From the IMG/VR virus record IMGVR_UViG_3300035454_001303, positions 18,187 through 82,186 of that record: 64,000 bases of DNA; one strand, given 5' to 3'. Origin of the DNA: a virus. Its lineage: Duplodnaviria; Caudoviricetes. The notes beneath the pieces were generated by a model. The model ran no database searches, had not been told where the DNA came from, and saw only the letters and a program-made list of their open reading frames with translations. The position numbers were made by a program, and so were the translations under genes. Positions 1 through 64,000 of this stretch are shown here, piece after piece (within the stretch, counting starts at the first letter, position 1; every line of letters starts with the position of its first letter).

Positions 1-97
1 CCGTGTCCATGACAGCACCGGTGCATTTCTCACACTCATCTATGTCTTTGTCGCGTAGATGCCAGTCGGCGGTATGCAAAACCTTAAAAGTCTTCAT
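1..97 (-). CDS. SbcD/Mre11-like metallophosphoesterase nuclease, N-terminal fragment (runs off the window edge)
   Basis: Not in the ORF track. ATG at 97 with upstream GAGG translates MKTFKVLHTADWHLRDKDIDECEKC; HTADWHL is calcineurin-like phosphoesterase motif I. Confidence 0.75.
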   Translation of the reverse strand, partial: MKTFKVLHTADWHLRDKDIDECEKCTGAVMDT

Positions 98-110
98 GGC
101 TATACCTCGC

Positions 111-1199
111 TTATCGTTTTTCAGCGGGATGGGCTGAGGTTGCGTCTTTCAGCGACATCAGGTGTTTGAAAAGTTCGAGGCGTTTTTCCGGGGCAACATC
201 AACCAGGGGCTTCTTGACCTTTTCCAGCCACCCGGCGAGGTGGTAACCTTTTTTCTTCGCCATACCTTCCAACGTTTTTGCCTGATCCTCTGGAGGGCTG
301 TTTTGGAAATCAATGGTGCTGCCGTCGACCGGGGTGGCTGAGCTACTGCCCTTTTCGTTCCCTGTATCGGGTTTCTTCTGATCTGAATTTCCAGTGCTCG
401 GAGGAATGTCAATGGGTGGATCTTGGCCAAAGATATTCTTGGCGGCCTGCTTCCCGCTTTCGATTGCCTGAGCGCGGGTTGTCGAATTGGAATAGTCGGG
501 GCGCAAGATGACGCGAGCGGTGATGAACGGTTTCCTTAACTGCTTCAGGCTGTACGAGTTTTTTAACCCGATAGCTCCGCGAATTACCCGCTCCATCGCC
601 CCAGTCTCCACGATGGCGAGCTTGTGTTCACGCTTCTGCATCAGATCCCTTTTGACACAGTAGGTGATATATTCTTCTTTCTCCTTGTCTGTGGCCGCCC
701 TCTCTCCGCCCTTGTCTTTCTTCGTCAGCTTCTTGGCCTTGGCTATGTATGATTCACGATACTTCTCTTCAAGAACGATAAAATCCAGGTCGTCATGCCC
801 GACGAACGGAACCTCTTGCCCGTCCGGAGAGAGTATTGATCCGACCGACTTGAATGCGATGTAGTCGCGTTCATGCTTTTCGATACCGGATTCCTTGGGC
901 CACCATTTTAAGCCGGCCATGTAGGGGCCTGAGATTCTCATTAGAGCGGTTTTGTGAAGGCGGTATCGTTTCGCTTCACTTGCTGCCGCGTTGTCGTCTG
1001 CGTAGATTTCACCATCAGCAAGGTCGGTACTGACGGTTGTCTGCGCGATGGCCAGCGCGTATTGATCGGCAAGGCCGACAATAAGCGTTTCCGGAATAAG
1101 CACATTCCATCCGGCTTTTTTCGCCTCATCGAAGAGGTTTTTTACCTCAGTGAGGTCGGTTGACATCGATGGTATTGTCAGAGACTTTTCTTCTGCCAT
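111..1199 (-). CDS. Phage hypothetical protein, possibly a recombination/strand-annealing factor
   Basis: 362-aa ORF with GGAGG SD, directly upstream of the SbcD-like gene. Low-complexity linker and short C-terminal domain. Function inferred from context only. Confidence 0.55.
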   Translation of the reverse strand: MAEEKSLTIPSMSTDLTEVKNLFDEAKKAGWNVLIPETLIVGLADQYALAIAQTTVSTDLADGEIYADDNAAASEAKRYRLHKTALMRISGPYMAGLKWWPKESGIEKHERDYIAFKSVGSILSPDGQEVPFVGHDDLDFIVLEEKYRESYIAKAKKLTKKDKGGERAATDKEKEEYITYCVKRDLMQKREHKLAIVETGAMERVIRGAIGLKNSYSLKQLRKPFITARVILRPDYSNSTTRAQAIESGKQAAKNIFGQDPPIDIPPSTGNSDQKKPDTGNEKGSSSATPVDGSTIDFQNSPPEDQAKTLEGMAKKKGYHLAGWLEKVKKPLVDVAPEKRLELFKHLMSLKDATSAHPAEKR

Positions 1200-1239
1200 G
1201 ATTGGCCTCCAGTCCGCGCCGTTTACGGCGCCTATAGGG

Positions 1240-1506
1240 TTAAGCTGCTACAGTTTTTCCGCCAGCGATCCGGTATTCCCAATACCCTCCTCCCAGCGGC
1301 GATGCTGCTACGTCCATTCCGTGATCCTTCAAATATTCACGGACTTCCGAAATCCTGCCTGTGCTATTAAGAATGCACATTTCCTTTACAATCTTGACAT
1401 TGGTTACCGGGCCTTGCTTTAGCCGCTCATAAACCCTGTAGTTCTGAGATCCCTTCTTGAAAGGGTTTGCAGGGTAAGGAGTGAAGTCAAAACCCATCTG
1501 AGTCAT
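1240..1506 (-). CDS. Small winged-helix DNA-binding protein
   Basis: Likely start MTQMGFDF at 1506 (GGAGA SD). NYRVYERLKQGPVTNVKIVKEMCILNSTGRISEVREYL followed by a beta-wing (GGYWEYRI). Confidence 0.55.
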   Translation of the reverse strand: MTQMGFDFTPYPANPFKKGSQNYRVYERLKQGPVTNVKIVKEMCILNSTGRISEVREYLKDHGMDVAASPLGGGYWEYRIAGGKTVAA

Positions 1507-1684
1507 TCTTCGTTCTCCCTGTACTGTTTCAGGCATCGTTTGCAGATAGGACCCTTCTTTGATGATGCGTCCTTCATCTTTCCCAGCCGAGGGCACAGGA
1601 TGTATCGAAAGCGCTCAGGCCCGTTCGATATGTGCCGGGTTCGTCCCAGCCCGAGAGTTACGAATGAATGAGGGTGCTTGAGGT

Positions 1685-1933
1685 TCATTTAAACGCGCAC
1701 CGCCTTCCTTTTGCGTCGATGAAGTAGGGATCTTTCGGCCATTCATAGATGATCGAAATCTGCTTATGAAGGCCGTGCTTCTTCAAGAGCCTCTGAAACT
1801 CAAGGCGCTCGCCATACGATTTGAAGCCGCCACAATCCTCGTACTGCCAAACGGACGCAGTGGGAATTTGCCCTGGCCAGAAGATCAGAAGAAAGAAGGC
1901 CGCGAGCGAGATGATGACGATCCGCCGCCTCAT
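1685..1933 (-). CDS. Hypothetical protein with N-terminal membrane anchor
   Basis: MRRRIVIISLAAFFLLIFWPG. The ATG at 1933 overlaps the upstream stop (ATGA coupling). Confidence 0.55.
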   Translation of the reverse strand: MRRRIVIISLAAFFLLIFWPGQIPTASVWQYEDCGGFKSYGERLEFQRLLKKHGLHKQISIIYEWPKDPYFIDAKGRRCAFK

Positions 1934-2082
1934 CCCTGGAAGATCCTCACAACCGCGAAGGCGAAGTAGCCCATCGCAAATGCGACAAACAGTTCCATCG
2001 GTCTTTCGAGTTTCTTGAAAAAGCATTCAGCCTGTTTCTCGAAACGACCACTCTCAACCCAATCCCTGATACGATCTGCCAT
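1930..2082 (-). CDS. Small membrane protein (50 aa)
   Basis: MADRIRDWVESGRF...LFVAFAMGYFAFAVVRIFQG with GGAGAAGG SD; its stop overlaps the next start. Confidence 0.5.
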   Translation of the reverse strand: MADRIRDWVESGRFEKQAECFFKKLERPMELFVAFAMGYFAFAVVRIFQG

Positions 2083-2272
2083 TCCGTCCCTTCTCCTTTC
2101 TGAGGGAGGGGGTGCGGCCCTATGGCGAAGGCCGCACCCACAATGAGAATCCGCATACCGTATGGCCGGTATCACGCCACTTTGACGGATTCGTGGGCTT
2201 AGGCCGGGCTTTGGAGCCACCCGGGACAATCCAGCGTCTTGAAGCGCCAAACAGCGGGCATCCGTCGCGTTC

Positions 2273-2345
2273 TGGTGGCGGGGCGTGGAATCGAACCACG
2301 AGAACCGGGCTTATGAGGCCCAGCGAGATACCAATCTTCCCCGCA
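2273..2345 (-). tRNA. tRNA-Met(CAT)-like gene with atypical short D-arm
   Basis: Reverse complement: TGCGGGG/CCCCGCC acceptor with 1:72 mismatch, A73, encoded CCA; T-arm CGTGG-TTCGATT-CCACG; anticodon arm TGGGC-CTCATAA-GCCCG; 73 nt total. Confidence 0.7.
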
Positions 2346-2495
2346 ATAAAAAGAACCTTGCTGCTTTTCCGTTCTCCGGGTCTTCCCGAGTGGGAGCCGG
2401 TTCACGACTTGCCGATGTCCATGTGCCGCGTTCGGTTCAGCGCTGTTCAGTTGGCTGCCGGTTGACGGCGGACTGTCGAACAATCAAGAGGAACG

Positions 2496-2508
2496 GTTTT
2501 CAAAGATC
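2496..2508 (-). promoter_or_regulatory. boxA-like antitermination element in the leftward early leader
   Basis: GATCTTTGAAAAC on the minus strand, about 80 nt downstream of the leftward promoter, directly after a CCCCTCC/GGAGGGG-closed hairpin. Confidence 0.45.
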
Positions 2509-2589
2509 CCCTCCGACTTTGGCGGTCACGGCCCTGGGGCTACGCCTGGCGGGAGGGGTGAACGACGCTTTGTCGCTCTGTTGGGTGGG

Positions 2590-2619
2590 ATAATACACAG
2601 ATTAATCTGCGCTTGTCAA
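2590..2619 (-). promoter_or_regulatory. Leftward early promoter (PL-like)
   Basis: TTGACA - 18 nt - TATTAT, with an extended -10 TG and an operator palindrome in the spacer. Confidence 0.75.
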
Positions 2620-2642
2620 GAGAATTTTACAGATTAATCTGT
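2598..2642. promoter_or_regulatory. Two repressor operator palindromes (left)
   Basis: CAGATTAATCTG at 2598-2609 and ACAGATTAATCTGT at 2629-2642, both perfect palindromes. Confidence 0.75.
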
Positions 2643-2811
2643 TTTGAAATAACACATTGGATATGCTAAAGAAAATAATGATTTGTGGGCAAGTTATGGA
2701 GGAAGCTACTGGAGGGGGAAAGAAAAAATCAACCACAAAAGCTATCAGGTACGACACCTTCCGTGATCGGGAGTGGCGGTCTTTGGTTGGTTTTTAAGAA
2801 CGATCATGCAG

Positions 2812-3390
2812 CTATTGCTTGAGAATATTTCCTTCTGCATCAATGGCGCGCACAATTTCGCTCTTCGCATGTTTGCTTGAAATCTTCAAGCCGTTCGCGC
2901 TGCCGTCCTGAATGGATATTACGACATCGTTTGAGGCTTTGAACCCATAGGAATAGAGCTTTTCGATGGATATAGTTCCTTTTGGTTCATCACTGAAATA
3001 GGCTTGCGCGGAAGTGTATGCGTTTTTTAGATCAATTATAGTAGCCTTCTCGTATCCGCGTTCTACATAGCCATTATAGCAATTAGTGTAAGACAATTGC
3101 ATGCCTTGGTTGACTGCGGATGTCGGTTGTTTGCCTACGCGACCATATGAATCATAACCGTCTTGGCAAGCCATCTGCACAAGTCCTTCTGGATAATTGG
3201 CATTTTTAATGCTTTTCAACATCTGATCGGGAAGCATCCCCTTTGCGGATTTGTAATAGCAGTCCTTCTTTATTCTCACATAATCGGAGCAAACGCGACG
3301 GGCCTCTTGTTCCAGCGACTCGGAAAATACAATCGCAGGCGATATAATAAGAAAAAGAATGCTCAAAAAACTAAAGAATAACCTTTTCAT
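2812..3390 (-). CDS. Secreted protein with a C-terminal type IV pilin-like globular domain (moron)
   Basis: Sec-type signal peptide and a 4-Cys N-terminal domain. The C-terminal RGYEKATIIDLKNAYTSAQAYFSD...GFKASNDVVISI...LKISSKH resembles the alpha1-C/beta region of deltaproteobacterial pilins (from recall). Confidence 0.55.
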   Translation of the reverse strand: MKRLFFSFLSILFLIISPAIVFSESLEQEARRVCSDYVRIKKDCYYKSAKGMLPDQMLKSIKNANYPEGLVQMACQDGYDSYGRVGKQPTSAVNQGMQLSYTNCYNGYVERGYEKATIIDLKNAYTSAQAYFSDEPKGTISIEKLYSYGFKASNDVVISIQDGSANGLKISSKHAKSEIVRAIDAEGNILKQ

Positions 3391-3403
3391 TTGCTACCTT
3401 CCT

Positions 3404-4678
3404 TTATTCGGACCAAGGCTCCACAGAAACTTCGATTTTCGTCACATATTTCAGCTTTTCCACGTCCATAGACACGGGGACATTCATCTTGAATGCCGCG
3501 TCTTCAATAATCATTATATGGCTTGTCTTGGAGTCCCTCCAAAGAATTCCGGGAGGATAGAAGGCGGAAAATTCATTTCCTCCTTCAAGAACTCGGTCAG
3601 TATCATGACTTATTGATTTGGCTTTCTTCTCTTTTGTGACCCTTTTCGCTGACGGCTTCGGGTTGTCGTCGGTAAGGCCGAACATTCCCTTGACGAAACT
3701 TCCTATTGTGCTGTCTTCGCGCTCTTTCACTCTTTTTCTGAAATCGTCTTTGCTCTTGAAGGTGTATGACGATGCAGCTACACTTTGACCATCATTATCT
3801 TTAAAAACAAGGGATATGGACATGCTATCAGGACGCGGGGGAAGGTTTAAAAGGGTGAAGGCGCTCTTGCTTTTTTGTGCCTTGGAAAAAGGTTGCTCAT
3901 GCACCAATTGCCTATCCAGGACGTAGCATCTTTCGGCCTTTCCAATCCATGCCATTGAATTTGTCGAAAAGCAAACAACTTGATCGTTTTCCGGGTTATA
4001 TCGAGATCCCTTTTCAAAAGAAGAAATCCCAACCGAGCCGTAGTCTTTCATGGAAACATTCCGAATGGTTTCTCTGAAGCCTCTCGTGAATTCTTTATCC
4101 CATCTTACCGTTATGGGAATATTCACGCTGGCTGTCTCTTGACGGTGATCCGTCCCGTTGATCACGGGCTTGCCTATATCAAATTTATAGGCGGCTTGCG
4201 GGTACCTGGAGAGAGCCGCCCCCAGCAATTTCGATCCGCTTTGCTTCTGATCTATCTTGCTGATCGCCTCCCCGAACAGGCTTTCACCTTCCACTTTTTT
4301 CGTGGCGATATTCAGGGATTCAATCTTTTGCGCCAGCTTTGTCGATATGACCAGCGCTTCAATCTTTATTACGGTTAGCCCATCATCATTCTTTTCTTCC
4401 GATATTACGCGAGAATCCTTCACATAGCCGGCGCTGTGCGTCAGGACCTCATCTTTCAGGACCTGGGCATTCTGGACAATAGTATCGGATGAAACATAAA
4501 GGCCGATGACCTGTTCAACGGCGTTCCGGATCGCGCTCCGCGTGGCCTTTTCGGAATCTATCCCGGTACCGGTCGCAACAACCTTCTCTATACGTTCTGG
4601 AGATTGGACTTGGGGCAGGGCATATGATGGGAGTAGTAGTAAAAAAATGAGCGACAAAACAAAAACGCTGCGCTTCAT
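3404..4678 (-). CDS. Secreted protein with LPP20/FlgT-N-like domain (moron)
   Basis: Signal peptide. VATGTGIDSEKATRSAIRNAVEQVIGLYVSSDTIVQN...GYVKDSRVISE fits the LPP20/FlgT-N pattern. Confidence 0.6.
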   Translation of the reverse strand: MKRSVFVLSLIFLLLLPSYALPQVQSPERIEKVVATGTGIDSEKATRSAIRNAVEQVIGLYVSSDTIVQNAQVLKDEVLTHSAGYVKDSRVISEEKNDDGLTVIKIEALVISTKLAQKIESLNIATKKVEGESLFGEAISKIDQKQSGSKLLGAALSRYPQAAYKFDIGKPVINGTDHRQETASVNIPITVRWDKEFTRGFRETIRNVSMKDYGSVGISSFEKGSRYNPENDQVVCFSTNSMAWIGKAERCYVLDRQLVHEQPFSKAQKSKSAFTLLNLPPRPDSMSISLVFKDNDGQSVAASSYTFKSKDDFRKRVKEREDSTIGSFVKGMFGLTDDNPKPSAKRVTKEKKAKSISHDTDRVLEGGNEFSAFYPPGILWRDSKTSHIMIIEDAAFKMNVPVSMDVEKLKYVTKIEVSVEPWSE

Positions 4679-4688
4679 TAAGGAAACC

Positions 4689-4907
4689 TCAACTATTAAG
4701 AATTGTTTGATTTATCTTCTTGAACTTCCCTCTCATGGCAAGCCAGGCCGGGAACCCGATTATCCATAGAAGCAATGTCACAAAGAACCATCCACCCGGT
4801 CCCATGTTTGCCAGTCCCGTAACTTGGCCTTTCTTCACACCGATAGACTTCGCGTCGAAATAAACCCAAATTGCGGTGCCGATGACAACGAGCCAGATGA
4901 TTTCCAT
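4689..4907 (-). CDS. Small two-TM membrane protein (possible superinfection exclusion)
   Basis: 72 aa, two hydrophobic segments (WLVVIGTAIWVYFDA; WFFVTLLLWIIGFPAWL); GGAGG SD. Confidence 0.65.
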   Translation of the reverse strand: MEIIWLVVIGTAIWVYFDAKSIGVKKGQVTGLANMGPGGWFFVTLLLWIIGFPAWLAMRGKFKKINQTILNS

Positions 4908-5004
4908 GAAATTTCCCTCCTATTATCCTACAGTTGCCGCCTATTTTTTGCCGGGAATTCCCCCTTTATTACGACTGCACCGGGTCGGAGGTCCAGCAAG
5001 TATA

Positions 5005-5547
5005 TCACATTGCCTTCTTTTTTTTGATAGACGATTCTCTTTTTTTCTCTTTTGTACCCGAGCAGTCTTGCCGTTCCCGGTTCTTTAATTCCCTTACGTC
5101 TTCTTCGAGTTTTTCAATCTTCGCATCACGCTGTGCCGCCTTTTCATCTTTGATTACAGATTCTTTGAACTCTCTTATATTCGATGACAGCGCTTGCTTT
5201 ACGCCAGGATTCTTTGAGTTAAAAATATATTCGAGATCCGGATAGACGGCCCGCAACTCAGAGGGCATAAGCACAATTGGGATATCTACATCGGGAGGTG
5301 CCGGGGAAGATGCGTCCTTGTTCCCTCTCCCTGTCAGCAACCAGTCGATGTTTATATCCAAGTATTCCTTTATTAGTAATAACTGCCGGATATCTGGAAG
5401 AGATTGGCCCAAACACCATACCCTAACCGTTTCCATGGCTACGTCTACGGCTTTAGCAAATTCGCTTTTATTTCTGTTTTCGATAGCTTTTTTCAGACGG
5501 TCGCCAAAGCCATCGTAAACAGATTTATCTGGCTTTTTTCTTGACAT
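5005..5547 (-). CDS. cI: CI-like phage repressor (XRE HTH)
   Basis: FGDRLKKAIENRNKSEFAKAVDVAMETVRVWCLGQSLPDIRQLLLIKEYLDINIDWLLTG is a typical repressor HTH. Divergent from cro/cII. No recognisable S24 peptidase domain. Confidence 0.85.
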   Translation of the reverse strand: MSRKKPDKSVYDGFGDRLKKAIENRNKSEFAKAVDVAMETVRVWCLGQSLPDIRQLLLIKEYLDINIDWLLTGRGNKDASSPAPPDVDIPIVLMPSELRAVYPDLEYIFNSKNPGVKQALSSNIREFKESVIKDEKAAQRDAKIEKLEEDVRELKNRERQDCSGTKEKKRESSIKKKKAM

Positions 5548-5561
5548 CGCAGATTAACCTG
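5520..5561. promoter_or_regulatory. Two operator sites (right), each one mismatch from the left palindrome
   Basis: CAGATTTATCTG at 5520-5531 (inside cI) and CAGATTAACCTG at 5550-5561. Confidence 0.65.
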
Positions 5562-5569
5562 TGTATCTT
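5541..5569 (+). promoter_or_regulatory. Rightward early promoter (PR-like)
   Basis: TTGACA - 17 nt - TATCTT; nearly identical to the leftward promoter, including CGCAGATTAAyCTGTG and the downstream CCACCC. Confidence 0.7.
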
Positions 5570-5605
5570 ACCACCCGAAATCATATCCTGACCAAAGGAG
5601 GTCCG

Positions 5606-5815
5606 ATGGACGACATTGATTATGTTTTGCAAGCCTATGATCGCTTGCCTATCCCGAGCATGACGCGCACTGCGTCGCGCCGCTCAGCTTTATCCAGGTC
5701 CTTAAAGCCTGCCGTGTTTTCCGTAATGTCTTGCAGGCGTCGGGTTTGCCCGAGAATGTCAACAAAGAGGCGCTCTTTGTCATCATCTTCGAGGCTGCCG
5801 TGTTGCGCAAAATAA
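5606..5815 (+). CDS. Small ORF with strong SD, overlapping an antisense gene
   Basis: AAAGGAGGT at 5594-5602 before ATG 5606; becomes Ser/Arg-rich where it overlaps 5635-5880. Confidence 0.3.
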   Translation: MDDIDYVLQAYDRLPIPSMTRTASRRSALSRSLKPAVFSVMSCRRRVCPRMSTKRRSLSSSSRLPCCAK

Positions 5816-5880
5816 AGCATCTGCGCTGTGTACCAGGCATTGACGAGCATGGCGGTGTAAATGTCTTTATTGTCCATCAC
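5635..5880 (-). CDS. Hypothetical protein within the immunity region
   Basis: 81 aa, helical composition, AAAGGA SD. Confidence 0.5.
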   Translation of the reverse strand: MMDNKDIYTAMLVNAWYTAQMLYFAQHGSLEDDDKERLFVDILGQTRRLQDITENTAGFKDLDKAERRDAVRVMLGIGKRS

Positions 5881-5952
5881 AATTCCTTTGTTCTGAGAAA
5901 AATCCTACTCGTCGGAGTAGGAAAACCACTTAATATTGGGTGAAACAACATC

Positions 5953-6222
5953 ATGATCGAAGATCTCCGAATCGAATGCGAGGTCCTTAGAGCCAAGCTC
6001 AGACTCAACAAAAAAGGGAGCTGCAAAGAGCTTGCCGAATCCATTGGGGTCAACAGCAATTCGCTCAATATGGCCTTGTCCGGATTGCGTAATGGCCCTG
6101 GGTCCGAACAGCTTTTGACCAAGCTGCGGGACCACTTGTCCAATCTGTTCGCGCTCCGCAAGAAAGGTTCGGCGATTTCGCGGGACTGCGGAGATCAGTT
6201 GCCGAGAGCGGCGAACGGATGA
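5953..6222 (+). CDS. Cro-like HTH regulator
   Basis: KELAESIGVNSNSLNMALSGLRNG helix-turn-helix; first regulator of the rightward operon. Confidence 0.7.
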   Translation: MIEDLRIECEVLRAKLRLNKKGSCKELAESIGVNSNSLNMALSGLRNGPGSEQLLTKLRDHLSNLFALRKKGSAISRDCGDQLPRAANG

Positions 6223-6342
6223 CCCTTTTACCCTTATGGTGGGACATAACACAGTTTTCATGTCAAGACAAAACCTTTTTTTGGTTAGAAGCATAATGAA
6301 CAGATGAATTTATCTCAATTATAGACTTGCGGGGGGATCATA

Positions 6343-6816
6343 ATGAAATCATACGAGGCCATCCAGAGGGCGGTAGCTGGGAAAACGATAGAACACGCGA
6401 AGCGGCTCCATAAATCGGTGCCGCTTCTTCATAAATGGATGGAGCCCTCGACTGACTTCGATGATTCCGGATCGTACAACCCCCTTGATCGTATCGAAAC
6501 GATCATCGAAACAAGCCTATCTCTCGGGTGCCATCCAGATGATGCGGTCGCACCCATCCAATACCTTGCCGAACGTTTCAGCCTCATAGTCATTTCCATC
6601 CCCAAAACAAACGGGAAGATGGAAGACCTGTCGAAAGAACTCCTGAAGACCATTTCTGAGTTTGGTGATCTCTCGAAGGAAGCATCGAAGTCCATGAGGA
6701 ACGGAACCATATCTATGAGCGAAGCAAAGCGGATTGAAAAAGAAGCCTGGGAGTTGAGCCGCCAAGTATCCGTGTTCATCCAAAAGGTGAACCTGGTGGC
6801 CGCTTCGAGAGGGTAA
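6343..6816 (+). CDS. Phage regulatory protein, CII (CP76)-like
   Basis: Position after cro; N-terminal HTH-like segment and C-terminal ...ELLKTISEFGDLSKEASKSMRNGTISMSEAKRIEKEA typical of this family. Confidence 0.7.
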   Translation: MKSYEAIQRAVAGKTIEHAKRLHKSVPLLHKWMEPSTDFDDSGSYNPLDRIETIIETSLSLGCHPDDAVAPIQYLAERFSLIVISIPKTNGKMEDLSKELLKTISEFGDLSKEASKSMRNGTISMSEAKRIEKEAWELSRQVSVFIQKVNLVAASRG

Positions 6817-6820
6817 GGAT

Positions 6821-6976
6821 ATGGAAGAGGAAAAGAAACCATGCACCAAATGTGACGGGAAAGGGCAGATCGTTTACGGGTCCGACACCGAAGGCGGTCG
6901 TGAATCCTCAAAATGTGACTGCATGGATAAGGTTTTGAAGCTGTTTGAGCCGACGCCAGATGTCGTCGCTGATTGA
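6821..6976 (+). CDS. Small zinc-finger protein (51 aa)
   Basis: Not in the track. MEEEKKPCTKCDGKGQIVYG...KCDC, a CxxCxGxG DnaJ-type finger. Confidence 0.5.
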   Translation: MEEEKKPCTKCDGKGQIVYGSDTEGGRESSKCDCMDKVLKLFEPTPDVVAD

Positions 6977-7346
6977 TCGGGCGGATGGGATATGGAGCGG
7001 GATCATAAAAGAGCGCGATCCAGTTTGCCGGATCTGCGGAATGGAACCGACCACCGAAGCTCATCACATCGCCCACAGGGGAAGATTCGCGACGAGATAT
7101 CTTCTCGAGAACGGTCTCGGACTCGGCACATGGTGCCATCACGAAAACGGTCATGATCGGCCTGAATATTTTGAAAGCGAGATCCGCCGTGTAATCGGCG
7201 ATGAACTTTACGACAGGCTGATGGAGATGTCCCACAGGCTCGTAAAGCGCAATAGATGGTTCATTCAAGAACAGATTGAAAACATGAAGAGGGGGCGTGC
7301 GGCCCTTCTTGAAGAAAGAAAAAACCTGAGAGAGGGGCGGAGGTAA
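6945..7346 (+). CDS. NinG/Rap-like HNH-type nuclease
   Basis: RDPVCRICG...EAHH...RY...ENGLGL..WCHH; ATG at 6960 is a probable start. Confidence 0.65.
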   Translation: MSRRQMSSLIDRADGIWSGIIKERDPVCRICGMEPTTEAHHIAHRGRFATRYLLENGLGLGTWCHHENGHDRPEYFESEIRRVIGDELYDRLMEMSHRLVKRNRWFIQEQIENMKRGRAALLEERKNLREGRR

Positions 7347-7399
7347 GGACGGGGTCTGAAAAGACCTGTACCTGAGTCCCGCCCCAAAAGCGAAACGCT

Positions 7400-7792
7400 A
7401 TGACCCTACGCCTTAACAGCATGGTTGAATATCAGGCCCTTGTCGCCAGGATGAAAAGCAAAGACCTGCCGGCAATACCATGCGAGGCGCCGAAGGAAAG
7501 CAAATTCCATTCGGTGATCACCGAGGCCCTGGGGATCAAGTTCCACAGCAAAAAAGAGGCGAGATACTTCCTTGAGTTGGTTTGTCGCCAGAAGGCGGGG
7601 GAGATCAAATATTTCTTCCGGCAAGTCCCGATCCGGTTGCCGGGAAACACGAAATACATTGTGGACTTTCAGGAGTTCCATGCGGACGGATCGGTTCACT
7701 ACATTGACGTGAAGGGTAAAAAGACGCCGGCCTACATCAAGAACAAGAAGCAGGTTGAAGCCCTTTACCCAATCATCATCGAAGAGGCATGA
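7400..7792 (+). CDS. DUF1064-family (PD-(D/E)xK-like) endonuclease
   Basis: KFHSKKEARYF...RQVP...YIVDF...DVKG...KKQV. Confidence 0.8.
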   Translation: MTLRLNSMVEYQALVARMKSKDLPAIPCEAPKESKFHSVITEALGIKFHSKKEARYFLELVCRQKAGEIKYFFRQVPIRLPGNTKYIVDFQEFHADGSVHYIDVKGKKTPAYIKNKKQVEALYPIIIEEA

Positions 7793-7793
7793 A

Positions 7794-9089
7794 TTGAGGA
7801 TTGACTACATCCATAACGGCAATGCCCTTGATGTGCTGAAAGCCCTCCCTTCGGAGTCGGTTCAAACGTGCATCACGAGCCCGCCGTATTGGGGGTTGCG
7901 TGATTACGGCATCGAACCTCAAATATGGGATGGAGATCCGAATTGCGAACATGAGTGGTCAGAAGGAAGCGCCAGGCGAAACGGAAGGGACTGGGACCCG
8001 ACAGTCGGAAAATCACGGGTTGGAAGGAATGAAAACGGGTCAACTGGGTCATTTTGTGCCAAGTGCGGAGCGTGGAAAGGGGCGTTCGGGCTTGAGCCGT
8101 CGCCTGATCTATATCTGACCCATGCAGTGGAAATATTCAGGGAGGTTCGTCGGGTACTGAAAAACGACGGTACTGCCTGGGTGAACATGGGCGATTCGTA
8201 TGCCGGGTACTGGGGCGATAAATATTCCCACAAGCCCTTCGGACGCGACGAAGCCCCTGACGAAAGCACCCCTCCAAGTCGGCCATCATTCGATTTCAGG
8301 TCGTCTCATATCAAACCCAAAGACATGATTGGTATGCCGTGGAGACTGGCTTTTGCGCTGCAGGCCGATGGATGGTATCTCAGGCAGGACATCATCTGGC
8401 ACAAGCTCCAAGCCATGCCGGAATCCGTTCATGATCGATGCACGAAGGCGCACGAATATGTCTTTTTGCTCTCGAAGTCCAAGCGCTACTATTACGACCA
8501 GAACGCGATAAAAGAACCGGCCTCGGCAGACACGCACGCGCGATATGCACGCGGCAGGTCTGACGATCACAAGTGGGCCGATGGCGGACCGGGAAACCAG
8601 ACCATAGCCAAGTCAATGGCGCACATGCTTAAAGGGGTGAACCCGAAGGCGGCATCTGTCCCCGTAAGAGGGTGGCAATCAGGACCGGGGGCGCACTCCG
8701 TCATCGATCACGACCAGCCGCAAGAATTCCCCACGAAGTTTCCAAAGCCAAAACAGAACCCGTCCTTCTCGAATGCCGTGAAGGATGTCGTTGAATTCAG
8801 AAACAAGCGTTCCGTTTGGTCCGTATCGCCAGAACCGTTTTCGGGCGCTCATTTCGCAACCTTTCCGCAAAAACTCATCTTCCCGATGGTCCTTGCCGGC
8901 GCCCCCCCCCACGGGGTTGTCCTCGATCCTTTCATGGGATCGGGAACGGTAGCCGTCGTCTCGAAAAAGCTAAATCGTCACTTCGTTGGTATCGAACTGA
9001 ACCCTGCTTACATCGAAATGGCCTGGGACCGCCTGGAAAAGGAAATAGGACTTTTATTTTTAAGGAGGGAGGTTTGTCATGCGCTTTGA
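7794..9089 (+). CDS. DNA methyltransferase, N4-C/N6-A beta class, orphan
   Basis: TSPPY motif IV near the N-terminus; VLDPFMGSGTV motif I and GIELNPAY near the C-terminus; TTG start at 7794 after the DUF1064 stop. Confidence 0.9.
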   Translation: MRIDYIHNGNALDVLKALPSESVQTCITSPPYWGLRDYGIEPQIWDGDPNCEHEWSEGSARRNGRDWDPTVGKSRVGRNENGSTGSFCAKCGAWKGAFGLEPSPDLYLTHAVEIFREVRRVLKNDGTAWVNMGDSYAGYWGDKYSHKPFGRDEAPDESTPPSRPSFDFRSSHIKPKDMIGMPWRLAFALQADGWYLRQDIIWHKLQAMPESVHDRCTKAHEYVFLLSKSKRYYYDQNAIKEPASADTHARYARGRSDDHKWADGGPGNQTIAKSMAHMLKGVNPKAASVPVRGWQSGPGAHSVIDHDQPQEFPTKFPKPKQNPSFSNAVKDVVEFRNKRSVWSVSPEPFSGAHFATFPQKLIFPMVLAGAPPHGVVLDPFMGSGTVAVVSKKLNRHFVGIELNPAYIEMAWDRLEKEIGLLFLRREVCHAL

Positions 9090-9411
9090 TTTTAAGAGGT
9101 TTTTCTTTGTCGTAGGCGTGTTGTGGATGCTCATTCTTTGGATGCTCTTTGCTGTCTATGGAGTTATCCAGTTTTGGGATCGCCACGTCACAAGGTGGCT
9201 CGCGGGAACGGCTGATTTTGTCGGATTCTGCATTCTTGCCATCACGGTCTTATGGGTGCTCTTCATTTTCAAAACTCTCAAAGAGGAAATGGACGAATAT
9301 GATCCGGAACATGTGGATATAGGAACCGAGTATCATGAAGGGTTGTCTATCAGGAATAAAAGCAGCGATCAAGGGCGCGTCGTCGCCAACCGACAAGCTG
9401 TCGAGAGTTGA
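9079..9411 (+). CDS. Hypothetical membrane protein
   Basis: Two hydrophobic helices; GGAGG SD. Confidence 0.55.
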   Translation: MRFDFKRFFFVVGVLWMLILWMLFAVYGVIQFWDRHVTRWLAGTADFVGFCILAITVLWVLFIFKTLKEEMDEYDPEHVDIGTEYHEGLSIRNKSSDQGRVVANRQAVES

Positions 9412-9562
9412 AAGTATTATCAGCGACTTCAATGTTAATCATGAATCGTTGTGTGAGGAATTTGGACATGGCGGATAGGGCAGATCACCCGACAAGGGCG
9501 GGTTCCCGGCCCGCTCTTCCGCCTTGATTAAGCGACCGGTTAATACTGCGGGGGTATCTCGG

Positions 9563-10399
9563 GTGTCAGTAAAGAAGCTACCAGCGTTTCAGTTTTATCC
9601 TGGCGACTGGGTACAAGACACGAGGCCGCTATCGTTGGCGGCCAAGGGTGCATGGATCGACCTGTTATGTGCAATGTGGCGTTCTCAGACCAGGGGAATG
9701 CTCTCATTGCCTTGGCAAGGGTATGCCCGTTTGATTGGTGCCACGGTAGACCAGACCAAAGCAGCAATCGGCGAGCTTATTGACATGGGTATCTGTAGCC
9801 TGGAAGGAGAAGAGGAAGCGGTCTCATTGGACATGGATGTAACGGACGGTAACGGCAATGTAACGATAATAAATCGAAGAATGTACAGAGAAGAAAAAGA
9901 AAGAGAATCAACAAGATATAGAGTTCAAAGACATCGTAACGGCGGTATGAAACGCGATTGTAACGACGATGTAACGCCTCTTTCTTCATCTTCATCTTCT
10001 TCTTCATGTACTAAAGTACATTTAGAATCATCTGAAGATGATTCTTCCCCGCCGCTTCCTGAAGCCGAAATATTCATTTCCGTCCCATTGGTGGATAAGA
10101 CCGAATTCCAAGTCACGACACCGATGATCGAGGAATGGAGAAACCTTTATCCGAAAGTCGATGTTGAACAAGCATTGAGAAACATCCGGGGATGGAACCT
10201 GTCTCACACGAAGGAACGTAAAACAAGAGCCGGGATCTTAAAGCACATAACCGGATGGTTGGCCAGAGAACAAGATCGAGGTGGAAGCAATGGCGGAAGT
10301 AGACAGCAAAATACTGGAAGGGGCTCAGGCCAGGTTGCTGGAACGGCGGCAGTCGCAAAAAGTGACTCAGCCCCTTACCCGATTGACCACACATTCTGA
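9563..10399 (+). CDS. Phage replication initiator (DUF1376/YdaU-like)
   Basis: KLPAFQFYPGDWVQDT..LSLAAKGAWIDLLCAMW N-terminus, poly-Ser linker, followed by a DnaC-like gene. Confidence 0.8.
   Translation: MSVKKLPAFQFYPGDWVQDTRPLSLAAKGAWIDLLCAMWRSQTRGMLSLPWQGYARLIGATVDQTKAAIGELIDMGICSLEGEEEAVSLDMDVTDGNGNVTIINRRMYREEKERESTRYRVQRHRNGGMKRDCNDDVTPLSSSSSSSSCTKVHLESSEDDSSPPLPEAEIFISVPLVDKTEFQVTTPMIEEWRNLYPKVDVEQALRNIRGWNLSHTKERKTRAGILKHITGWLAREQDRGGSNGGSRQQNTGRGSGQVAGTAAVAKSDSAPYPIDHTF
9839..9976 (+). repeat. Six GTAACG repeats, candidate origin iterons inside the initiator gene
   Basis: GTAACG at 9839, 9849, 9860, 9936, 9960 and 9971. Confidence 0.55.
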
Positions 10400-10400
10400 G

Positions 10401-11027
10401 ATGAAAAAGCTCGGAACGCATAAGATCGGTGTCGTGTCTTTTCCAGACGAAGAAGAGCGGCCCAAAAAGGTCAATTGGATGAGAAGGTGCGGGGTTCCGA
10501 CCAGGTACGAAACGTTCAGTCTCGACACCTACGGAGGGAACGATGCCCTTGTTGAACTACTAAGGAGCCACATTCATTCCGAGGATAGCATCACCCTGTG
10601 TGGAAATACCGGGTGCGGAAAGACGCATCTGGCCGTAGGGATGCTGGCCGAGTTCATTAAGCGGAACACTGACGCCGTATTCATTACCGTGCCCGAATTG
10701 CTTCTCCGGATAAGGGCCTCGTTTGGAGAAAGGGCCACGTTAACCGAAGAGGAACTGATTGACCAGTACACGTCGCGATCCCTGCTTGTCCTGGATGATC
10801 TCGGAGCGGAAAAATCCACAGACTTTTCCATCACGACCTTGTACCTGATCATCGACCGGCGAAACCGCTACGGTCGAAAGACGATCATCACCACAAACTT
10901 CATGAGCCTGGAAGCAGTAGAGGAAGGTCTTGGCGCCCGAATTTCGTCAAGGCTGGCTGACTCGAAAATAATCCAGATCACAACCATGCCGGATTACCGG
11001 AAGAAAAGGGGAAACCATGCTCAATAA
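10401..11027 (+). CDS. DnaC/IstB-like AAA+ helicase loader
   Basis: Walker A GNTGCGKT, Walker [32 protein letters not shown]. Confidence 0.9.
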
Positions 11028-11406
11028 AGTCATGCTTATCGGAAGGCTCGGGGGAAACCCGGAAGTCAGATACACCCAATCGGGGACACCGACCGCATCT
11101 TTCACCATCGCGACGACCGAAACGTGGAAGAAAGATGGCGAGCGGAAGGAAAAGACTGAATGGCATCGAATTGTTGCCTGGGACAAGCTCGCGGAGATTT
11201 GCGGCGAGTATTTAACGAAAGGCAAGCTCGTTTATATCGAAGGGAAGCTCCAGACGCGAAAGTGGCAGGACAAGGAAGGAAACGACAAGTACACGACCGA
11301 AATCATCGCCTCTAACATGAAGATGCTGGGAGGAAAGTCTGAGAGCGATTCAGGTGGTGAAGGTGGCGGACATCGGGAACCCGGAGATGATGACGTGCCA
11401 TTCTAA
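11017..11406 (+). CDS. ssb: Single-stranded DNA-binding protein
   Basis: [12 protein letters not shown]...TEWHRIV...[11 protein letters not shown] and acidic DDDVPF tail. Confidence 0.97.
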
Positions 11407-11417
11407 GGAAAGGGGAT

Positions 11418-11591
11418 TTGCGCGACGTGGAGTTCGATAAAATCATTGAAACAATGCGAAGAATTATCAGGTCCGATGGATCGAGCCAAGAGAAGATGAG
11501 GCGGATATGGGAATATCTGGAAGCTATCGAAAAGGAGGCGAAGAGTGCCAAGCCTTCGACAACAGGTGTAGGGAGATCTGAGAATGGATGA
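11418..11591 (+). CDS. Small hypothetical protein
   Basis: Not in the track. Fills the ssb-to-next-gene gap with a purine-rich SD; 57 aa. Confidence 0.4.
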   Translation: MRDVEFDKIIETMRRIIRSDGSSQEKMRRIWEYLEAIEKEAKSAKPSTTGVGRSENG

Positions 11592-11814
11592 TGATTTGCT
11601 TGTCGGGAGAAAAGAAATCCTTGATTTTCTTCGTCTATCAGACTGGGAAGCTGTGATTGGCAGAATAAAAGAGGGGCTGCCAGTCGAAAAGGTTTGCGGT
11701 CGCCTCGAAATGAGCAAGCGGAAGTATCGCGCCTGGAGGGATGAAATAAGGCCCGGCAGGGGGATAGTCGGAGAAGACGGAGAGAAAAGGCCACGGGTAG
11801 GAGCGCAGGCGTGA
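11584..11814 (+). CDS. Small MerR/excisionase-like DNA-binding protein (candidate late regulator)
   Basis: LLVGRKEILDFLRLSDWEAVIGRIKEGLPV pattern. Confidence 0.5.
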   Translation: MDDDLLVGRKEILDFLRLSDWEAVIGRIKEGLPVEKVCGRLEMSKRKYRAWRDEIRPGRGIVGEDGEKRPRVGAQA

Positions 11815-12242
11815 GCGGAGACGGATTTCTTGAATTCAAGGAATCTCCAGAGCTTGTAAGTCTGGCGATGGACATCATTCAACGATATGAAATATTTGAA
11901 TTTATCAATATCGAAGAGATTCTTTTCTTGCGTGAGATGAAGTCCAGGCCAAAGGCGCTTGCGCGGTGTTACCGGTTTGGGGATCACCCGATCAGTTTCT
12001 TTACCGACAAGCTATATGCAATCGTCTTTTATGAATCTAACTGTGATTACATGACGTTGGAGCAACGGGCATTGCTCATGTACCACGAGCTGAGACATAT
12101 CGGGAAGCCGTTCAATCGGCTGAATGACCATACGGTTAAGGATTTCAAGGAGTTGTTGGCTGTGAATCTTGACTGGGCGGAAAGAGAGGCGAAGGTGCCG
12201 AATATCCTGAAGGGGAAACGGTCATGGGCAATAAAGAAGTGA
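11811..12242 (+). CDS. Putative phage metallopeptidase
   Basis: LMYHELRHI (HExxH) followed by DHTVKDF. Confidence 0.75.
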   Translation: MSGDGFLEFKESPELVSLAMDIIQRYEIFEFINIEEILFLREMKSRPKALARCYRFGDHPISFFTDKLYAIVFYESNCDYMTLEQRALLMYHELRHIGKPFNRLNDHTVKDFKELLAVNLDWAEREAKVPNILKGKRSWAIKK

Positions 12243-13159
12243 AAACAAAGGCATCTGCAATTGCACAAAAGACAGCCAAAAAAGGAGCGCCCGAAAAACC
12301 AAAGAAGGGGGCCGTGAAGCAGAGGGGTAAAAAGGGCGCGGCCAAGAAGGAGTCTGTATCAAAAACCCCTCAAAAGGAGCCCGAGAAAAAGACCAAGGGG
12401 AAGAAAAAGGCGTCAGTAACGCAACCGGTCCCGAAGAAGGAAACCACAAAGAAAGGGGCGGCGAAGAAGCCAGCGAAAAAAAGGGGGAGCAAGAACCCTC
12501 CCCGGATCGGGAGCCGCAGAAAGGAACTCACGAAGGCATGTCAGGACAAATTCCTCGAGGCGCTCGCGAGCAACCGGTTTTGCATATACAAGGCGTGCAA
12601 GGAGGCCGGAATATCACGGCGGACCTTCTACCATTGGCGGGACACGGATGAAGCCTTCATGGAGAAATATGACGACCTTAACGAGGCAAAGATTGACGCA
12701 TGGGAAGAGGCCCTGCACCGGAATATCCTCGCCGGCGCCGAGGTGTCCACGATATTCGGGCTGAAAACGAAGGGGAGGAAACGAGGGTATGGAGACAAAG
12801 CCATGCCGAGCAAAGAGGCGATTGCTATTGTGAAGAGGCTTCTTGCCGACGAGATCACGACAAAAGAAGCGGCCTATCAGCTTTACATGATCGGCGAACA
12901 GATCCCCGAGGTCATGAAGATCGAACTGGAAAAGACGCCTCCAGACATGCCGCCGCCAGAGTTGCCGCCCGCGATGTCCGATGAGGAGCTTGAGGAGCGT
13001 TACCAGAAAGGACTTGCCACACAGAACCAACAAAAAGAAACGTTCGTTCCAGAGCGCCGCAAGGAAGTTCAGGCGATAAAAGAGGAATTGAAAGATATCG
13101 AATCGTTCGGCCCGAATGCTGAAATGAGACAAGGGGACCATGGCCAGAGCAAGGAATGA
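12224..13159 (+). CDS. pacA: Terminase small subunit, P1 PacA-like
   Basis: HTH (KACKEAGISRRTFYHW), directly upstream of the large subunit; Lys-rich N-terminal ~95 aa. Confidence 0.75.
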   Translation: MGNKEVKTKASAIAQKTAKKGAPEKPKKGAVKQRGKKGAAKKESVSKTPQKEPEKKTKGKKKASVTQPVPKKETTKKGAAKKPAKKRGSKNPPRIGSRRKELTKACQDKFLEALASNRFCIYKACKEAGISRRTFYHWRDTDEAFMEKYDDLNEAKIDAWEEALHRNILAGAEVSTIFGLKTKGRKRGYGDKAMPSKEAIAIVKRLLADEITTKEAAYQLYMIGEQIPEVMKIELEKTPPDMPPPELPPAMSDEELEERYQKGLATQNQQKETFVPERRKEVQAIKEELKDIESFGPNAEMRQGDHGQSKE

Positions 13160-14651
13160 GAGCATACTTTCTGCCCCAAGCGCAGTTCTCAGCCGCTATA
13201 AGGATTTCTGTATACGGTACAGGCATCAGCTCAATAGGTATGCGATTGAAGTTACTGGCATGGAACCGACGTGGCAGCAACGGGAGCTTTTCGAGGCCAT
13301 TGAGAAGCCGGGAAGCCGTACCGCCTGCGCGAGTGGGCACGGTACCGGGAAGAGCCGGTGCTATGCCGTCACATGCGATTGGCTTTTGAAGGTATATCCG
13401 TGGAGCAACACAATGTTGACCTCCACGAACGTTTCACAGCTACGGACTGTCGTTTGGAAAGAACTGGACACCGTAACAGCTCAAGTTGCCGAGCGTTACC
13501 CTTGGCTGAATGAATATTTTCTCAAAGAGACGCAACGGTACTATGCACGGGGACATAAGGATAGCTGGTATGTCATCCCAAAGACGGCCCCAAAGCACAA
13601 ACCCGAGGGTGTGGCCGGTCAACATCGCCAATGGTACACAGTTTTGGTTGATGAGGCGAGCGGGGTAGAAGACGAGATTCATGGGGTCCTACGTGGAGGG
13701 CTGACGAATGCAGAAAACCGCTACTGCATGATCTCACAGCCGACGCGGACGGTCGGCCACTTTGCAGACGCCTTTAAGTCGCTGAAGGACATCTACAAAT
13801 GTCTTTCATTCAACTCGGAAGAGAGCCCGCTTGTATCGAAAGAGTTCATCCGGGAAAAACTGATTGAGTACGGCGGGCACCATAGTCCGGAATATCAGAT
13901 CAAGGTGCTTGGGAGATTCCCCGACAACCTGTCAGGCTTCCTGATTCCCCGAAGCTGGCTTGAAGAGTCGAGGCTGCTTGTCATTGTTCATCCGACACCC
14001 TGGGGATGGGTGATCACCGGCGACGTTGGGGAGGGCGTTCACCGCGATTCGTCCGTATGGACCCTTGCAAAGGTCTCGGGATATGGGGCAGAGCGCCGGG
14101 TGCAGGTCGTTGACAGTATGGAATATAACGATCTGAATGAAAAGCAGTTTGCCCACAAGATGCACGAAAGGGTTATGGGGCTGTCGAATGTCACCATAGC
14201 CGTGGACGCAGATGGTGCCGGGCGAGCGACCATCCTGGAACTTGAAGAGCTTGGTGGTCATGTTGTCGAACGAATCCACTGGGGCCTTCCTCCGCATACA
14301 GAGGCGGACAAGAGGCGCTACAAGAACCTTCGCGCATACTCGCACGTGAAGACGCGGGAAGCGATCTTTGAGGGAAGGATGAGGATCGACGGGCATAAAA
14401 AGACCGTAGAGCAAGGATCTTTGCTTCCCTACAAGATCGATGATGCCGGGCGGTATCAGATGATGCCAAAGGAGCAAATGAAGGCCAATGGGATCAAGAG
14501 CCCGGATAGGTTTGATACCCATTGCTTTTTCTTCCTGGTTGATTACACGCCGGCAGGGGAAGAAACGGAGCTGCTTACGACGACGAGTAGCGAAGAGAAC
14601 GCGATCCTGGAAATGGCTCGCAAGATCATTGCAGAAGGAGAGGCGGCATAG
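13140..14651 (+). CDS. pacB: Terminase large subunit, P1 PacB-like
   Basis: SGHGTGKS Walker A, VDEASGV Walker B, NSEESPLVSKEFIREKLIEYGG..SPEYQIKVLGRFP as in P1 PacB, C-terminal SPDRFD. Confidence 0.92.
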   Translation: MARARNESILSAPSAVLSRYKDFCIRYRHQLNRYAIEVTGMEPTWQQRELFEAIEKPGSRTACASGHGTGKSRCYAVTCDWLLKVYPWSNTMLTSTNVSQLRTVVWKELDTVTAQVAERYPWLNEYFLKETQRYYARGHKDSWYVIPKTAPKHKPEGVAGQHRQWYTVLVDEASGVEDEIHGVLRGGLTNAENRYCMISQPTRTVGHFADAFKSLKDIYKCLSFNSEESPLVSKEFIREKLIEYGGHHSPEYQIKVLGRFPDNLSGFLIPRSWLEESRLLVIVHPTPWGWVITGDVGEGVHRDSSVWTLAKVSGYGAERRVQVVDSMEYNDLNEKQFAHKMHERVMGLSNVTIAVDADGAGRATILELEELGGHVVERIHWGLPPHTEADKRRYKNLRAYSHVKTREAIFEGRMRIDGHKKTVEQGSLLPYKIDDAGRYQMMPKEQMKANGIKSPDRFDTHCFFFLVDYTPAGEETELLTTTSSEENAILEMARKIIAEGEAA

Positions 14652-14653
14652 CA

Positions 14654-14818
14654 ATGCACGCAAAAGGCAAGCCAGAGATCCCCGACGACATGGGGATGAT
14701 TGATATAATGCCGGAACACGGGGAATGCGGAAGCTTAATAGAGTTTTATCGGGAGATGTTTCACCAATTGCAGATCGTGATTTCCGTGCCAAGTGCTTTC
14801 TTGGGGCCAGATAAATGA
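14654..14818 (+). CDS. Small hypothetical protein (54 aa)
   Basis: Not in the track; its stop overlaps the next ATG (ATGA). Confidence 0.4.
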   Translation: MHAKGKPEIPDDMGMIDIMPEHGECGSLIEFYREMFHQLQIVISVPSAFLGPDK

Positions 14819-15453
14819 GCGAAGAGATTCTGAAAATAATGACCATTTCTCTCATGGGAGCGAATCGCAGCAAGGCTTACGCCGTGTTCAACGGTGAACA
14901 ACTCGTTGTCACGCGAGTCGATACGATTGCCGGCATGTTCGGCCTTTGGAGAAAACCGATAATTGATGAGATCATCGACAAAAAAGACAAGGGTTACGCC
15001 GTTATCGTGGAAGAGAAGACCGATCTGATAGCACAACATGCGACGCAGTACCTCCTTGAAGACATCGAAGAGAGAAGTAATCTCTATGATGCTCTTGACT
15101 GGTATTTCGCCCTGCAGGACATGGGAAACCTGATAGTCGATAGCGATGCTCAACGGTTCCTTATCCGAGCTGGCGGCGAAGGCCAGAAGGTAGAAAAAAA
15201 GCAGGACGAAAAAGGGAAGCCTTACTACTCAATCGATTGGCCTTCTTTCACGGGTGGTCATCGGGCGATTCTTCTCTGTGTCGTTGCCGCCATGACGGAG
15301 CCTATAAGTGAGCGGTTCCTGAAGGCCATGTATGGCAAGGAAGCAGAAGAGCCAGAGGATGATAATCCGGTCAGGCGATGGACAAGGATACTTGCCGCCA
15401 GAGACCTGGAGAGGGGCAAAAATCTGGAAACGGAAAGGGAAAACAGGGGATGA
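14815..15453 (+). CDS. P1-family putative morphogenesis protein
   Basis: AYAVFNGEQLVV and YYSIDW...HRAILLCVVA resemble a P1 pmg protein (from recall). Confidence 0.5.
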   Translation: MSEEILKIMTISLMGANRSKAYAVFNGEQLVVTRVDTIAGMFGLWRKPIIDEIIDKKDKGYAVIVEEKTDLIAQHATQYLLEDIEERSNLYDALDWYFALQDMGNLIVDSDAQRFLIRAGGEGQKVEKKQDEKGKPYYSIDWPSFTGGHRAILLCVVAAMTEPISERFLKAMYGKEAEEPEDDNPVRRWTRILAARDLERGKNLETERENRG

Positions 15454-15797
15454 CGCCAAGCAAGATCAAAGAGCTTTTGGCCGGTTATCGTTTCGATACG
15501 TCATGTGAAGCGATATTGCAGGCCCAAATCGAAAAGGTTTTCCAGGACAGCGGGGCTCCATATCAGCGGGAAGTGCGGCTGTCCGCACGGGACCGGATTG
15601 ACTTTATGCTGGATGGGATCGGTGTTGAGGTGAAAATCAAAGGCCAGGCAAAGGAAATATTCCGCCAGTGTCAACGGTACTGCACTTATGACCAGATCAC
15701 GGCGATTGTCCTGGTTACGGGGCGATCTATGGGGTTCCCCGAAACCATCGAAGGGAAGCCTTGCTATTATCACAACCTGGGGCGAAACTGGCTATGA
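15450..15797 (+). CDS. Small PD-(D/E)xK nuclease
   Basis: REVRLSARDRIDF...GVEVKIKG...RQCQRY; ATGA-coupled to both neighbours. Confidence 0.7.
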   Translation: MTPSKIKELLAGYRFDTSCEAILQAQIEKVFQDSGAPYQREVRLSARDRIDFMLDGIGVEVKIKGQAKEIFRQCQRYCTYDQITAIVLVTGRSMGFPETIEGKPCYYHNLGRNWL

Positions 15798-17626
15798 GAA
15801 CCTACGGAAATATTTCACTTCATGGAAGCCGATGGGAGCTTACCGGCCTTGAGCCGCATGTGTCCATCAAGCTGAAGAACATCTTCCCGAAGATACCAAA
15901 GACATCGGTAGGCCCCTTTCGCTTCGACAATACCCCGGAGGCGTGCATAGACCTGGAATGGTTTATGTCTCGCTATCCGTTGGGTATTTCCGATGAGCAC
16001 CTTCAGGTATTGCAGGGCAATAGAACGCTCTTCCTGGAAACTCAGGCCGAGATGGAACGGATCATGCGGCCCGATTTCGTTCCCGGAAGCTACGCCCTGA
16101 AGGAGGGGCAGGCAATCAGACCCTATCAGGCCCAAGCAATCGAGATCTTCCAAAGGTCCCGGGCGTTGATGATCGGCGATGATGTTGGACTCGGAAAGAC
16201 TTACATCGGGATAGGGGCATGTCTGAAGCCAGAACAGCTTCCCGCCATTGTTGCCGTTCAGACACACCTTCACCGTCAATGGAAGGAGAAGATCGAGGCG
16301 TTTTCAAACCTGAAGGTTCATCTGATAGCCGGAACGCGGCCTTATAATCTTCCGCCCGCCGACATCTATGTCATCAAGTATTCGTGCATTTCCGGGTGGG
16401 TGGATATCTTCAAGCAGGGATATTTCAAGACGGCCATCTTTGATGAGGTTCAGGAGCTTCGGCGGGGTGTTTGCTCTGATAAGGGCATGGCGGCAAAAAT
16501 CCTTTCCGGAAGTGCTGATTACCGTCTCGGCCTGAGCGCGACGCCGATCTACAACTATGCAGACGAGATCTGGAATGTCATGGACATCCTCAATGAGCAT
16601 TGCCTTGGGACCCGTGACGAGTTTTTGAGGGAATGGGGTGCCGAGCAGTACGGAATGACCAAGATTATCATTAAGGACCCCAAGGCCCTGGGCTCCTATC
16701 TCCGCGAGAAATACCTTTTCCTTCGCCGGACGAAAGCGGACGTGGGGCAATACCTGAAGCCGGTCAACACGGTTGTCGAAACGGTTGGCTTCGATGCGCA
16801 GTCAGTGAAATCCGCCGAAGAGCTTGCCGTCAAGCTTGCCCTGAAAGCATCGCAAGGGAGCTTTATCGAACGCGGCCAGGCCGCCCGCGAGCTTGATCTG
16901 ATGGTCAGGCACATGACCGGGGTGTCGAAGGCGAAGTACGTCGCTGAGTTCGTCCGGATCCTGCTTGAGAGCGGAGAGCCTGTTGTCTTGGCGGGCTGGC
17001 ACAGGGATGTTTATGAGATATGGCTCAGGGAACTCGCTGAGTTCAAGCCCGTCATGTACACGGGGACCGAGAGCGCGACGCAAAAGGACAAAGCCAAGAA
17101 TGCCTTCGTGAATGGCGAGACGAATCTTTTCATCATCTCCCTTCGGTCCGGGATCGGGTTGGACGGCCTTCAGTTCCGCTGCTCAACGGTCGTTTTCGGA
17201 GAGTTGGATTGGTCCCCGCAGGTCCATTATCAGGTCGTTGGACGCCTTGACCGAGAAGGCCAGAAGAATCCCGTTATGGCCATCTATCTTTGCAGTGATA
17301 GCGGGTCCGATCCGCTCATGATCGATCTGCTTGGCCTGAAGAAGGCACAAGCGCAGGCCATCATTGACCCGAGCCTTGGCGTGCAATCCGTTTACAGTGA
17401 TCAGTCAAGGATTCAGATGCTTGTGAAAAAATACCTGAAAAACAAGAAGGCTGGAGGAAATGGAGACATGAAGGCAAATTGGGAACCAGCAACGCCATTG
17501 AAGACAGGCGACAAGGTGATGCTCAATGGACAAATGATGCTCATCACAGGCGAAGGGGAAAGCGAGGAAACATCGCAAGAAAGGAGCAATCATGGCAACG
17601 ACGCTATCGCGGCTTTCGCCGTATAA
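15794..17626 (+). CDS. SNF2-family SF2 helicase/ATPase
   Basis: DDVGLGKT, FDEVQEL, LSATP, ELDWSP...QVVGRLDREGQ. Confidence 0.9.
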   Translation: MRTYGNISLHGSRWELTGLEPHVSIKLKNIFPKIPKTSVGPFRFDNTPEACIDLEWFMSRYPLGISDEHLQVLQGNRTLFLETQAEMERIMRPDFVPGSYALKEGQAIRPYQAQAIEIFQRSRALMIGDDVGLGKTYIGIGACLKPEQLPAIVAVQTHLHRQWKEKIEAFSNLKVHLIAGTRPYNLPPADIYVIKYSCISGWVDIFKQGYFKTAIFDEVQELRRGVCSDKGMAAKILSGSADYRLGLSATPIYNYADEIWNVMDILNEHCLGTRDEFLREWGAEQYGMTKIIIKDPKALGSYLREKYLFLRRTKADVGQYLKPVNTVVETVGFDAQSVKSAEELAVKLALKASQGSFIERGQAARELDLMVRHMTGVSKAKYVAEFVRILLESGEPVVLAGWHRDVYEIWLRELAEFKPVMYTGTESATQKDKAKNAFVNGETNLFIISLRSGIGLDGLQFRCSTVVFGELDWSPQVHYQVVGRLDREGQKNPVMAIYLCSDSGSDPLMIDLLGLKKAQAQAIIDPSLGVQSVYSDQSRIQMLVKKYLKNKKAGGNGDMKANWEPATPLKTGDKVMLNGQMMLITGEGESEETSQERSNHGNDAIAAFAV

Positions 17627-17909
17627 CATCACAGATGACCTTCTGCGGTCGGACCTATATCGAGAGGTTCGGACCGGAAATGACAGTTGGCCGGAATACG
17701 AAATAAAGCCGGATGAGGTCTTCAGGCCCGAGCTGGTTGCCTACCGCTTCTATGGGACCGACCTTCTGAAGTGGGTTGTACTCGTTGCCGCTGGCCTGGA
17801 TGACATGAGGGAAACGCTTGAAGCAGGCGAAAAGATTAAGCTGCCCCCTACCGTTTGGATACGCGAGCGGATCAAGTATTACGCTGGCGATTATGAAAAT
17901 GAGGGCTGA
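17592..17909 (+). CDS. gp26: P1 gp26-like baseplate protein
   Basis: PDEVFRPELVAYRFYG...LKWVVLVAAGL...KIKLPP.WIRE. Confidence 0.8.
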   Translation: MATTLSRLSPYNITDDLLRSDLYREVRTGNDSWPEYEIKPDEVFRPELVAYRFYGTDLLKWVVLVAAGLDDMRETLEAGEKIKLPPTVWIRERIKYYAGDYENEG

Positions 17910-17914
17910 TTATA

Positions 17915-19102
17915 ATGGCTTTTTTCGGTCTCTTCGGTGATAAGAAAAAAGACGAGTTCAAACAGTTTGAGAAGATTTTCAAACAGGTTTGGGCGAGGAA
18001 GAGCACCCGGCGTCAATCGGATAAGAGGGACGCATTTCTTACGCCTGATGTTTTGCGCCGGCGCCGCGAGCTTACCAAGAGCGGAAAGCAAAAGCTCATC
18101 CTTGATTTCGGGACCAAGGGCGCGAAGGTATCCTATACCCTGTCCGATCTTAACCGCATGGCCATGGCTATGGATAAGGCCGAAGGGAAGTTCGGCGAGG
18201 CGACGAGGGGTGTCACGGTTGCTGAGCTGTTGCGGTCTTCCAGGAAGGTGGATATTGAGAGGGCAAAGCAGATTACGAACTCGACCCTCTATAAATTCGA
18301 TGGGTCAATATTGCTCTTCCGGGTACGCGCGGGAGATGACAGCGAGTACGCTTACCACCAGGTGAAGGTTCGCCTTGAGGACTGGGAGCATGAAGTCAGA
18401 GCCGGACAAGGCAACGCATACTTGCCGGCAGCCACGAATGCAGCTCGTGGAAGAATATCATTCGACTGTGATTGTGGCCGACATCAATATTGGTATCGGT
18501 ATCTTGCGACTATCGGCGGGTTTGCTTTGGACCCCAAAGAATTCGCTTTCCCGAAGATCCGAAACCCGAAGTTGCAGGGATGTTGCTGCAAACACGTGAT
18601 CAAGACCTTGGCCGTTCTTCAGACGCCGTTTGTGCAAAGCCGAATCGCCCTGGAGATGAAAGATCAGGCTCAGAAGAAAGGGTGGTTCAGCCGTCTTTTG
18701 AACGGAGATCGCCCGACCGAAACCTTTATGCAGGGGGAGGATCTTCAGGCTTCGGAAGCCAGTGGGAATGTCGATATCCAAAAGGCATTCACCGACATGA
18801 AAAAGGCCCGCAGGAGCTTCGGGCAAAAGATGAAGGACCTCTTGAGAGGGAGGCCAAGAAAGGCGGAAAAGAAAGTGGACATCACCGGAAAGGGGACTGT
18901 GGCCGAGACCGTGGCAAAGAAGGAGATCGGCAAGAGGCGAGAACTCGAACGGGACATGGCTATTCAGAAAATGGCGACGGGCCTTGCGGTTAAAATCTAC
19001 CGAGATGGAATGAAACGAGCCGAAGCCATAAAATCATATGCCAAAGAAAACAAGCTTGATCTCAGTGAGGCCAATGAGATGGCCAAGCAAGTCAATATAT
19101 AG
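17915..19102 (+). CDS. gp25: P1 gp25-like tail protein
   Basis: RISFDCDCGRHQYWYRYLATIG...KEFAFPKIRNPKL.G.CCKHV. Confidence 0.85.
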   Translation: MAFFGLFGDKKKDEFKQFEKIFKQVWARKSTRRQSDKRDAFLTPDVLRRRRELTKSGKQKLILDFGTKGAKVSYTLSDLNRMAMAMDKAEGKFGEATRGVTVAELLRSSRKVDIERAKQITNSTLYKFDGSILLFRVRAGDDSEYAYHQVKVRLEDWEHEVRAGQGNAYLPAATNAARGRISFDCDCGRHQYWYRYLATIGGFALDPKEFAFPKIRNPKLQGCCCKHVIKTLAVLQTPFVQSRIALEMKDQAQKKGWFSRLLNGDRPTETFMQGEDLQASEASGNVDIQKAFTDMKKARRSFGQKMKDLLRGRPRKAEKKVDITGKGTVAETVAKKEIGKRRELERDMAIQKMATGLAVKIYRDGMKRAEAIKSYAKENKLDLSEANEMAKQVNI

Positions 19103-19113
19103 GAGGGGGCGAT

Positions 19114-19932
19114 ATGAAGGCACGTGATTACAGAGACTTCAACAAGGCAATGTCGGAAGATTTCATGGTATTTGTCCGGTCTCATCCCGACGCCTTCGAT
19201 ATTCTTCTTTTCAAGCCAGATCCGGAGTCCCTTGAAAAAGTGGCAGTCGATCAGGATGTGGTCGGCGCCCTGGAATCAGAGGAAAGGTCCCTCGAATATC
19301 TTGACCCCATTATGACCAAGGCCGTCTTAATTCCGGATGAATTCCCCTTCGGAGCTGTGGACGCGGGCGGGGAGCCGGATGGAAATATGGAACAGCCGGT
19401 AGCTCTCTTGATAGCTGACCCCGAGGTTCCGAAGCAATGTGTAGTTCAATACCGCGAGTATATCAACGACACGGATGTCAGGGTTGTCTCTCTCTATGTG
19501 CTGAGAAGCGAAATCATAGGCGAGGCCCCCGGTGTCTGCGAAAAGCATTACTGTGTTCCTTTCCAGGTCTTTGATTACGAGTTCATCGAGCCTCCCCTGA
19601 ACGAACAGCCGGAAGACGAGTGCGATGGAATCGGAGAGACGCCAGCGCTACAGGCAAGCGAATTCGTTGTACATGGAGCGAACGATACGCACGGAAAGAG
19701 TCAATGGCAGATCCGGTCCGATGGCGGGACCTATGACGATCCGGTTTACGATAGCCAGGCAAGTGCGGATTTGAGAAGCCATACCATACCGGCAGGAAAC
19801 CTTGAGGCCGATCATGCCTATTTCTGGCGTGTCAGGTATCGGGGTGCTGCGGGTGATGAGGAAGGTGAAGAGGCAGCATGGTCTGATTGGTCCGAAGAGA
19901 CAATCTTTTCCACGATGGAGGCATTTGAATGA
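19114..19932 (+). CDS. gp7: P1 gp7-like neck/tail protein with C-terminal FN3/Ig-like domain
   Basis: N-terminal HPDAFDILLFKP and gene order 26-25-7-24-6-5; C-terminal YFWRVRYRG...WSDWS. Confidence 0.65.
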   Translation: MKARDYRDFNKAMSEDFMVFVRSHPDAFDILLFKPDPESLEKVAVDQDVVGALESEERSLEYLDPIMTKAVLIPDEFPFGAVDAGGEPDGNMEQPVALLIADPEVPKQCVVQYREYINDTDVRVVSLYVLRSEIIGEAPGVCEKHYCVPFQVFDYEFIEPPLNEQPEDECDGIGETPALQASEFVVHGANDTHGKSQWQIRSDGGTYDDPVYDSQASADLRSHTIPAGNLEADHAYFWRVRYRGAAGDEEGEEAAWSDWSEETIFSTMEAFE

Positions 19933-20657
19933 GCAACGAATTTTCCGAGCTGCAGGCCGTTGATTTCGGTCTCGGGGCCTTTATAGCGGCGGCCTTTTCC
20001 GGGTTGAATGCACAAGCGGGGCCGAAAGAATTCCGGGAATTCCTGGGCAGACCGACAAACAGGAAAATCTACCGGCACGACGCGAACACCCCGGAAGAAT
20101 TTCTGAAGGCATACCGTAGCGCGAAGGCAGCCGAAAAGACGGTAGGGGGCGCAAAAGCGAATCTGATTGAATTGCCCCTCATCTACTACTTCCGGAAGCC
20201 GGGCCTGACCAATGGGACAGATAAGGAGGTAACGAGGCGCGGGCGCTTCATGTTCTCTGAAGGGGATGAGCCGAATGCCTATAAATTCACAGTCATTCCT
20301 TTGGTTCTTGATTACAGGCTGTTCTTTCTCGCCTGGGATAAGCCAAGCCTCGATAAACTACAGCTTGCCTGGTATGCCTATGCCGTGAGGAATGACAAAT
20401 TCACGTGCAGGTATCAGATCGGCAGCAATGCGGATGTGTTTGAGGTTCCCGCGTATCTACTGGACCACAAGTCCCTTCTGTGTGCCGATGAAAGCGTGGC
20501 GCCCGGGCAGGATATGAGCCGGGTCTATGCCGTGTCGACCGGGATGCAGATCGCCACGGATGTCATCTTTGGCGCTGGTGTGGATGTCCCTGAAGAGTTT
20601 GCAATCCAAGGGGCGCTCTCCAGCCTGACCAACTATGGAGACCCATCAAATGGCTGA
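19929..20657 (+). CDS. gp24: P1 gp24-like tail completion protein
   Basis: FREFLGRP...LPLIYYFRKP and synteny. Confidence 0.65.
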   Translation: MSNEFSELQAVDFGLGAFIAAAFSGLNAQAGPKEFREFLGRPTNRKIYRHDANTPEEFLKAYRSAKAAEKTVGGAKANLIELPLIYYFRKPGLTNGTDKEVTRRGRFMFSEGDEPNAYKFTVIPLVLDYRLFFLAWDKPSLDKLQLAWYAYAVRNDKFTCRYQIGSNADVFEVPAYLLDHKSLLCADESVAPGQDMSRVYAVSTGMQIATDVIFGAGVDVPEEFAIQGALSSLTNYGDPSNG

Positions 20658-21654
20658 GCTTGTGAATCAGGAAGACTTCCTTCTGCAGAAGGTGAAGTTG
20701 ATCAGAAACGGCACCGAAGCCGGGGTATTTGACTTGTCCTTCCTGAAGGAAGTGACCTTCGTGGAGACAGTTGACCTATCAGGTCCCCGCCTCATAATGA
20801 CCTTTGACGACACGCATTCCATTATCCGGGACAGCATGAAGGTTAAGGAAAAGGATGTCCTTGAGATCAGGATTGCCGACGTGTGGGAACGCGACGGAAT
20901 TGATCAGACAATTCAGTTCGTAGTATGGACGATGCCGAATGCGGGAAGCTCGATAACGCTGAACTGTATGCAGCGAAACGTTGACCTTCTGAAGACGCCT
21001 GCGAAAGAGACTATCCTTTTCCCGAAGAAACCTGTCGAGACCATCCTGAAACGCCTTGCGCCAGGTCTCAAGTATGACGTTGGGAACTTTCCGGCCCTTG
21101 AAGACTACCACCTCTTGCCGGGTGAGCGCCCGACAAGACTCTTGCGACAAATGGCAAAAGAGAAGGCAGGATTATGCTTCTATCGGCGGGGTTCAATCGT
21201 TTTCCGAAAGCTCTCAGAGTTGGCAAAGAAGGAAGCGAAGCACACCTTTGAGTATGACAACCCCACGGCAAAGAACCAGATCATTTATTTCACGCGGGAA
21301 AACTCCAAGGCGGTTATCAAGGATAGAGTCGAGCGCAATATCATCGGCTGGGACATGGTGAAGGGCCTTGTGAAGTCGGGAAAGAAGACGACGAAACCGC
21401 CTGAATTTGTCTCCGTCTTCAATCAGCCGACCATGAGCGGGCTGTTGGAGATCCCTTTCCCGTCCATTGATTTCATCACTTTGGGGAACGGGGCGCTTGT
21501 CCCGGGCCTCCCTCTTTCCATAAAGTGGAACATCAACAAGATCGACGCGCCAATTGACGAGAGCTTGCCGGCGAAGGTCGTCATAGGCACGGTATCCCAC
21601 TATTACTCGGCGCAAAAATACTTTTGCAGAATCAAGGGGGTGCTTCCCGCATGA
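20650..21654 (+). CDS. gp6: P1 gp6-like tail/baseplate hub protein
   Basis: ETVDLSGPRL, YHLLPGERPTRLL, WDMVKGLV. Confidence 0.75.
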   Translation: MAELVNQEDFLLQKVKLIRNGTEAGVFDLSFLKEVTFVETVDLSGPRLIMTFDDTHSIIRDSMKVKEKDVLEIRIADVWERDGIDQTIQFVVWTMPNAGSSITLNCMQRNVDLLKTPAKETILFPKKPVETILKRLAPGLKYDVGNFPALEDYHLLPGERPTRLLRQMAKEKAGLCFYRRGSIVFRKLSELAKKEAKHTFEYDNPTAKNQIIYFTRENSKAVIKDRVERNIIGWDMVKGLVKSGKKTTKPPEFVSVFNQPTMSGLLEIPFPSIDFITLGNGALVPGLPLSIKWNINKIDAPIDESLPAKVVIGTVSHYYSAQKYFCRIKGVLPA

Positions 21655-22481
21655 CCGACGAACGACCGAAAGGGCAGCAGCAGAACCGGTTTTATGGTGA
21701 CTACATTGCCGTAGTCGAGAGCGTGAGCGATCCGGAGAACCTTATGCGGGTTCAGGTGCGCGTCTATGGCGTCTTCACGGACAAGGTTCCCAAGGCAGAT
21801 TTGCCATGGGCGGAGTATCTTTTACCCATCGGAGCAAGGACCAATGACGGGTATTTTACTCCTGTCGATGTAGGCGACTATGTGTGGGTGCGCTTTCCTT
21901 ATGACGGCGACACCAGGCGGCCCATGATCGTCGGTTCGGTCCATCATGCGCCAAGCAAGATCCCAAGTTTCCCCCATGAGTCGTTTGCGGGATCCGAAAA
22001 GCTGACCCATAAGACGACCGGCGAAGAGCCGGCGCCCGCAGCGGCGGAATATCACAAAAACTGTGTCTATACTCAGCACGGCATAACCATAGAGGTCAAT
22101 GCAGACAAGTCCGTCTCCATCACCCAGCGGGCAACCGGAACGGCGATCCGCGTATCTCCCCAAGGGGACATCACGCTACACGGCGAAAAGAACATCTTCA
22201 TGTCGGCTATTGAAAACCTGAAAGTGATCGTGGAAGGAAACGCACAATTTGACGTGTCCGGGAAAGCCGATGTCACAGTACGGGAGACGTGCAACCTGAA
22301 GGCCATGGATGCCGTCACGGTAAATTCAGATGCCTCCGTGTCCATCGTGGGGGCCGAATCGGTGTCAATCGACGGTGGCACCGGGGACCTTGAAGGAGTC
22401 ATCACAGGAAAGAGCGTTTGCCCTCTGACCGGCAAGCCCCACAGTGATCCCAGCACGAACGTCAAGGCGTCTCACGGATAA
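21651..22481 (+). CDS. gp5: Baseplate spike (gp5/VgrG OB-fold plus beta-helix)
   Basis: AVVESVSDPENLMRVQVRV...LPWA...P.DVGDYVWVRF..GD..RP, beta-helical repeats, C-terminal CPLTGKPH. Confidence 0.85.
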   Translation: MTDERPKGQQQNRFYGDYIAVVESVSDPENLMRVQVRVYGVFTDKVPKADLPWAEYLLPIGARTNDGYFTPVDVGDYVWVRFPYDGDTRRPMIVGSVHHAPSKIPSFPHESFAGSEKLTHKTTGEEPAPAAAEYHKNCVYTQHGITIEVNADKSVSITQRATGTAIRVSPQGDITLHGEKNIFMSAIENLKVIVEGNAQFDVSGKADVTVRETCNLKAMDAVTVNSDASVSIVGAESVSIDGGTGDLEGVITGKSVCPLTGKPHSDPSTNVKASHG

Positions 22482-22496
22482 CTATCCCCGCAATTC

Positions 22497-22536
22497 TCAG
22501 AAACCTGCGTTTTTCTGCCATAATCCTGCGTTTTTC
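22497..22536 (+). repeat. 40-bp late regulatory element, copy 1 (upstream of the capsid gene)
   Basis: TCAGAAACCTGCGTTTTTCTGCCATAATCCTGCGTTTTTC, identical to 58178-58217. Confidence 0.85.
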
Positions 22537-22652
22537 CCATATTTCAATTAATCTCGCTTCACCTTAACCTTCCTTCAAAGGCCCATTTTCTATGCGGCAA
22601 CCCCCGCGCCGCGATTGGAGGAACGAGCAAACGATCAAAACAGTCATGAGAA

Positions 22653-24278
22653 ATGGAGGTTAAGGGTGAAATGAAAGAATATCATGAGCGAGTAAAGGCG
22701 GTCACGGAAAAGGCGAACCATCTCAGAGATGTGCTGTTGGTTCCGGTCTTCGACACGGCGACCGGCAAATTCATCAACGATCATCGGGCAAGGGCAGAAC
22801 GCTTGGAGTCCGTGACGAAATCGAGCATCTTTGAAGGACTCGGAAAGGGCGCGGCCACGATTCAGGCGACCTGGTCAAACGCGCTTCGTCAGTATTGCAA
22901 CCAGCGCGGCCAAATGCCGTCCGACGAGCTGCTTGCCAGCGCTCATCAGGCAATTGAGAATGCCATCTTCGCGACGGCGGGCAAGGGAAGGCAGGATATC
23001 GGCGGCCTGATCCTTGAGGCGGCGAACATCTCTACAACGGAAGGCATCCTCATGCGGGATCGCATGGTGGCACTCATCCTGCCCGTTATGCTCCTTTCCG
23101 TTACCGGGAACATCGTTTCGTACATCCCCGGGACCTTCAACCAGAGCGAAATCTTCAAGATCTGGAGGGTGGCAGCCAGCACGTTCGGAGACCTGTCGTC
23201 CGGCGACAAGATTACCCATAGCTTTGCCGGCCAGTATTCCAGCATGGACCAGCGGTTCCTTACCGGAACTGGCAATGGGACGAAAACCGGGTCCTCGAAC
23301 GAGTTCGATCTGAATTCCAACTCCAAGTGGGGCGGAATCAGGCCGTTCAAGAAAAAATCCATCAAGATTCTTCACGACAGAAATATCGTGGCAAAGGATG
23401 ATGGTGCGAACGCCCTGCACGGAAGCTTTGTTGTTGGCGGCTCCACCATAACCGTTACCGGTACGGTCAATTACGCTTCTGGTATCGTTCACCCCGTCTT
23501 CTCCACGGCGCCGGCGAATGGCATCGAAGTGCATGTCTGCATTGACATCGACATCGAAAAAGACCCGACCCTTATCCCTGCGGTAAACCACGAGATGGAT
23601 TCTCGCACAGTCTATCCGCACGAATCGGCCATTGAAGCGAGCACTACGCTCCAGTCCCTGTGGGCTCTGCGACGCGAGCTTAACCTTAATGCCGACAGTA
23701 TGGCCATGCTCGCCATGAGAAACCTTCTGAGCGCGGACAAGGACCGCAAGCACCTTGCCGACATGTACTTCTACATGAAGGGTCAGAAATCCTGGAACAT
23801 GCACGTGCCCGACAGTACCTATTTCCAGGAACATTACGAGACGGTCAAACAGACCTTGCTCGAAATCGATGCGGTGCTCATGGCGCAAACCGGTACGTCC
23901 GGCCTTGTCGGGATCGTCGCGGACTCCAAGTCCGCCGTCCTGTTCAAGAGCATGAAGGAGCCGAACTTTGTTCCCGCTCCCGGATATGCCCGGATTCCCC
24001 AGCCTCACTATGTCGGGAAGCTCTTCGGCATGTGGGATCTGTATGAGGATCCGCAACGGTCCACAGACTACAGCAGCCTTTGCTACGCGAAGGGCAAGAG
24101 CATCGGCGAAGCGGGCTATATTGCTGGGGATGCCATTCCCGCAATGGCTTTCAAGCACGCCATGCAGAGCGATCTGAAGTACGAAAACACGCTGTGGGAG
24201 CTGGCCTATCGCGATCTGAACCCGTTTGACGGTCGCGAATATTTCATGGAGTTGGCCATCACCGATACGGCGGTATAA
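22653..24278 (+). CDS. gp23: Major capsid protein precursor, P1 gp23-like
   Basis: WSNAL..Y....G.MPSDELLASAHQAIEN, ALILPV, YVGKL, DAIPA motifs; followed by a terminator. Confidence 0.85.
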   Translation: MEVKGEMKEYHERVKAVTEKANHLRDVLLVPVFDTATGKFINDHRARAERLESVTKSSIFEGLGKGAATIQATWSNALRQYCNQRGQMPSDELLASAHQAIENAIFATAGKGRQDIGGLILEAANISTTEGILMRDRMVALILPVMLLSVTGNIVSYIPGTFNQSEIFKIWRVAASTFGDLSSGDKITHSFAGQYSSMDQRFLTGTGNGTKTGSSNEFDLNSNSKWGGIRPFKKKSIKILHDRNIVAKDDGANALHGSFVVGGSTITVTGTVNYASGIVHPVFSTAPANGIEVHVCIDIDIEKDPTLIPAVNHEMDSRTVYPHESAIEASTTLQSLWALRRELNLNADSMAMLAMRNLLSADKDRKHLADMYFYMKGQKSWNMHVPDSTYFQEHYETVKQTLLEIDAVLMAQTGTSGLVGIVADSKSAVLFKSMKEPNFVPAPGYARIPQPHYVGKLFGMWDLYEDPQRSTDYSSLCYAKGKSIGEAGYIAGDAIPAMAFKHAMQSDLKYENTLWELAYRDLNPFDGREYFMELAITDTAV

Positions 24279-24285
24279 ATCTGCC

Positions 24286-24326
24286 GGGATAGCCCGCCCG
24301 TGATCTTGCGGGCGGGTTTATCCCTT
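24286..24326 (+). terminator. Hairpin after the capsid gene
   Basis: GGGATAGCCCGCCCG / CGGGCGGGTTATCCC, 15-bp stem with one G-T pair, then TTT. Confidence 0.65.
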
Positions 24327-24345
24327 TCGGCAGAAGGAGGCCAAC

Positions 24346-24798
24346 ATGAAAATTAAGTTCGATAATAACAGCGTGTCGGGCGTCAACCGGAAATACCGGG
24401 GGTTCGTTCTCGACATACCCGGTCATTCATCGCAAGAAATTGATGTTCCTCCGCAATACGTCAAAGATGTCCTCTCCTATCTGAGCTACAGGCACCCTGC
24501 AGTTATCTGCACCTCCGTTGTCGAAGAGAAAGACGAAGCACCCCAGTCAACGGAAATGGATTCCGTTGCGAGTCAAGCAGAGGAACCGACGACGGGTGAA
24601 TCGGAGCCCGATGCGGAAACCGGCGAGGAAACGGCGGGATCGGGCAATACCGAAGAAGGGGCCGTAACAGACAGCCAGGACGTACAGGGCGAGGCAGAGG
24701 CGAAAGACGTTGCTCCCAAGGTGAAACCGGGATCGGCGACGAAGGAGGCCGGGAAAGGCGATAAGAAGAAAAACAAAAAGAGTGGAGGTAAGAAATGA
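24346..24798 (+). CDS. Small virion protein with acidic low-complexity tail (possibly P1 UpfB-like)
   Basis: AAGGAGG SD; short folded N-domain followed by an acidic then Lys-rich tail. Confidence 0.45.
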   Translation: MKIKFDNNSVSGVNRKYRGFVLDIPGHSSQEIDVPPQYVKDVLSYLSYRHPAVICTSVVEEKDEAPQSTEMDSVASQAEEPTTGESEPDAETGEETAGSGNTEEGAVTDSQDVQGEAEAKDVAPKVKPGSATKEAGKGDKKKNKKSGGKK

Positions 24799-26666
24799 AA
24801 TCAATCATCACGAATGCCGCCGAAATCACCGTCCTGCGGCTGATTGACAATACATATAAGACGGGCGGCGGCCCCGTGTCCGTTGGTGCTACGGTGGTAG
24901 TTGCCAGCAAGGGGCCTGTCGGAAAAGTGACCCAAGTGCGTGACGACAACTGGCAGGATTTGTTCGGCAAGCCGCTCCCCAAGCGATCAAGCTTTATGGA
25001 AGGGCTCCGCCATTTGTCGGATGCCGTCCAGAATTGCAATTATGTCAACGTCGTGCGCGTAGTCCACGACGATGCGAAATTCCCGTCCCTGTTGGTCAAG
25101 CTGATCAGCTACCACGGCGAATGGACCTCCGGGCACGCCTATGTTGCTGGCGATGTCGTCACGAAAAGCAACGTCAAGTATATCTGCGTTCTTGCTCATA
25201 CCGCATCCGAGGAAAACGACCCCCCCAATGTGACGAACTGGGCAGTTTTTACAAGCTCCCTCGAAGTTGGGCAGACCTCCGGTTCCAATGGTCATCCCTA
25301 CGGGACGACTCTTTCCTTGGGGAACGGCTACGTCCTGGAGATCTGGCCCATTGACGGAGATCCGAGCACGAACAGGTCGTTCGAGATCGCGAACGTCATT
25401 ACCGAAAAGGGCGCCTGGGTCACCGCAACAGCCTATGAAGTCAATGATGTGATCACCGTGACGGGCGGGAAGCTCATCTGCACAACCGCGCACACCTCTT
25501 CAGGAGATGCCCCGACCTTGGCCGTTCCTACCACGAGTTGGAAGGCGTACAAGGGCGAGTATGATCAGCGCTTCACCTTGAACATCTACGACAAGGATGA
25601 CAATGGCGACGAGTACCTTCTCGAAACTTACTTGGCCGGCATTGCCCCCACGGACAAAGACGACATGGGGCGTCCCGCGTTCATCGAAACCGTCCTGGAA
25701 CAGAACAGCGACCGGTTCCGGTGCAACATTGATGAGACGCTTACATGGAGTGCGATCAAAGACAGTCTGAAGTATGCCGGAAAGACCGCATTTGTGGGCG
25801 GGACGAACGGAAGCGACCCGGAAACCGAAGACTGGATTGCCGCGTGGGATCTGTTCAGAAATGAAACCTTCCTTTGCAACCTCATGTTTGCAGCCGGCGT
25901 CTACGACGAAGACGTGCTCGCAAACTGCATTGATATCGCGGGTGAGCGGCATTGCTCGTTCTTCTTCGATGTCAACCCGAACCTTCAGTCCGATCAGGCC
26001 ATTGCATGGATCAAGGGAACGGGCCTCGAAAACCGGCAGGCAGCCGTTTATTACTGCCCCTTTTCCGCCAATGATCGTTGGTATGGCGGAAAGACGGTTT
26101 GGGGAGCCTCTGGTGCCGCCGCAAACGCTTGCGCGAAGGGCGACGCGAACATGACCGGAGCCATTCCCGGTATCCATTACGCGCCTGCGGGAATCAACAG
26201 GGGTATGCTTGAGCGCACGGGCGTAAAAGCCCTCTACCCCGAGGATGTCATTAACCGCGATGATTTCTACGATGCGCGGATCAACCCCATCGTGGCCAGC
26301 GAGTCGAGTGGCGGGGCCATGATTGATGACTGTCTGACGATCCATTACAAACAGAATTACAGCCGGTTCATTTGGGTCAACCGAATCGCGAACTACATCG
26401 ATCACCGCTTCGTAGAAGGGGCGGCCTACATGAAGTTCGAGCCGGATGGATTGACCAGGCAGGGCCTCACCAGACTGACGAAGGAGATCCTTGATCAGCT
26501 CGTTACGTCCGGTGCGTTGGTTACCCCCCGCGATTCGGCTGACGGCAACCAGCCTTACAAGCTGGTCGTCAAACAGGAAGAGATCGACCTGTGGCTCGTG
26601 ACTTGGGATTTCTGTCCGACCGGCGCGGCTCGCCGTATCGCCGGACAGCCGAGACTCATTAAATAA
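24795..26666 (+). CDS. gp22: Tail sheath protein (P1 gp22-like) with two CBM5/12-like inserts
   Basis: Sheath C-terminus NPIV...IDDCLT...FIWVNRIANYI...LVTP...WDFCPTGAARRIAGQPRLIK. Confidence 0.88.
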   Translation: MKSIITNAAEITVLRLIDNTYKTGGGPVSVGATVVVASKGPVGKVTQVRDDNWQDLFGKPLPKRSSFMEGLRHLSDAVQNCNYVNVVRVVHDDAKFPSLLVKLISYHGEWTSGHAYVAGDVVTKSNVKYICVLAHTASEENDPPNVTNWAVFTSSLEVGQTSGSNGHPYGTTLSLGNGYVLEIWPIDGDPSTNRSFEIANVITEKGAWVTATAYEVNDVITVTGGKLICTTAHTSSGDAPTLAVPTTSWKAYKGEYDQRFTLNIYDKDDNGDEYLLETYLAGIAPTDKDDMGRPAFIETVLEQNSDRFRCNIDETLTWSAIKDSLKYAGKTAFVGGTNGSDPETEDWIAAWDLFRNETFLCNLMFAAGVYDEDVLANCIDIAGERHCSFFFDVNPNLQSDQAIAWIKGTGLENRQAAVYYCPFSANDRWYGGKTVWGASGAAANACAKGDANMTGAIPGIHYAPAGINRGMLERTGVKALYPEDVINRDDFYDARINPIVASESSGGAMIDDCLTIHYKQNYSRFIWVNRIANYIDHRFVEGAAYMKFEPDGLTRQGLTRLTKEILDQLVTSGALVTPRDSADGNQPYKLVVKQEEIDLWLVTWDFCPTGAARRIAGQPRLIK

Positions 26667-26678
26667 GGAGGATAGGAT

Positions 26679-27326
26679 ATGTTTGGAATGAACGAAGCGA
26701 ATGAAATCTTTGGCGATCTCATTCTTGAGAGGGCCTCTGAAGACCGCAAGATCTTCGAGGAAGCCGCCGATGCCGGATCAATCGAAGATTTCGCAAAGAA
26801 GCAGTTGCGCTCCCAAGCAATGGCGTGCTGCCTCGGATGGATTGATGCGGGTGACTATTCTTTCGGGGCTCTTGCCGATTCCGTGGCAACGATTGCCGAT
26901 CTGGATGGGGATGAAGAATATACCCCCGATGAGGAAGCCTACTACAATGAACTTCTGACCGAAGTCGGTTATGCACTGACCGCGTTGGGTGCCGATGCCG
27001 GCAACGTTCAATCTTTCATCGAGAATGAAGACGACGAAGAGGGCGCGAAGCTGGGAGCCTTTTTGTCTGAGAAGATGCAGAGTGTCGAAGATGACGACGA
27101 GACCCTCATCGGAAATTATGCCGTCAGCGATCAACCGATCATGGAATCCATGATCAAGGTTGTGCGAGGCGGCAAGATTGTCCTGAAAAAGAAGCGGCTT
27201 CGCAGGGTCAAACTGTCGGCGGCACAGCGGGCGGGCCTCAAAGCTGCCCGTCGCAAGGCGTTTACCGGGGCCGCGAAACTGCACCGGGCGAAATCAATGA
27301 GACTGCGGCGTAAAAGAGGGATCTAA
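26679..27326 (+). CDS. gp21: P1 gp21-like virion protein (acidic N-part, basic C-tail)
   Basis: KVVRGGKIVLKKKRLRRVKLSAAQRAGLKAARRKAFTGAAKLHRAKSMRLRRKRG. Confidence 0.8.
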   Translation: MFGMNEANEIFGDLILERASEDRKIFEEAADAGSIEDFAKKQLRSQAMACCLGWIDAGDYSFGALADSVATIADLDGDEEYTPDEEAYYNELLTEVGYALTALGADAGNVQSFIENEDDEEGAKLGAFLSEKMQSVEDDDETLIGNYAVSDQPIMESMIKVVRGGKIVLKKKRLRRVKLSAAQRAGLKAARRKAFTGAAKLHRAKSMRLRRKRGI

Positions 27327-28010
27327 GTGGCCCTTACGGATGCTGAAAAGAAGTCCGCCCAAGGGAAGGCCGGTAGCCTTCAAATCTTCGGGAATGCCGA
27401 CGAAAAGGTGAGCCCGTACTTGAAGGCGTGGGTTTCCCAGCCGGATGAAGAAAGCAAGCTGAGCGTCTGCGTGGTCGGATTGATAGGGCCGGGAACAACT
27501 CGGTCCCTACAGGCCAATTGGAACAGCCCTTTCGAGCAAAGCAACCTCGGGGGGATGTTTGAGAAGACAGGCGGGCTCCTTCAGGCGACGACCGAAAAGA
27601 CATCCGTGACAACTCTCTCTTCGACTCAAATTTGGGAGGGGAACAGGCCACACACCTTCAACCTGACCCTTTCCTTCTACGCCATAAGCAATGCGCTGAA
27701 GGAAGTGATGTATCCCCTTCGCGAGCTTGAAAGAATGATGGGGCCGAATGTGGCGGCGGGAGATCCGAACGCTGGCGGTGTGATGGAGCTTGTCAAGAGC
27801 GCTATACCAGCGGGCCGAATACCGCTTCCTGTCATTCTGAATATCGGTCGGCGAATGCTGATCCCCAACTGCGTGATCGAATCCATGTCCGTTCCTTTGG
27901 ACAAGGAGAGAACCAAGGAAGGGTATCTGGTGAGAGCCGATGCAACTTTGTCTATATCCACAAAGGTCATGCTCAATAAGGAAAATATTGGAACGACATG
28001 GCCTCAATAA
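27327..28010 (+). CDS. pmgG: P1 PmgG-like baseplate/tube-initiation protein
   Basis: ANWNSPF, IWEGNRPHTF, GRIPLPVILNIGRR. Confidence 0.75.
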   Translation: MALTDAEKKSAQGKAGSLQIFGNADEKVSPYLKAWVSQPDEESKLSVCVVGLIGPGTTRSLQANWNSPFEQSNLGGMFEKTGGLLQATTEKTSVTTLSSTQIWEGNRPHTFNLTLSFYAISNALKEVMYPLRELERMMGPNVAAGDPNAGGVMELVKSAIPAGRIPLPVILNIGRRMLIPNCVIESMSVPLDKERTKEGYLVRADATLSISTKVMLNKENIGTTWPQ

Positions 28011-28027
28011 AGAAAGGAGACACGTAA

Positions 28028-28555
28028 ATGCCTAACATCTCCAATGTTCAGCAGAACGTCCCGCTGGTGAAGAATTCCTATAAGAACCTGGTTTCGATGG
28101 GCGAAGGCGCGAAGGCTGACGATTTCAGGATGACCATTGAAGGTTATCCTGATCTCGAATACCTCGTGCAGTCCACCCAGCTCCCGGCACTCAAGCGGGA
28201 GATGATCGAATCCAAGGGGCCGCATGGTGTCATGTTTAATCAGCAGGGTAATTTCATGAACGCCCAGGACATCACCATTGCCTTCAAGGAAGTCATTTCC
28301 GGGAAGGCCCTGGAAGCCCTGCGGTCATGGGTTACGAACAAAGAATATCTCCAGATTACTTTGGCGCTCGTTTCCGAAAGCCAGCCGGAATCCGTCTATG
28401 CGAACTCCGTCGTTCTGGAAGACGCCTGGATCGAGATCGACGCGGTTGATCTGTCCGTCGATGACACGACGGTTCTGGTGAAGCCGTCCGGGACCATTCA
28501 CGGCAACTGGGTGACGTGGCCTGACGAAGAACAGGAAACGCTTCCCTGGGAATAA
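28028..28555 (+). CDS. bplB: Tail tube protein, P1 BplB-like
   Basis: QLPALKREMIESKGPHGVMFNQQG...NWVTW. Confidence 0.75.
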   Translation: MPNISNVQQNVPLVKNSYKNLVSMGEGAKADDFRMTIEGYPDLEYLVQSTQLPALKREMIESKGPHGVMFNQQGNFMNAQDITIAFKEVISGKALEALRSWVTNKEYLQITLALVSESQPESVYANSVVLEDAWIEIDAVDLSVDDTTVLVKPSGTIHGNWVTWPDEEQETLPWE

Positions 28556-28558
28556 GCC

Positions 28559-29122
28559 ATGACCCCTAATGAACTATTGAACCTGGTGAAAACACAATTC
28601 CAGGTTCTCTATGTTGAATCCGGAAAACTCACCAACCTTCTGAAGCAGGCCCTTGGGACCTATCAGGACAGGGCGGGCGTGATCCGGAAATTACAGTTCG
28701 GCGATGACGACACAGAGGCCGACACGCCGGCTGATCTGCTGGAAGTGATCTGCGTGGCCGATGCCGAGGGGCGCTGGCATGAGCACCGGATTGATGGGGA
28801 TACCATCACCGTCATTGAGCAGCTTCGCCCAGGGCTTTCCATAAGGAAGAGCGTCAGGCCATATACGGTTTCGTACTTTGTCAATTTACGGGACATGGAC
28901 ATCGAAAAGGATGTCTTGCCGCCTGAAACGGTGGGTCCTCTGCGTGAATATCTGGAGGCCCTGATTGCCATTCCCAATACGGCAAGGGCGCGTCAGATAG
29001 CCACGGCGACCGGAATACAGGCGGAATACCCGTCCGACGATGAGCTGAGGACAAGGAAGGAAAACCTTGAACTGGCCATGGAGGATCTGCAGGCCATAAT
29101 CCCGATGGCGACGGTGTACTGA
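28559..29122 (+). CDS. P1-type head-tail adaptor/morphogenesis protein
   Basis: MTPNELL..VK..F...LLKQALGTYQDRAG...LRDMD...YLEALIAIPNT.R. Confidence 0.75.
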   Translation: MTPNELLNLVKTQFQVLYVESGKLTNLLKQALGTYQDRAGVIRKLQFGDDDTEADTPADLLEVICVADAEGRWHEHRIDGDTITVIEQLRPGLSIRKSVRPYTVSYFVNLRDMDIEKDVLPPETVGPLREYLEALIAIPNTARARQIATATGIQAEYPSDDELRTRKENLELAMEDLQAIIPMATVY

Positions 29123-29616
29123 TGCTGGAAGATTTCAATCAGCTCAGGCTTCTGACGAAGCAATTGGTTCACACCCCCTTTCAGGAGGGGTGGCAATTTC
29201 GTCTGGATATTGACGACGAAAACGCTCCCAGTGACCTTGATATCTATGTCAAGGACATCACCTTCGGGCCGATTGAGATCGAGACCGAGGCAATCAAGGC
29301 CGGGATGCAGACCTTGACGTTTCCGACCGGGACCGTTCCGGTCGGGTTGTCGATGACCATGAGAGACAATCAGGACCGAAGAATCTACGATTGGTTCACG
29401 GCATGGTCAAAGGCGATGGTTAATGATGACGGGACGGTAAATCTCCCGTCTGAATACGTGAGAAAGGCGGAACGAATCAATCTGGCGACCGATGAAATCC
29501 AAGATACATGGTTCGTATTTCCGACCAAGCTGGGGGACATCACGGAATCTGTAGATTCAGAGGGGTTCCTTGAATTCCCTATTTCTTTCATACAGTTTAG
29601 ATCATGGGGTGAATGA
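29122..29616 (+). CDS. P1 Tub-like tube-fold protein
   Basis: QEGWQF.LDID...KDITF..IEIE...MTMRD...DWF....VNDDGTVNLP. Confidence 0.7.
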   Translation: MLEDFNQLRLLTKQLVHTPFQEGWQFRLDIDDENAPSDLDIYVKDITFGPIEIETEAIKAGMQTLTFPTGTVPVGLSMTMRDNQDRRIYDWFTAWSKAMVNDDGTVNLPSEYVRKAERINLATDEIQDTWFVFPTKLGDITESVDSEGFLEFPISFIQFRSWGE

Positions 29617-30383
29617 TGATTTCTCCTTTTTCCCTGCCTTCCAATCCGAATATCGTCATCCAACTACGCGAAGCGACCGTGGCCGATGCCATTGACTTTG
29701 CGGATGTGGACGAGAGTCACGAGGAAGAGCTGACCACCATGTTTTTGGGGCGGATGCAGGATGCCGGCGCGATACGTGATCCCAGGAAATGGACCGACGC
29801 GGATCGGCGCTTCGCTCTTTATTGGTACTGGCTGCATACGGCCAAGGACCATGAAATCCCCCTTTCGTATGATTGCCGACATTGCGGGGAGAAGCACATT
29901 TACCTTCAGAATTTGCGGGAGCTTGCCGACAGCTATACGCCGATCAACGGAGCTGAGCGAGAAGGAAAATGGAAGGGGGAGAAAATAATCGTTCGGCCCC
30001 TTACCGGATGGAACATGGAGGCCCTGGAACGGATGAAGCTCGGCCTTGATGTCTCCAAGGGGATCAGCCGCAAAAAAGGACAAGCATCAATGATGTTTGA
30101 ACGGCTTGCGATGTTCATTTCGTTTGCCGGGGATAAGGAGCCGGACAGGGTAAAACGGGGAGAGAAGAAGAGAAAGAGGCTCATGGCGATGCCTCTGGAT
30201 GAATTCACGGAGTTCTCGGATATGGTCTATGGCCTGGCTGCAGAAATGAGGCACGGCCTGGAGATGGAGTACGAAGAGGGCCGCCTGTATCTTCTCATGC
30301 CGCCCCATAAATGTCCGGAAAGGGGGGAACAAACGCGCCTGCGTTATCCCTTTCGGAATAACGACTACATTCCAGGTTTATAG
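29613..30383 (+). CDS. Tail assembly chaperone / baseplate hub assembly protein
   Basis: FSLPSNP...REATVADA, CRHCGEKH zinc ribbon; immediately upstream of the tape measure gene. Confidence 0.7.
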   Translation: MMISPFSLPSNPNIVIQLREATVADAIDFADVDESHEEELTTMFLGRMQDAGAIRDPRKWTDADRRFALYWYWLHTAKDHEIPLSYDCRHCGEKHIYLQNLRELADSYTPINGAEREGKWKGEKIIVRPLTGWNMEALERMKLGLDVSKGISRKKGQASMMFERLAMFISFAGDKEPDRVKRGEKKRKRLMAMPLDEFTEFSDMVYGLAAEMRHGLEMEYEEGRLYLLMPPHKCPERGEQTRLRYPFRNNDYIPGL

Positions 30384-30531
30384 CGAGCGATCCTGGAACA
30401 TCATTGTCGAGAATCTGTGCTTGTACGGCGGACAGAGCATCGACGGGTTGCTGAGGGTTCCTCAGAGCCGGGTAATTTCACTGCATGAAGCCTTGAAACG
30501 AAAAATGAAGGCTACCAAGAGGCGAAGATGA
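30250..30531 (+). CDS. Start-less +1-frame ORF overlapping the chaperone end (candidate frameshift extension)
   Basis: Open from 30250 to TGA 30529-30531, which overlaps the tape-measure ATG; encodes ...SWNIIVENLCLYGGQSIDGLLRVPQSRVISLHEALKRKMK. Confidence 0.55.
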   Translation, partial: GTAWRWSTKRAACIFSCRPINVRKGGNKRACVIPFGITTTFQVYSERSWNIIVENLCLYGGQSIDGLLRVPQSRVISLHEALKRKMKATKRRR

Positions 30532-33371
30532 TCAAGAGCGAAGCCAGAATGGAGAAGACGACGACCGCAGTCGCCCCTATCTCTGATAATGAAGAGAAGC
30601 TCTTCGCCTTTGATGAAATCCTCAGAGGGATTGAGGAAAAAAACAATAGGGAAATCATTCCGATCCTGGAAAGGATCGAATTCAATACTTCGTTCCTGAA
30701 GAAAACTTCCAAACAGACAGCGGCAGAAAGCAGGCCCGTCACAGCGCAAGGGATATTCCCTCGAGTCGCGCCTTTGAGACGCCGCGACGAGAAGGGCCGG
30801 TTTGCGCTGGATGAGGGGACAAAGAAGGCCCCGAAAGTTCCTGTTGTTACCGCGAGACTGGCAACGGAAGAGGATCTTGTGCACGAAGAAAAAAAGAGGC
30901 AGGCAACGTCCTCCGCGACCGCTGTTACTACGGTCGGTCCCGAACCTGCCATGCAACAACGACCCCAGGAAGCGGCCACAGAGGCGGCCCCGGTGAAAAA
31001 GGAACAGGTGGCTTCCAAATCTCCCAGGGGAAAAGTTCCCGACGAGACAAAGGGAGAGCGGGACAATCGCGGGCGTTTCATCGGCAAGAGCAAATCCCAG
31101 GAAGCCAGATCCGAACAGAGGAACAAGGATGAAAAGAAGTCCCTGTTTGAATCCCTGAAAGATGGCATCGGCGGTGTGGGCGCCAAAGGGAAATCGGCAG
31201 TTGCGGCCAACGCCGGCACTATCGAAGAGGCGGCGGGACGCGCTGCGGGCGGTCCCATTTTTGAAGCGGCCATGGAACTTAAAGGCGCTGTCGATTCGGC
31301 ACGCGATGAAGACAGCATGATCGGGAAGGCTGCACGGTGGGCCGGAAAGAAAACGGGGATCTCGAAAGGCGAAGAAGAAAAGCCTTCCAAGGAAGGCCGC
31401 GACGAGAAGGGCCGGTTTCTGACGGGTACAGCGAAGGCTGATGACGGAAGCAAGAAAATTATCGAAACCCTGAAGGGCTCTGAAAATGAAGACGAAAAAC
31501 GTCACGAAGAGCTTATCAAGACCATCCTGAAAGGCAACAAGGAGAAAGGCCCTGAAAGCATGGGTCTCCCTTCTGCCAGGCGGACGGGGCCGGGCGCGCG
31601 CGCTAAAGAAAAATTGCAGAAAGCCATGAAAAAGTCCCAGCTCCCAACCGTCGCAAAAGCACCTCGGATGCCCGGGGGCGGTGGGCCGGGTGGTGGGATT
31701 TTGAGCACGCTTCTCAGTCGCTTTGCTCTTCCGGGTATGGCCGTTGTAGGAGCGGGGCTTGCTGGCGCCGCTGTCGGGACAGCGATCAACAGTTTGATCA
31801 ACTCTATTACAGAGAAGGTATCGGATGGAAAACACAAGACGGCAGGTGATGCTTTCCATGATTTCGTAAATCCGGAATCGAAAGGCGTCAGAAATATCAT
31901 AGGAGACGTTGAGTCCGGTCGCAAAGGATACTCGGCTTATCAAAACAAGGACAGCGGCATTGTCTCTGCGGGAAAGTATCAGTTCACGGCGGCGGGCGGT
32001 GAAAAAAGCTCCCTTGCCAAAGTGCTCGATAACTATGCCGGCGCTGGGGGAGCGCGCACGCAGGAAGCCCAAAAATATTCCGCAATCATAAAGAGCGGGA
32101 AAGCTGAATCGCTACGAAATGACGCGGGTTTTAGGTCGTTCCTTGAACAGACCGGGAACGACAAAATAATGCAGCAGGCCCAGGAAAAAACATTTGATCA
32201 GAACTATTTCAACCCGGCCATTGGTTATGCACAAAGACAGGGAATCAACGCCATTAAAATGCCGAAGCTGGCTGCAATGATGGTTGATACCAATATTCAG
32301 GGCGGCATGGCGGACGTTACTCAGGCGACCAGCAGGCGCTTGGCACAACAGGGGAAGACTTTCAAGACGGCCTCTGAAGAAGAGATCATGAATCTCTTTG
32401 TCGAGGAGAGAAAAAATCGCCTTGACCGGGTTGCAAGCCAAAAGGAAGCCAAAGGAGACACAAAAACGGCATCTATGCTTCGTAACAGCAAGGGCCGCGT
32501 AGACAATGTGCGAGCCGCGCTGGATAAAAACGAAAAAGCTTTGCGCGGGGACGCTTATGACATTGCCGTCGCTACAAATAAGGAGAGGGTGCAACCATCG
32601 CAGGATGAACAACAGCCTGTCGCGTCTGGCCCAAGTGATAAAGCATCTCCGGCGAAGTCGGCAGCCACGGTCGCAAAGACAGCCCCGTCTCCGGCCGTAA
32701 ACATCGTGGCGAGCAAGGATGATAGTACGCAATCGACATCGAAAACAATCCCAACTGAAACTGTCACGCCAGTAAAACCAATAAAGAAACGGGCTTTCCG
32801 TGCAGTAGCGAGAAAGGAGCCCCCGGCAATAGGAGGCGAAATCACGCGAGAAAAAGCCTCTTCCACGGATCAGCCCGCAAATCTTGCGAAGGGAGAATCA
32901 TCCCGCGAAAAGGCGTCTCCAATGGCGGCCACCACCGTCGAGCCAGTAGAGCCGATTGTGACGGCCACAGCAACCCCGGTTGCCGACATCCGCAAGCGAA
33001 TTCTTTCAAGGACCCGGGCGCGGACCGCAGCATTGGGGGGCGGGAGCTTGGAGGCGAAACCTATTGAGGGCGGCGCCATGGCGACGGAACCGGCCACCTC
33101 GCTGGCCACAGGAATGCCGGCGCGCTCGGTAAGGCAGCCGGAACGAATGACCACGGCCAGGGCAGAGATACCGGAAGCGCCTTCATCCATTCCGGGGCCG
33201 AAGCAAGCCGGATCTGACATGAACGGCGTGTTCATGGCGGCCATCGATAAGCTCAATGCGACCATGGCCAAGATGACAGGACAAGATGAGGCAAAGCGTT
33301 CCGGGGTGCCGCCGATCCGGACTGAGTTTGATGACACCATGCTGACCCTCATGGCTTACGACAGGGTGTGA
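30528..33371 (+). CDS. sit: Tape measure protein (Sit-like) with lysozyme-like peptidoglycan hydrolase domain
   Basis: Long Ala/Gly/Lys-rich protein before the baseplate wedge genes; VESGRKGYSAY..KDSGIVSAGKYQF catalytic-type motif; RDxxGRF repeats. Confidence 0.8.
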   Translation: MIKSEARMEKTTTAVAPISDNEEKLFAFDEILRGIEEKNNREIIPILERIEFNTSFLKKTSKQTAAESRPVTAQGIFPRVAPLRRRDEKGRFALDEGTKKAPKVPVVTARLATEEDLVHEEKKRQATSSATAVTTVGPEPAMQQRPQEAATEAAPVKKEQVASKSPRGKVPDETKGERDNRGRFIGKSKSQEARSEQRNKDEKKSLFESLKDGIGGVGAKGKSAVAANAGTIEEAAGRAAGGPIFEAAMELKGAVDSARDEDSMIGKAARWAGKKTGISKGEEEKPSKEGRDEKGRFLTGTAKADDGSKKIIETLKGSENEDEKRHEELIKTILKGNKEKGPESMGLPSARRTGPGARAKEKLQKAMKKSQLPTVAKAPRMPGGGGPGGGILSTLLSRFALPGMAVVGAGLAGAAVGTAINSLINSITEKVSDGKHKTAGDAFHDFVNPESKGVRNIIGDVESGRKGYSAYQNKDSGIVSAGKYQFTAAGGEKSSLAKVLDNYAGAGGARTQEAQKYSAIIKSGKAESLRNDAGFRSFLEQTGNDKIMQQAQEKTFDQNYFNPAIGYAQRQGINAIKMPKLAAMMVDTNIQGGMADVTQATSRRLAQQGKTFKTASEEEIMNLFVEERKNRLDRVASQKEAKGDTKTASMLRNSKGRVDNVRAALDKNEKALRGDAYDIAVATNKERVQPSQDEQQPVASGPSDKASPAKSAATVAKTAPSPAVNIVASKDDSTQSTSKTIPTETVTPVKPIKKRAFRAVARKEPPAIGGEITREKASSTDQPANLAKGESSREKASPMAATTVEPVEPIVTATATPVADIRKRILSRTRARTAALGGGSLEAKPIEGGAMATEPATSLATGMPARSVRQPERMTTARAEIPEAPSSIPGPKQAGSDMNGVFMAAIDKLNATMAKMTGQDEAKRSGVPPIRTEFDDTMLTLMAYDRV

Positions 33372-33724
33372 TTATGGCCGCTATTGAAGAATTCGATCAC
33401 CTGATTGAGCTGAACCCGTCCACGGAGGTGAAGAAATACGAGGATGAGGACGCACTACAGGACCGGATCTTTGAATGGTTTGAGACTCCCCAAGGGACAG
33501 TGGCGGATCTTCCGGGGTGGGGCCATAACCTGCTTCCCCTGAAGCATGAGCCCCAGGGGGTAAGTCTAAATGTCATGGCGGAAATGAGCATCACAATCAA
33601 GATGCCGCAGGACATTGAAAACCTGGTCATTGAAAGCGTGAGCGTTGAATTCACAGAGATCGATCTGTGTCAGATCATTATCAGGCATCGCCTTGGGGTT
33701 TTTGAGGAGAAAATAGAGCTGTGA
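33368..33724 (+). CDS. pmgA: P1 PmgA-like (gp25-fold) baseplate wedge protein
   Basis: RIFEWFETPQG....P.WG..L..LKHEP. Confidence 0.78.
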   Translation: MIMAAIEEFDHLIELNPSTEVKKYEDEDALQDRIFEWFETPQGTVADLPGWGHNLLPLKHEPQGVSLNVMAEMSITIKMPQDIENLVIESVSVEFTEIDLCQIIIRHRLGVFEEKIEL

Positions 33725-35124
33725 TTACAAAAGAAGAGGCAATCCAAAAATTTAAAGACATTCTGCTTGCGAAGGCGTCATGGAAAACCTTGTCGAAATC
33801 GCAGTTCGTCAATCACCTTGCCGTTTTCATGAGCTGGGCGCTGCGGGAAGCGTTGTGGAAGATCGAAAGGACCTTCCAGGAATACTTTCTGTCCACGGCC
33901 TTGAATGAAGCCAGTGTGCTGGCCCATGTGGAAGATCGAGAATACCTCCCGCGCAAGCGCACGCCGTCTTCGGGATCCGGCACGATCACGAACAACGGTA
34001 CGAGCGTTTTGTATTTGCCGGCATACCAGCCGTTTTCGTCTGATGCCGACCTCGATTATGTCACCGACCGGGCCTTGTCACTCGCCGCAGGTGAAGCGGC
34101 GGAAGTCGAATTTTCACAGATGGTCAAGGAAGAGATCGTTCACGAGGTTACGGAAGAGAAGCCGTTCTACGAGATCCTTTTCGATAAGGCCCTAACGGAG
34201 AAAATCCACGATTTCACGGTCCAAGTCGATTTGGGATACGGCTATGAAGAATGGGATTGCTCGCGGCTCTTCCAGAACGCCAACGAGGGCGATCATGTTT
34301 ACGATGAATTCTATACGCACGCCGGACAAACAGGAATCAGATTCGGGAATGACTACATCGGAACCATTCTTCCCGTTGGAACATCCGTGAAGGTCTCCCT
34401 GTGGTTGACTGATGGGGAAACCTATCTTGCAGAAGGGCAACCCCTGTACCCTGTTGGCGAGGTCCTGGATGCTTCGGGGCAGGTAGCCGATATGGAGGCC
34501 ATCACGACCGAGGCCATCACTGACGGTCAGGCAAAAGAGACCGTTTCGGAGATGCGACAGAACCTCCAATACTGGCCCATCTATAACGAAAAGCTGGTAT
34601 GGCGTGACGATTATGTCTTCTTCATCAAGAGAGCTGTGGCAAGCATCCTGTGGATCAACGTGTGGGGCGAAACAGAGGCCGAGGCGATCCACGGGCCACG
34701 ATTCGAGTTCATCAATAAAATCTTTGTGTCTTCCTATGCTGAAGACCGTCCGAATCTTGAAACGGAGGTCATGAGCGCCCTTTCCGATGTCCACATTCTG
34801 AACCGAAAATTCGAGTGGGTTGCGCCGTTGCTTTCCACGTTCCACCTGACCATCACGGGGAAGGTCCCCAGGACGGTAATCATATCCGATGTGCAGGCAG
34901 CCATTATTGAAGCTCTGACAGATAATTATGGAAAAGATTCCTCAAGCCGTCTGTCGGAGGTTCTTGTGAAGGACTTTTATCGGATCATCAACGCAACCGG
35001 ATATTTCTCCACAACCGGTGCCTATTTCAACGTGACCCATGCCGGGACGCTGGAGCCGACAGAACTAAACGAGATGGTTCACATCGACATGGATGCGACC
35101 ACGATTTCATTGAGCTACTTATGA
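33721..35124 (+). CDS. bplA: Baseplate J-like wedge protein, P1 BplA-like
   Basis: FLSTALNEASVLAHVEDREY.PRK, G.RFG...G, VW..DY.FFIK, VWGE. Confidence 0.85.
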   Translation: MITKEEAIQKFKDILLAKASWKTLSKSQFVNHLAVFMSWALREALWKIERTFQEYFLSTALNEASVLAHVEDREYLPRKRTPSSGSGTITNNGTSVLYLPAYQPFSSDADLDYVTDRALSLAAGEAAEVEFSQMVKEEIVHEVTEEKPFYEILFDKALTEKIHDFTVQVDLGYGYEEWDCSRLFQNANEGDHVYDEFYTHAGQTGIRFGNDYIGTILPVGTSVKVSLWLTDGETYLAEGQPLYPVGEVLDASGQVADMEAITTEAITDGQAKETVSEMRQNLQYWPIYNEKLVWRDDYVFFIKRAVASILWINVWGETEAEAIHGPRFEFINKIFVSSYAEDRPNLETEVMSALSDVHILNRKFEWVAPLLSTFHLTITGKVPRTVIISDVQAAIIEALTDNYGKDSSSRLSEVLVKDFYRIINATGYFSTTGAYFNVTHAGTLEPTELNEMVHIDMDATTISLSYL

Positions 35125-36653
35125 TCGACTGGCTGAAAAAAAGATTATCGCCCGTAAAGAGGGATTCCTCGCGATGGAGGGATCTCGCTGAAGCCATTCA
35201 GGGGTTTTGGGCGGAAAACTTTGACCCGAGCTATGACGTGCTCGCCGGTTTGCGGTCGATCTATACGGCTGACGATACGAATCAGAAGCGGATCGTTGTG
35301 GAGCTGGGCCATTATTTCGAAGATGGGATCTCCGACGAGAACATCCCGGTCAGCGTTGCAACCCGCAAGATGGAGCTTCACCAAAAGGAAACGAACGTTC
35401 CTCTTGTCCGGTCTATGGCGCGGATCGGCTTCGTCGCTGAATGGGCTCCCCTCTATGCCCCCAGGGGCGAGATTTATGGGACGGCATTTTATACGGAAGA
35501 CGAGCTTGAAGCGGCGGGCCTGGACATCAATGCGGAACTACTTCGCCTGGATGGGTCGTGGCATGTTGGCGACGACCCGGCTGTGCATCTGGCTTCCGAT
35601 GGCGTTTATCTGACATCTCGCGCGAAGATGGTCATTGATCTGTCAAGCGGGCGTGCACCCGAAATGATAGACGTGGCTCGCCGACGAATCATGCAGATCA
35701 AGCCGCTTCACATCGTTTTTGACGGCTTCAAGTATAAGATTTGGCTCGAAATATCGGCCATTCCGACCCACGAAATGCACCTGGCCATGACAAAAGTCGT
35801 TGCCCAACATTATCCCTGGTGCACGCCGAAGCTCAATGGGCTTTGGAAGATCGGTACGAACATCACCATCGCGCACCGGCACCTGAACGGATCATGGAAG
35901 CTGAACGGAGCGGCAGACCTTGGGTCCTATCAGATATCCGGGACGGTTTACCGGCAGTTACTCCAATGCACCATCACAAGCAGCATGGGACTCGCCAAGC
36001 ATATCGAAAGGCCGGATGCCTATTTCGTGAACCGGCTCAGCGAATCGCTCTTGAAGCTCAATGGCCTGTGGCATGTCGGCATGAACCGGGTTCTGATCCT
36101 GAGCGGAAAGCGAAAGCTCAGGAAATCAATTGATTTGCCGTCCATTCCATCGGTCGGATTCGGATCGGGAGAGGGATGGACCGTTCAGTATCCGGTCTCC
36201 CCAAGGAAGCTGGGAGTTCTTCCGGCCCTAGTTTCGTATAGACGGCTTGATGGAACGTGGCAAGTCGGTGAGCCTGTCAGGAGCGTAATCCTTGACGGTA
36301 CATGGAAGGTCCGGTCTCCGGGCATCAAGGCGGAATCGCGCCTGAAATTGGTAAAATTTCTTGGACACGCGGGGGTGTTTGGGAAGGTGGGGCGCTACAC
36401 GGCCCAGGTCGGCAACGGATGGTCTCGCAAACTTGACGGCATGTGGGGCGTTGGGGCCTATTGTGACGTTGACGGCACTTGGCGGCTCGATGGGTCAAAA
36501 CGGCTTGGCGCAATTCGCATCGGAAGATATTACCGCCGCCTCGACGGATCATGGAGGGTTGGGGAAGTGACGAAGCACCTGGATGGTTCGTGGCGCATAG
36601 GCCAGCCGGGACCGGTATGCGAATGCGAAATAAACATCAGAAAGGCGGCGTAA
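35121..36653 (+). CDS. P1 gp16-like baseplate wedge protein with [DN]GxW repeats
   Basis: N-terminal W....L.P.K..S..W.DLA...Q, KPLHIVFDG; ten [LV][DN]GxW repeats. Confidence 0.7.
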   Translation: MIDWLKKRLSPVKRDSSRWRDLAEAIQGFWAENFDPSYDVLAGLRSIYTADDTNQKRIVVELGHYFEDGISDENIPVSVATRKMELHQKETNVPLVRSMARIGFVAEWAPLYAPRGEIYGTAFYTEDELEAAGLDINAELLRLDGSWHVGDDPAVHLASDGVYLTSRAKMVIDLSSGRAPEMIDVARRRIMQIKPLHIVFDGFKYKIWLEISAIPTHEMHLAMTKVVAQHYPWCTPKLNGLWKIGTNITIAHRHLNGSWKLNGAADLGSYQISGTVYRQLLQCTITSSMGLAKHIERPDAYFVNRLSESLLKLNGLWHVGMNRVLILSGKRKLRKSIDLPSIPSVGFGSGEGWTVQYPVSPRKLGVLPALVSYRRLDGTWQVGEPVRSVILDGTWKVRSPGIKAESRLKLVKFLGHAGVFGKVGRYTAQVGNGWSRKLDGMWGVGAYCDVDGTWRLDGSKRLGAIRIGRYYRRLDGSWRVGEVTKHLDGSWRIGQPGPVCECEINIRKAA

Positions 36654-36665
36654 AGGAGAAGAGAA

Positions 36666-37046
36666 ATGTCAGAAGCAACGACTACAAACAGTTTCAGGCA
36701 GAGGTTGGCGCGGCACCATTATGACGGGACAGCACTCCCACAGGTGGCGCAAATGTCCTTCGGGGATGGCGGGCATAACCCGGACGGATCACCAAAGACC
36801 CCGAATGCGGCACAGACGGCCCTCGTTCATGAAGTGCTCAGGAAGAACCTGAGCGCGATCACGCAGGAAGATCTCTACTCCGTGACCGGGACGGGCATTG
36901 TCGCGGAGGCGGAACTTGTGGGCACCCATATTTCAGAGGCCGGCCTTTTGGATGCGTCAGGGAATCTTCTCGGCTTTAGGAACTTCGCACCGAAAATCAA
37001 GGAAGCCGATGAAACCTATGAAATCAAAATCAAATTGAAGTTTTAA
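36666..37046 (+). CDS. Tail collar/fibre attachment protein (P1 gpR position)
   Basis: MSFGDGG...L..EV.RK...E.GL.DA.GNL...RNFAPKIK...YEIKIKL. Confidence 0.7.
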   Translation: MSEATTTNSFRQRLARHHYDGTALPQVAQMSFGDGGHNPDGSPKTPNAAQTALVHEVLRKNLSAITQEDLYSVTGTGIVAEAELVGTHISEAGLLDASGNLLGFRNFAPKIKEADETYEIKIKLKF

Positions 37047-37070
37047 CCCGAAGGAAAGGAGGACATTCAA

Positions 37071-37976
37071 ATGGCATTACCACATGCAGCAATTACGCCC
37101 ATACCGAACAATGAGCCCGATGCCGTTCCCAGTCTTTGGAATGATCGTTATCTGGAAATTGACGAGAATTTTGAAAACTTGGATGAACGGGCGGCGGCCC
37201 TGGAAAGCGAGGTGCAGGCTGCGCGAGGCGGTCAGGCGTCTATGGATCAGCGCCTTGATCAGATCGAAACCAACGTGGAGGGGCTTGATCCCGAGTTTCA
37301 GAACAACCTGATTGCGGCTGTTCTGGCGGCCACGGACTTGGCAGCCCTGGCAAATAAGGAACTGGACCGGTTCCGGCGCGTCCGTATTCAGGAAGGGGAA
37401 ACGACTATCTATAATCGGGGAATCATTTCCGGTTGCGCGATTACACGAAAGGCAGCGGATGTAAGAATCCTGAGCCTGGCCCTTGGGAGTCTGTTTATCC
37501 ACGGGCGCTCATACAGCGTGCCAGCCGATGCCGACGCCACTTCCGTACCGCCGAACCCCGGAGCCAGTTCCGCAACCTGCTATGTCTATCTCTACATCGA
37601 TGAGACTGGCACGGTCGAATGCCAATGCACGGCGCTGAATGCGGCGGCACCATCCACAGGCCTTGTAGTCTACACGATTACGGTTCCCGCTGGCAGCACG
37701 AATGACGGAGACGCCTTCACAATCACGGATGCACGGCGTGTATGTACGGGCTGGCCCAATGTGTTCGTGTCTCCCATCTATGCTTCGATTGCCCTGCCCT
37801 ATGTCCTGCCCGACGCGAATTATGCAGTGCATCTGGATGTGGCGTCCTGCGAAGGCGGGCGGCAGCAGATCGGGGCGCTGGAAGTCGAGGACCGGCTGAC
37901 GAACGGATTTAAAATTTACCTGGCGGGGGCGGCGGATGCAGTGAAGGTGCGCTACCACGTCCAGCGGATGATTTAA
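37071..37976 (+). CDS. Tail fibre stem/adaptor protein
   Basis: N-terminal coiled coil, C-terminal small beta domain; position between the collar gene and the DGR target. Confidence 0.6.
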   Translation: MALPHAAITPIPNNEPDAVPSLWNDRYLEIDENFENLDERAAALESEVQAARGGQASMDQRLDQIETNVEGLDPEFQNNLIAAVLAATDLAALANKELDRFRRVRIQEGETTIYNRGIISGCAITRKAADVRILSLALGSLFIHGRSYSVPADADATSVPPNPGASSATCYVYLYIDETGTVECQCTALNAAAPSTGLVVYTITVPAGSTNDGDAFTITDARRVCTGWPNVFVSPIYASIALPYVLPDANYAVHLDVASCEGGRQQIGALEVEDRLTNGFKIYLAGAADAVKVRYHVQRMI

Positions 37977-37990
37977 AGGGGGGTGAGCAC

Positions 37991-38371
37991 ATGCAGGTTG
38001 AAGTCTTGGGAAACGGCCCTTTGGTCGAATACGCGGTGAACGGAAGCGTCGTGAAGATCGGCGGCGACGGCGGAATTGAAATCGATTGCGCTGCAATTCA
38101 GGTAGACGCGGCGATTGCGGTGGATATTTGCCGCGATGTAGCGGGAAACCTGGTGCAGGGCGTGAGCGAGGGCGTGTCCTATGTGGCGTCTCTCGTTGTG
38201 CCGCCGAAGGAAAAGAGCGAACAGCCAAAAGTCGAGGACGGAGAACCCGTTTTGGATGACAACGGCAACCAGGTTTATGAGGTTGTCGTCGCTCCCTTGA
38301 ACATGAACAAGGTGCGGCTGTCCTTATGGCCCTTTGTGAACCCGGTTCCGGTATCGGAACGCGAAATCTGA
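37991..38371 (+). CDS. Tail-associated hypothetical protein upstream of the DGR target
   Basis: 126 aa with SD; the type of gene usually seen next to Mtd-like genes (from recall). Confidence 0.5.
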   Translation: MQVEVLGNGPLVEYAVNGSVVKIGGDGGIEIDCAAIQVDAAIAVDICRDVAGNLVQGVSEGVSYVASLVVPPKEKSEQPKVEDGEPVLDDNGNQVYEVVVAPLNMNKVRLSLWPFVNPVPVSEREI

Positions 38372-38401
38372 AAAAACAAAAAAGAATAGGAGGTTTAAGC
38401 A

Positions 38402-39418
38402 ATGCTGATTTTCAATAAAGATCCTTTGAGGGCTTCGGTAGAGGCGGCAACTGGCGGCAGGGTTACGGTGCTCTATGACGATAAGGGGTATCCGTCCTAT
38501 ATGTGCGTGATCCCGAAATTCCTCGTGGAAACCATCGACGCGGATCTCGGGGCAGGTGTCCATCCGGCCTTCATCGTGAACGGTGTGGAAAAGTCCGAGA
38601 TCTTCATCGGCCAGTTCAAGGCCAATGTTCTGGACGGTCGCGCCCTCTCTTTGCCCGGCTACGATCCGACCGCGAGTGTCAATTTTGACACGGCGAAGGG
38701 CTACTGCACGGCCAAGGGGACCGGCTGGCATCTCATGTCAAACTGGGAGGCCGCAGCGCTGGCCCTCTACTGCATCAAGAACGGGCAGCCCCGTGGCAAT
38801 ACCGATTACGGCAGACACCACACATCGACTCACGAGTGCGGTCGTCGGCAGGACGGCGTTGCTCCCGGTACCGCCTCCGGCACGGCACGGACCCTGAACG
38901 GTTCCGGCCCTGCTTCCTGGCGTCATGATGGCACCCTTGCCGGAGTGGACGGCCTGTGCGGAAACATTTGGGAATGGGTTGACGGGATGAAACTTGTCAA
39001 CGGTAAATTTTATTTCCCCGATGACAACTACTTTACCCAGGCTGAAGGGTCCTGGAAGGACCAGGGCGTGATTATGGCCGAAGACACGGGCGACAAGCTA
39101 GGTGTGGCCGGTACGGATACGTTACACGCCTCTGGCGGCGTCGGGTTCGGGGCATGGAAAGGTCTCACCAGAACCACGGCCTATGCCGCCCTTTCCGACA
39201 CGATCAAGCGGCGTTTCATGCAGGCCATGATCGACCCGGCGTTCAACAGTAGCGACCCTGTAGGGTATTTCTATTTCGACACCGATGGCGAGCGCGTTCC
39301 GCTCCGCTTTGGGGGCTGGGGCTACGGTGCCGATGCCGGGGTCGCTGCGTTGTACCTCAGCAACGCGCGCGCGGTCGTGGTCACGACCCTCGGGTTCCGC
39401 CTCGCCTATATCGGTTGA
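38402..39418 (+). CDS. DGR target protein, FGE-subtype C-type lectin fold (Mtd-like receptor-binding protein)
   Basis: HPAFIVNG, GWHLMSNWE, GLCGNIWEWVDG, C-terminal VR ending GFRL. Confidence 0.9.
   Translation: MLIFNKDPLRASVEAATGGRVTVLYDDKGYPSYMCVIPKFLVETIDADLGAGVHPAFIVNGVEKSEIFIGQFKANVLDGRALSLPGYDPTASVNFDTAKGYCTAKGTGWHLMSNWEAAALALYCIKNGQPRGNTDYGRHHTSTHECGRRQDGVAPGTASGTARTLNGSGPASWRHDGTLAGVDGLCGNIWEWVDGMKLVNGKFYFPDDNYFTQAEGSWKDQGVIMAEDTGDKLGVAGTDTLHASGGVGFGAWKGLTRTTAYAALSDTIKRRFMQAMIDPAFNSSDPVGYFYFDTDGERVPLRFGGWGYGADAGVAALYLSNARAVVVTTLGFRLAYIG
39291..39407 (+). repeat. DGR variable repeat (VR)
   Basis: 117 nt aligned without gaps to 39864-39980; 17 mismatches, all opposite TR adenines. Confidence 0.95.
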
Positions 39419-39437
39419 GCGTAGTCTGTAAATCTGT

Positions 39438-39459
39438 GGGGCGGGCGACAGCCCGCCCC
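39438..39459 (+). promoter_or_regulatory. DGR target-recognition hairpin/cruciform downstream of the VR
   Basis: GGGGCGGGC-GACA-GCCCGCCCC, perfect 9-bp stem with a 4-nt loop, 20 nt after the target stop. Confidence 0.8.
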
Positions 39460-39485
39460 CTTAAACCCCATTCACGGGAAACGGA

Positions 39486-39851
39486 ATGACGAAAAATCTG
39501 ATTATCTACGAAAAGACTCTGGAAATGATCGAATACGGCACTATCGCGCTCCGTCAATTCCCCCGATATGAGAAATTTGTACTGGCGGCCATGATTCGGC
39601 AACAGATGTATGAAGTTCTGAAGCTGATCGTGGAGACCAATAAACGGACATACCGGAAAACAGCGCTGACCGAACTGGATATTGCCCATGAAACGCTCCG
39701 GCATTTGGTGGACCTCTCCTATCGGCGGTTGAAGTATCTCGATCACAAGAAATACACCCTGTGGATGGAGAAGATCAACGAAGTCGGTAAATTGTTGGGA
39801 GGGTGGATTCGCTCCCAGCGAGAAGGGGCACAGCCTGCAAAGAATGTTTAA
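39486..39851 (+). CDS. avd: DGR accessory variability determinant (four-helix bundle)
   Basis: FPRYEKFVLA..IR...LD.....LR.L....Y...I.EVGKLLGGWI; located between VR and TR. Confidence 0.9.
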   Translation: MTKNLIIYEKTLEMIEYGTIALRQFPRYEKFVLAAMIRQQMYEVLKLIVETNKRTYRKTALTELDIAHETLRHLVDLSYRRLKYLDHKKYTLWMEKINEVGKLLGGWIRSQREGAQPAKNV

Positions 39852-39863
39852 TGAAGCTCTGTT

Positions 39864-39980
39864 AGCGCGTTCCGATCCGCTTTGGGAACTGGAACAACGG
39901 TGCCAATGCCGGGGTCGCTGCGTTGAACCTCAACAACGCGCGCACGAACGTGAACACGAACATCGGGTTCCGCCTCGACT
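39864..39980 (+). ncRNA. DGR template repeat (TR)
   Basis: AAC-rich copy of the VR (26 adenines) between avd and RT. Confidence 0.93.
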
Positions 39981-40132
39981 TTGAATATGCCAGAAGGCGC
40001 CTGCTTACGGGCAGAGGCCCAGTGCAATTTCATAGGGAGGCTGTGTCCTTCCCGAAAGGGAAGATAGCCCAAAAGCCTTCATGTCTGAGTAGCAATGCCG
40101 AAACGTCATGAAGGCACTTTTAAAAGGAAAAG

Positions 40133-41161
40133 ATGAAACGTTATCATCATTTATATTCAAGAATCTGCGACATGGATAATCTTGAGGCGGCATGGAAGTA
40201 CGTCCGTCTTGGAAAACGGTACGATAAGGAGGTTCTGCGCTTCGGATACTACACCCTGCAAAACGTCATCCAACTTCATAATGAACTGACCTGGAAGAAC
40301 TATCGAATCGGTCAGTATCGCGAATTTATTATTAAGGATCCGAAAGAGCGCCTCATCCAATACTTACCCCTGCGCGACCGCATCGTTCAGCAGGCCCTTC
40401 ACCAGGTGATCGAGCCCATCTTTGACAAGGGCTTCATTGATGACTCCTATGCCTGTCGTAAAGGCAAGGGCACGCACCGTGCCATGAAGCGACTGCAATA
40501 CTTTTTGAATGCAGCTCGCGAAAAATGGCCTGGGAAGGAAATTTATTATCTCCATTGTGACATTCGTAAATACTTTCCCCATATCGATCACGACGTTCTT
40601 TATGGGCTCATGAGCCGGAAGATCAAGTGCGCCGACACGCTAAAGCTCATCAGGGCCATTATTGATAGCAGTACCTCAGATCCGGGGCTTCCCATAGGCA
40701 GCCTCTTCAGTCAGCTTTCCGCCAATGTGTATTTGAACGTCCTGGATCAGTTCGCCAAGCACGACCTTCGCGAGCGCTATTACCTTCGCTACATGGATAA
40801 CTTCATCATCGTTCATCACGACAAAAAGCATTTGCAACGGGTGAAGGATGAGATTCAAGGGCTTCTTAATAATCGATTGCGCCTGGAATTCAATCCGAAG
40901 GGGACCCGGATCGACAAAGTGGCGGGAGGAATCGAATTCGTCGGCTATCGGGTCTATGTAGACCGGGTCAAGATCAAAAAGGCAAGCATCAAGAGAATGA
41001 AGAAGCGCCTGCGGGCCATGCGGGTTATGTACCGGGAAGGAAGGGCGTCGATCTGGAACATCAGCCAGCGCATACGGTCCTGGCTGGGGCATTGTTGTCA
41101 TGCCGACGCAAAAGGGATCGCCGAAAGCGTTCTGTCCGGGGCAGTATTCACACGAGGATAA
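40133..41161 (+). CDS. DGR reverse transcriptase with non-canonical YMDN motif
   Basis: PLRDRIVQQA, DSYACRKGKG.H, CDIRKYF, GLPIGSLFSQ, RYMDNF, GIEFVGY. Confidence 0.93.
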   Translation: MKRYHHLYSRICDMDNLEAAWKYVRLGKRYDKEVLRFGYYTLQNVIQLHNELTWKNYRIGQYREFIIKDPKERLIQYLPLRDRIVQQALHQVIEPIFDKGFIDDSYACRKGKGTHRAMKRLQYFLNAAREKWPGKEIYYLHCDIRKYFPHIDHDVLYGLMSRKIKCADTLKLIRAIIDSSTSDPGLPIGSLFSQLSANVYLNVLDQFAKHDLRERYYLRYMDNFIIVHHDKKHLQRVKDEIQGLLNNRLRLEFNPKGTRIDKVAGGIEFVGYRVYVDRVKIKKASIKRMKKRLRAMRVMYREGRASIWNISQRIRSWLGHCCHADAKGIAESVLSGAVFTRG

Positions 41162-41176
41162 GGAAGGAGGTTTATC

Positions 41177-41770
41177 ATGATTCATATTGATTTTGAGAAG
41201 TTCAACAAAGCGGGCTTGAAGCCAATCCTGGATAAGTTCGAGAAGGCTGCCTTGCCAATTGCCAGCGTGGACGCGGACAATAAGGCAAAGCGCGAATCCG
41301 GCTTTCAGGTAAAGACGGCCATCATCAATTTTGAAAGCGGCCAAAAGTTGCAGGTGAAGGCCAAGGCCGGGGGATCGATCTTTCAGGTGAAGCTGAACAG
41401 CAAGGTCCTCGCCATCAAGTACGTTGACGACCTCGATAAGGCAATTCAGGAGGTCATCGATTATGTCAAGGAAAACGAGAAATCCTACCAAAAACAGAAG
41501 GAAAAGCAGCTTGCCCGGCAGAAGGTGAACGTTCCGAAGATCAAACCGGCAAATGTGTCCGTTTCGGAACAGATCACTCAATTCCAGACAGCCATTGATG
41601 AGACCAAGGCCGCTGATGACTCGCTGAATGAGCAGATCGCGGAAGCCGAAAACTCGAAAACCGAAAAAAGCACTGTCGTAACGACTCTCGAGACGGAGCT
41701 GAGCGGTCTGGTTGCGACGGGCGAGAATCTTCAGGCCGAATATGATCAATTGAAGGAGGTGGCAGCATGA
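41177..41770 (+). CDS. hdf: Hdf-like antirestriction/head protein
   Basis: IDFEKFNKAGLK...VKTA....GQ.L......G.I..VKLN; directly upstream of darA. Confidence 0.8.
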   Translation: MIHIDFEKFNKAGLKPILDKFEKAALPIASVDADNKAKRESGFQVKTAIINFESGQKLQVKAKAGGSIFQVKLNSKVLAIKYVDDLDKAIQEVIDYVKENEKSYQKQKEKQLARQKVNVPKIKPANVSVSEQITQFQTAIDETKAADDSLNEQIAEAENSKTEKSTVVTTLETELSGLVATGENLQAEYDQLKEVAA

Positions 41771-43911
41771 ATCCACTGACGGAAGGAAAAAGAATCAAGC
41801 TGGGTTATGACTACTTCGCCACGGGTTTTTCGGGGATTCAGCTTTCGGAAGCATATTACAGGCTGATTGCCGACAAGCAGCAAGAACGCCTCCTTTTCGA
41901 GACGGCGACCATTGACGAGGTTGACGAGGCTTATAACCCCTGTGACGAAAACGACCGGATGACGACCGAAGAACTTGTTTTAGAGGCTATCCGGATTCAG
42001 CGTTTCAATCGCACAGAATCCAAGATGACCGCCCTTGTGCGCGTCTTCAATGGGTATTTGAAGGAAAAGAACATTGAGGCCATGGCGCCGGTCATCGGAA
42101 TGCCGAAGAAATCGGGCCTCTTTGCGACCGTGACCGTGCAGATTCCTTTCAGCGACGGGCAGGTGGTAAGCATTATTTTCCACAGCCCCGACAACAACAA
42201 GATGAAGATCGCGGCGGATGATGAAATCATCGCTTTTCGGTGGCTCTTGAACAAGCGGGACATCACCCATGTGGTTTCTCCGGAAAACGATGCCGAAGTC
42301 AGCCTTCAGGAAATCGGGAAGCGAACGGCCCAGTTGGTTGAAAAGAACAGCGCCCGGTTCCAGGTCATGCAGAAGGAGCTTGTGGCGCAACGGAAGACAC
42401 TTGAAGAATTGAAGACTCAGGCCGATGAGGGGGTGAAGCATCACGATGAACTCATGGCCAAGCTGAAGGAGGGGCAGGATGCCATTGAAGCGATGGATAC
42501 GAAAATCGCCAACCTCCGCAGTCAGATTGAGAAGCAGAAGGCTTTCAATGACGACCTTCAAGGAAAAGTTGACGCTCTGAAGGCGAAGCAGGCCGGGAAT
42601 GACGGCAAGGCGACCGGGGGCGAGACCCCGAAAACCGAAGCGGAAATGAAGGCAGAACAAGAACGGACGGCCTATGAAGAGAAGCGGGCGGCACTGGGAA
42701 GTGAATTGACCGGGCGCGGATTCATAGATAACGGCATGGGCGGTGTCTGGAATAAAGAGGGATTCGGATATGTCCAGGCCAGTGGCGTGGATGGATACAG
42801 CATCGCGGTAGGTTTGGCCGATGGCAGCAAGAAGACGTTCTCTTCGGCCACCGTTGCCGGTTTCGACAAGCAGGCGACCAAGGCCCTGTCCATGATCGAC
42901 AAGAAGCTCAAAGCGGCTGAGATCAAGATTGACCCTGCCGTCTCAGCCCTTGATGCTACGAACGGCTTTGCGGAATTCCTCATGAAGCAGGACGAAGGCC
43001 ATGTCGAAGGGTACAGCCCGAAAGAAAGCGTTCTCAATATTGATGCGAGCGCCAAAAGCGAGGGCCTTGATGCGAAATGGTCTGAAGGGGATGATGGCGG
43101 AATGCCCGTTGCAGTCGGAACTTTCACCATCGCGGGAGGCAACCAGATCGGTGGCGTGCGGATCAGCCCGGACGGGAAGGCAATATTCTTCCTGAACGGT
43201 GAGAGATTCAGGGGTGATTACTACTTCGCAAGCGCCGACAACGAGACCCAGGACGCGGCAATGAAGGAACTCGCCGTCATTATCAAAGCAGCGAAAGAGA
43301 AGGAAGAGAGGGCCAAGCAGGTGGATGAAACAAACCGTCTTATTGAAGTCGGGAAAAATGCGGTACCGGGAGTTCGCCTTCAGGATGCGGAGGAAGCCGG
43401 GAAGCTATGGGAGATGAAAGGACGCGGCGAGTTGTCCGAGGAAGACTGGGGCAAATATGTCGAAGACCTTAAGGCGTCGAACAAGATTGCGAAATCCAAC
43501 GGGCCTCAAGCCCTCATTGGCTCAACTATGACCTCTGACGACGAAAAACGCATTCTTGCCGAGCTTGCCAACCTTGGAGAAGAGGAATTGACGCGCAGGC
43601 ATGAGGAAATTCGGGCCTATATGGAAGGTCCAGACTTCGAGGATCAAGACCCCGATTACAAGAAGTCCCTCCAAAACACCGAGTTCCTGCTGTTCACGGC
43701 AAAGAGCAACGTTCCGGATGAACCAGTTGCCGTGACCGTTCTCAACGACATCCTTGCCGGAAAATATGACGGCGACTCCACGAAGCTGGGAGAGGCCCTT
43801 GACCAGGCGGCTTCCGACCTGGAGAAGGATGGGAAGGCGGAACAATATGATGCTCTTCTGAATCAAGCAGCGGACTATCTGACGGAAATTCTGAAAAAGG
43901 AGGCGGCGTAA
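41767..43911 (+). CDS. darA: DarA (defence against restriction A)-like protein
   Basis: IPFSDGQVVSIIFHSPD...AF.WLLNKRDITH.V...EKNSARF; C-terminal LLNQAADYLTEIL. Confidence 0.88.
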   Translation: MNPLTEGKRIKLGYDYFATGFSGIQLSEAYYRLIADKQQERLLFETATIDEVDEAYNPCDENDRMTTEELVLEAIRIQRFNRTESKMTALVRVFNGYLKEKNIEAMAPVIGMPKKSGLFATVTVQIPFSDGQVVSIIFHSPDNNKMKIAADDEIIAFRWLLNKRDITHVVSPENDAEVSLQEIGKRTAQLVEKNSARFQVMQKELVAQRKTLEELKTQADEGVKHHDELMAKLKEGQDAIEAMDTKIANLRSQIEKQKAFNDDLQGKVDALKAKQAGNDGKATGGETPKTEAEMKAEQERTAYEEKRAALGSELTGRGFIDNGMGGVWNKEGFGYVQASGVDGYSIAVGLADGSKKTFSSATVAGFDKQATKALSMIDKKLKAAEIKIDPAVSALDATNGFAEFLMKQDEGHVEGYSPKESVLNIDASAKSEGLDAKWSEGDDGGMPVAVGTFTIAGGNQIGGVRISPDGKAIFFLNGERFRGDYYFASADNETQDAAMKELAVIIKAAKEKEERAKQVDETNRLIEVGKNAVPGVRLQDAEEAGKLWEMKGRGELSEEDWGKYVEDLKASNKIAKSNGPQALIGSTMTSDDEKRILAELANLGEEELTRRHEEIRAYMEGPDFEDQDPDYKKSLQNTEFLLFTAKSNVPDEPVAVTVLNDILAGKYDGDSTKLGEALDQAASDLEKDGKAEQYDALLNQAADYLTEILKKEAA

Positions 43912-44916
43912 ATGGCTCTATCATTCTCCGAAAAGCGATCCCTGCAGAAGGTGATCGCCACGAACCTTGCCAGCCTTCAGGCGGGCAACCTGTCCTTCCA
44001 GGACAAGCGGAAGTTTCAAAAAGAGATTCAGGACGCCTTTGCCAGACTGAAGGAGGCCGTTGAACTGAAGCCCGAGGCACAGAACCAAAAGCTCGCCGAT
44101 CTGATTGCCGGGAAATACAACAACGAGCCTCCCGAGGGATTTCTGAAGGTACTGAAGGAGATCGTTGAAGAGATCAACGACATTGAGCCGGTGAAGCCGC
44201 CCACGATTGCCTATATCGAAGTCAATCAGGACAAAGTGAATTCGATCATGGAAAGCGCCCTGGGTGAGGTATTTGGGAAACTGTGGGATAAAACGAAGGG
44301 ATTCCCTATTCCGATCATCGGAACATCCTCTTCGCAGCAAGCCACCAACGACGCCGTCAGGGTCAAGCCGCAGGACGGCGACTACGGGCCTCCAAAAAAA
44401 ATCAGTATCGACATCGATGACGATTTCTACGGCCCTACTTCTTTTCGTGCCGTGATCAGGGCCATCGAAGAGGCCCGGGCGGGAGACACGATTGAAATCA
44501 AGCTCAACTCCAACGGCGGAGATACCCAGGCGGCGCAAGCCATTTACGTGGCGCTCCTGAAAACGCTGGCGAAAACGAAAGCGATCATCATCAACGCCTA
44601 TTCTGCGGGGAGCATCGTCGCAATGGCCTGTGATGAGATCGAACCGACGCCCTTCTGTACCATGATGATTCACAACGCATCGACATTCAGTGGCGGGAAG
44701 CTCGGGGATCTGGCAGGGAAAGCGGCATTCCTGAATGATTACTTCGGGGAATGGTTCCAACAGCTTTACGCGGGGTTCCTTACCGAGGAAGAGCTGAAAG
44801 ACATCATCAAGGGCCAGGATTTCTGGTTGAAAGAACCTCAGATCAGGGAACGCCTGAAGAACTGGAAGCCGATCCGCCAAAGACTCCAAGAAAATGGAAC
44901 CATAAAGGCGGCCTGA
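43912..44916 (+). CDS. ddrA: DdrA-like N-domain fused to a ClpP-type serine protease
   Basis: N-part KLADLIAGKY....EGFL..L; C-part LNSNGG, AYSAGS, MMIHNAS, QDFWL (Ser-His-Asp). Confidence 0.75.
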   Translation: MALSFSEKRSLQKVIATNLASLQAGNLSFQDKRKFQKEIQDAFARLKEAVELKPEAQNQKLADLIAGKYNNEPPEGFLKVLKEIVEEINDIEPVKPPTIAYIEVNQDKVNSIMESALGEVFGKLWDKTKGFPIPIIGTSSSQQATNDAVRVKPQDGDYGPPKKISIDIDDDFYGPTSFRAVIRAIEEARAGDTIEIKLNSNGGDTQAAQAIYVALLKTLAKTKAIIINAYSAGSIVAMACDEIEPTPFCTMMIHNASTFSGGKLGDLAGKAAFLNDYFGEWFQQLYAGFLTEEELKDIIKGQDFWLKEPQIRERLKNWKPIRQRLQENGTIKAA

Positions 44917-44918
44917 AG

Positions 44919-47012
44919 ATGCCCATTCCGCTCATAAAGAAACTCGCCGAAGAAAATGGCATTGACCTTCCGGAGGCCGAAAAGCGCTGGGAGAAGGCAA
45001 AGAAAATTGCCGAGGAACAGGCTGGTCTTTCCGAAGCCGATGGAGAGGACTACTGGAAGTACGTTGTTGGCGTTTTCAAGAAGTCCATGGGTGTCGGTGA
45101 GGACAATGTTTTGGAAAGCGCAGACGTGCAGCCCTGGGACAAGGAAAGGTTGGCTGTGGCCTATCCCCAAAGAGTCAGGGAGGCAAGATCGTTTTCCGAT
45201 ATCCTTGTGATCTTCTCCGCCCTCTTTCCTTATGCCGTCGATAGCCGACTTTGGGAAGGAGAATATGACGCGGCCAAGAAGTTCCGGGTTCTTTTTGAAG
45301 AGTTCCAGACGGAAACCGATATGGAACTCAAATATGAGATTGCCCAGGAAATGGGGGATCTGGCGAACGCCAACAGGTTCAAGAGCGCTTTTGAGACGAT
45401 GGCCGGTCCGGGGCTTCGGTCCAGCGATCTGGTTATGTTCTCGAATTCGTCCATCGGCGGCTTTCTCCTAAAGAGGAACTGCGAAGACGGCGAACGAATG
45501 GCGGAGTCCATCATCCCCGGTTATGGGGAGAAGTTGAAGACCCGGAACGACATTCAGACGAGCATAGACCAGATCCAGAAGGAATATGATTTTTTGGTTG
45601 CCGACCAGGTGAAAAAGAAAAAAGACGAGATGGACGCCATCCGCAAGGATTGCGGTGCCCTCGATCTACAGACCAGGTCTGCGGCCATGAATGAAGAGCA
45701 TTGGAAATGGGTTGGACAGCATTCCAAAAACATACCTCCGTATGATTCGGAGGAATATGCCAAATGGAAGCAGGAACTTGATGACTACAACAAGGGGTAT
45801 GAAAAGCAGTTCCGTGCATTGATGGACAAATCCTATGAGCTGGAAGATCTTCACGTGAAGCCGGTCCGGGATAAGTGGAATGCCGAACTGAAGGAAGCGG
45901 GAGACAGGAAGGAAAAAGAAATTCATGTCCTGAAGATGGCCCAGCAAGAAATTGATGACATGGTGGGCGGGGCCATTATTGCCAAGATCATAGAAGTATC
46001 ACCCGTGTCGAAGGAAGAGGCCGATCAATGGGCAAAAACCCAAAGGATAAGCAAGTCGGCAATTCTTCGGCTGAAGAAGCAGGGCTATGAAGAGGGAGAT
46101 TTCCGCGAGCACATGGCTGAATTTTATCGGCTGACTGGCGGAAGGGTCGGAAAGGCTTTCATCGAAACCAAGGGAGACAAGAGGGCGAAAGCTGCCTTTT
46201 GGGATGGGACAATTTACATCGACGGGCGGTTCAAGAAACGAACCCTTTTCCACGAAATGGGTCATCTGCTTGAAAGGGAACCCAAACTCGAATCCATGGC
46301 CGAAGCCTTTCGCGATGGCAGGGCCAAGAAAGAAAGCGGAACCAGAACACTGCGAAGCATCACGAAGAATTCCGGCTATCGGTCAGACGAGATCGCTTAT
46401 ACCGATGACTTCTTCGATGCCTATATCGGAAAAGTTTATAGGTACAAGGCCACTGAGGTTCTTTCGATGGGAATGCAGATGTTTGGGGACCCCGGCGATG
46501 CCGCTTTTCTGGCCGGGCGTGATCCGCAGATGTTCAATATGATGGTGGGATTCATGGCTTCCAAGCCGACCGTCCGGGAACTATCAAAGAAAGAGAAGAT
46601 CCAGGAAGTAGCGGCGGATACGATGAATGAACGGGACACCCTTGAAAAATTCTATCAAGTGCTGGCGCGAAAGGCCAAGGATGATTCCTTTTGGGAAGGA
46701 AAGGGCTCGTTGATTTCGAGCCTCGAAGGATACGGCAGAGGGAAAGGAAGCGGAAAAACGATGGCCCTCTATTATTATCCGGGAGACCCGCAAGGACCTG
46801 GTTCGTATGCCCAGTCGAACTTTTTCAAGACCAGGCAGGCCGCTCGTAACTTTGCTTATCTGTATCTCTTGTATGTCCAAAAGGGGATCATAAGCGACCG
46901 AAACGAGGCATCCGTTCTGAGCTACCAGCTCGTCGCGTGCGCGCAGAGGAAGACAATGCCTCCGAAATTGAAAATAGACGATCTGCCAACGTTTATCGAG
47001 GACCTTAAATGA
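44919..47012 (+). CDS. Polyvalent virion protein with zincin metallopeptidase (DdrB C-half-like)
   Basis: Start ATG 44919 just after the ddrA stop; FYRLTGG, LFHEMGHLLE, ATEVLSMGMQ. Confidence 0.75.
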   Translation: MPIPLIKKLAEENGIDLPEAEKRWEKAKKIAEEQAGLSEADGEDYWKYVVGVFKKSMGVGEDNVLESADVQPWDKERLAVAYPQRVREARSFSDILVIFSALFPYAVDSRLWEGEYDAAKKFRVLFEEFQTETDMELKYEIAQEMGDLANANRFKSAFETMAGPGLRSSDLVMFSNSSIGGFLLKRNCEDGERMAESIIPGYGEKLKTRNDIQTSIDQIQKEYDFLVADQVKKKKDEMDAIRKDCGALDLQTRSAAMNEEHWKWVGQHSKNIPPYDSEEYAKWKQELDDYNKGYEKQFRALMDKSYELEDLHVKPVRDKWNAELKEAGDRKEKEIHVLKMAQQEIDDMVGGAIIAKIIEVSPVSKEEADQWAKTQRISKSAILRLKKQGYEEGDFREHMAEFYRLTGGRVGKAFIETKGDKRAKAAFWDGTIYIDGRFKKRTLFHEMGHLLEREPKLESMAEAFRDGRAKKESGTRTLRSITKNSGYRSDEIAYTDDFFDAYIGKVYRYKATEVLSMGMQMFGDPGDAAFLAGRDPQMFNMMVGFMASKPTVRELSKKEKIQEVAADTMNERDTLEKFYQVLARKAKDDSFWEGKGSLISSLEGYGRGKGSGKTMALYYYPGDPQGPGSYAQSNFFKTRQAARNFAYLYLLYVQKGIISDRNEASVLSYQLVACAQRKTMPPKLKIDDLPTFIEDLK

Positions 47013-50000
47013 ATGAAGATTTTAAATATCCGGTAACGCCGTATGTCTTCGATATAGAGACATCCACGGGCGATTTGCGGATTGAAATAGAGCCAACGGA
47101 GTTTGACGCTTCGTCATTATTCAAGATCAAGACCTATGGAGGGAACGAAGCGCCCGCGCTGGAGCTGAAGAGGTATTTCAACGATTTCGGCTTCGGCATG
47201 AGAGGGCATAGAATAGACCTGGAAGGCGATACAGCCTTCCCAACTGACATTTATCATGTGTTGACCATGAGCCAGACCTATCTGCAGGAAGGAAAGCAAA
47301 GGAGCATTCTTGATTTTCAGGTATCGGGATTTATTCCACCTGAAGGATATGCCGACTTGCTTCCCGATTCGGACGATGAAGAGGCGGCTGTGCTCGAATC
47401 CGCCCGAATCGACAGGGAGGCCCATAAAGCGGCGGCATCTCCAAAGAATAACCTCCCTGAGCCCACGGATGCCCAAAAAGAAGCCGGAAATTACCAAAAA
47501 GGCCATGTGAAAATTCTCGGCCTGGATATCGCCATTGAGAATCCTGCCGGGTCCGAACGATCAGGCGTCGACCGGGATGGAAAGAGATGGTCATCGCGCC
47601 TGAATCACCATTACGGCTACATCAAGGGAACAAAGGGGCGCGACAAAGACCACCTTGATGTTTTCCTTGGGCCGGATCCTGAAGATGAGGACAAGGTATT
47701 CATCGTCAACCAGACAGATCCGGCAACGGGTGCCTTCGATGAGCATAAGATCATGATGGGGTTCTCTTCGGAAGAAGAGGCCCGGGCCGCTTACCTGTCT
47801 AATTACGATGAGGAGTGGCAGGGACTTGGATCAATCTGCACCCTTTTCATTGATGAATTCAAGGATTGGCTGAAGAACGGAGACACGACGGTCCCCGTTG
47901 AACGTGGGGAGTCTGGATCGTATAAGCAGGACCCCTCATGGGTTGGAGTTGATCTGGACGGCACCCTTGCGCACTATGATAGCTGGGTTGGCGATGACCA
48001 TATCGGCGAGCCTATTCCCCTCATGATGACCTTTGTCAGGCATCTACTCAAAGAAGGGAAGCGGGTAAAAATCTTTACCGCTCGCGCCTCCGACCCGGAG
48101 AAAGTTGTTCCTGTGAAGGAATGGCTTGAAAAGCATGGCCTTGGAGATCTCGAAGTGACGAACATCAAAGATCACAATATGACCATGCTGTACGACGACC
48201 GAGCGGCAAAGGTCATTGCCAATATGGGGGTGATTCTCGAGAAGGCGCGCGAACAAGCGATCCTTGAACGAGGGGAAGATTTCCGGGGAGCGGTCCAAGG
48301 AGCACTTTCCTTTGATGATATCGAGAGCGTATTTGCGGCGACATTTGGCCCCATCGTGGTCAAGAGGTTCCTCTTCGGGGAAATTTCGGAGCTGGAAAAC
48401 CTGATAAGGTCAATGCGTGCCAAGATTGCGAAGGTTGCGGGCGGCGATGTCATTGAATCAGGCGAAAACGGGATGGAAATGGGCGAAAAAACAACCGCCT
48501 ATCTGAACGACAACACGCCAGTTGAACTTCAATATGCTGTGATCGAAGCGGATCGGCTGATTACATCTCATACGGACGAAATGTCCCTCAATGCTGACTT
48601 CTCCCAAGATCTTCAACCCCGTGACCGCTCCCGGGAGGGCATGAAGTTCCAGGTTGAACAGATGGCCGGAAAGCTCAATCCGGAACGGCTGGGAGAGTCC
48701 ACAAGCGTTTCGACGGGCGCTCCGATCATAGGTCGGGATCTGACAGTTGAATCGGGAAACGGAAGAACGATAGCCATACGAAAAGCCTATGCCATGGGGG
48801 ACAAGGGGCAGGAATATAAGCAATGGCTCTTGGATAATTCCGAACGGTTCGGGATTTCCTTTATAGCTGTGGGAAAGATGGATAGGCCAGTTCTTGTCCG
48901 CATACGCCTCACGGAGATTGACCGTGCCGAATTTGCGCGGAAAGCGAATGAAGACGAGATCGCGCAAATGGCACCTTCCGAGCTGGCAAGGGCCGATGCC
49001 GCCAAATTGACAGATGACGACATCGCTCTCTTTCAGCCGTCCGAGGATGGGAATATTGCCGCCACGACAAACAGGGCCTTCATTACCAGGTTCTTTGAGA
49101 AGATGGGCGCCACCGCGTCGACCGGGTACATGACGAAGGATGGAGGATACACAAAGCAGCTCGTTGACCGGATTCAAGCCGCTATATTCCAGAAGGCGTA
49201 CCAGGATGACAACCTTTTGGCCCTCATGGCCGAAGAATCGGACCCTAAAATCAAGAACATCTTGAGCGCAATGACCATTGCGGCAGGCGAGTTTTCGAGA
49301 GCCAAGGCGATTGACCCCACCCTTATGGGGATAGACATCCCCCGGCATGTTATCGAAGCGGCGAAGCTGATCAAAAAGTCGCGAGAAGATAACCAGGCCA
49401 TCGAAGAGGCTCTTGCGCAGGGCGGCCTATTTGAAGACATTTCCGAAGACACGAAGAGCATCACCCTGTTTATCGACAAGAACATCAGGTCTGCAAGACG
49501 GATCGGGGCAGTTCTCAAAGAGGCTGCACGAATCCTGCGGAAGATCCTGATTGACGAGAAAGAGCCGAAGCTGATCGACACCGGGGCCGAACTTCCTACT
49601 CCCGCAAAGATCATTGACCTTGCTATTGAGAAAGAAAAGTCCATGAACGCAGGCGGCGGGAATCTCTTTGAGGGGGCCGCTGAATTCGACTGGAGAGGGG
49701 CTGTCAACGGCGCGCTGTCGATTGAGGAAATCTTCTATATTTTTGAAAGGATATTCCCTCTGGCAACGAAAATGGTGGAAGTTCATAAGGAGCCGTGGGA
49801 AATGACGATAGCTGAATTTTGGGAAAAGCATCCCGAAATTCTATCGGAACCTCAAGCCTACGCCATCCATTTCACGGACATCCAGGACGCGATAAAGGCA
49901 GGGAAGTTCATCCCCATAGAAGTCCTGAATGAATATCGGAAAATTCTTCCATCCAAAGCACAGGTCATAAGGGCTGTACGCAACTTCGCCGGCAAGCTCA

Positions 50001-50536
50001 TAGGAAGAATTTCAGAACCTTATGACGGGACCGAGGAAGGCATGTATCGCGCCGGCCAAAGATTAGAAGAGAGAATGTGGCAGGAATTCCCCGATGCGTC
50101 CGGGATCAACAGCATGACGGGGGCCACCGATCTTGACGGAAACCCGAAGTGGGCCATATCGCCGAACCTTAAGCATATCGCTGAATTGGGAACGGACCAG
50201 GCAAGTTACATTTGGGGCGACATAGACGCTTTCAAGCGCGGGGAAACGCGAAAGGCAAAGCAGATCCAAAATGACGTGAAAGAACAGACAATCGTTGATT
50301 TCGATAATGTCTGGAAGCTGCCCCTGGATACCGTAGTGCAGATTGAATACCAGGGGAAACCTTGGCGAAAGGCGCTTCTGTCCGATATGGAGGCCGGCGT
50401 TATCTATTATGAGAACTTGAGGGGCGGTGGATGGCAGAAAAAGCCCATAGCTCCGCAGCACTTTAGACAATTTATCAGCATGACAAAAGAAAAAGACTAC
50501 AGAATTATTGTATTAGATAAAGGGGGTTTTAAATGA
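47009..50536 (+). CDS. ddrB: Polyvalent protein: InPase domain, HAD phosphatase, DdrB-type ParB domain and others
   Basis: EAGNYQKGH...YGYIKGT.G.DKDHLDVF...FDEHK.M.G; GVDLDGTLA...FTAR; LQPRDRSR...GAPII...VESGNGRT. Confidence 0.8.
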   Translation: MNEDFKYPVTPYVFDIETSTGDLRIEIEPTEFDASSLFKIKTYGGNEAPALELKRYFNDFGFGMRGHRIDLEGDTAFPTDIYHVLTMSQTYLQEGKQRSILDFQVSGFIPPEGYADLLPDSDDEEAAVLESARIDREAHKAAASPKNNLPEPTDAQKEAGNYQKGHVKILGLDIAIENPAGSERSGVDRDGKRWSSRLNHHYGYIKGTKGRDKDHLDVFLGPDPEDEDKVFIVNQTDPATGAFDEHKIMMGFSSEEEARAAYLSNYDEEWQGLGSICTLFIDEFKDWLKNGDTTVPVERGESGSYKQDPSWVGVDLDGTLAHYDSWVGDDHIGEPIPLMMTFVRHLLKEGKRVKIFTARASDPEKVVPVKEWLEKHGLGDLEVTNIKDHNMTMLYDDRAAKVIANMGVILEKAREQAILERGEDFRGAVQGALSFDDIESVFAATFGPIVVKRFLFGEISELENLIRSMRAKIAKVAGGDVIESGENGMEMGEKTTAYLNDNTPVELQYAVIEADRLITSHTDEMSLNADFSQDLQPRDRSREGMKFQVEQMAGKLNPERLGESTSVSTGAPIIGRDLTVESGNGRTIAIRKAYAMGDKGQEYKQWLLDNSERFGISFIAVGKMDRPVLVRIRLTEIDRAEFARKANEDEIAQMAPSELARADAAKLTDDDIALFQPSEDGNIAATTNRAFITRFFEKMGATASTGYMTKDGGYTKQLVDRIQAAIFQKAYQDDNLLALMAEESDPKIKNILSAMTIAAGEFSRAKAIDPTLMGIDIPRHVIEAAKLIKKSREDNQAIEEALAQGGLFEDISEDTKSITLFIDKNIRSARRIGAVLKEAARILRKILIDEKEPKLIDTGAELPTPAKIIDLAIEKEKSMNAGGGNLFEGAAEFDWRGAVNGALSIEEIFYIFERIFPLATKMVEVHKEPWEMTIAEFWEKHPEILSEPQAYAIHFTDIQDAIKAGKFIPIEVLNEYRKILPSKAQVIRAVRNFAGKLIGRISEPYDGTEEGMYRAGQRLEERMWQEFPDASGINSMTGATDLDGNPKWAISPNLKHIAELGTDQASYIWGDIDAFKRGETRKAKQIQNDVKEQTIVDFDNVWKLPLDTVVQIEYQGKPWRKALLSDMEAGVIYYENLRGGGWQKKPIAPQHFRQFISMTKEKDYRIIVLDKGGFK

Positions 50537-53500
50537 TTCTTGAAAGGGCGGTCCCGGATTGGAAATCCAAAGTTCAGGCGGCAAGTAACTTCTTCGACAT
50601 CGCGACGGTAATCAAGACCCTTTTCGATCTGCAAACGATCCCTGGCCAGGAGCCGCCGAAAGATCCGAACGACTACAAAGATGAAGGATCTGACTATGGG
50701 TTGAAGGTCAAAGGCATCAAGGCCCGCGAGAGGATCAACGCGCAAGCGCGGGAGGTTATAACACGCGTGCAGGACCCGGGCGACCTGACAGATAAGGACC
50801 GGGAAGTTCTGAAGCAATATTCCGGGCGCGGTGGCCTTACCGAAAATTCCCAGTTTGAATACTACACGCCAACCCACGTGGCAGAGGGTCTATGGGACGG
50901 TATCATGGCCAATGGATTCCAGAACGGGAACGTTCTTGATCCTTGCACGGGTGCCGGTGTGTTCTCGGCGACGAAACCAAAAGGGGCGATCATAACCGGC
51001 GCGGATATCGATCCGGTCGGATCGAAGGTGTCCCAGCTTCTGAATCCCGGAGACCTGATCAAGAATCAGTCATTTGAAAAAACAGTCATGGAGACCCCGG
51101 ATGATTCCTTTGACGCTGTTGTCGGGAATGTTCCGTTTGGAAATGCGCGCGGGGCGAGCGCCCATGAAGACCAGGACTATAAAGATGAAAAGCGGATTGA
51201 GCGCTACTTCATTCTCAGGGCCTTGGACAAGGTAAAGCCTGGCGGTCTATGCTGCTTTGTCGTTCCCATCAACATCGTGGGCGCCAAAGGAGGGCAGTGG
51301 GAAAAGTTCAGGATTGCCGTCAGCAAGAAGGCGGAATTTCTTGGAGCCCATAAGCTCCCATCGAAGACATTCAGCACACAGGGGACTGATACCGTTGTTG
51401 ATATTGTCGTCTTCAGGAAGCATCCGAGAGAGTTTCTGGATAAGGCAGACACCATTCCATTCAATACCTTGAAGGCCGCGAAGGTCGTATGGGACGAATT
51501 CATCAGCGGTCAATACTGGATCGGCGAAGGCCGCCCCTTCATCATGGGGAAATGGGTCCCGAAGATCGAAGGCGACCGCTGGAGCCGTGAAGTTGTGGAT
51601 GGAGACATCGACAATGCCAGCCTGAAAGCGCGCCTTGCTCAGCGCTTCGATTCTCGTATTGATTGGGACCTGCTGGAGACGGCGGAGCCCATCATACGGA
51701 ATTATGCGGAGGGAGACCGAAAAATCATCAATGGTGTCGAATATGAGATGAAAAGCGGGCAGTGGTCTCGCGTCATCAAGATCGAGGACACTTCGTTGCC
51801 CATCGACAAGGAAAGGTATGGAGCGGGCACGCTTGATGAGTTGAAAGCAGCCCTGTCATCTTCAAAGGGGGCGTTGGTCCTGTCGGCAAAGCAAGTTTTT
51901 GCCGTCTTCAAGGCATTCCCTGAATTTCTGAGCCCCTTGCAGAAAGCATCCATTGAATTCGCCATGAGCCAGCCCAAGGAAGAATATCAGGAACAGATCT
52001 TTCGGGGATCGATCATCGGGGGGATGATTGCCCGATATCAGAATGCCATGAACGACGGGACCACCGAAGACGTGGACCGCCTTGAGCTGCAAGAGCTTGT
52101 CGCCAAAGAGATCGACACCTATGGACACCCGAAAAATAACAAAGGCTTACTCATAACCGGCGAATCCTCGAAGATGTTTGGCCTCTTCAGGAATGCCGTC
52201 GATGAGAAGGGTAAGTTTTCTGACCTGTTATCCGGCACCATAGACGGATCGGGAGGCTCCCTGGAATATGATTCCACAAACCTTCAGGCCATTGTTGAAC
52301 ACCTCTTCGTTCGCGAGGGGATTCAGGAGATAGAGCTTGAGGATGTGCAAAAGCTCTATACCGGCAAACGAGAAATCAAGTCCCTCTCGGATCTTGCCGA
52401 TGATGACGCCCTTGCAATAACGCCGGATGGACTTATTGTCCCGATGGGGCGCTACACGGTCGGCGATATCTATCCGAAAGTTCAGGCCATGAATGACGCC
52501 CTGGCCGTGGAGACCGACGAGAAGCTCAAAGACAAGTATATGAGGCAGATTGATGAGATTATGCGCCGGCGTAAAACGACCAAGCCGGAAGACATCTCTT
52601 TCGACATGCGCCAGAAATGGTACAGCAAAAAGTATGTTGTCGATTTCCTGCGTGAAAACGGATACCCGCGTCTTTCCTATGGAGTTCTTGAAGAGGCCGT
52701 TCGGGAGGACCCGTACAGCGGGAAGCAGTTCACCACCAGCGTTCTGAAAGAGGATTACGAAAACCCATTCGGGCGGTTCTACGGCATTGACGACAGCAAG
52801 GGCGGGTTCCCAAAGCAATTCCTGAAGTATCTCAATGGCGAAAACGTGACATCTTCGGGGGAAGATGCCCAAGAGCGGATCAAGGAATATAAGGACCGTT
52901 GCCGCGTTCTCGAAGAGCAATTCAATGTCTGGATGCAACAGCACACCGAAATCAATGAGATCACGGAGCAATACAACCGGAAGTTCAACGGGTTTACGGC
53001 ATTCGACTATGAGGATGCGGACCTGAAATTGAAGGACGTTTCTCCCCAGGTAAGGCTTCATGGATACCAAAACGCGGCAGTTCGTCGCCTATCCGAAGAG
53101 GGGCGCGGAATCCTGGCCCACAATGTCGGCCTCGGGAAGACCTATTCGGCTCTCGGGCTATATGCCTACAATAGAAAGCTCGGCAGATCAAAGAAGACGT
53201 GTATCACGGTTCCAAAATCAGTGCTGGGGAACTGGTATCATGAATCGAAGAAATTCCTTGGAACCCATGACAATGTTCTTTTTGTCGGCTTTGAACCGAA
53301 GGTCGGTAAGGATGGCCAGATCGAACAGGAAGTTGTCAAGGACGAAAAGGGAAGCCCGAAGCTCAACAAATATACCGGGCAATTCGAGTACCAGGACGTG
53401 CTTGTGGAACGAAACAGCAAGGAAGATGTTTGGGAGGCCATGTGGAAGATCCCCCAGGCTAACTTCTCCCTGGTTGTGATGACGAAGGAAAAATTCGGCA

Positions 53501-56500
53501 TGATCCCCATGAGGCCGGATAGTAAGCGTTCCTATGCCGACAAGATGGTTCAGCGGTCATTGATCAGCGAGAAGATGCACGCTGCGGCAATAGCGGAGAA
53601 TGCACAGCCCGCCGAAAACGAAAAAGGAAGGCAGGCCGGCAAGGTTTCCTATGATGAAGATGTCGCCAAGACTCGATTGGAACAACAATTCTCTGACGAG
53701 GGGACAGCCAAGAAAGACGAACTTCCTTATTTTGAGGATATGGGTTTTACAGACGTTATCATTGACGAATGCCACGAATTCAAGAACAACATGCTTGGTG
53801 GCGAGCATTATCAAGATGTGGCCTATCTCCCCACGGCACCGCCTGCAAAGCGCGCTCTTGATATGACCATGAAGATGGCCTACCTGCGGGACTCCAATAA
53901 TGGACGAGGGGCCTACATGCTTTCCGCGACACCGGTCACGAACAGTCCCTTCGAGATCTTCAACATGTTGTCCTATGTTTGCCCGCTGGAAGAGTTCGAG
54001 AGATACGGAATCTATACGCCCGATGACTTCATCCGGACATTCGGAAATATCACGAGCGTTGACAAGATGATGGTTGACGGCAGCATCAAGTCGAAGGACG
54101 GCCTTACCGGGTTCAAGATGCTGGATGGCCTGCGGACCATGTTCCATAAATACGTGAACATGAAAAGCGCCGAAGACTTCCCGGATCAGATCAAGCTCCC
54201 GCCGCACGAGGAAGTCAATCTCGATATCGAACTGACCGAAGAACAGAAACGGGCCTATGAGAGCTTGCGCGAACGAGCGAAGGAGGCGGCAAAGCCCCCA
54301 CAGAAGGGCGAGAAAAAAGAGAGCATGTTTTCCGTCATCCGCGATATGGATCGGGTGACTACCGATATGGACCTCTACAACAAGACGATGACCTTCATTT
54401 TCAGAGGATCGGACAAGGAAAACGTGGACGCCCTGGTGAAGAGCCTTCCCAAGACAATCAAGGTCAAGAGGGTCCTGGACGATGAGGAAATGGAGGCCCT
54501 TGGGCTTGATCCCGAAATGAATAAGGGCCGGGCTCAGGAAATCACCATAAAGCTCGAAATTTCATCCCGGATGGAAAACGGAAACTATGTCGCGATCTTC
54601 CCGAAGGAATACGAAAACATGGTTGTGGACCGGATCCCGCAAAACAACATTGCGATAGAGAACGTTTCGCACCCCCTCATGCCGAAATATGCCCGGCTGA
54701 TTGAAAACCTTCGATCCGATCTGGAGGCGGACGGGAAGCAGATCATCTTCACTGAAGAAAAATCCCAGCATCAGAAGATTCTCCGTCTGGTCGTGCACCA
54801 CATTCCGACCATTGCCAAGCTGATCGGTATTATCAATGCTGAAGAGGCGAAGGGCGAAGAGCTTCAGAAAATTTCCGACGAGTACAATTCGGGGAACCTG
54901 AAGTTCGTGATCTGCAACAAAAAGGCCGAGGTTGGCGTAAACCTTCAGAAGGGCACCACAGCCATTCACCACTTAACCCTTCCTTGGACGCCGGCGAGCA
55001 TTCAACAGAGGAACGGGAGAGGCGTCCGGCAGGGAAATACGGCACCCATGATCCACGTCTATTACTACTGCGGGAAGGGGTCCTTCGATGCCTACCGTCT
55101 TGAAATATTGAAGGCGAAATCGAACTGGATGAGCGACCTTTTCAACGGCACCGAAGCGACGGCAGAGAATGCGAATGCCCTCAGTCAAGATGAAATGATG
55201 GATATGTTGGAAGCCGATCCGGAGGCCGCAAAGAAACGCCGCCTTGAAAGGCTGGCGGCACGGCAGGCGGAAGAAGCGGAGAAAGAGCGCCGCCGCCTGG
55301 CCAATCAACTACAGATGCTTTCACAGGCAAGCGCCGACCTCGCTGGCCTTGATGCGGAGAAAGAGGCAGAGCGCGAGCGGTTGCAGAAGCGTATCCCGGA
55401 GCTTGAAGCTGAAATCAAGAGGCTCCAGGAACGTGGTTTGGCTACCGAAGGGGATGAGCGGGCACGGCTTGGGAGCCAGATCATTGATAAGCAACAAACT
55501 CTGAAGAATTTCAATGCAAAGCTCGGTTCATTGGATCAGACCTTTGAGGACAAAAGGGTAAGATTGACATCGGTGGTCAAACAGACATCGGGCCTACTGA
55601 AACAGAAAGCTAAAAAGGGGCAGCTCCCATTCAACGAATCATTGATCGAAAAACCGGAGAATGCCTGCGTTACGCTGAGCGGCAAGGTGGTAGCCGTTGA
55701 TGACTGCTATGAGTACAAGGATGATTACGAGCAAGGGATCATTAAAGTCGTTGCCGTCGATCCGGTACGGAGGTCTTTCAAATATGAGGATATCACCGGG
55801 CGAATCGGGACAAGAGACCTTGAGCGCGCGCCCGATAACTGGGGCTGGTATCTGGCAAGCAGCTTATCCAGGATGGAAGAGAAGGGCTTGAAGAAGGTCT
55901 CGTATTCCGAAAAAGAGCTGAATCTCAAAAGGGCTCTTTCGGAAGAACATGACTATGAATCCCTTGTTGACGGGAAACTAGACAAAGAGACGTTCCTTGA
56001 TCACAGGAATGATATTCGCTGGAGTGTTTATAGTCAGTACGTCGTCAGGGGACAGGATGGTAAGATTGCTGTCGTGAGCGGATCTGACTTCAGGAATTCC
56101 GAGAAAGGTCTCTCCGCAGCGATCATCTACCCGGAAAAGGGCAACGAAGACTTCAGGAAAGGCGTGTGTGAAGCCTATCTTGCCGCCCGGCGTGATGGCG
56201 ACACATATTCCATGCGGAACATAATGGAAAGCCTCTTCGGGAAAAATTATGACGAAGTGGCCCTCGGGTACGGGAAGAAGGCTACGGATTCCGAAGTCCT
56301 GGAGGTGTGCGCCAAGGCGTGGGCTGATTATACAAAGGATCAGCAATATGGCTATGCCAGCATGGACGAACTTGTGAACGATCTTGCCGATGGAAAGACG
56401 CGCCTCGGTTACATTCTTAAAGAAGTGGCAAACCTGGCAGGCTCGCGAACCCAGGACCTTGGGGACAACATCAGCGAAATCGGGAATATCGTCCATCAGT

Positions 56501-56904
56501 ACACACTTGATCTTCAGACCAGCCTCGAAAGAGCTATCCAAGTCAAGAAGGAAGAGAAAGAGAGGTCTGCACAGGAAGCGCTGAAAGCAGATCCGAGATT
56601 CAAGGATGTCCCCCAGGAAGCCAGAGAGGCTTTTGCGAAGTTGGGGATCACAGTTAAAACGAACATGACAGGAATGGCGTTACCGGGTTTCAAGGGGCGG
56701 CGGGGGGCCGTCTTGGAGCCTTTTGCACGTTGGTTTTTCCAGGACAGAAACGGTAAGAGCGGTGTTCTTTATAGAACGAAAGACATTTTGAAAGCGCGGT
56801 ATGGGGCTCAGTTCTTTTCGGATGCGGGGGAAGCATTTGAAGGGGCATGGTGGCACGTGCCTTCGAGCACAGACTTGAAGGCAATCTACGAGTTAATCGC
56901 TTAG
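50533..56904 (+). CDS. darB: DarB-like methyltransferase plus SNF2 helicase
   Basis: VLDPCTGAGVF, VVGNVPFG; NVGLGKT, DECHEFKN, SATPVTNS, QQRNGRGVRQGN. Confidence 0.92.
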   Translation: MILERAVPDWKSKVQAASNFFDIATVIKTLFDLQTIPGQEPPKDPNDYKDEGSDYGLKVKGIKARERINAQAREVITRVQDPGDLTDKDREVLKQYSGRGGLTENSQFEYYTPTHVAEGLWDGIMANGFQNGNVLDPCTGAGVFSATKPKGAIITGADIDPVGSKVSQLLNPGDLIKNQSFEKTVMETPDDSFDAVVGNVPFGNARGASAHEDQDYKDEKRIERYFILRALDKVKPGGLCCFVVPINIVGAKGGQWEKFRIAVSKKAEFLGAHKLPSKTFSTQGTDTVVDIVVFRKHPREFLDKADTIPFNTLKAAKVVWDEFISGQYWIGEGRPFIMGKWVPKIEGDRWSREVVDGDIDNASLKARLAQRFDSRIDWDLLETAEPIIRNYAEGDRKIINGVEYEMKSGQWSRVIKIEDTSLPIDKERYGAGTLDELKAALSSSKGALVLSAKQVFAVFKAFPEFLSPLQKASIEFAMSQPKEEYQEQIFRGSIIGGMIARYQNAMNDGTTEDVDRLELQELVAKEIDTYGHPKNNKGLLITGESSKMFGLFRNAVDEKGKFSDLLSGTIDGSGGSLEYDSTNLQAIVEHLFVREGIQEIELEDVQKLYTGKREIKSLSDLADDDALAITPDGLIVPMGRYTVGDIYPKVQAMNDALAVETDEKLKDKYMRQIDEIMRRRKTTKPEDISFDMRQKWYSKKYVVDFLRENGYPRLSYGVLEEAVREDPYSGKQFTTSVLKEDYENPFGRFYGIDDSKGGFPKQFLKYLNGENVTSSGEDAQERIKEYKDRCRVLEEQFNVWMQQHTEINEITEQYNRKFNGFTAFDYEDADLKLKDVSPQVRLHGYQNAAVRRLSEEGRGILAHNVGLGKTYSALGLYAYNRKLGRSKKTCITVPKSVLGNWYHESKKFLGTHDNVLFVGFEPKVGKDGQIEQEVVKDEKGSPKLNKYTGQFEYQDVLVERNSKEDVWEAMWKIPQANFSLVVMTKEKFGMIPMRPDSKRSYADKMVQRSLISEKMHAAAIAENAQPAENEKGRQAGKVSYDEDVAKTRLEQQFSDEGTAKKDELPYFEDMGFTDVIIDECHEFKNNMLGGEHYQDVAYLPTAPPAKRALDMTMKMAYLRDSNNGRGAYMLSATPVTNSPFEIFNMLSYVCPLEEFERYGIYTPDDFIRTFGNITSVDKMMVDGSIKSKDGLTGFKMLDGLRTMFHKYVNMKSAEDFPDQIKLPPHEEVNLDIELTEEQKRAYESLRERAKEAAKPPQKGEKKESMFSVIRDMDRVTTDMDLYNKTMTFIFRGSDKENVDALVKSLPKTIKVKRVLDDEEMEALGLDPEMNKGRAQEITIKLEISSRMENGNYVAIFPKEYENMVVDRIPQNNIAIENVSHPLMPKYARLIENLRSDLEADGKQIIFTEEKSQHQKILRLVVHHIPTIAKLIGIINAEEAKGEELQKISDEYNSGNLKFVICNKKAEVGVNLQKGTTAIHHLTLPWTPASIQQRNGRGVRQGNTAPMIHVYYYCGKGSFDAYRLEILKAKSNWMSDLFNGTEATAENANALSQDEMMDMLEADPEAAKKRRLERLAARQAEEAEKERRRLANQLQMLSQASADLAGLDAEKEAERERLQKRIPELEAEIKRLQERGLATEGDERARLGSQIIDKQQTLKNFNAKLGSLDQTFEDKRVRLTSVVKQTSGLLKQKAKKGQLPFNESLIEKPENACVTLSGKVVAVDDCYEYKDDYEQGIIKVVAVDPVRRSFKYEDITGRIGTRDLERAPDNWGWYLASSLSRMEEKGLKKVSYSEKELNLKRALSEEHDYESLVDGKLDKETFLDHRNDIRWSVYSQYVVRGQDGKIAVVSGSDFRNSEKGLSAAIIYPEKGNEDFRKGVCEAYLAARRDGDTYSMRNIMESLFGKNYDEVALGYGKKATDSEVLEVCAKAWADYTKDQQYGYASMDELVNDLADGKTRLGYILKEVANLAGSRTQDLGDNISEIGNIVHQYTLDLQTSLERAIQVKKEEKERSAQEALKADPRFKDVPQEAREAFAKLGITVKTNMTGMALPGFKGRRGAVLEPFARWFFQDRNGKSGVLYRTKDILKARYGAQFFSDAGEAFEGAWWHVPSSTDLKAIYELIA

Positions 56905-56920
56905 AAGGAGGATAACAAAA

Positions 56921-57616
56921 ATGCTCAGAAAAACGGTAAAATTTGAAAACTACAGCGCGTCCGGATTGCATTACATCGGCTATGGGATGAATTTCAATGT
57001 TCCGGGCGGAAGTATCGGAGATGAGGGGTTGTCCGTGAATCTCCCCCTGGACAACGCGGCAACTATCAAGGCGGCTGTGCTTGCGAAACGTCCGGCCATG
57101 AAAATGACCGATGGCGAAACCTTTGAGGACGGCATATATCCCGACTATATGCCCTTCCAGAAGGACAACTATGCCGGGGCTGCTGCACCGGATGCCGACA
57201 ATGACGAAACGGAAGGCTATTCCGTTGGCTCTGTGTGGATCGACACAACGTCAACGCCTCATGAGATTTACCGCTGTGTCGATGCAGCCGAGGGTGCTGC
57301 GGTATGGCTGAACACCTCACTGGAACAGAGTGAGCTGGGAACTATGGCCCTTCAGAACGCCAACAATGTCACCACGGACATTAACCTTGCGTCATCGAAG
57401 GTTTTGAAGGTAAATGGCGTGCAGGTCGTCGGTGCTCCGGGCCTTGCCGTGACTGATGCGAGCGTGGTGACTGGAACGGCCACGAATGGAGGCTATGGAT
57501 TCGTGTCAGCCGAGGAAATGAATAGCTTCATCAGCGGCGTCAATGGTATGAAGGATGCCGTGAATGCGGTTATTTCCAGACTGGAAGGGCACGGGCTCGT
57601 CGCTGCCGGCGCGTAA
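56921..57616 (+). CDS. Putative head-fibre/decoration protein
   Basis: Fibre-type motifs AP...DETEGYSVGSVW, LGTMALQNANNV, LKVNGVQVVG, C-terminal ..RLEGHGL. Confidence 0.45.
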   Translation: MLRKTVKFENYSASGLHYIGYGMNFNVPGGSIGDEGLSVNLPLDNAATIKAAVLAKRPAMKMTDGETFEDGIYPDYMPFQKDNYAGAAAPDADNDETEGYSVGSVWIDTTSTPHEIYRCVDAAEGAAVWLNTSLEQSELGTMALQNANNVTTDINLASSKVLKVNGVQVVGAPGLAVTDASVVTGTATNGGYGFVSAEEMNSFISGVNGMKDAVNAVISRLEGHGLVAAGA

Positions 57617-57641
57617 GCCAAAATCCATGAAGTTTGATTTC

Positions 57642-57676
57642 GGTGGCCGTCGTCAAAAGGCGGCGGCCATCTTTTT
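57642..57676 (+). terminator. Rho-independent terminator
   Basis: GGTGGCCGTCGTC-AAAA-GGCGGCGGCCATC then TTTTT. Confidence 0.75.
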
Positions 57677-57706
57677 AAAGTACCTTTTGACCCACAAGGA
57701 GAAATC

Positions 57707-58120
57707 ATGGATATATATAAGCCATCGGAAGATGATCTGCAGATTCTATTACAGGAAGCGACGGCAAGCCAGCCGGTTGACCAATGGATCGAGAAGTTTC
57801 TTGCAAACCTGAAGGCCATTCTCTTGAAGAATCCGCTCCGGTACCGGGCTTATGGTCCGTATTGGTGGTCCCTGAAGAAATTGTTTGTCGACCGGGATGA
57901 CTTGGCCTTCGGTGACTTCGTTGACCAAGAATGGTTTACGGCCATGGACTATGGCAAGCCGGAACTCAATATCCTTGCTGGCTTTTCCTATGAAGAAATG
58001 AGAACAACGAAGAATCTCATTGATGACCCGTTTCACGTCATGGAGACCGCTGACGGAGATGACGCCGTTGAATTTGCCTCCAACGATCCAGAGATGGAAA
58101 TGATGGCCATTCTTCCCTGA
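57707..58120 (+). CDS. ulx: Ulx-like protein (aids DarB packaging in P1)
   Basis: LLKNPLRYRAYGPYWWSLKKL...FG. Confidence 0.8.
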   Translation: MDIYKPSEDDLQILLQEATASQPVDQWIEKFLANLKAILLKNPLRYRAYGPYWWSLKKLFVDRDDLAFGDFVDQEWFTAMDYGKPELNILAGFSYEEMRTTKNLIDDPFHVMETADGDDAVEFASNDPEMEMMAILP

Positions 58121-58149
58121 TAGTCGCTTCAGTTTTCAAGAAATAAATG

Positions 58150-58171
58150 GGGCCGGGCATCCGGCCCTTTT
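58150..58171 (+). terminator. Rho-independent terminator
   Basis: GGGCCGG-GCAT-CCGGCCC-TTTT. Confidence 0.7.
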
Positions 58172-58177
58172 GCTAAG

Positions 58178-58217
58178 TCAGAAACCTGCGTTTTTCTGCC
58201 ATAATCCTGCGTTTTTC
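58178..58217 (+). repeat. 40-bp late regulatory element, copy 2 (upstream of the portal gene)
   Basis: Identical to 22497-22536. Confidence 0.85.
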
Positions 58218-58258
58218 TATGATTTACATTTCCTTGCCCATCTCTTTTAATCCTATCT

Positions 58259-59932
58259 ATGGAAGAGAAAAAACCATCTTTTTGGCAGAGGCTATTTCCC
58301 GGCTTTTTGGGCAAGAATCAGGGGGCGAATGCAAACGTCTCCATCCCCCCAATTGCGAACTATGAAGACTTCGTAGCCGATGCTCTCATGAATGGCGCCC
58401 CCCAGGGGGAGGCGAACGGAGAAGACTCTTATCAACTCACAGAACTTCCCAGCAGCCGCTTGTTAAAGTATAAGATTTTCCGGGTAATGGCCGATGATCC
58501 GACCATTGACTCTGCCCTGAAGATGCACATCTCCCATGCCCTCTCTGCGAAGTCAGATACGGGCGAAATCGTATCCATCGAATCCACGTCGGACAAAGAC
58601 GACCCAATCACCATTGATCTCCGCAACACCTTCAAGGAGATCGTCAACAAGAATATTCAGTTTTGGGCCTATAACGCGGCTTTGAATGGGATCTGGTTCG
58701 CCCGCGTATACGGGACGCCTCGTAAAGGCGTGGAACTGGTAAGGTCTGATTACTATACACACCCTCAATTCGTCAGAATTTATGAGCAAGCTGGCCAGGT
58801 GGCCGGTTATACAGCCGCACATCAGAATCCGTTGCAAAACACAGGGTACATCTCATTGATGGAACCTTGGAAATTTGTTGCGTTCAGGATTCCTATATGG
58901 AAGGCGGAAAGCGAGATCGAGCCCCCACGTCTTGATGGGTCAATTTTTGATATTTCCAATGATGACTTCCGTGCGGAAAGCATTATTGAAAGCCAGAATT
59001 ATGGAACATCGCTGATCGAGACTGCCTTTGCTCCCTGGATGGACCTGCAGGAAGCTATCTTGTCTCTCAATATGTCTCGCAAAAACGCCGCCCGCCTGGA
59101 ACGGCTGATCGGTGTCAATACCGGAAGGCTATCCCCGCAACGCGCCTCTCAATACCTCAATACCGTTTCCAATCAGATTTTGAAGGTGAACCAGGCGAAT
59201 GCAAAGCAATCCCTGCGGCGGGGGTATGTACAAACGGTCATAAACCATCTCATCCCCATCTTTGGAGATGGGAAAGGGCGCCTTGATATCGCATCAATGG
59301 AGGGGAATCCGAATCTTGACGGTCTGGCAGATGTTGATTTTCACGTGAAGCGCCTCGGCTCTGCGCTGGGAGTTGACCCGGCCCTTTTAGGCTTCGGGGA
59401 AATGCTCTCTGGCGGTCTTGGGGACGGCGGTTTCTTCCGGATCTCAGTCCTTGCCGCTATCAAAGCAAATATGCTCAGGCTGGCCGTTCTTTCCGGCCTG
59501 GAAAATCTCTTCGACATTCACGTGGCATACAAATACGGGAAGGTATTCCTTCCGGGAGAAAAGCCGTGGCGCGTCGTCTTTAATTCAGTTTCTTCGGCCC
59601 TTGAACGCGAGGAACGCGAGAACCTGGAAGGCCGCGTGACCTTTGCCACAATGATGGGGCAATTGATTCAGATCATTGATGCCGAGTTCACGGCAGTGGA
59701 CCGGAATGCTCTGGCCAATTACATGTTCACGGATATCATGCGGATAGATGAAGAGAAGTTTCGGAAGATGTTCCCAGGGAAAATTACCGGACCGGCAGCG
59801 GAACAACAAACCGGTCCTGACGGTGAGCCAATTGCCACATCGGACGATGAAGGGCTATTAACCGAATCGGCCATGAAACGCATGAAAGGCGCTATTGATC
59901 GATACGTCGAAGGGCTCTACGCCCGAAAGTAA
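58259..59932 (+). CDS. prt: Portal protein, P1 Prt-like
   Basis: MADDPTIDSALKMHISHAL, YGTSLIETAF.PW, LGSALGVDPALLGF..MLSGGLGDGGF. Confidence 0.88.
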   Translation: MEEKKPSFWQRLFPGFLGKNQGANANVSIPPIANYEDFVADALMNGAPQGEANGEDSYQLTELPSSRLLKYKIFRVMADDPTIDSALKMHISHALSAKSDTGEIVSIESTSDKDDPITIDLRNTFKEIVNKNIQFWAYNAALNGIWFARVYGTPRKGVELVRSDYYTHPQFVRIYEQAGQVAGYTAAHQNPLQNTGYISLMEPWKFVAFRIPIWKAESEIEPPRLDGSIFDISNDDFRAESIIESQNYGTSLIETAFAPWMDLQEAILSLNMSRKNAARLERLIGVNTGRLSPQRASQYLNTVSNQILKVNQANAKQSLRRGYVQTVINHLIPIFGDGKGRLDIASMEGNPNLDGLADVDFHVKRLGSALGVDPALLGFGEMLSGGLGDGGFFRISVLAAIKANMLRLAVLSGLENLFDIHVAYKYGKVFLPGEKPWRVVFNSVSSALEREERENLEGRVTFATMMGQLIQIIDAEFTAVDRNALANYMFTDIMRIDEEKFRKMFPGKITGPAAEQQTGPDGEPIATSDDEGLLTESAMKRMKGAIDRYVEGLYARK

Positions 59933-59944
59933 AGGAGGTTTATC

Positions 59945-60967
59945 ATGGGTGAGATCATAAAGTGCAACTTCAATTTGTTCAACGAGGGGCGCAAATACAC
60001 CGGCCATCACCGGAGTTACATACTCGAAAGCGCGATCAATGTCTGTTATGCGCCCGAAACGCGCGAGGGAATCCGCCTACGTGAAAAACTCGGATACCTT
60101 GGGCATGGCCGGCGCGAAATCGCCCGCAAGCTACAATTGGCCGAGATTGAACCGGTCAGACTTCCCGATGGGTCAACCATCATCGTGGAAAATATCCCTT
60201 CCAACATCACAGTCTTTTTCGAGGTGAACAAGGACGGGAACGTTGAGCACCATCAAGAACTTCTCGACACGGCGCCCGGGAAGGTGGTTGCCGGCTTGAA
60301 CACTTCCAAAGTCGGCGGCTTTTCATGGGCCTGCGGAGGTGTCGATGGAGGTGCCATTGGCGCGACAAAGCTCACGAACTTCCACGGCTTCGATTATGTC
60401 ATGAATCCGGGCTTTGCTGAGAATCGCGGCTATATCCTCGAGAGCGCAGATGGAAAAGCGAGAGAAATGATTCTCGAAAGCATCTGTAAGGCGGGCGTAG
60501 CGGATGCCGACGCAGAGAGATACCTGCAATCCTGGGTGGCGTCTGCCCAATTACGCGCCCTGGAACTCGAAGAACAGCTTGAACAGGCCGCCATCTACGA
60601 AGATTCGATCCGGGAGGCGATTGAGGGAAAGGACGCGGAGATTCTGTCTATGAAAAAGACTATAGACGATGAGATCGCCGCAAAAGAGGCCCGGAAGAAG
60701 CTCATACTGGAATGTGCTGGCAAGTCGGTTATTGTCGTTCCGGAAAAGGTTCTTGACGCCATGCTGAGCATGTCCGGCGAGGCAGACTTTTTCGAGATCA
60801 TCGGGTTTTTTGAATCGGCTTCCCGCGTCAATCTGAGCACGCTTCCGTTGCCCGGGCAGGATGGAAACGGGACGAAGCTGGCGCCCCAGTATCAGCCCTC
60901 GGAGGTTGAATACGGGAAGGCCATTGCCGGGTATGACTTCGCCGGCAATACGCTGATCGGTTCATGA
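59945..60967 (+). CDS. pro: Prohead processing protease, P1 Pro-like
   Basis: LGYLGHGRR, P.N.T...EV..DG.V.H.QE.LDT.PG, GGFSWA.GG, GFDYV.NP; follows the portal gene. Confidence 0.88.
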   Translation: MGEIIKCNFNLFNEGRKYTGHHRSYILESAINVCYAPETREGIRLREKLGYLGHGRREIARKLQLAEIEPVRLPDGSTIIVENIPSNITVFFEVNKDGNVEHHQELLDTAPGKVVAGLNTSKVGGFSWACGGVDGGAIGATKLTNFHGFDYVMNPGFAENRGYILESADGKAREMILESICKAGVADADAERYLQSWVASAQLRALELEEQLEQAAIYEDSIREAIEGKDAEILSMKKTIDDEIAAKEARKKLILECAGKSVIVVPEKVLDAMLSMSGEADFFEIIGFFESASRVNLSTLPLPGQDGNGTKLAPQYQPSEVEYGKAIAGYDFAGNTLIGS

Positions 60968-61416
60968 GGTGCGCTATGAAATTTCGATTCCCGGCCATCA
61001 TTTTCTATACCGACAAGCTGCCCGAGAAGACGGGCGGGTGCGCGAATGCCTTCATCATCAGGATCCGCCAAAAATACCGATCCGACGAAGGCATCCATCA
61101 GCATGAACTTTTCCATGTTCGGAATTGGTTCATAAACACCATAGCATCACTGATCGTGATAGCTTCCCTATCGTTCTTCTTTGTCCCGCAGCCTTGGACA
61201 TGGGCCGCGTTTCCCTTTTGCCTCTTCATTGATTCGATCCTCTATCTGATCCCTCGATTCAGGCAATGGGAGGAAATCGCCGCCTACAAGGTGCAGCTCC
61301 AATATCCACCGGCATCAAATAATAGGAGCGAATATGCCGAGCTTTATGCTGGGTTTGTTTCTGAGAATTACGGGCTGAGCATTTCACGCGAGGATGCCCT
61401 TGAAAAGCTTAAATAA
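60964..61416 (+). CDS. Membrane protein with HExxH motif
   Basis: HQHELFHV, two TM helices, EEIAAY. Confidence 0.55.
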   Translation: MRCAMKFRFPAIIFYTDKLPEKTGGCANAFIIRIRQKYRSDEGIHQHELFHVRNWFINTIASLIVIASLSFFFVPQPWTWAAFPFCLFIDSILYLIPRFRQWEEIAAYKVQLQYPPASNNRSEYAELYAGFVSENYGLSISREDALEKLK

Positions 61417-61440
61417 ATAAACCGGAGGGACATAACGACA

Positions 61441-61839
61441 ATGAAGAAGAGGCATATATCCACGTTGTTGGTGACAATGGCAATTTTATTTCTGTTTGTG
61501 GTCTGCTCTCTTGCATATGCCGCAGCGACTGACAACAGCACCCAGGACTCTTCCACAGCGCTCATCATAGCAATTGGCCTCTTTTTCAATGGCGCGGCAA
61601 ATATCGGGAGCATAGTTTTCTTCGTGAAGAGATATGTTTCCAAGGTGGACAAGACAGATGAAACCTTGCCAGTTCTTGTCGCAACCCTGGAGTCCACGAA
61701 GAAGGCGATGGACCAACATGCGCGGAGCATCGAAGAACTCTACAATACCAAGAATAGTCATGAAATCAAACTCACGAAGATCGAGACTATTCACAAAATG
61801 AGAGGATGCGATAAAGGCATCGAAGCCCAGGCGGGATGA
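61441..61839 (+). CDS. Holin/antiholin-like membrane protein with coiled coil
   Basis: Two hydrophobic segments then a coiled coil; first gene of the lysis cassette. Confidence 0.45.
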   Translation: MKKRHISTLLVTMAILFLFVVCSLAYAAATDNSTQDSSTALIIAIGLFFNGAANIGSIVFFVKRYVSKVDKTDETLPVLVATLESTKKAMDQHARSIEELYNTKNSHEIKLTKIETIHKMRGCDKGIEAQAG

Positions 61840-61845
61840 TAAGGA

Positions 61846-62184
61846 GTGACCATGACAACGCGACTGAAGACACTGTTTTGGATCTGCGGCATTCTTGCCC
61901 TAATCCTGGCCTTTACGCGATTCGGGTCCTACAAGGACGATGCGGCAACCGCCATTATTGCCCAGGAAAAGGCACGGATTGAGGCCAAATATCAGGCCGA
62001 CATGAAAGATCTAAAAGACCAGATGGCGGCGAAGAGCGCGGAGCTGGCCCAGTCGGAAAAGCGGGCCGCTTCTTATCGGGACAAACTATCCGTCGCTGAG
62101 GCGAAATTGCGAACCATTCTGAAACCCGCCACGGCGTTGGAGGCAAAGCAACGATTGAGGGAGCTTGGATATGAGGTACGGTAA
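61846..62184 (+). CDS. i-spanin-like protein
   Basis: Single N-terminal TM followed by a long periplasmic coiled coil. Confidence 0.55.
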   Translation: MTMTTRLKTLFWICGILALILAFTRFGSYKDDAATAIIAQEKARIEAKYQADMKDLKDQMAAKSAELAQSEKRAASYRDKLSVAEAKLRTILKPATALEAKQRLRELGYEVR

Positions 62185-62572
62185 AGCCATCCTTGCGATC
62201 ATCGGAATTCTTCTGTGCATCCTTGCCCCAACCATCCTTAGAGCCGAGGACGTGTGTGTTTCCGAGGAATCGGCGAAGCGGATCGTCGTGGAGCTGGAAA
62301 AGGGAAAGGTCAACGAAGAACAGTTGGCGACCTTGAAGGGGTATAACCAAGAGCTGGAAAAGCAGATTGCTCTTCTGAAGGACGTTGTGAAGCTCAAGGA
62401 CGAACAGATCAAGAAGAATGAAGAGATGATCGCCCAGCAAAAACAGCTCATGGAGTACCAGGTGCAGGCGTGTGAAGAGAAGGTGAAAAACGCCAAGCCT
62501 TCATTCTTCGATGGCCTGCTTAAAGTCGTCGGAGGCGTAGCAATCGGGATTATTGTCGGTGTGCTCCTTTAG
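62171..62572 (+). CDS. Spanin-like protein with N-terminal signal and C-terminal TM
   Basis: Overlaps the previous gene; coiled coil; C-terminal GLLKVVGGVAIGIIVGVLL. Confidence 0.45.
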   Translation: MRYGKAILAIIGILLCILAPTILRAEDVCVSEESAKRIVVELEKGKVNEEQLATLKGYNQELEKQIALLKDVVKLKDEQIKKNEEMIAQQKQLMEYQVQACEEKVKNAKPSFFDGLLKVVGGVAIGIIVGVLL

Positions 62573-62709
62573 GATCATCTATGTCTTCCCGTTTTGCGAT
62601 GTCATTGGAAACGAATGCAAGAGGGGGACGCGCAAGGAATGCCCGCAGGACCCGGGTGCCGCTTGCCCCTTTGCCATAGAAGAAAAAGATTGCGAGAAGG
62701 AGGTTTGTC

Positions 62710-63006
62710 ATGAAGGAAATGCTATTGAAAGAATTTAAGCGGGCTTGGCCGTTTCTGCTTTTGGCTGGCCTTATGCTGGCGCCGGATCCCGGAGCGCTTT
62801 CGGTCGTCGGGTATGCAATCGGGATTGTGGCCGTTGCAATCATTCTTTCCCATCTTGCCCGGAAGGTCCTCTTCCCGTACCTGGATTTGGCGGACCTGAT
62901 CAAAGAGATCGGATCTGAGAACAATGTCGCGGCGGCGATTGTTGTCGCTTCTATGGTGATACTCATGGGCATTGTGCTCAATGGTATCATCACGCTGTTA
63001 CGATGA
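62710..63006 (+). CDS. Putative holin (3 TM)
   Basis: Hydrophobic 98 aa, AGGAGG SD, coupled to the endolysin gene. Confidence 0.65.
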   Translation: MKEMLLKEFKRAWPFLLLAGLMLAPDPGALSVVGYAIGIVAVAIILSHLARKVLFPYLDLADLIKEIGSENNVAAAIVVASMVILMGIVLNGIITLLR

Positions 63007-63671
63007 GACGCCTTTTCCTTCTCTTCCTCCTGTGGACCACGGCCATGTCCACGGCCATGGCCGGAACGGTTCCGGAAAGGGCGTCTCTCCATCTTCCCGC
63101 TCTAAAAGGCCAGATCGCTGAGGCGTGGCCTTCGGTTCCAATTCCTGCATCCCTGGCCGGCCAAGTTGAACAAGAGACATGCCCGTCGCTTACGCACAAA
63201 AAGTGCTGGAACCCACGGGCAGAACTGAAGACCAGCCGGGAATATGGCTTTGGGCTTGGGCAAATAACAGTCACCTCCAAGTTCAATAATTTCGAGGAAA
63301 TCAAGAAGCTCGATGCAAAACTGAAATCCTGGAAGTGGGAAGATCGCTACGATCCGGGCCGCCAGTTACGAGCCTTGGTTCTCATGGATCGAGTGGCCTT
63401 TGCGCGCCTCTCTTTTGCGCCCGATTATGAACGCATGGCTTTCACTTTTTCGGCCTACAATGGGGGGCTTGGTGGCGTGATGCAGGACCGTCGCCTTGCA
63501 GCGAGCAAGGGGGCAGATCCAAACAAATGGTTCGACAACGTCGAAAGCTACTCCTTCAAGTCAAAGACGAAGGCCCACGGATATGGGCAATCGTTCTTTG
63601 AAGTCAATCGCGAGTACGTTCGGAGCATTCTGAAGGTGAGAATGCAGAAGTACCAGCCCTTCTTTAAGTAA
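63003..63671 (+). CDS. Lytic transglycosylase (SLT) endolysin with N-terminal signal/SAR
   Basis: GQVEQET, GLGQIT, SAYNGGLG. Confidence 0.88.
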   Translation: MRRLFLLFLLWTTAMSTAMAGTVPERASLHLPALKGQIAEAWPSVPIPASLAGQVEQETCPSLTHKKCWNPRAELKTSREYGFGLGQITVTSKFNNFEEIKKLDAKLKSWKWEDRYDPGRQLRALVLMDRVAFARLSFAPDYERMAFTFSAYNGGLGGVMQDRRLAASKGADPNKWFDNVESYSFKSKTKAHGYGQSFFEVNREYVRSILKVRMQKYQPFFK

Positions 63672-63783
63672 TCCAGGCTTTAAACTCCCATAACATTCTG
63701 AAATTAAATTCCACACAATTGGACCATTGCGCCATGGGGCGAGGTGTGATAAATAACCAAAATCAAATGGGACACAAATGAAT

Positions 63784-63807
63784 GTAGGTATATTTTTAGG
63801 TGTAGGC
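63784..63807. promoter_or_regulatory. Candidate integrase arm-type sites
   Basis: TAGG repeats (GTAGGTAT-ATTT-TTAGGTGT-AGGC) 50-75 bp from the att core. Confidence 0.35.
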
Positions 63808-63859
63808 TGGAAATTGATAATTATTAATGAGCAATGATTGCAGCCAATTACGCTTATTT

Positions 63860-63882
63860 TTCAATCCCAGTACCGCCTACCA
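63860..63882 (+). other. att core: duplicated tRNA 3' end (tRNA-Val-like)
   Basis: TTCAATCCCAGTACCGCCTACCA = T-loop, T-stem 3' strand, acceptor strand, discriminator and CCA, with no 5' tRNA half upstream. Confidence 0.8.
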
Positions 63883-63891
63883 AGAATTATG

Positions 63892-63927
63892 AGGGGTTAC
63901 GGTTTGGACCGTTGCCCCTTTCTTTTT
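63892..63927 (+). terminator. Hairpin plus T-tract just after the att core
   Basis: AGGGG..ACGG / CCGT..CCCCT followed by TTCTTTTT. Confidence 0.55.
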
Positions 63928-64000
63928 GGTTCGAGATAATCAGCCCAATTCTTTTCTATCCTGAATTTAAAAATTTCTATTCAGAATTGAGATATCTCAA

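Follow-up and report, generated by a model that had tools for sequence, protein, structure and literature searches.

The analysis confirms a complete and active DGR of the VHML/TaqVP lineage, which resides among the tail-fibre genes of a temperate phage whose virion and Dar genes are distantly homologous to those of P1 (25-42% amino acid identity); its target T1 is most likely an antireceptor. The phage is uncultured and probably infects Desulfobacterota. The window, by which is meant the whole 64,000-nt stretch of DNA analysed, contains the DGR, the fibre genes and their flanks, while a second target, T2, is located outside the window in the same 82 kb genome (∼91% complete). The features are as follows, with positions in the window unless stated otherwise.

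35121-36653, + strand: gene 16 homologue (baseplate/tail-tube), 510 aa, left flank; phrog_2015
36666-37046, + strand: R-position gene, 126 aa, a tail-fibre N-terminal (baseplate-attachment) domain as a separate polypeptide
37071-37976, + strand: ORF301, fibre/receptor-binding-protein-like
37991-38371, + strand: ORF126, small protein between ORF301 and T1; phrog_8734 at 1.1e-20
38402-39418, + strand: target T1, 338 aa, TaqVP/VHML-type variable protein; phrog_2889 at 2.5e-108
39291-39407, + strand: VR1 (variable repeat), coding for T1 residues 297-336
39390-39404, + strand: IMH-like GC-rich invariant 3' end of VR1, TCGGGTTCCGCCTCG
39438-39459, + strand: putative target-recognition hairpin/cruciform, 9-bp GC stem, loop GACA (DNA fold)
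39486-39851, + strand: avd (accessory variability determinant), 121 aa; PF22296, NF033474
39864-39980, + strand: TR (template repeat), 26 adenines
39979-40116, + strand: structured spacer RNA from TR to the RT start; Rfam RT-14
40133-41161, + strand: DGR reverse transcriptase (RT), 342 aa; RVT_1 at 8.8e-19
41177-41770, + strand: hdf homologue, right flank; phrog_1620 (Hdf-like) at 7e-33
41767-43911, + strand: darA homologue, right flank; DarA_N at 3.3e-28
Genome 7710-8693, outside the window, in a leftward early/DNA-metabolism operon: T2, T1 paralogue

The DGR at 39291-41161 is complete, comprising a TR/VR pair, Avd, RT, the hairpin and an IMH-like VR end. TR and VR1 align without gaps over 117 nt, and all 17 mismatches are opposite TR adenines (17 of 26), as the initial annotation had described; its figure of 4^26 (4.5e15) nucleotide variants is arithmetically correct. 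Each of the 17 mismatches occupies codon position 1 or 2 of the ORF at 38402-39418. The 15 variable codons in VR1, 10 of which are AAY (Asn), allow 5.9e14 protein combinations, and a stop codon is impossible at any of them. The similarity between the repeats ends sharply at both edges; TCGGGTTCCGCCTCG is common to VR1 and TR (39963-39977 in the latter), with divergence immediately 3' of it. When the 82 kb genome was searched with the TR pattern, A being read as any base, the matches were limited to VR1, TR and one further VR, VR2 in T2. The TR/VR signal is far beyond chance.

The GC hairpin previously noted 3' of the VR was found as GGGGCGGGC-GACA-GCCCGCCCC, 30 nt 3' of VR1. Its stem length, GRNA loop and distance from the VR agree with the published rules for phage DGRs (a GC stem of 7-10 bp, a GRNA loop and a location 4-34 bp from the VR; PMC3240598), and in L003 the stem is maintained through two compensatory changes. 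The spacer matches RT-14 (RF02921) over the full-length model with 50.2 bits, against a gathering score of 48.1, and RT-14 RNA fills the gap between TR and RT in five of eight related cassettes (L009, L013, L018, L036 and L044). The RNA is presumed to be the priming and RT-Avd-binding part of the DGR transcript. The earlier identification of avd and RT also holds. Avd matches PF22296 at 9.6e-27 (94 bits, cut-off 40) and the NCBIfam equivalog NF033474, DivGenRetAVD, at 104 bits (cut-off 80). In addition to RVT_1, the RT contains the IGxxxSQ motif as IGSLFSQ, the SQ being present in 151/151 related RT representatives, and its score against the group II intron RT model is under the cut-off. The best PDB match of the RT, over its full length, is 8ub7 (E 1e-57), which we take to be the BPP-1 bRT.

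By homology and model, T1 has an FGE-subtype C-type-lectin fold, in line with the lectin target originally proposed. The profile of the T1 family matches TaqVP (PDB 5VF4) at E 4.6e-103, and the AF2 model of T1 (pLDDT 87) aligns with 5VF4 in Foldseek with a TM of 0.85 and 38% identity; Mtd and TvpA rank lower. T1 has >1,100 relatives, many with PF03781, and a Pfam search of T1 itself returned no significant FGE-sulfatase match. VR1 encodes the C-terminal portion of this fold. The model consists of a single globular fold, and neither a signal peptide nor fibre-like repeats can be seen. The ACA1 homologue was named ‘antireceptor' by its depositors, and that of phiARM81mr ‘putative virion structural protein'. 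T1 most likely acts at the distal end of a short fibre as the receptor-binding ‘antireceptor', and would be located in the virion as the tip protein of that fibre.

T2 is 47% identical to T1 over its full length and lies ∼50 kb from it. The N-terminal ∼40 residues of the two proteins are highly conserved, and the sequences are collinear from end to end. VR2 differs from TR at 17 positions over 114 nt, all of them A sites (17/17); it also ends in TCGGGTTCCGCCTCG, and its 3' flank is identical to that of VR1 for 58 nt, hairpin included. The neighbours of T2, on the opposite strand, are helicase, RdgC-like, radical-SAM and methylase genes, and this early-operon site is unusual for a structural gene. 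Stand-alone T2-type copies are also present in G004 and L123. T2 may belong to a recurrent T2-type subfamily, with members in a complete phage of 90 kb that is unrelated to this one as well as in L123.

The genes flanking the fibre module are collinear with P1, in the order pmgC-tub-pmgB-sit-pmgA-bplA-16, slot, hdf-darA-ddrB. Identities to the P1 proteins are 42% (pmgC), 34% (tub), 29% (pmgB), 37% (pmgA), 30% (bplA), 25% (gene 16; tblastn, with only residues 4-249 of the 510-aa homologue aligning to gp16), 35% (Hdf), 29% (DarA) and 39% (ddrB), and matches to BplA come from P1-like phages in 23 of 24 records. This synteny, with the sheath gene present in the genome, supports a contractile virion module of P1 type, as had been suggested, and the Dar antirestriction operon starts with hdf-darA. 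The cassette occupies exactly the interval between the gene 16/R-position genes and hdf-darA, where P1 has R-S-U-U'-Sv'-cin-lydCAB. The slot genes display zero similarity to S, U, cin or anything else in P1, and no PF00239 resolvase/invertase was found in the 82 kb, ∼91% complete genome. The initial annotation suggested that host-range switching by inversion had been replaced by retro-hypermutation. The S/U/cin interval is indeed occupied and an invertase is lacking, although the direction implied by ‘replaced' is not established; nor is this a simple swap of one variation device for another, as the entire fibre module (R-position gene, ORF301, ORF126 and target) differs from that of P1. The genome encodes a tyrosine recombinase (integrase; genome 979-1467) and the closest P1-type relative resides in a 5.5 Mb Syntrophorhabdaceae chromosome. 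Indirectly, both observations speak against the plasmid prophage lifestyle of P1 (repA, parAB, cre/lox and c1). The phage is therefore regarded as one with virion and Dar modules of P1 type, rather than as a P1-like phage in every respect.

The first gene of the slot encodes a protein that matches PF12571 (1.3e-9) and phrog_1780, with no BLAST similarity to P1 R, and is conserved across 30 related loci at 51-97% identity. The AF2 model of ORF301 (pLDDT 82) is helical and coiled-coil-like at residues 20-105, followed by two β-rich domains. Against BFVD it gave 45 matches with E<1e-3, under names such as Receptor Binding Protein, H-type lectin, tail collar and minor tail protein, while matches in the PDB were weak only. 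Of 153 testable copies of T1-type genes, 124 have ORF301 directly on their 5' side, and avd follows in 93 of 120. ORF126, which occurs at 46 of 85 related loci and has no informative match in the atlas, may take part in fibre assembly or serve as an adaptor; in G004 it is absent and ORF301 is followed directly by the target. Whether the backbone is P1-type, P2-type or of another kind, T1-type genes recur beside fibre-base and RBP-like genes that share their strand and are only a few tens of bases apart, and the same fibre module is found 3' of Baseplate_J/gpI on a P2-type backbone. In a close P1-type relative the fibre module is present, avd and RT are absent, and the tail module ends with the T1-type gene. 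The set comprising the fibre-base gene, ORF301, ORF126, target, avd, TR and RT is a mobile module distributed over P1-type, P2-type and other backbones.

The catalytic box of the RT is YMDN, in which the second aspartate of the canonical YxDD is absent. By analogy with other RTs, YMDN would be expected to impair catalysis. Among 151 related RTs, 146 have YxDD and 4 have YMDN. The non-canonical box, together with one or two VR changes at sites other than adenines, could point to a decaying relic in which the RT is inactive and the VR differences represent old polymorphism shuffled by recombination. This view is highly improbable. YMDN is kept in 37 of the 38 closest RT homologues, down to 57% identity, and this conservation indicates that it is under selection; in the L009 cassette, which belongs to the YMDN clade, all mismatches are A-only (13/13). 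The VRs, moreover, are turning over. A sister phage, L002, is 99.8% identical to the phage under study across 15.5 kb, and 15 of the 19 substitutions fall inside VR1, 14 of these 15 at TR-A columns. TR, avd and RT are identical in the two phages, the remaining differences amounting to 4 substitutions and one 3-nt indel over ∼15.4 kb. T2 of L002 displays 10 residue differences, all within VR2 (10/10). Between the two genomes, VR1 and VR2 have thus both been rewritten at A sites. Within one 90% cluster there are five distinct VR1 alleles of T1, and two VR2 alleles were found; among the T1 variants in the population, changes affect 7-13 of the 15 predicted codons, but no more than 1-3 sites elsewhere. 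These data show that the DGR has recently been active on both T1 and T2. The objection raised by YMDN is thus offset by clade conservation and VR turnover, and VR turnover suggests that the RT is competent.

By homology to BPP-1, the RT-Avd complex would bind a transcript of TR and the RT-14-type spacer and reverse transcribe it with misincorporation opposite template adenines. The cDNA would then replace the VR where a GC-rich IMH-like end is combined with a GC hairpin that has a GRNA loop. This mark is borne by two genes, T1, the last gene of the fibre module, and T2. The 15 randomised codons would lie on the predicted binding face of the lectin fold. The fibre is envisaged as an assembly of separate polypeptides, with the attachment protein (36666-37046), ORF301 and ORF126 followed by T1 at the distal end. 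The outcome would be continuous host-range variation, as opposed to Cin inversion between two fixed fibre ends in P1.

Assignment of T1 to the fibre tip has to be weighed against the view that, although the DGR is real, T1 and T2 are soluble, intracellular or lysogen-expressed lectin-fold binders that merely travel beside fibre genes and act, for example, in superinfection exclusion, defence/counter-defence or host manipulation. In favour of such a role, TaqVP is described as a monomer of one domain, lacking any that would serve for fibre attachment or trimerisation (PMC6328139), and the T1 model, likewise, has neither a visible signal peptide nor fibre-like repeats. T2 stands alone in an early/DNA-metabolism operon yet is actively diversified, and stand-alone copies of its type recur (G004 and L123). 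Peptides of the ACA1 antireceptor were detected by MS of virion preparations, although the protein was the prophage variant, exceeded the major capsid protein in abundance and was detected in material partly contaminated by cells; the authors considered that the story may be incomplete (PMC10612066). A non-virion function is, nevertheless, unlikely for T1 and T2, given the tight and recurrent linkage of T1-type genes to fibre-base and RBP-like genes across backbones, the retention of a T1-type gene at the end of the tail module in the relative devoid of a DGR, and the virion-related annotations of homologues. Possible, though not probable, is an arrangement in which ORF301, with its own lectin-like head, is the primary RBP and T1 an accessory or alternative adhesin. 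T1 and T2 would then be interchangeable add-on tips that dock to ORF301, perhaps via ORF126, combining fixed with variable specificity. The C-terminal domains of ORF301 resemble RBP heads and H-type lectins, the conserved N-terminus and collinearity of T1 and T2 are compatible with one docking site, and cassettes without ORF126, such as that of G004, exist. Conversely, the early-operon position of T2 disfavours co-expression with late genes, and the conserved N-terminus may simply be the fold core. It is also conceivable, but doubtful, that T1 is a late fibre antireceptor and T2 an early non-virion hypervariable binder, for example intracellular or lysogen-expressed (in superinfection exclusion or counter-defence), and that the compact RT lineage with a conserved YMDN is a naturally active variant whose altered metal site aids mutagenesis. 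Any role for T2 is a suggestion, while T1 as the antireceptor of the fibre is the reading we prefer.

The closest known system is the cassette of VHML and ACA1-ACA2, in which the target is a full-length homologue of T1 (36-39% identity) and the order target-avd-TR-RT is the same. That cassette, too, occupies the tail-fibre slot 3' of baseplate genes, VR differences are concentrated between near-identical phages, and the baseplate-binding N-terminal part of the fibre is a separate small protein (‘tail fiber hub attachment subunit' in ACA1). In contrast, the VHML/ACA1-ACA2 backbone is P2-type, whereas that described here is P1-type (bplA, pmgA, 16, hdf and darA), with ORF301 and ORF126 added between attachment protein and target, a remote second target, a TR that is not fused to the RT ORF, and YMDN in the RT. 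TaqVP, from a Thermus aquaticus prophage, belongs to the same protein family over its full length and displays the same target-avd-TR-RT layout, but is ∼45 residues longer than T1, and both the phylum of its host and the backbone of its phage differ; the study of TaqVP did not deal with virion association. The prototype BPP-1 DGR (Mtd-Avd-TR-bRT) shares the mutagenic retrohoming signature, Avd, the IMH-like GC-rich VR end, the GRNA-loop hairpin and a tail-fibre-associated protein with a variable face of C-type-lectin type. BPP-1, however, is podovirus-like with one target, and the bRT box aligns as YMDD, compared with YMDN. The P1 C-segment with Cin (S, U, U', Sv' and cin) occupies the same interval, from gene 16/R to hdf-darA, on a homologous virion backbone, and presumably serves the same purpose, varied distal fibre specificity. 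P1 has two preset fibre alternatives, as against ∼1e14 generated variants here, and is a plasmid prophage, while the phage described here encodes a tyrosine integrase and has a chromosomal relative.

Retro-hypermutation on a contractile tail is not new, since P2-type backbones carry the module too, and it occurs in cultured phages (VHML and ACA1). The mechanism and the protein family were already known from other phages, and the established picture of what DGRs are and how they act is unchanged; the cassette on a P1-type backbone is a new and well-documented example. The range of the VHML/TaqVP-type cassette is thereby extended to a P1-type virion, suggesting a portable fibre-tip module that follows the baseplate genes in different lineages of myoviruses. 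As the DGR cassette is found where P1 evolved a recombinase-based switch, the locus provides a natural comparison of two solutions to one problem. The sister genome and the alleles provide unusually direct evidence that a local target and one 50 kb distant are rewritten in nature, and the apparently active YMDN RT clade and the diversified paralogue in an early operon are leads for the biochemistry and biology of DGRs.

The variable repeat VR1 (39291-39407) and the template repeat (TR, 39864-39980) form an ungapped alignment of 117 nt with 17 mismatches, all 17 of which lie opposite TR adenines (17 of 26 adenines used) and at codon positions 1 or 2 of the target gene T1 (ORF 38402-39418), with similarity stopping sharply at both ends. 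The observation made in the initial annotation is thus confirmed, and its figure of 4^26 possible nucleotide variants is arithmetically right. In the T1 frame 15 codons of the TR, ten of them AAY, contain adenine; 5.9e14 proteins are possible and a stop codon is unreachable. The GC hairpin described after the VR is located at 39438-39459, 30 nt downstream of VR1, and its 9-bp stem and GACA loop satisfy the rules for phage diversity-generating retroelements (DGRs), which are a GC stem of 7-10 bp, a 5'-GRNA loop and a distance of 4-34 bp from the VR (PMC3240598). The reported accessory variability determinant gene, avd, and reverse transcriptase (RT) gene are both present: avd (39486-39851) scores above the curated cut-offs of PF22296 and NCBIfam DivGenRetAVD, while the RT (40133-41161) carries the DGR-type IGxxxSQ motif.

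Direct evidence that mutagenic homing has occurred repeatedly in nature is provided by the contig of a sister phage, L002, and by natural alleles of T1. Over 15.5 kb L002 and the window share 99.8% identity, and 15 of the 19 substitutions fall within the 117-nt VR1, 14 of these at TR-adenine columns; the TR, avd and RT are identical in the two phages. Drawn from different samples, the five distinct alleles of full-length T1 in a 90%-identity protein cluster vary at 7-13 of the 15 codons predicted to be variable, with just 1-3 differences at other residues. A second sister pair, L008 and L009, proved identical and is uninformative on turnover. A megablast search of deposited phages with the 15 kb query returned no match, and hence no close cultured relative.

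The top solved relative of the RT, over its full length, is 8ub7 (E 1e-57), which we take to be the BPP-1 bRT. The catalytic box is YMDN (40775-40786), in contrast to YMDD in the BPP-1 enzyme, and among 151 DGR-type RTs YxDD occurs in 146 and YMDN in four. YMDN could be viewed as the mark of a dead RT, a reading rejected on both conservation within the clade, where 37 of the 38 nearest RTs, at identities down to 57%, retain the box, and VR turnover. As the VRs turn over, the YMDN variant appears to be functional; in a second cassette of this clade all 13 mismatches are likewise confined to adenines. A literature search turned up no mention of YMDN in DGR RTs, although absence is not thereby proven. 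The TR-RT interval of 138 nt (39979-40116) matches the Rfam family RT-14 above its gathering score. RT-14 fills the corresponding gap exactly in five of eight related cassettes, with YMDN as well as YMDD RTs:

RT-14 matches in the TR-RT gap of related cassettes
L009:9585-9723
L013:7786-7925
L018:9561-9698
L036:9586-9735
L044:8534-8679

Because the same family occupies this position in these cassettes, RT-14 probably represents the lineage's DGR spacer RNA. By analogy with BPP-1, RT-Avd would bind the DGR RNA in this segment, which would also prime cDNA synthesis.

T1 itself matched no family significantly in Pfam or NCBIfam, and its assignment is based on PDB profile, PHROG and fold matches. 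The T1 family profile aligns over its full length with TaqVP, the Thermus aquaticus DGR variable protein (5VF4; E 4.6e-103), and the AF2 model of T1 (pLDDT 87, pTM 0.90) superposes on TaqVP with a TM score of 0.85; other lectin folds of the FGE type, including Mtd and TvpA, rank lower. The profile match and superposition confirm the proposal that the target is a C-type lectin. The family comprises more than 1,100 relatives, 299 IMG/VR contigs encode a member, and full-length homologues are found in the deposited phages VHML, VP585, Pseudomonas phage Bise, Klebsiella KPN phages, BalMu-1 and Pseudoalteromonas ACA1/ACA2.

Other VRs, for which the initial annotation had suggested a search of the whole prophage, were sought by allowing TR adenines to match any base in the 82 kb genome. 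One additional copy, VR2, was found on the minus strand at genome positions 7721-7837, outside the window, with 17 adenine-site mismatches over 114 nt (VR2 proper, L007:7721-7834). The 58 nt following VR2, which include the stop codon and the IMH/hairpin, are identical to those following VR1. VR2 lies in a second target gene, T2:

L007 (genome of this phage):7710-8693, minus strand: T2, full-length paralogue with 47% identity to T1

The neighbours of T2 are not tail genes but encode a helicase, an RdgC-like protein, a radical-SAM protein and a C5-methylase, in a leftward early/DNA-metabolism operon. All ten residues that distinguish the T2 of the sister phage lie inside VR2, and T2 is therefore also being rewritten. 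An unrelated complete phage of 90.5 kb, G004, displays the same design of two targets and one TR. Its cassette VR (L036:8934-9044) has 7 of 7 mismatches at adenine sites and its remote VR (in L097:9095-10060) 11 of 12, the two sharing an identical hairpin flank of ∼65 nt; the remote copy, which is located near the large terminase gene, is nearer to T2 than to T1. Phage DGRs with non-adjacent targets in a prophage have been documented previously (PMC5758913).

The cassette was described as occupying the position of the S/U fibres and cin in P1, on a contractile P1-type tail. Both statements hold. Contractility is confirmed by a sheath gene, and collinear homologues flank the slot on the left (pmgC, tub, pmgB, sit, pmgA, bplA and 16) and right (hdf, darA and ddrB), BplA matching almost only P1-like phages at ∼30% identity. 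Where P1 carries R, S, U, U', Sv', cin and lydCAB, this phage has an R-position gene, the receptor-binding-protein-like ORF301 (37071-37976), ORF126 (37991-38371), T1, avd, TR and RT, and none of the slot genes matches P1. The claim that inversion has been replaced by retro-hypermutation is only partly upheld: the slot holds a DGR and the genome encodes no resolvase-family invertase, but the whole fibre module differs from that of P1, not just the variation device, and any replacement relative to P1 may have run in either direction. A close relative, a P1-type prophage integrated in a Syntrophorhabdaceae MAG chromosome (L003, the same as L098; OY762209.1) retains the fibre module without avd, TR or RT, and its genome encodes no DGR-type RT. 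Its VR equivalent differs from the TR at adenines and at other bases alike. The target gene is retained, as is the hairpin (region L003:10890-11100), in which two compensatory C-G to T-A changes preserve the stem. As this relative has the module alone, the same fibre can occur with or without the DGR. Since the phage studied here encodes a tyrosine integrase, the P1 label applies to its virion and Dar antirestriction modules but not demonstrably to its lifestyle. A literature search turned up no report of a DGR in P1-like phages, which is not proof of absence.

Two genes around the slot depart from P1. The gene-16 homologue (35121-36653) encodes 510 aa, whereas the P1 protein has 278 aa; the alignment is limited to residues 4-249, so that some 260 residues at the C-terminus form an extension adjoining the fibre module. 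After darA, a 334-aa protein (43912-44916) combines a weakly DdrA-like N-terminus (phrog_1855) with a domain resembling ClpP/head maturation proteases, unlike the small, separate DdrA of P1. A ∼3.6 kb segment (46680-50246) is absent from L002, with a 14-nt overlap at the junction; most of the DdrB-like gene (47009-50536; 1175 aa) is lost with it, leaving a 678-aa product, and therefore the Dar injected-protein region varies between near-identical phages.

It is likely, though well short of certain, that T1 is the virion fibre-tip antireceptor. T1 is downstream of a protein of 126 aa (36666-37046) that carries PF12571, a tail-fibre N-terminal domain, and of ORF301, the model of which comprises a coiled-coil-like stalk and β-rich heads. 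Foldseek comparison of ORF301 with the PDB gave nothing at E<1e-3, and its significant matches come from viral models (BFVD), 45 of which carry the name of a receptor-binding protein, H-type lectin, tail collar protein or minor tail protein. Among 153 testable copies, 124 have ORF301 ahead of a T1-type gene, and avd comes after it in 93 of 120; on a P2-type backbone the same four-gene set, with avd and RT, is placed after Baseplate_J and gpI. In the cultured phage ACA1 the T1 homologue, termed ‘antireceptor’, is encoded after a fibre hub-attachment subunit that is split off as a separate protein, and its peptides were found by mass spectrometry of virion preparations. That signal, however, derives from the prophage allele, exceeds the capsid protein in abundance and was obtained from material contaminated to some extent by cells. 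Also arguing against a fibre tip, TaqVP is monomeric and single-domain, and T2 resides in an early operon. Apparent ORF126-T1 fusions in L041, L048 and L074 proved on translation to be interrupted by an in-frame stop separating ORF126 from T1 and were discarded as Rosetta-stone evidence; ORF126 falls only in unnamed viral clusters of the protein atlas.

The initial interpretation was largely right. VHML and ACA1 already document the principle that a lectin antireceptor diversified by a DGR can occupy the fibre slot of a phage with a contractile tail. The system described here is a genuine and active DGR with two targets; its lineage is known, and the P1-type backbone is new for it.

Follow-up and report, generated by a model that had tools for sequence, protein, structure and literature searches.

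The window, by which is meant the whole stretch of 64,000 nucleotides that was analysed (positions 18,187 to 82,186 of the Caudoviricetes record IMGVR_UViG_3300035454_001303), contains a region that its gene content identifies as the dar operon (for defence against restriction) of a P1-like myophage. Pfam and PHROG matches and BLASTP against P1 place Hdf, DarA, DdrA, DdrB-ParB, DarB, portal, and Pro in the window (Table 1), and a 231-aa gene that follows darB had no similarity to P1 Ulx in pairwise BLASTP. The DdrA-like N-terminal domain (E = 7e-6 against phrog_1855) meets its ClpP-like partner at IME114/S (nt 44245–44253; a slash marks a putative or mapped cut throughout), and the ClpP-like part is missing in the loci L008, L010, L013, and L019 and present in L177. 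The first cargo gene, g753 in an earlier note on this DNA, probably starts at 44919 and not at 44751, since homologs begin at the Met encoded there, and is referred to here as g697. Its residues 358–529 resemble residues 787–971 of P1 DdrB (27% identity, E = 1e-9), with an HExxH at residue 445, and by this homology the predicted metallopeptidase domain is the equivalent of the C-terminal part of P1 DdrB. DdrB is therefore split and reordered in the window, with the metallopeptidase in g697 and the ParB domain in g1175. The latter runs from an N-terminal module of ~130 aa through VLE130/S, InPase and HAD-like domains, the sites ILE/K and ILE/R, a tag, the DdrB-type ParB domain, LFE/G, and a second tag to a 260-aa C-terminal module of no assigned identity; with InPase, HAD-like, and ddrB-ParB domains joined in a single chain and its gene placed between darA and that of the portal, it is a polyvalent protein. 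DarB has its full architecture and starts with MILE/R (nt 50533–50544; ILE codons 50536–50544), followed by an N-terminal tag.

Table 1. Coordinates of genes, predicted cut sites (E-sites), and tag copies in the window.
Feature	Coordinates	Strand	Evidence or remark
Major capsid protein, 541 aa	22653..24278	+	30% identity to P1 gp23, E = 6e-83
Hdf-like protein, 197 aa, first gene of dar operon	41177..41770	+	phrog_1620 Hdf-like, E = 7e-33; weak Pfam DarA_N match
DarA-like internal head protein, 714 aa	41767..43911	+	Pfam DarA_N, E = 3e-28; 29% identity to P1 DarA
DdrA-like N-terminal domain fused to ClpP-like serine protease domain, 334 aa	43912..44916	+	phrog_1855 on residues 1–106; Pfam CLP_protease on residues 183–274
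First cargo gene (g753, revised to g697), 697 aa	44919..47012	+	66-aa helical leader, then site, tag, and zincin-like metallopeptidase domain
E-site VLE/S upstream of tag 1	45108..45116	+	
Tag copy 1, extended (core 45174–45227)	45156..45248	+	leave-one-out 11.2 bits, iE 0.013; 33.5 bits against enriched profile (training-set member)
Polyvalent protein g1175	47009..50536	+	Pfam InPase, E = 1e-58; ddrB-ParB, E = 2e-35; ~39–40% identity to N-terminal part of P1 DdrB
E-sites ILE/K (48233–48241) and ILE/R (48260–48268) before tag 2	48233..48268	+	both kept in orthologs
Tag copy 2, before ParB module	48272..48367	+	leave-one-out 20.0 bits, 2e-5; 51.8 bits against enriched profile (training-set member)
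E-site LFE/G before tag 3	49664..49672	+	
Tag copy 3, before C-terminal module	49679..49774	+	leave-one-out 17.6 bits, 1e-4; 42.2 bits against enriched profile (training-set member)
DarB, 2123 aa, methyltransferase and SNF2 helicase	50533..56904	+	Pfam Eco57I, SNF2-rel_dom, Helicase_C; phrog_1685, phrog_11801
Tag copy 4, DarB N-terminus	50548..50643	+	leave-one-out 4.6 bits; 37 bits against enriched profile (training-set member)
Portal protein	58259..59932	+	phrog_1497, E = 6e-133; Pfam Portal_T4
P1 Pro prohead protease homolog, 340 aa, proposed processing enzyme	59945..60967	+	32% identity to P1 Pro, E = 1e-44

The earlier note had described an 18-aa motif occurring four times in three adjacent genes, each time behind a hydrophobic-hydrophobic-Glu site (E-site). 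The four peptides it quoted translate exactly at 45174–45227, 48293–48346, 49703–49756, and 50572–50625, and the sites VLE/S, ILE/R, LFE/G, and ILE/R are all present upstream of them. Its regular expression finds nothing else in the six-frame translation of the window, although, being derived from the same four copies, it gives no independent check. The tag is longer than had been claimed, with similarity reaching upstream to an Asp/aromatic/basic triplet for a length of about 26–33 aa and a consensus of DW[RK]xAIxxAxSFxDIExVFxxxF. In a leave-one-out HMM test, for which 854 six-frame segments of the window were searched and the best non-training match was scored, the left-out copy was that best match for the g697 copy and both g1175 copies, whereas the DarB copy was not significant in the window. 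The score of the DarB copy against the homolog-enriched profile is circular because that copy is in the training set; orthologs of the DarB tag occur in L092–L100, L173, and L177, and orthologous DarB N-termini of other phages scored 21–26 bits against the enriched profile before any was added. The probability that the four copies resemble one another by chance is negligible: the DarB copy alone lacks significance when left out, but the other three reach iE values of 0.013 to 2e-5 and dozens of conserved copies with the same flanking site occur elsewhere in phages, which refutes a chance likeness. The nucleotide sequences of the copies have little in common beyond what codon constraint imposes and hence do not reflect a recent duplication.

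A profile search of 1.84 billion (1.84e9) protein representatives returned only 35 proteins at E ≤ 1e-3, which carry polyvalent-protein effector domains, and the contexts that were checked (n = 3) were all dar operons. There are 58 distinct tag copies in 41 proteins, and 14 of 54 copies begin at residue 30 or earlier, against an expectation of 5.6% (p = 1e-6). The tag recurs at the extreme N-termini of stand-alone dar-operon proteins, which in the checked contexts occupy the ddrB position. It also precedes many unrelated effector domains. The domains that follow tags include InPase, ddrB-ParB, LPD3, PBECR1, PBECR3, and ART-PolyVal, as well as LPD1, MuF_C, methyltransferase/helicase, and RelA_SpoT. 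DarB itself occurs in two layouts, either as a stand-alone protein with an N-terminal tag or as an internal module of a 3891-aa protein (L013/L014), in which it is preceded by IFE/T and a tag. Some relatives carry a tag at the extreme C-terminus, lacking both an upstream site and downstream cargo.

The tag-bearing stretches of the window proteins matched no Pfam family. AlphaFold (AF2) models tag copy 2 as two short helices of low pLDDT and places helices in copy 3 at residues 895–900 and 905–915, and the tags fall outside the well-predicted ParB core, in segments that are flexible and modelled with low confidence. It is very unlikely that the motif is merely a recurrent interdomain linker or oligomerisation helix with no part in targeting or processing. 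It is short, helical, and amphipathic, and such helices can give spurious profile similarity (a score of 16.5 was obtained elsewhere in DarB), but a simple linker would fit poorly with its enrichment at the extreme N-termini of stand-alone proteins, its confinement to the cargo of a narrow phage lineage (35 proteins among 1.84e9, the checked contexts being dar operons), its occurrence ahead of unrelated folds, and the lack of packing on a neighbouring domain in the AF2 model.

The association between tag and E-site, on which the earlier note relied, holds among homologs, with an upstream hydrophobic-hydrophobic-Glu site in 27 of 34 internal copies against a background of 18.7% (p = 3e-14) and a commonest Glu-to-Trp spacing of 4–7 residues. 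Sites of this type also match mapped or likely P1 cuts at homologous positions. The mapped cut in the P1 capsid protein gp23, MLE120/S (PMC9024508), aligns with ILE122/A of the window capsid protein (nt 23010–23018). Window DarA has two candidate protease sites, LFE45/T (nt 41893–41901) and VLE73/A (nt 41977–41985), of which the second aligns with LLE68/A of P1 DarA, the likely DarA cut; residues 1–69 are missing from the cryo-EM model of P1 DarA (PMC12810830). The P1 Pro-type consensus is found, as sites predicted by motif, both at the cargo junctions and at positions homologous to the gp23 and DarA sites, and the Pro homolog of the window itself contains ILES at residues 26, 164, and 176. 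Within the cargo proteins the tripeptide is not depleted (30 observed, 24 expected), and it is so common that cutting cannot be defined from sequence alone. E-site junctions without a tag are present as well, at the g1175 modules of residues 1–130 and 131–420 and between the DdrA-like and ClpP-like domains, and a conserved site downstream of the tag was not found, VIE/S at residue 481 of g1175 being absent in orthologs. A cassette of putative cut site and tag exists and is conserved, being enriched at N-termini and behind E-sites, ahead of unrelated cargo domains.

The enzyme acting at these junctions may be Pro or a protease borne by the cargo, either the zincin-like metallopeptidase of g697 or the ClpP-like domain fused to DdrA. 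The HExxH domain of g697 has its homolog in the C-terminal region of P1 DdrB, and autoproteolysis by this type of domain was proposed by Iyer et al. 2017 (PMC5512222); the ClpP-like domain lies within the same operon. A cargo-borne protease is nevertheless quite unlikely, as the junctions share their consensus with the sites in the capsid protein and DarA, whose cutting in P1 is ascribed to Pro, and most tag-bearing loci have no ClpP-like domain.

Fused to a reporter protein, the first 30 residues of P1 DarB are sufficient for its packaging, and the signal was defined by deletions and this 30-residue fusion alone (Gonzales et al. 2022, PMC9024508). The deletions are untidy, with loss of residues 11–30 tolerated and loss of 16–30 not, and BLAST gave those authors no consensus among Dar proteins (PMC9024508). 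The likeness between the tag and the P1 DarB N-terminus, which the earlier note pointed to, finds some support in profile-profile comparison, in which the tag profile scored 16.3 against P1-like DarB N-termini (P = 8e-4, 0 of 300 column shuffles; N-terminal window ranked 1 of 140) and 21.4 against P1-like DdrB N-termini (P = 3e-5, 0 of 150 shuffles), and these two sets of N-termini scored 21.2 against each other (P = 1e-4). Against the P1 clade alone the score of the tag profile drops to 10.3 (P = 0.049). The DarB and DdrB N-termini of P1 itself were not significantly detected by tag HMMs or by P1-like HMMs built without the P1 clade, nor was P1 detected by single-sequence HMMs; its DarB N-terminus came fourth among 993 scored hits from 1,102 six-frame segments, without reaching significance. 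DarB N-termini form a graded series between the window tag and the P1 signal. The predicted link between the tag and the tested P1 signal is moderate, because the HMMs miss P1 itself and the tag profile also reaches 16.5 with a second region of the DarB alignment. The two signals share the protein family, operon, and position, directly before the methyltransferase region, and align in one register by profile-profile comparison, as do the P1-like DdrB N-termini. Unlike the P1 signal, the window motif is sharply conserved, has an extra Asp-Trp-Arg helix, and is found in several copies per protein, each coupled as a rule to a Glu site ahead of it.

A further possibility is that the tag is a docking element (exosite) through which the protease chooses its Glu sites, with no capsid address and with loading by other means. 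Such a role would account for the tight Glu-to-Trp spacing (4–7 residues in most internal copies), for cutting at a tripeptide too common to specify it alone, and for the persistence of MILE/R as the opening residues of stand-alone DarB across several diverged phages. It would not account for extreme N-terminal copies with nothing upstream to remove (P0008, P0012, P0108, P0116, and P0118), for the capsid-protein and DarA sites that have no tag behind them, or for the sufficiency of the positionally equivalent P1 DarB N-terminus in packaging (PMC9024508), and we regard it as unlikely. Exosite and address roles could coexist if Pro itself were the receptor.

The T4 prohead protease gp21 cuts after Glu in a site of the Leu/Ile-x-Glu type. 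The window system would resemble the T4 IPIII capsid-targeting sequence and gp21 (Mullaney and Black, PMC9024508) in that cargo is directed to the prohead by a short peptide at its N-terminus and, once injected, counters host defence. In T4, however, the cut follows the tag and removes it, whereas here the predicted cut precedes the tag, as in 27 of 34 internal copies, and would leave it in place; there is no sequence similarity between the two, and T4 tags occur singly at the N-terminus and not as repeats within polyproteins. For polyvalent proteins, Iyer et al. 2017 (PMC5512222) proposed that domains are released by metallopeptidase domains built into the chain. On that description g1175 and its relatives are typical, combining InPase, ddrB-ParB, LPD3, PBECR, and ART-PolyVal in one chain among late genes, and the paper's passages on cleavage, linkers, and packaging describe no junction motif or packaging tag. 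For the giant phages phiKZ and SPN3US, many head-internal proteins destined for ejection are reported to be processed by a single prohead protease, and capsid targeting is discussed as well (PMC5694885, PMC7411985, PMC10052503); their lineage and proteins are unrelated to those of the window phage.

The reading that we favour, and consider fairly probable, is a cut-site-plus-tag cassette for the loading of Dar cargo. All predictions of the earlier note that lend themselves to computation were borne out, its own refuting condition (no enrichment behind E-sites in homologs) being contradicted, and this supports its interpretation; the cutting of junctions, the part of Pro, packaging, and a receptor are inferred. 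The injected cargo would be built as polyvalent proteins with a cassette at module boundaries and protein N-termini. The first part of each cassette would be the hydrophobic-hydrophobic-Glu site, which fits the cleavage consensus of Pro, the P1-type prohead protease encoded just downstream, and the second, usually 4–7 residues on, the ~26-residue tag with its predicted helices WRxAIx and then, Ser-capped, FxDIExVFxxxF. The tag would act as a docking peptide that draws cargo into the assembling procapsid, most likely to the DarA/Hdf/DdrA layer at the inner capsid wall. Pro, active within the procapsid, would then cut the exposed junctions and turn the polyprotein into separate enzymes, several of which would retain a tag near their new N-terminus, while untagged modules would enter as parts of the precursor. 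Once within the capsid, the pieces have no evident need of a tag of their own, a point against this reading.

The DarB and DdrB tags of one phage are more alike than in shuffled pairings, with 10 of 5040 permutations reaching the observed score (anchors picked by eye), and this co-variation hints at a shared receptor. As a wider and tentative proposal, the tag might be a general address code of Dar cargo across P1-like phages, its lineage versions co-evolving with one inner-capsid receptor (DarA, Hdf, DdrA, or Pro) and the cassette serving as the unit by which any effector domain may enter or leave the polyprotein without losing its loading, release, and injection. If true, this wider proposal would explain the free domain shuffling of polyvalent proteins and would provide a short tag that could be transferred to proteins of choice to load them into P1-type capsids. 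With the tag probably a capsid-loading label, its consensus would be the first for a signal so far shown by one P1 experiment alone.

The four copies of the tag, a motif of about 26 residues with two predicted short helices, lie in the 697-aa cargo protein (one copy), in the 1175-aa polyvalent protein g1175 (two copies, ahead of a ParB module and a C-terminal module) and at the N-terminus of DarB. The earlier note had listed four such peptides, each preceded by a hydrophobic-hydrophobic-Glu tripeptide (Glu site), and both peptides and sites are present exactly as it gave them. Site and tag together probably form a cassette, with a protease site and a docking tag, that would load the Dar cargo and let the prohead protease Pro separate its modules. 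When the copies are aligned with their flanks, the likeness reaches upstream to an Asp-aromatic-basic triplet, and leave-one-out HMM searches run on every six-frame segment of the window returned three of them as the top non-training match (iE 0.013, 2e-5 and 1e-4), but not the DarB copy. A chance resemblance among the copies is hardly credible. There is little similarity among the four at the DNA level, and the parts of the window proteins that bear a tag had no Pfam match.

The source record is an 82-kb IMG/VR virus, estimated to be 91% complete, for which no near-identical DNA was found in phage or plasmid collections. The closest relative found is L177, a prophage in a 5.5-Mb chromosome, with gene order and four tags as in the window. 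The DdrB of P1 is split over two genes, with the ParB-type domain in g1175 (residues 505-841, 40% identity to P1 DdrB) and the HExxH metallopeptidase domain in the gene upstream (27% identity, E = 1e-9). As called from 44751, the ORF of this first cargo gene overlaps the upstream gene by 165 nt; the homologs in L010 and L177 begin with the Met whose codon is at 44919, 3 nt past the upstream stop, and the gene therefore probably starts there and encodes 697 aa, not the 753 aa given earlier. Pfam searches at E <= 1 on the unassigned modules and a PDB sequence search with the g1175 C-terminal module returned nothing usable, and stand-alone homologs of the latter were limited to four short fragments. 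The 231-aa gene takes the place of P1 ulx, has no BLASTP similarity to P1 Ulx, and was rejected as a Ulx candidate; its homologs were found in the tag-bearing loci L008, L010 and L019.

Features of the window (a slash in a motif marks a putative cut)
Feature	Position	Strand	Remarks
Capsid protein	22653-24278		30% identity to P1 gp23
Diversity-generating retroelement	39486-41161		just 5' of hdf, beside tail-fibre-type genes
Avd-like gene	39486-39851		part of the retroelement
Reverse transcriptase	40133-41161		part of the retroelement
P1-type dar operon, then head genes	41177-60967	+	order: Hdf, DarA, DdrA-like/ClpP-like fusion, 697-aa protein, 1175-aa polyvalent protein, DarB (2123 aa), 231-aa protein, portal, Pro homolog
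DarA propeptide stretch	41893-41985		residues 43-73; Glu sites LFE45/T and VLE73/A
Fusion of DdrA-like N-terminal domain and ClpP-like serine protease domain	43912-44916		junction IME/S, no tag
Linker site of g1175	47390-47398		residues 128-130; VLE/S in an acidic linker that joins an unassigned N-terminal module of 130 aa to the InPase domain; not followed by a tag
231-aa gene	56921-57616		directly 3' of darB
Pro prohead protease homolog	59945-60967	+	32% identity to P1 Pro, E = 1e-44

Beyond the window, the four-copy profile recovered approximately 30 further copies among 88 polyvalent homologs of g1175, and the consensus after iteration was DW[RK]xAIxxAxSFxDIExVFxxxF. Across 80 viral loci encoding a DdrB-type ParB domain, the motif reached at least 15 bits in only five distinct phages, the same five that have the closest DarA and DdrA proteins. 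An 18-copy profile, built solely from the window and the fetched loci and scored on 1.84 billion protein representatives, matched 35 proteins at E <= 1e-3. When the sets are pooled, 41 proteins carry a total of 58 distinct copies, between one and three per protein, and the effector domains in these proteins are of the polyvalent-protein kind, namely InPase, ddrB-ParB, LPD3, PBECR1, PBECR3, ART-PolyVal, LPD1, MuF_C, methyltransferase/helicase and RelA_SpoT.

Among proteins beginning with Met, the tag starts within the first 30 residues in 14 of 54 copies compared to 5.6% expected (p = 1e-6); that the motif is a plain linker helix is very unlikely. In two dar operons the gene right after hdf-darA-ddrA, in the place of ddrB, encodes a stand-alone protein that opens with the tag. 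The first of these is a 451-aa ART-PolyVal protein; the second, of 423 aa, shares its operon with an InPase gene containing an internal site and tag and with a DarB carrying an N-terminal tag. The clearest single case comes from loci L013 and L014, where a 3891-aa protein contains DarB as an internal module with IFE/T and a tag ahead of it, and the distance from this internal tag to the methyltransferase region equals that from the N-terminal tag in stand-alone DarB. Copies at the extreme C-terminus, in the L019 ORF from 8726 (residues 1524-1551 of 1560) and the proteins P0093 (921-950 of 954) and P0014 (1524-1555 of 1560), have neither an upstream Glu site nor any cargo behind them. The tag can thus not be called a strictly N-terminal element, and it may also function, or persist as a remnant, at the C-terminal end.

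The association of tag and Glu site claimed for the window extends to the homologs, with [LIVMF][LIVMF]E present within 25 residues upstream of 27 of 34 internal copies compared to 18.7% at random positions in the same proteins (binomial p = 3e-14, with some copies orthologous and not fully independent). In most copies the Glu lies 4-7 residues from the Trp. This tight spacing would suit a tag acting as an exosite for the protease, a reading made unlikely by those N-terminal copies that have nothing to cut off. The sole experimentally mapped maturation cut of P1, gp23 MLE120/S (PMC9024508), aligns with ILE122/A of the window's capsid protein. Residues 1-69 of P1 DarA are unseen in the cryo-EM model (PMC12810830), and LLE68/A, where that model starts, aligns with VLE73/A of the window DarA. 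The two Glu sites of the DarA propeptide flank a conserved stretch of the pattern Thr/Ser-hydrophobic-acidic-acidic-hydrophobic-acidic...aromatic, which is similar to helix two of the tag, recurs in DarA of P1, L171 and L173, and might act as a pseudo-tag removed by cutting. The Pro homolog contains eight hydrophobic-hydrophobic-Glu tripeptides (2.7 expected), including ILES at residues 26, 164 and 176, with MFES at the aligned place in P1 Pro, and Pro may process itself at these candidate sites. As a tripeptide the site is fairly common, and depletion inside the cargo proteins, which would have pointed to selection against stray cutting, was absent (30 observed, 24 expected). Specificity of cutting must be added by accessibility or context, as is accepted for T4 gp21.

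The principle of joining a targeting peptide to processing by the prohead protease is already known from T4 and P1 DarB. The cassette departs from the T4 scheme in having its cut site ahead of the tag, and a cut by Pro at this position would leave the tag on the product. A VIE/S after the second tag (g1175 residue 481) would mean removal of the tag as in T4, but it is not conserved in orthologs. Retaining the tag on pieces already inside the capsid might allow anchoring to the DarA/Hdf layer, might raise avidity during loading, or might reflect the history of modules that were formerly stand-alone. Cutting by a protease borne on the cargo itself is quite unlikely. The ClpP-like domain, present in L177 (6434-7894; a 486-aa counterpart of the fusion with an extra middle domain), was ruled out as a conserved processing enzyme because it is missing in L008, L010, L013 and L019; the majority of related dar operons lack it. 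AlphaFold2 modelling of g1175 residues 400-950 (14-row alignment) predicted the ParB core with confidence (pLDDT about 80-90) and both tags as two short helices separated by a Gly-Ala-Leu-Ser turn, at low confidence (35-75) and with no packing on the core, which fits a docking peptide in an exposed linker.

The P1 head carries about six anti-restriction proteins. Residues 1-30 of DarB, but not 1-9, take a reporter protein into P1 capsids, in a deletion series that is untidy, and BLAST gave no consensus for the Dar N-termini (Gonzales et al., PMC9024508). The earlier note pointed to a helix similar to the tag in the P1 DarB N-terminus. Whether built from the four copies, 31 copies or P1-like relatives minus the P1 clade, HMM profiles gave no significant match to P1 DarB, DdrB or DarA, and the by-eye match to P1 is thus unsupported at the HMM level; with the HMM trained without the P1 clade, the P1 DarB N-terminus ranked fourth (5.1 bits). 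Profile-profile comparison does support the likeness, as non-DarB tags scored 16.3 against the DarB N-termini of nine P1-like loci among L105-L137 (P = 8e-4; 0 of 300 column shuffles reached the score) and 10.3 against the P1 clade only (P = 0.049). The match is in the expected register, and in a scan of 140 windows along DarB the N-terminal one came first, at 20.6 (16.3 in the first comparison), with a second region at alignment columns ~420-465 at 16.5. DarB N-termini form a graded series from the window form to the P1 form, always just before the methyltransferase region with its conserved start. The DdrB N-termini of P1-like phages, P1 included, scored 21.4 against the tags (P = 3e-5; 0 of 150 column shuffles) and 21.2 against the P1-like DarB N-termini (P = 1e-4; 0 of 150). 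A Ser-capped helix is likely common to the DarB and DdrB N-termini of P1-like phages, and this helix is probably, though not provably, homologous to the tag. In phages with both tags, the DarB tag resembles the DdrB tag of the same phage more closely than in shuffled pairings (seven phages: 10 of 5040 permutations score as high as observed; five independent phages: 3 of 120), which is only suggestive of a shared receptor because the anchors were chosen by eye.

Full-text literature searches on DarB and DdrB, on polyvalent proteins and the prohead protease, and on capsid targeting and packaging signals gave no description of the motif, nor is it mentioned in the searched passages of Iyer et al. 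(PMC5512222). For work on phage assembly and on counter-defence the cassette is clearly of interest. The window and its relatives provide a sharp consensus common to unrelated cargo domains and coupled to a protease-type site, which makes cargo recognition in P1, so far unsettled, open to direct experiment, and a defined tag of about 26 residues would help to load proteins into P1-type particles in laboratory strains. The cassette is also a concrete alternative to the autoproteolysis model of polyvalent-protein disassembly, and it suggests a reason for the free shuffling of polyvalent domains, as every module can come with a cut site and an address label of its own.
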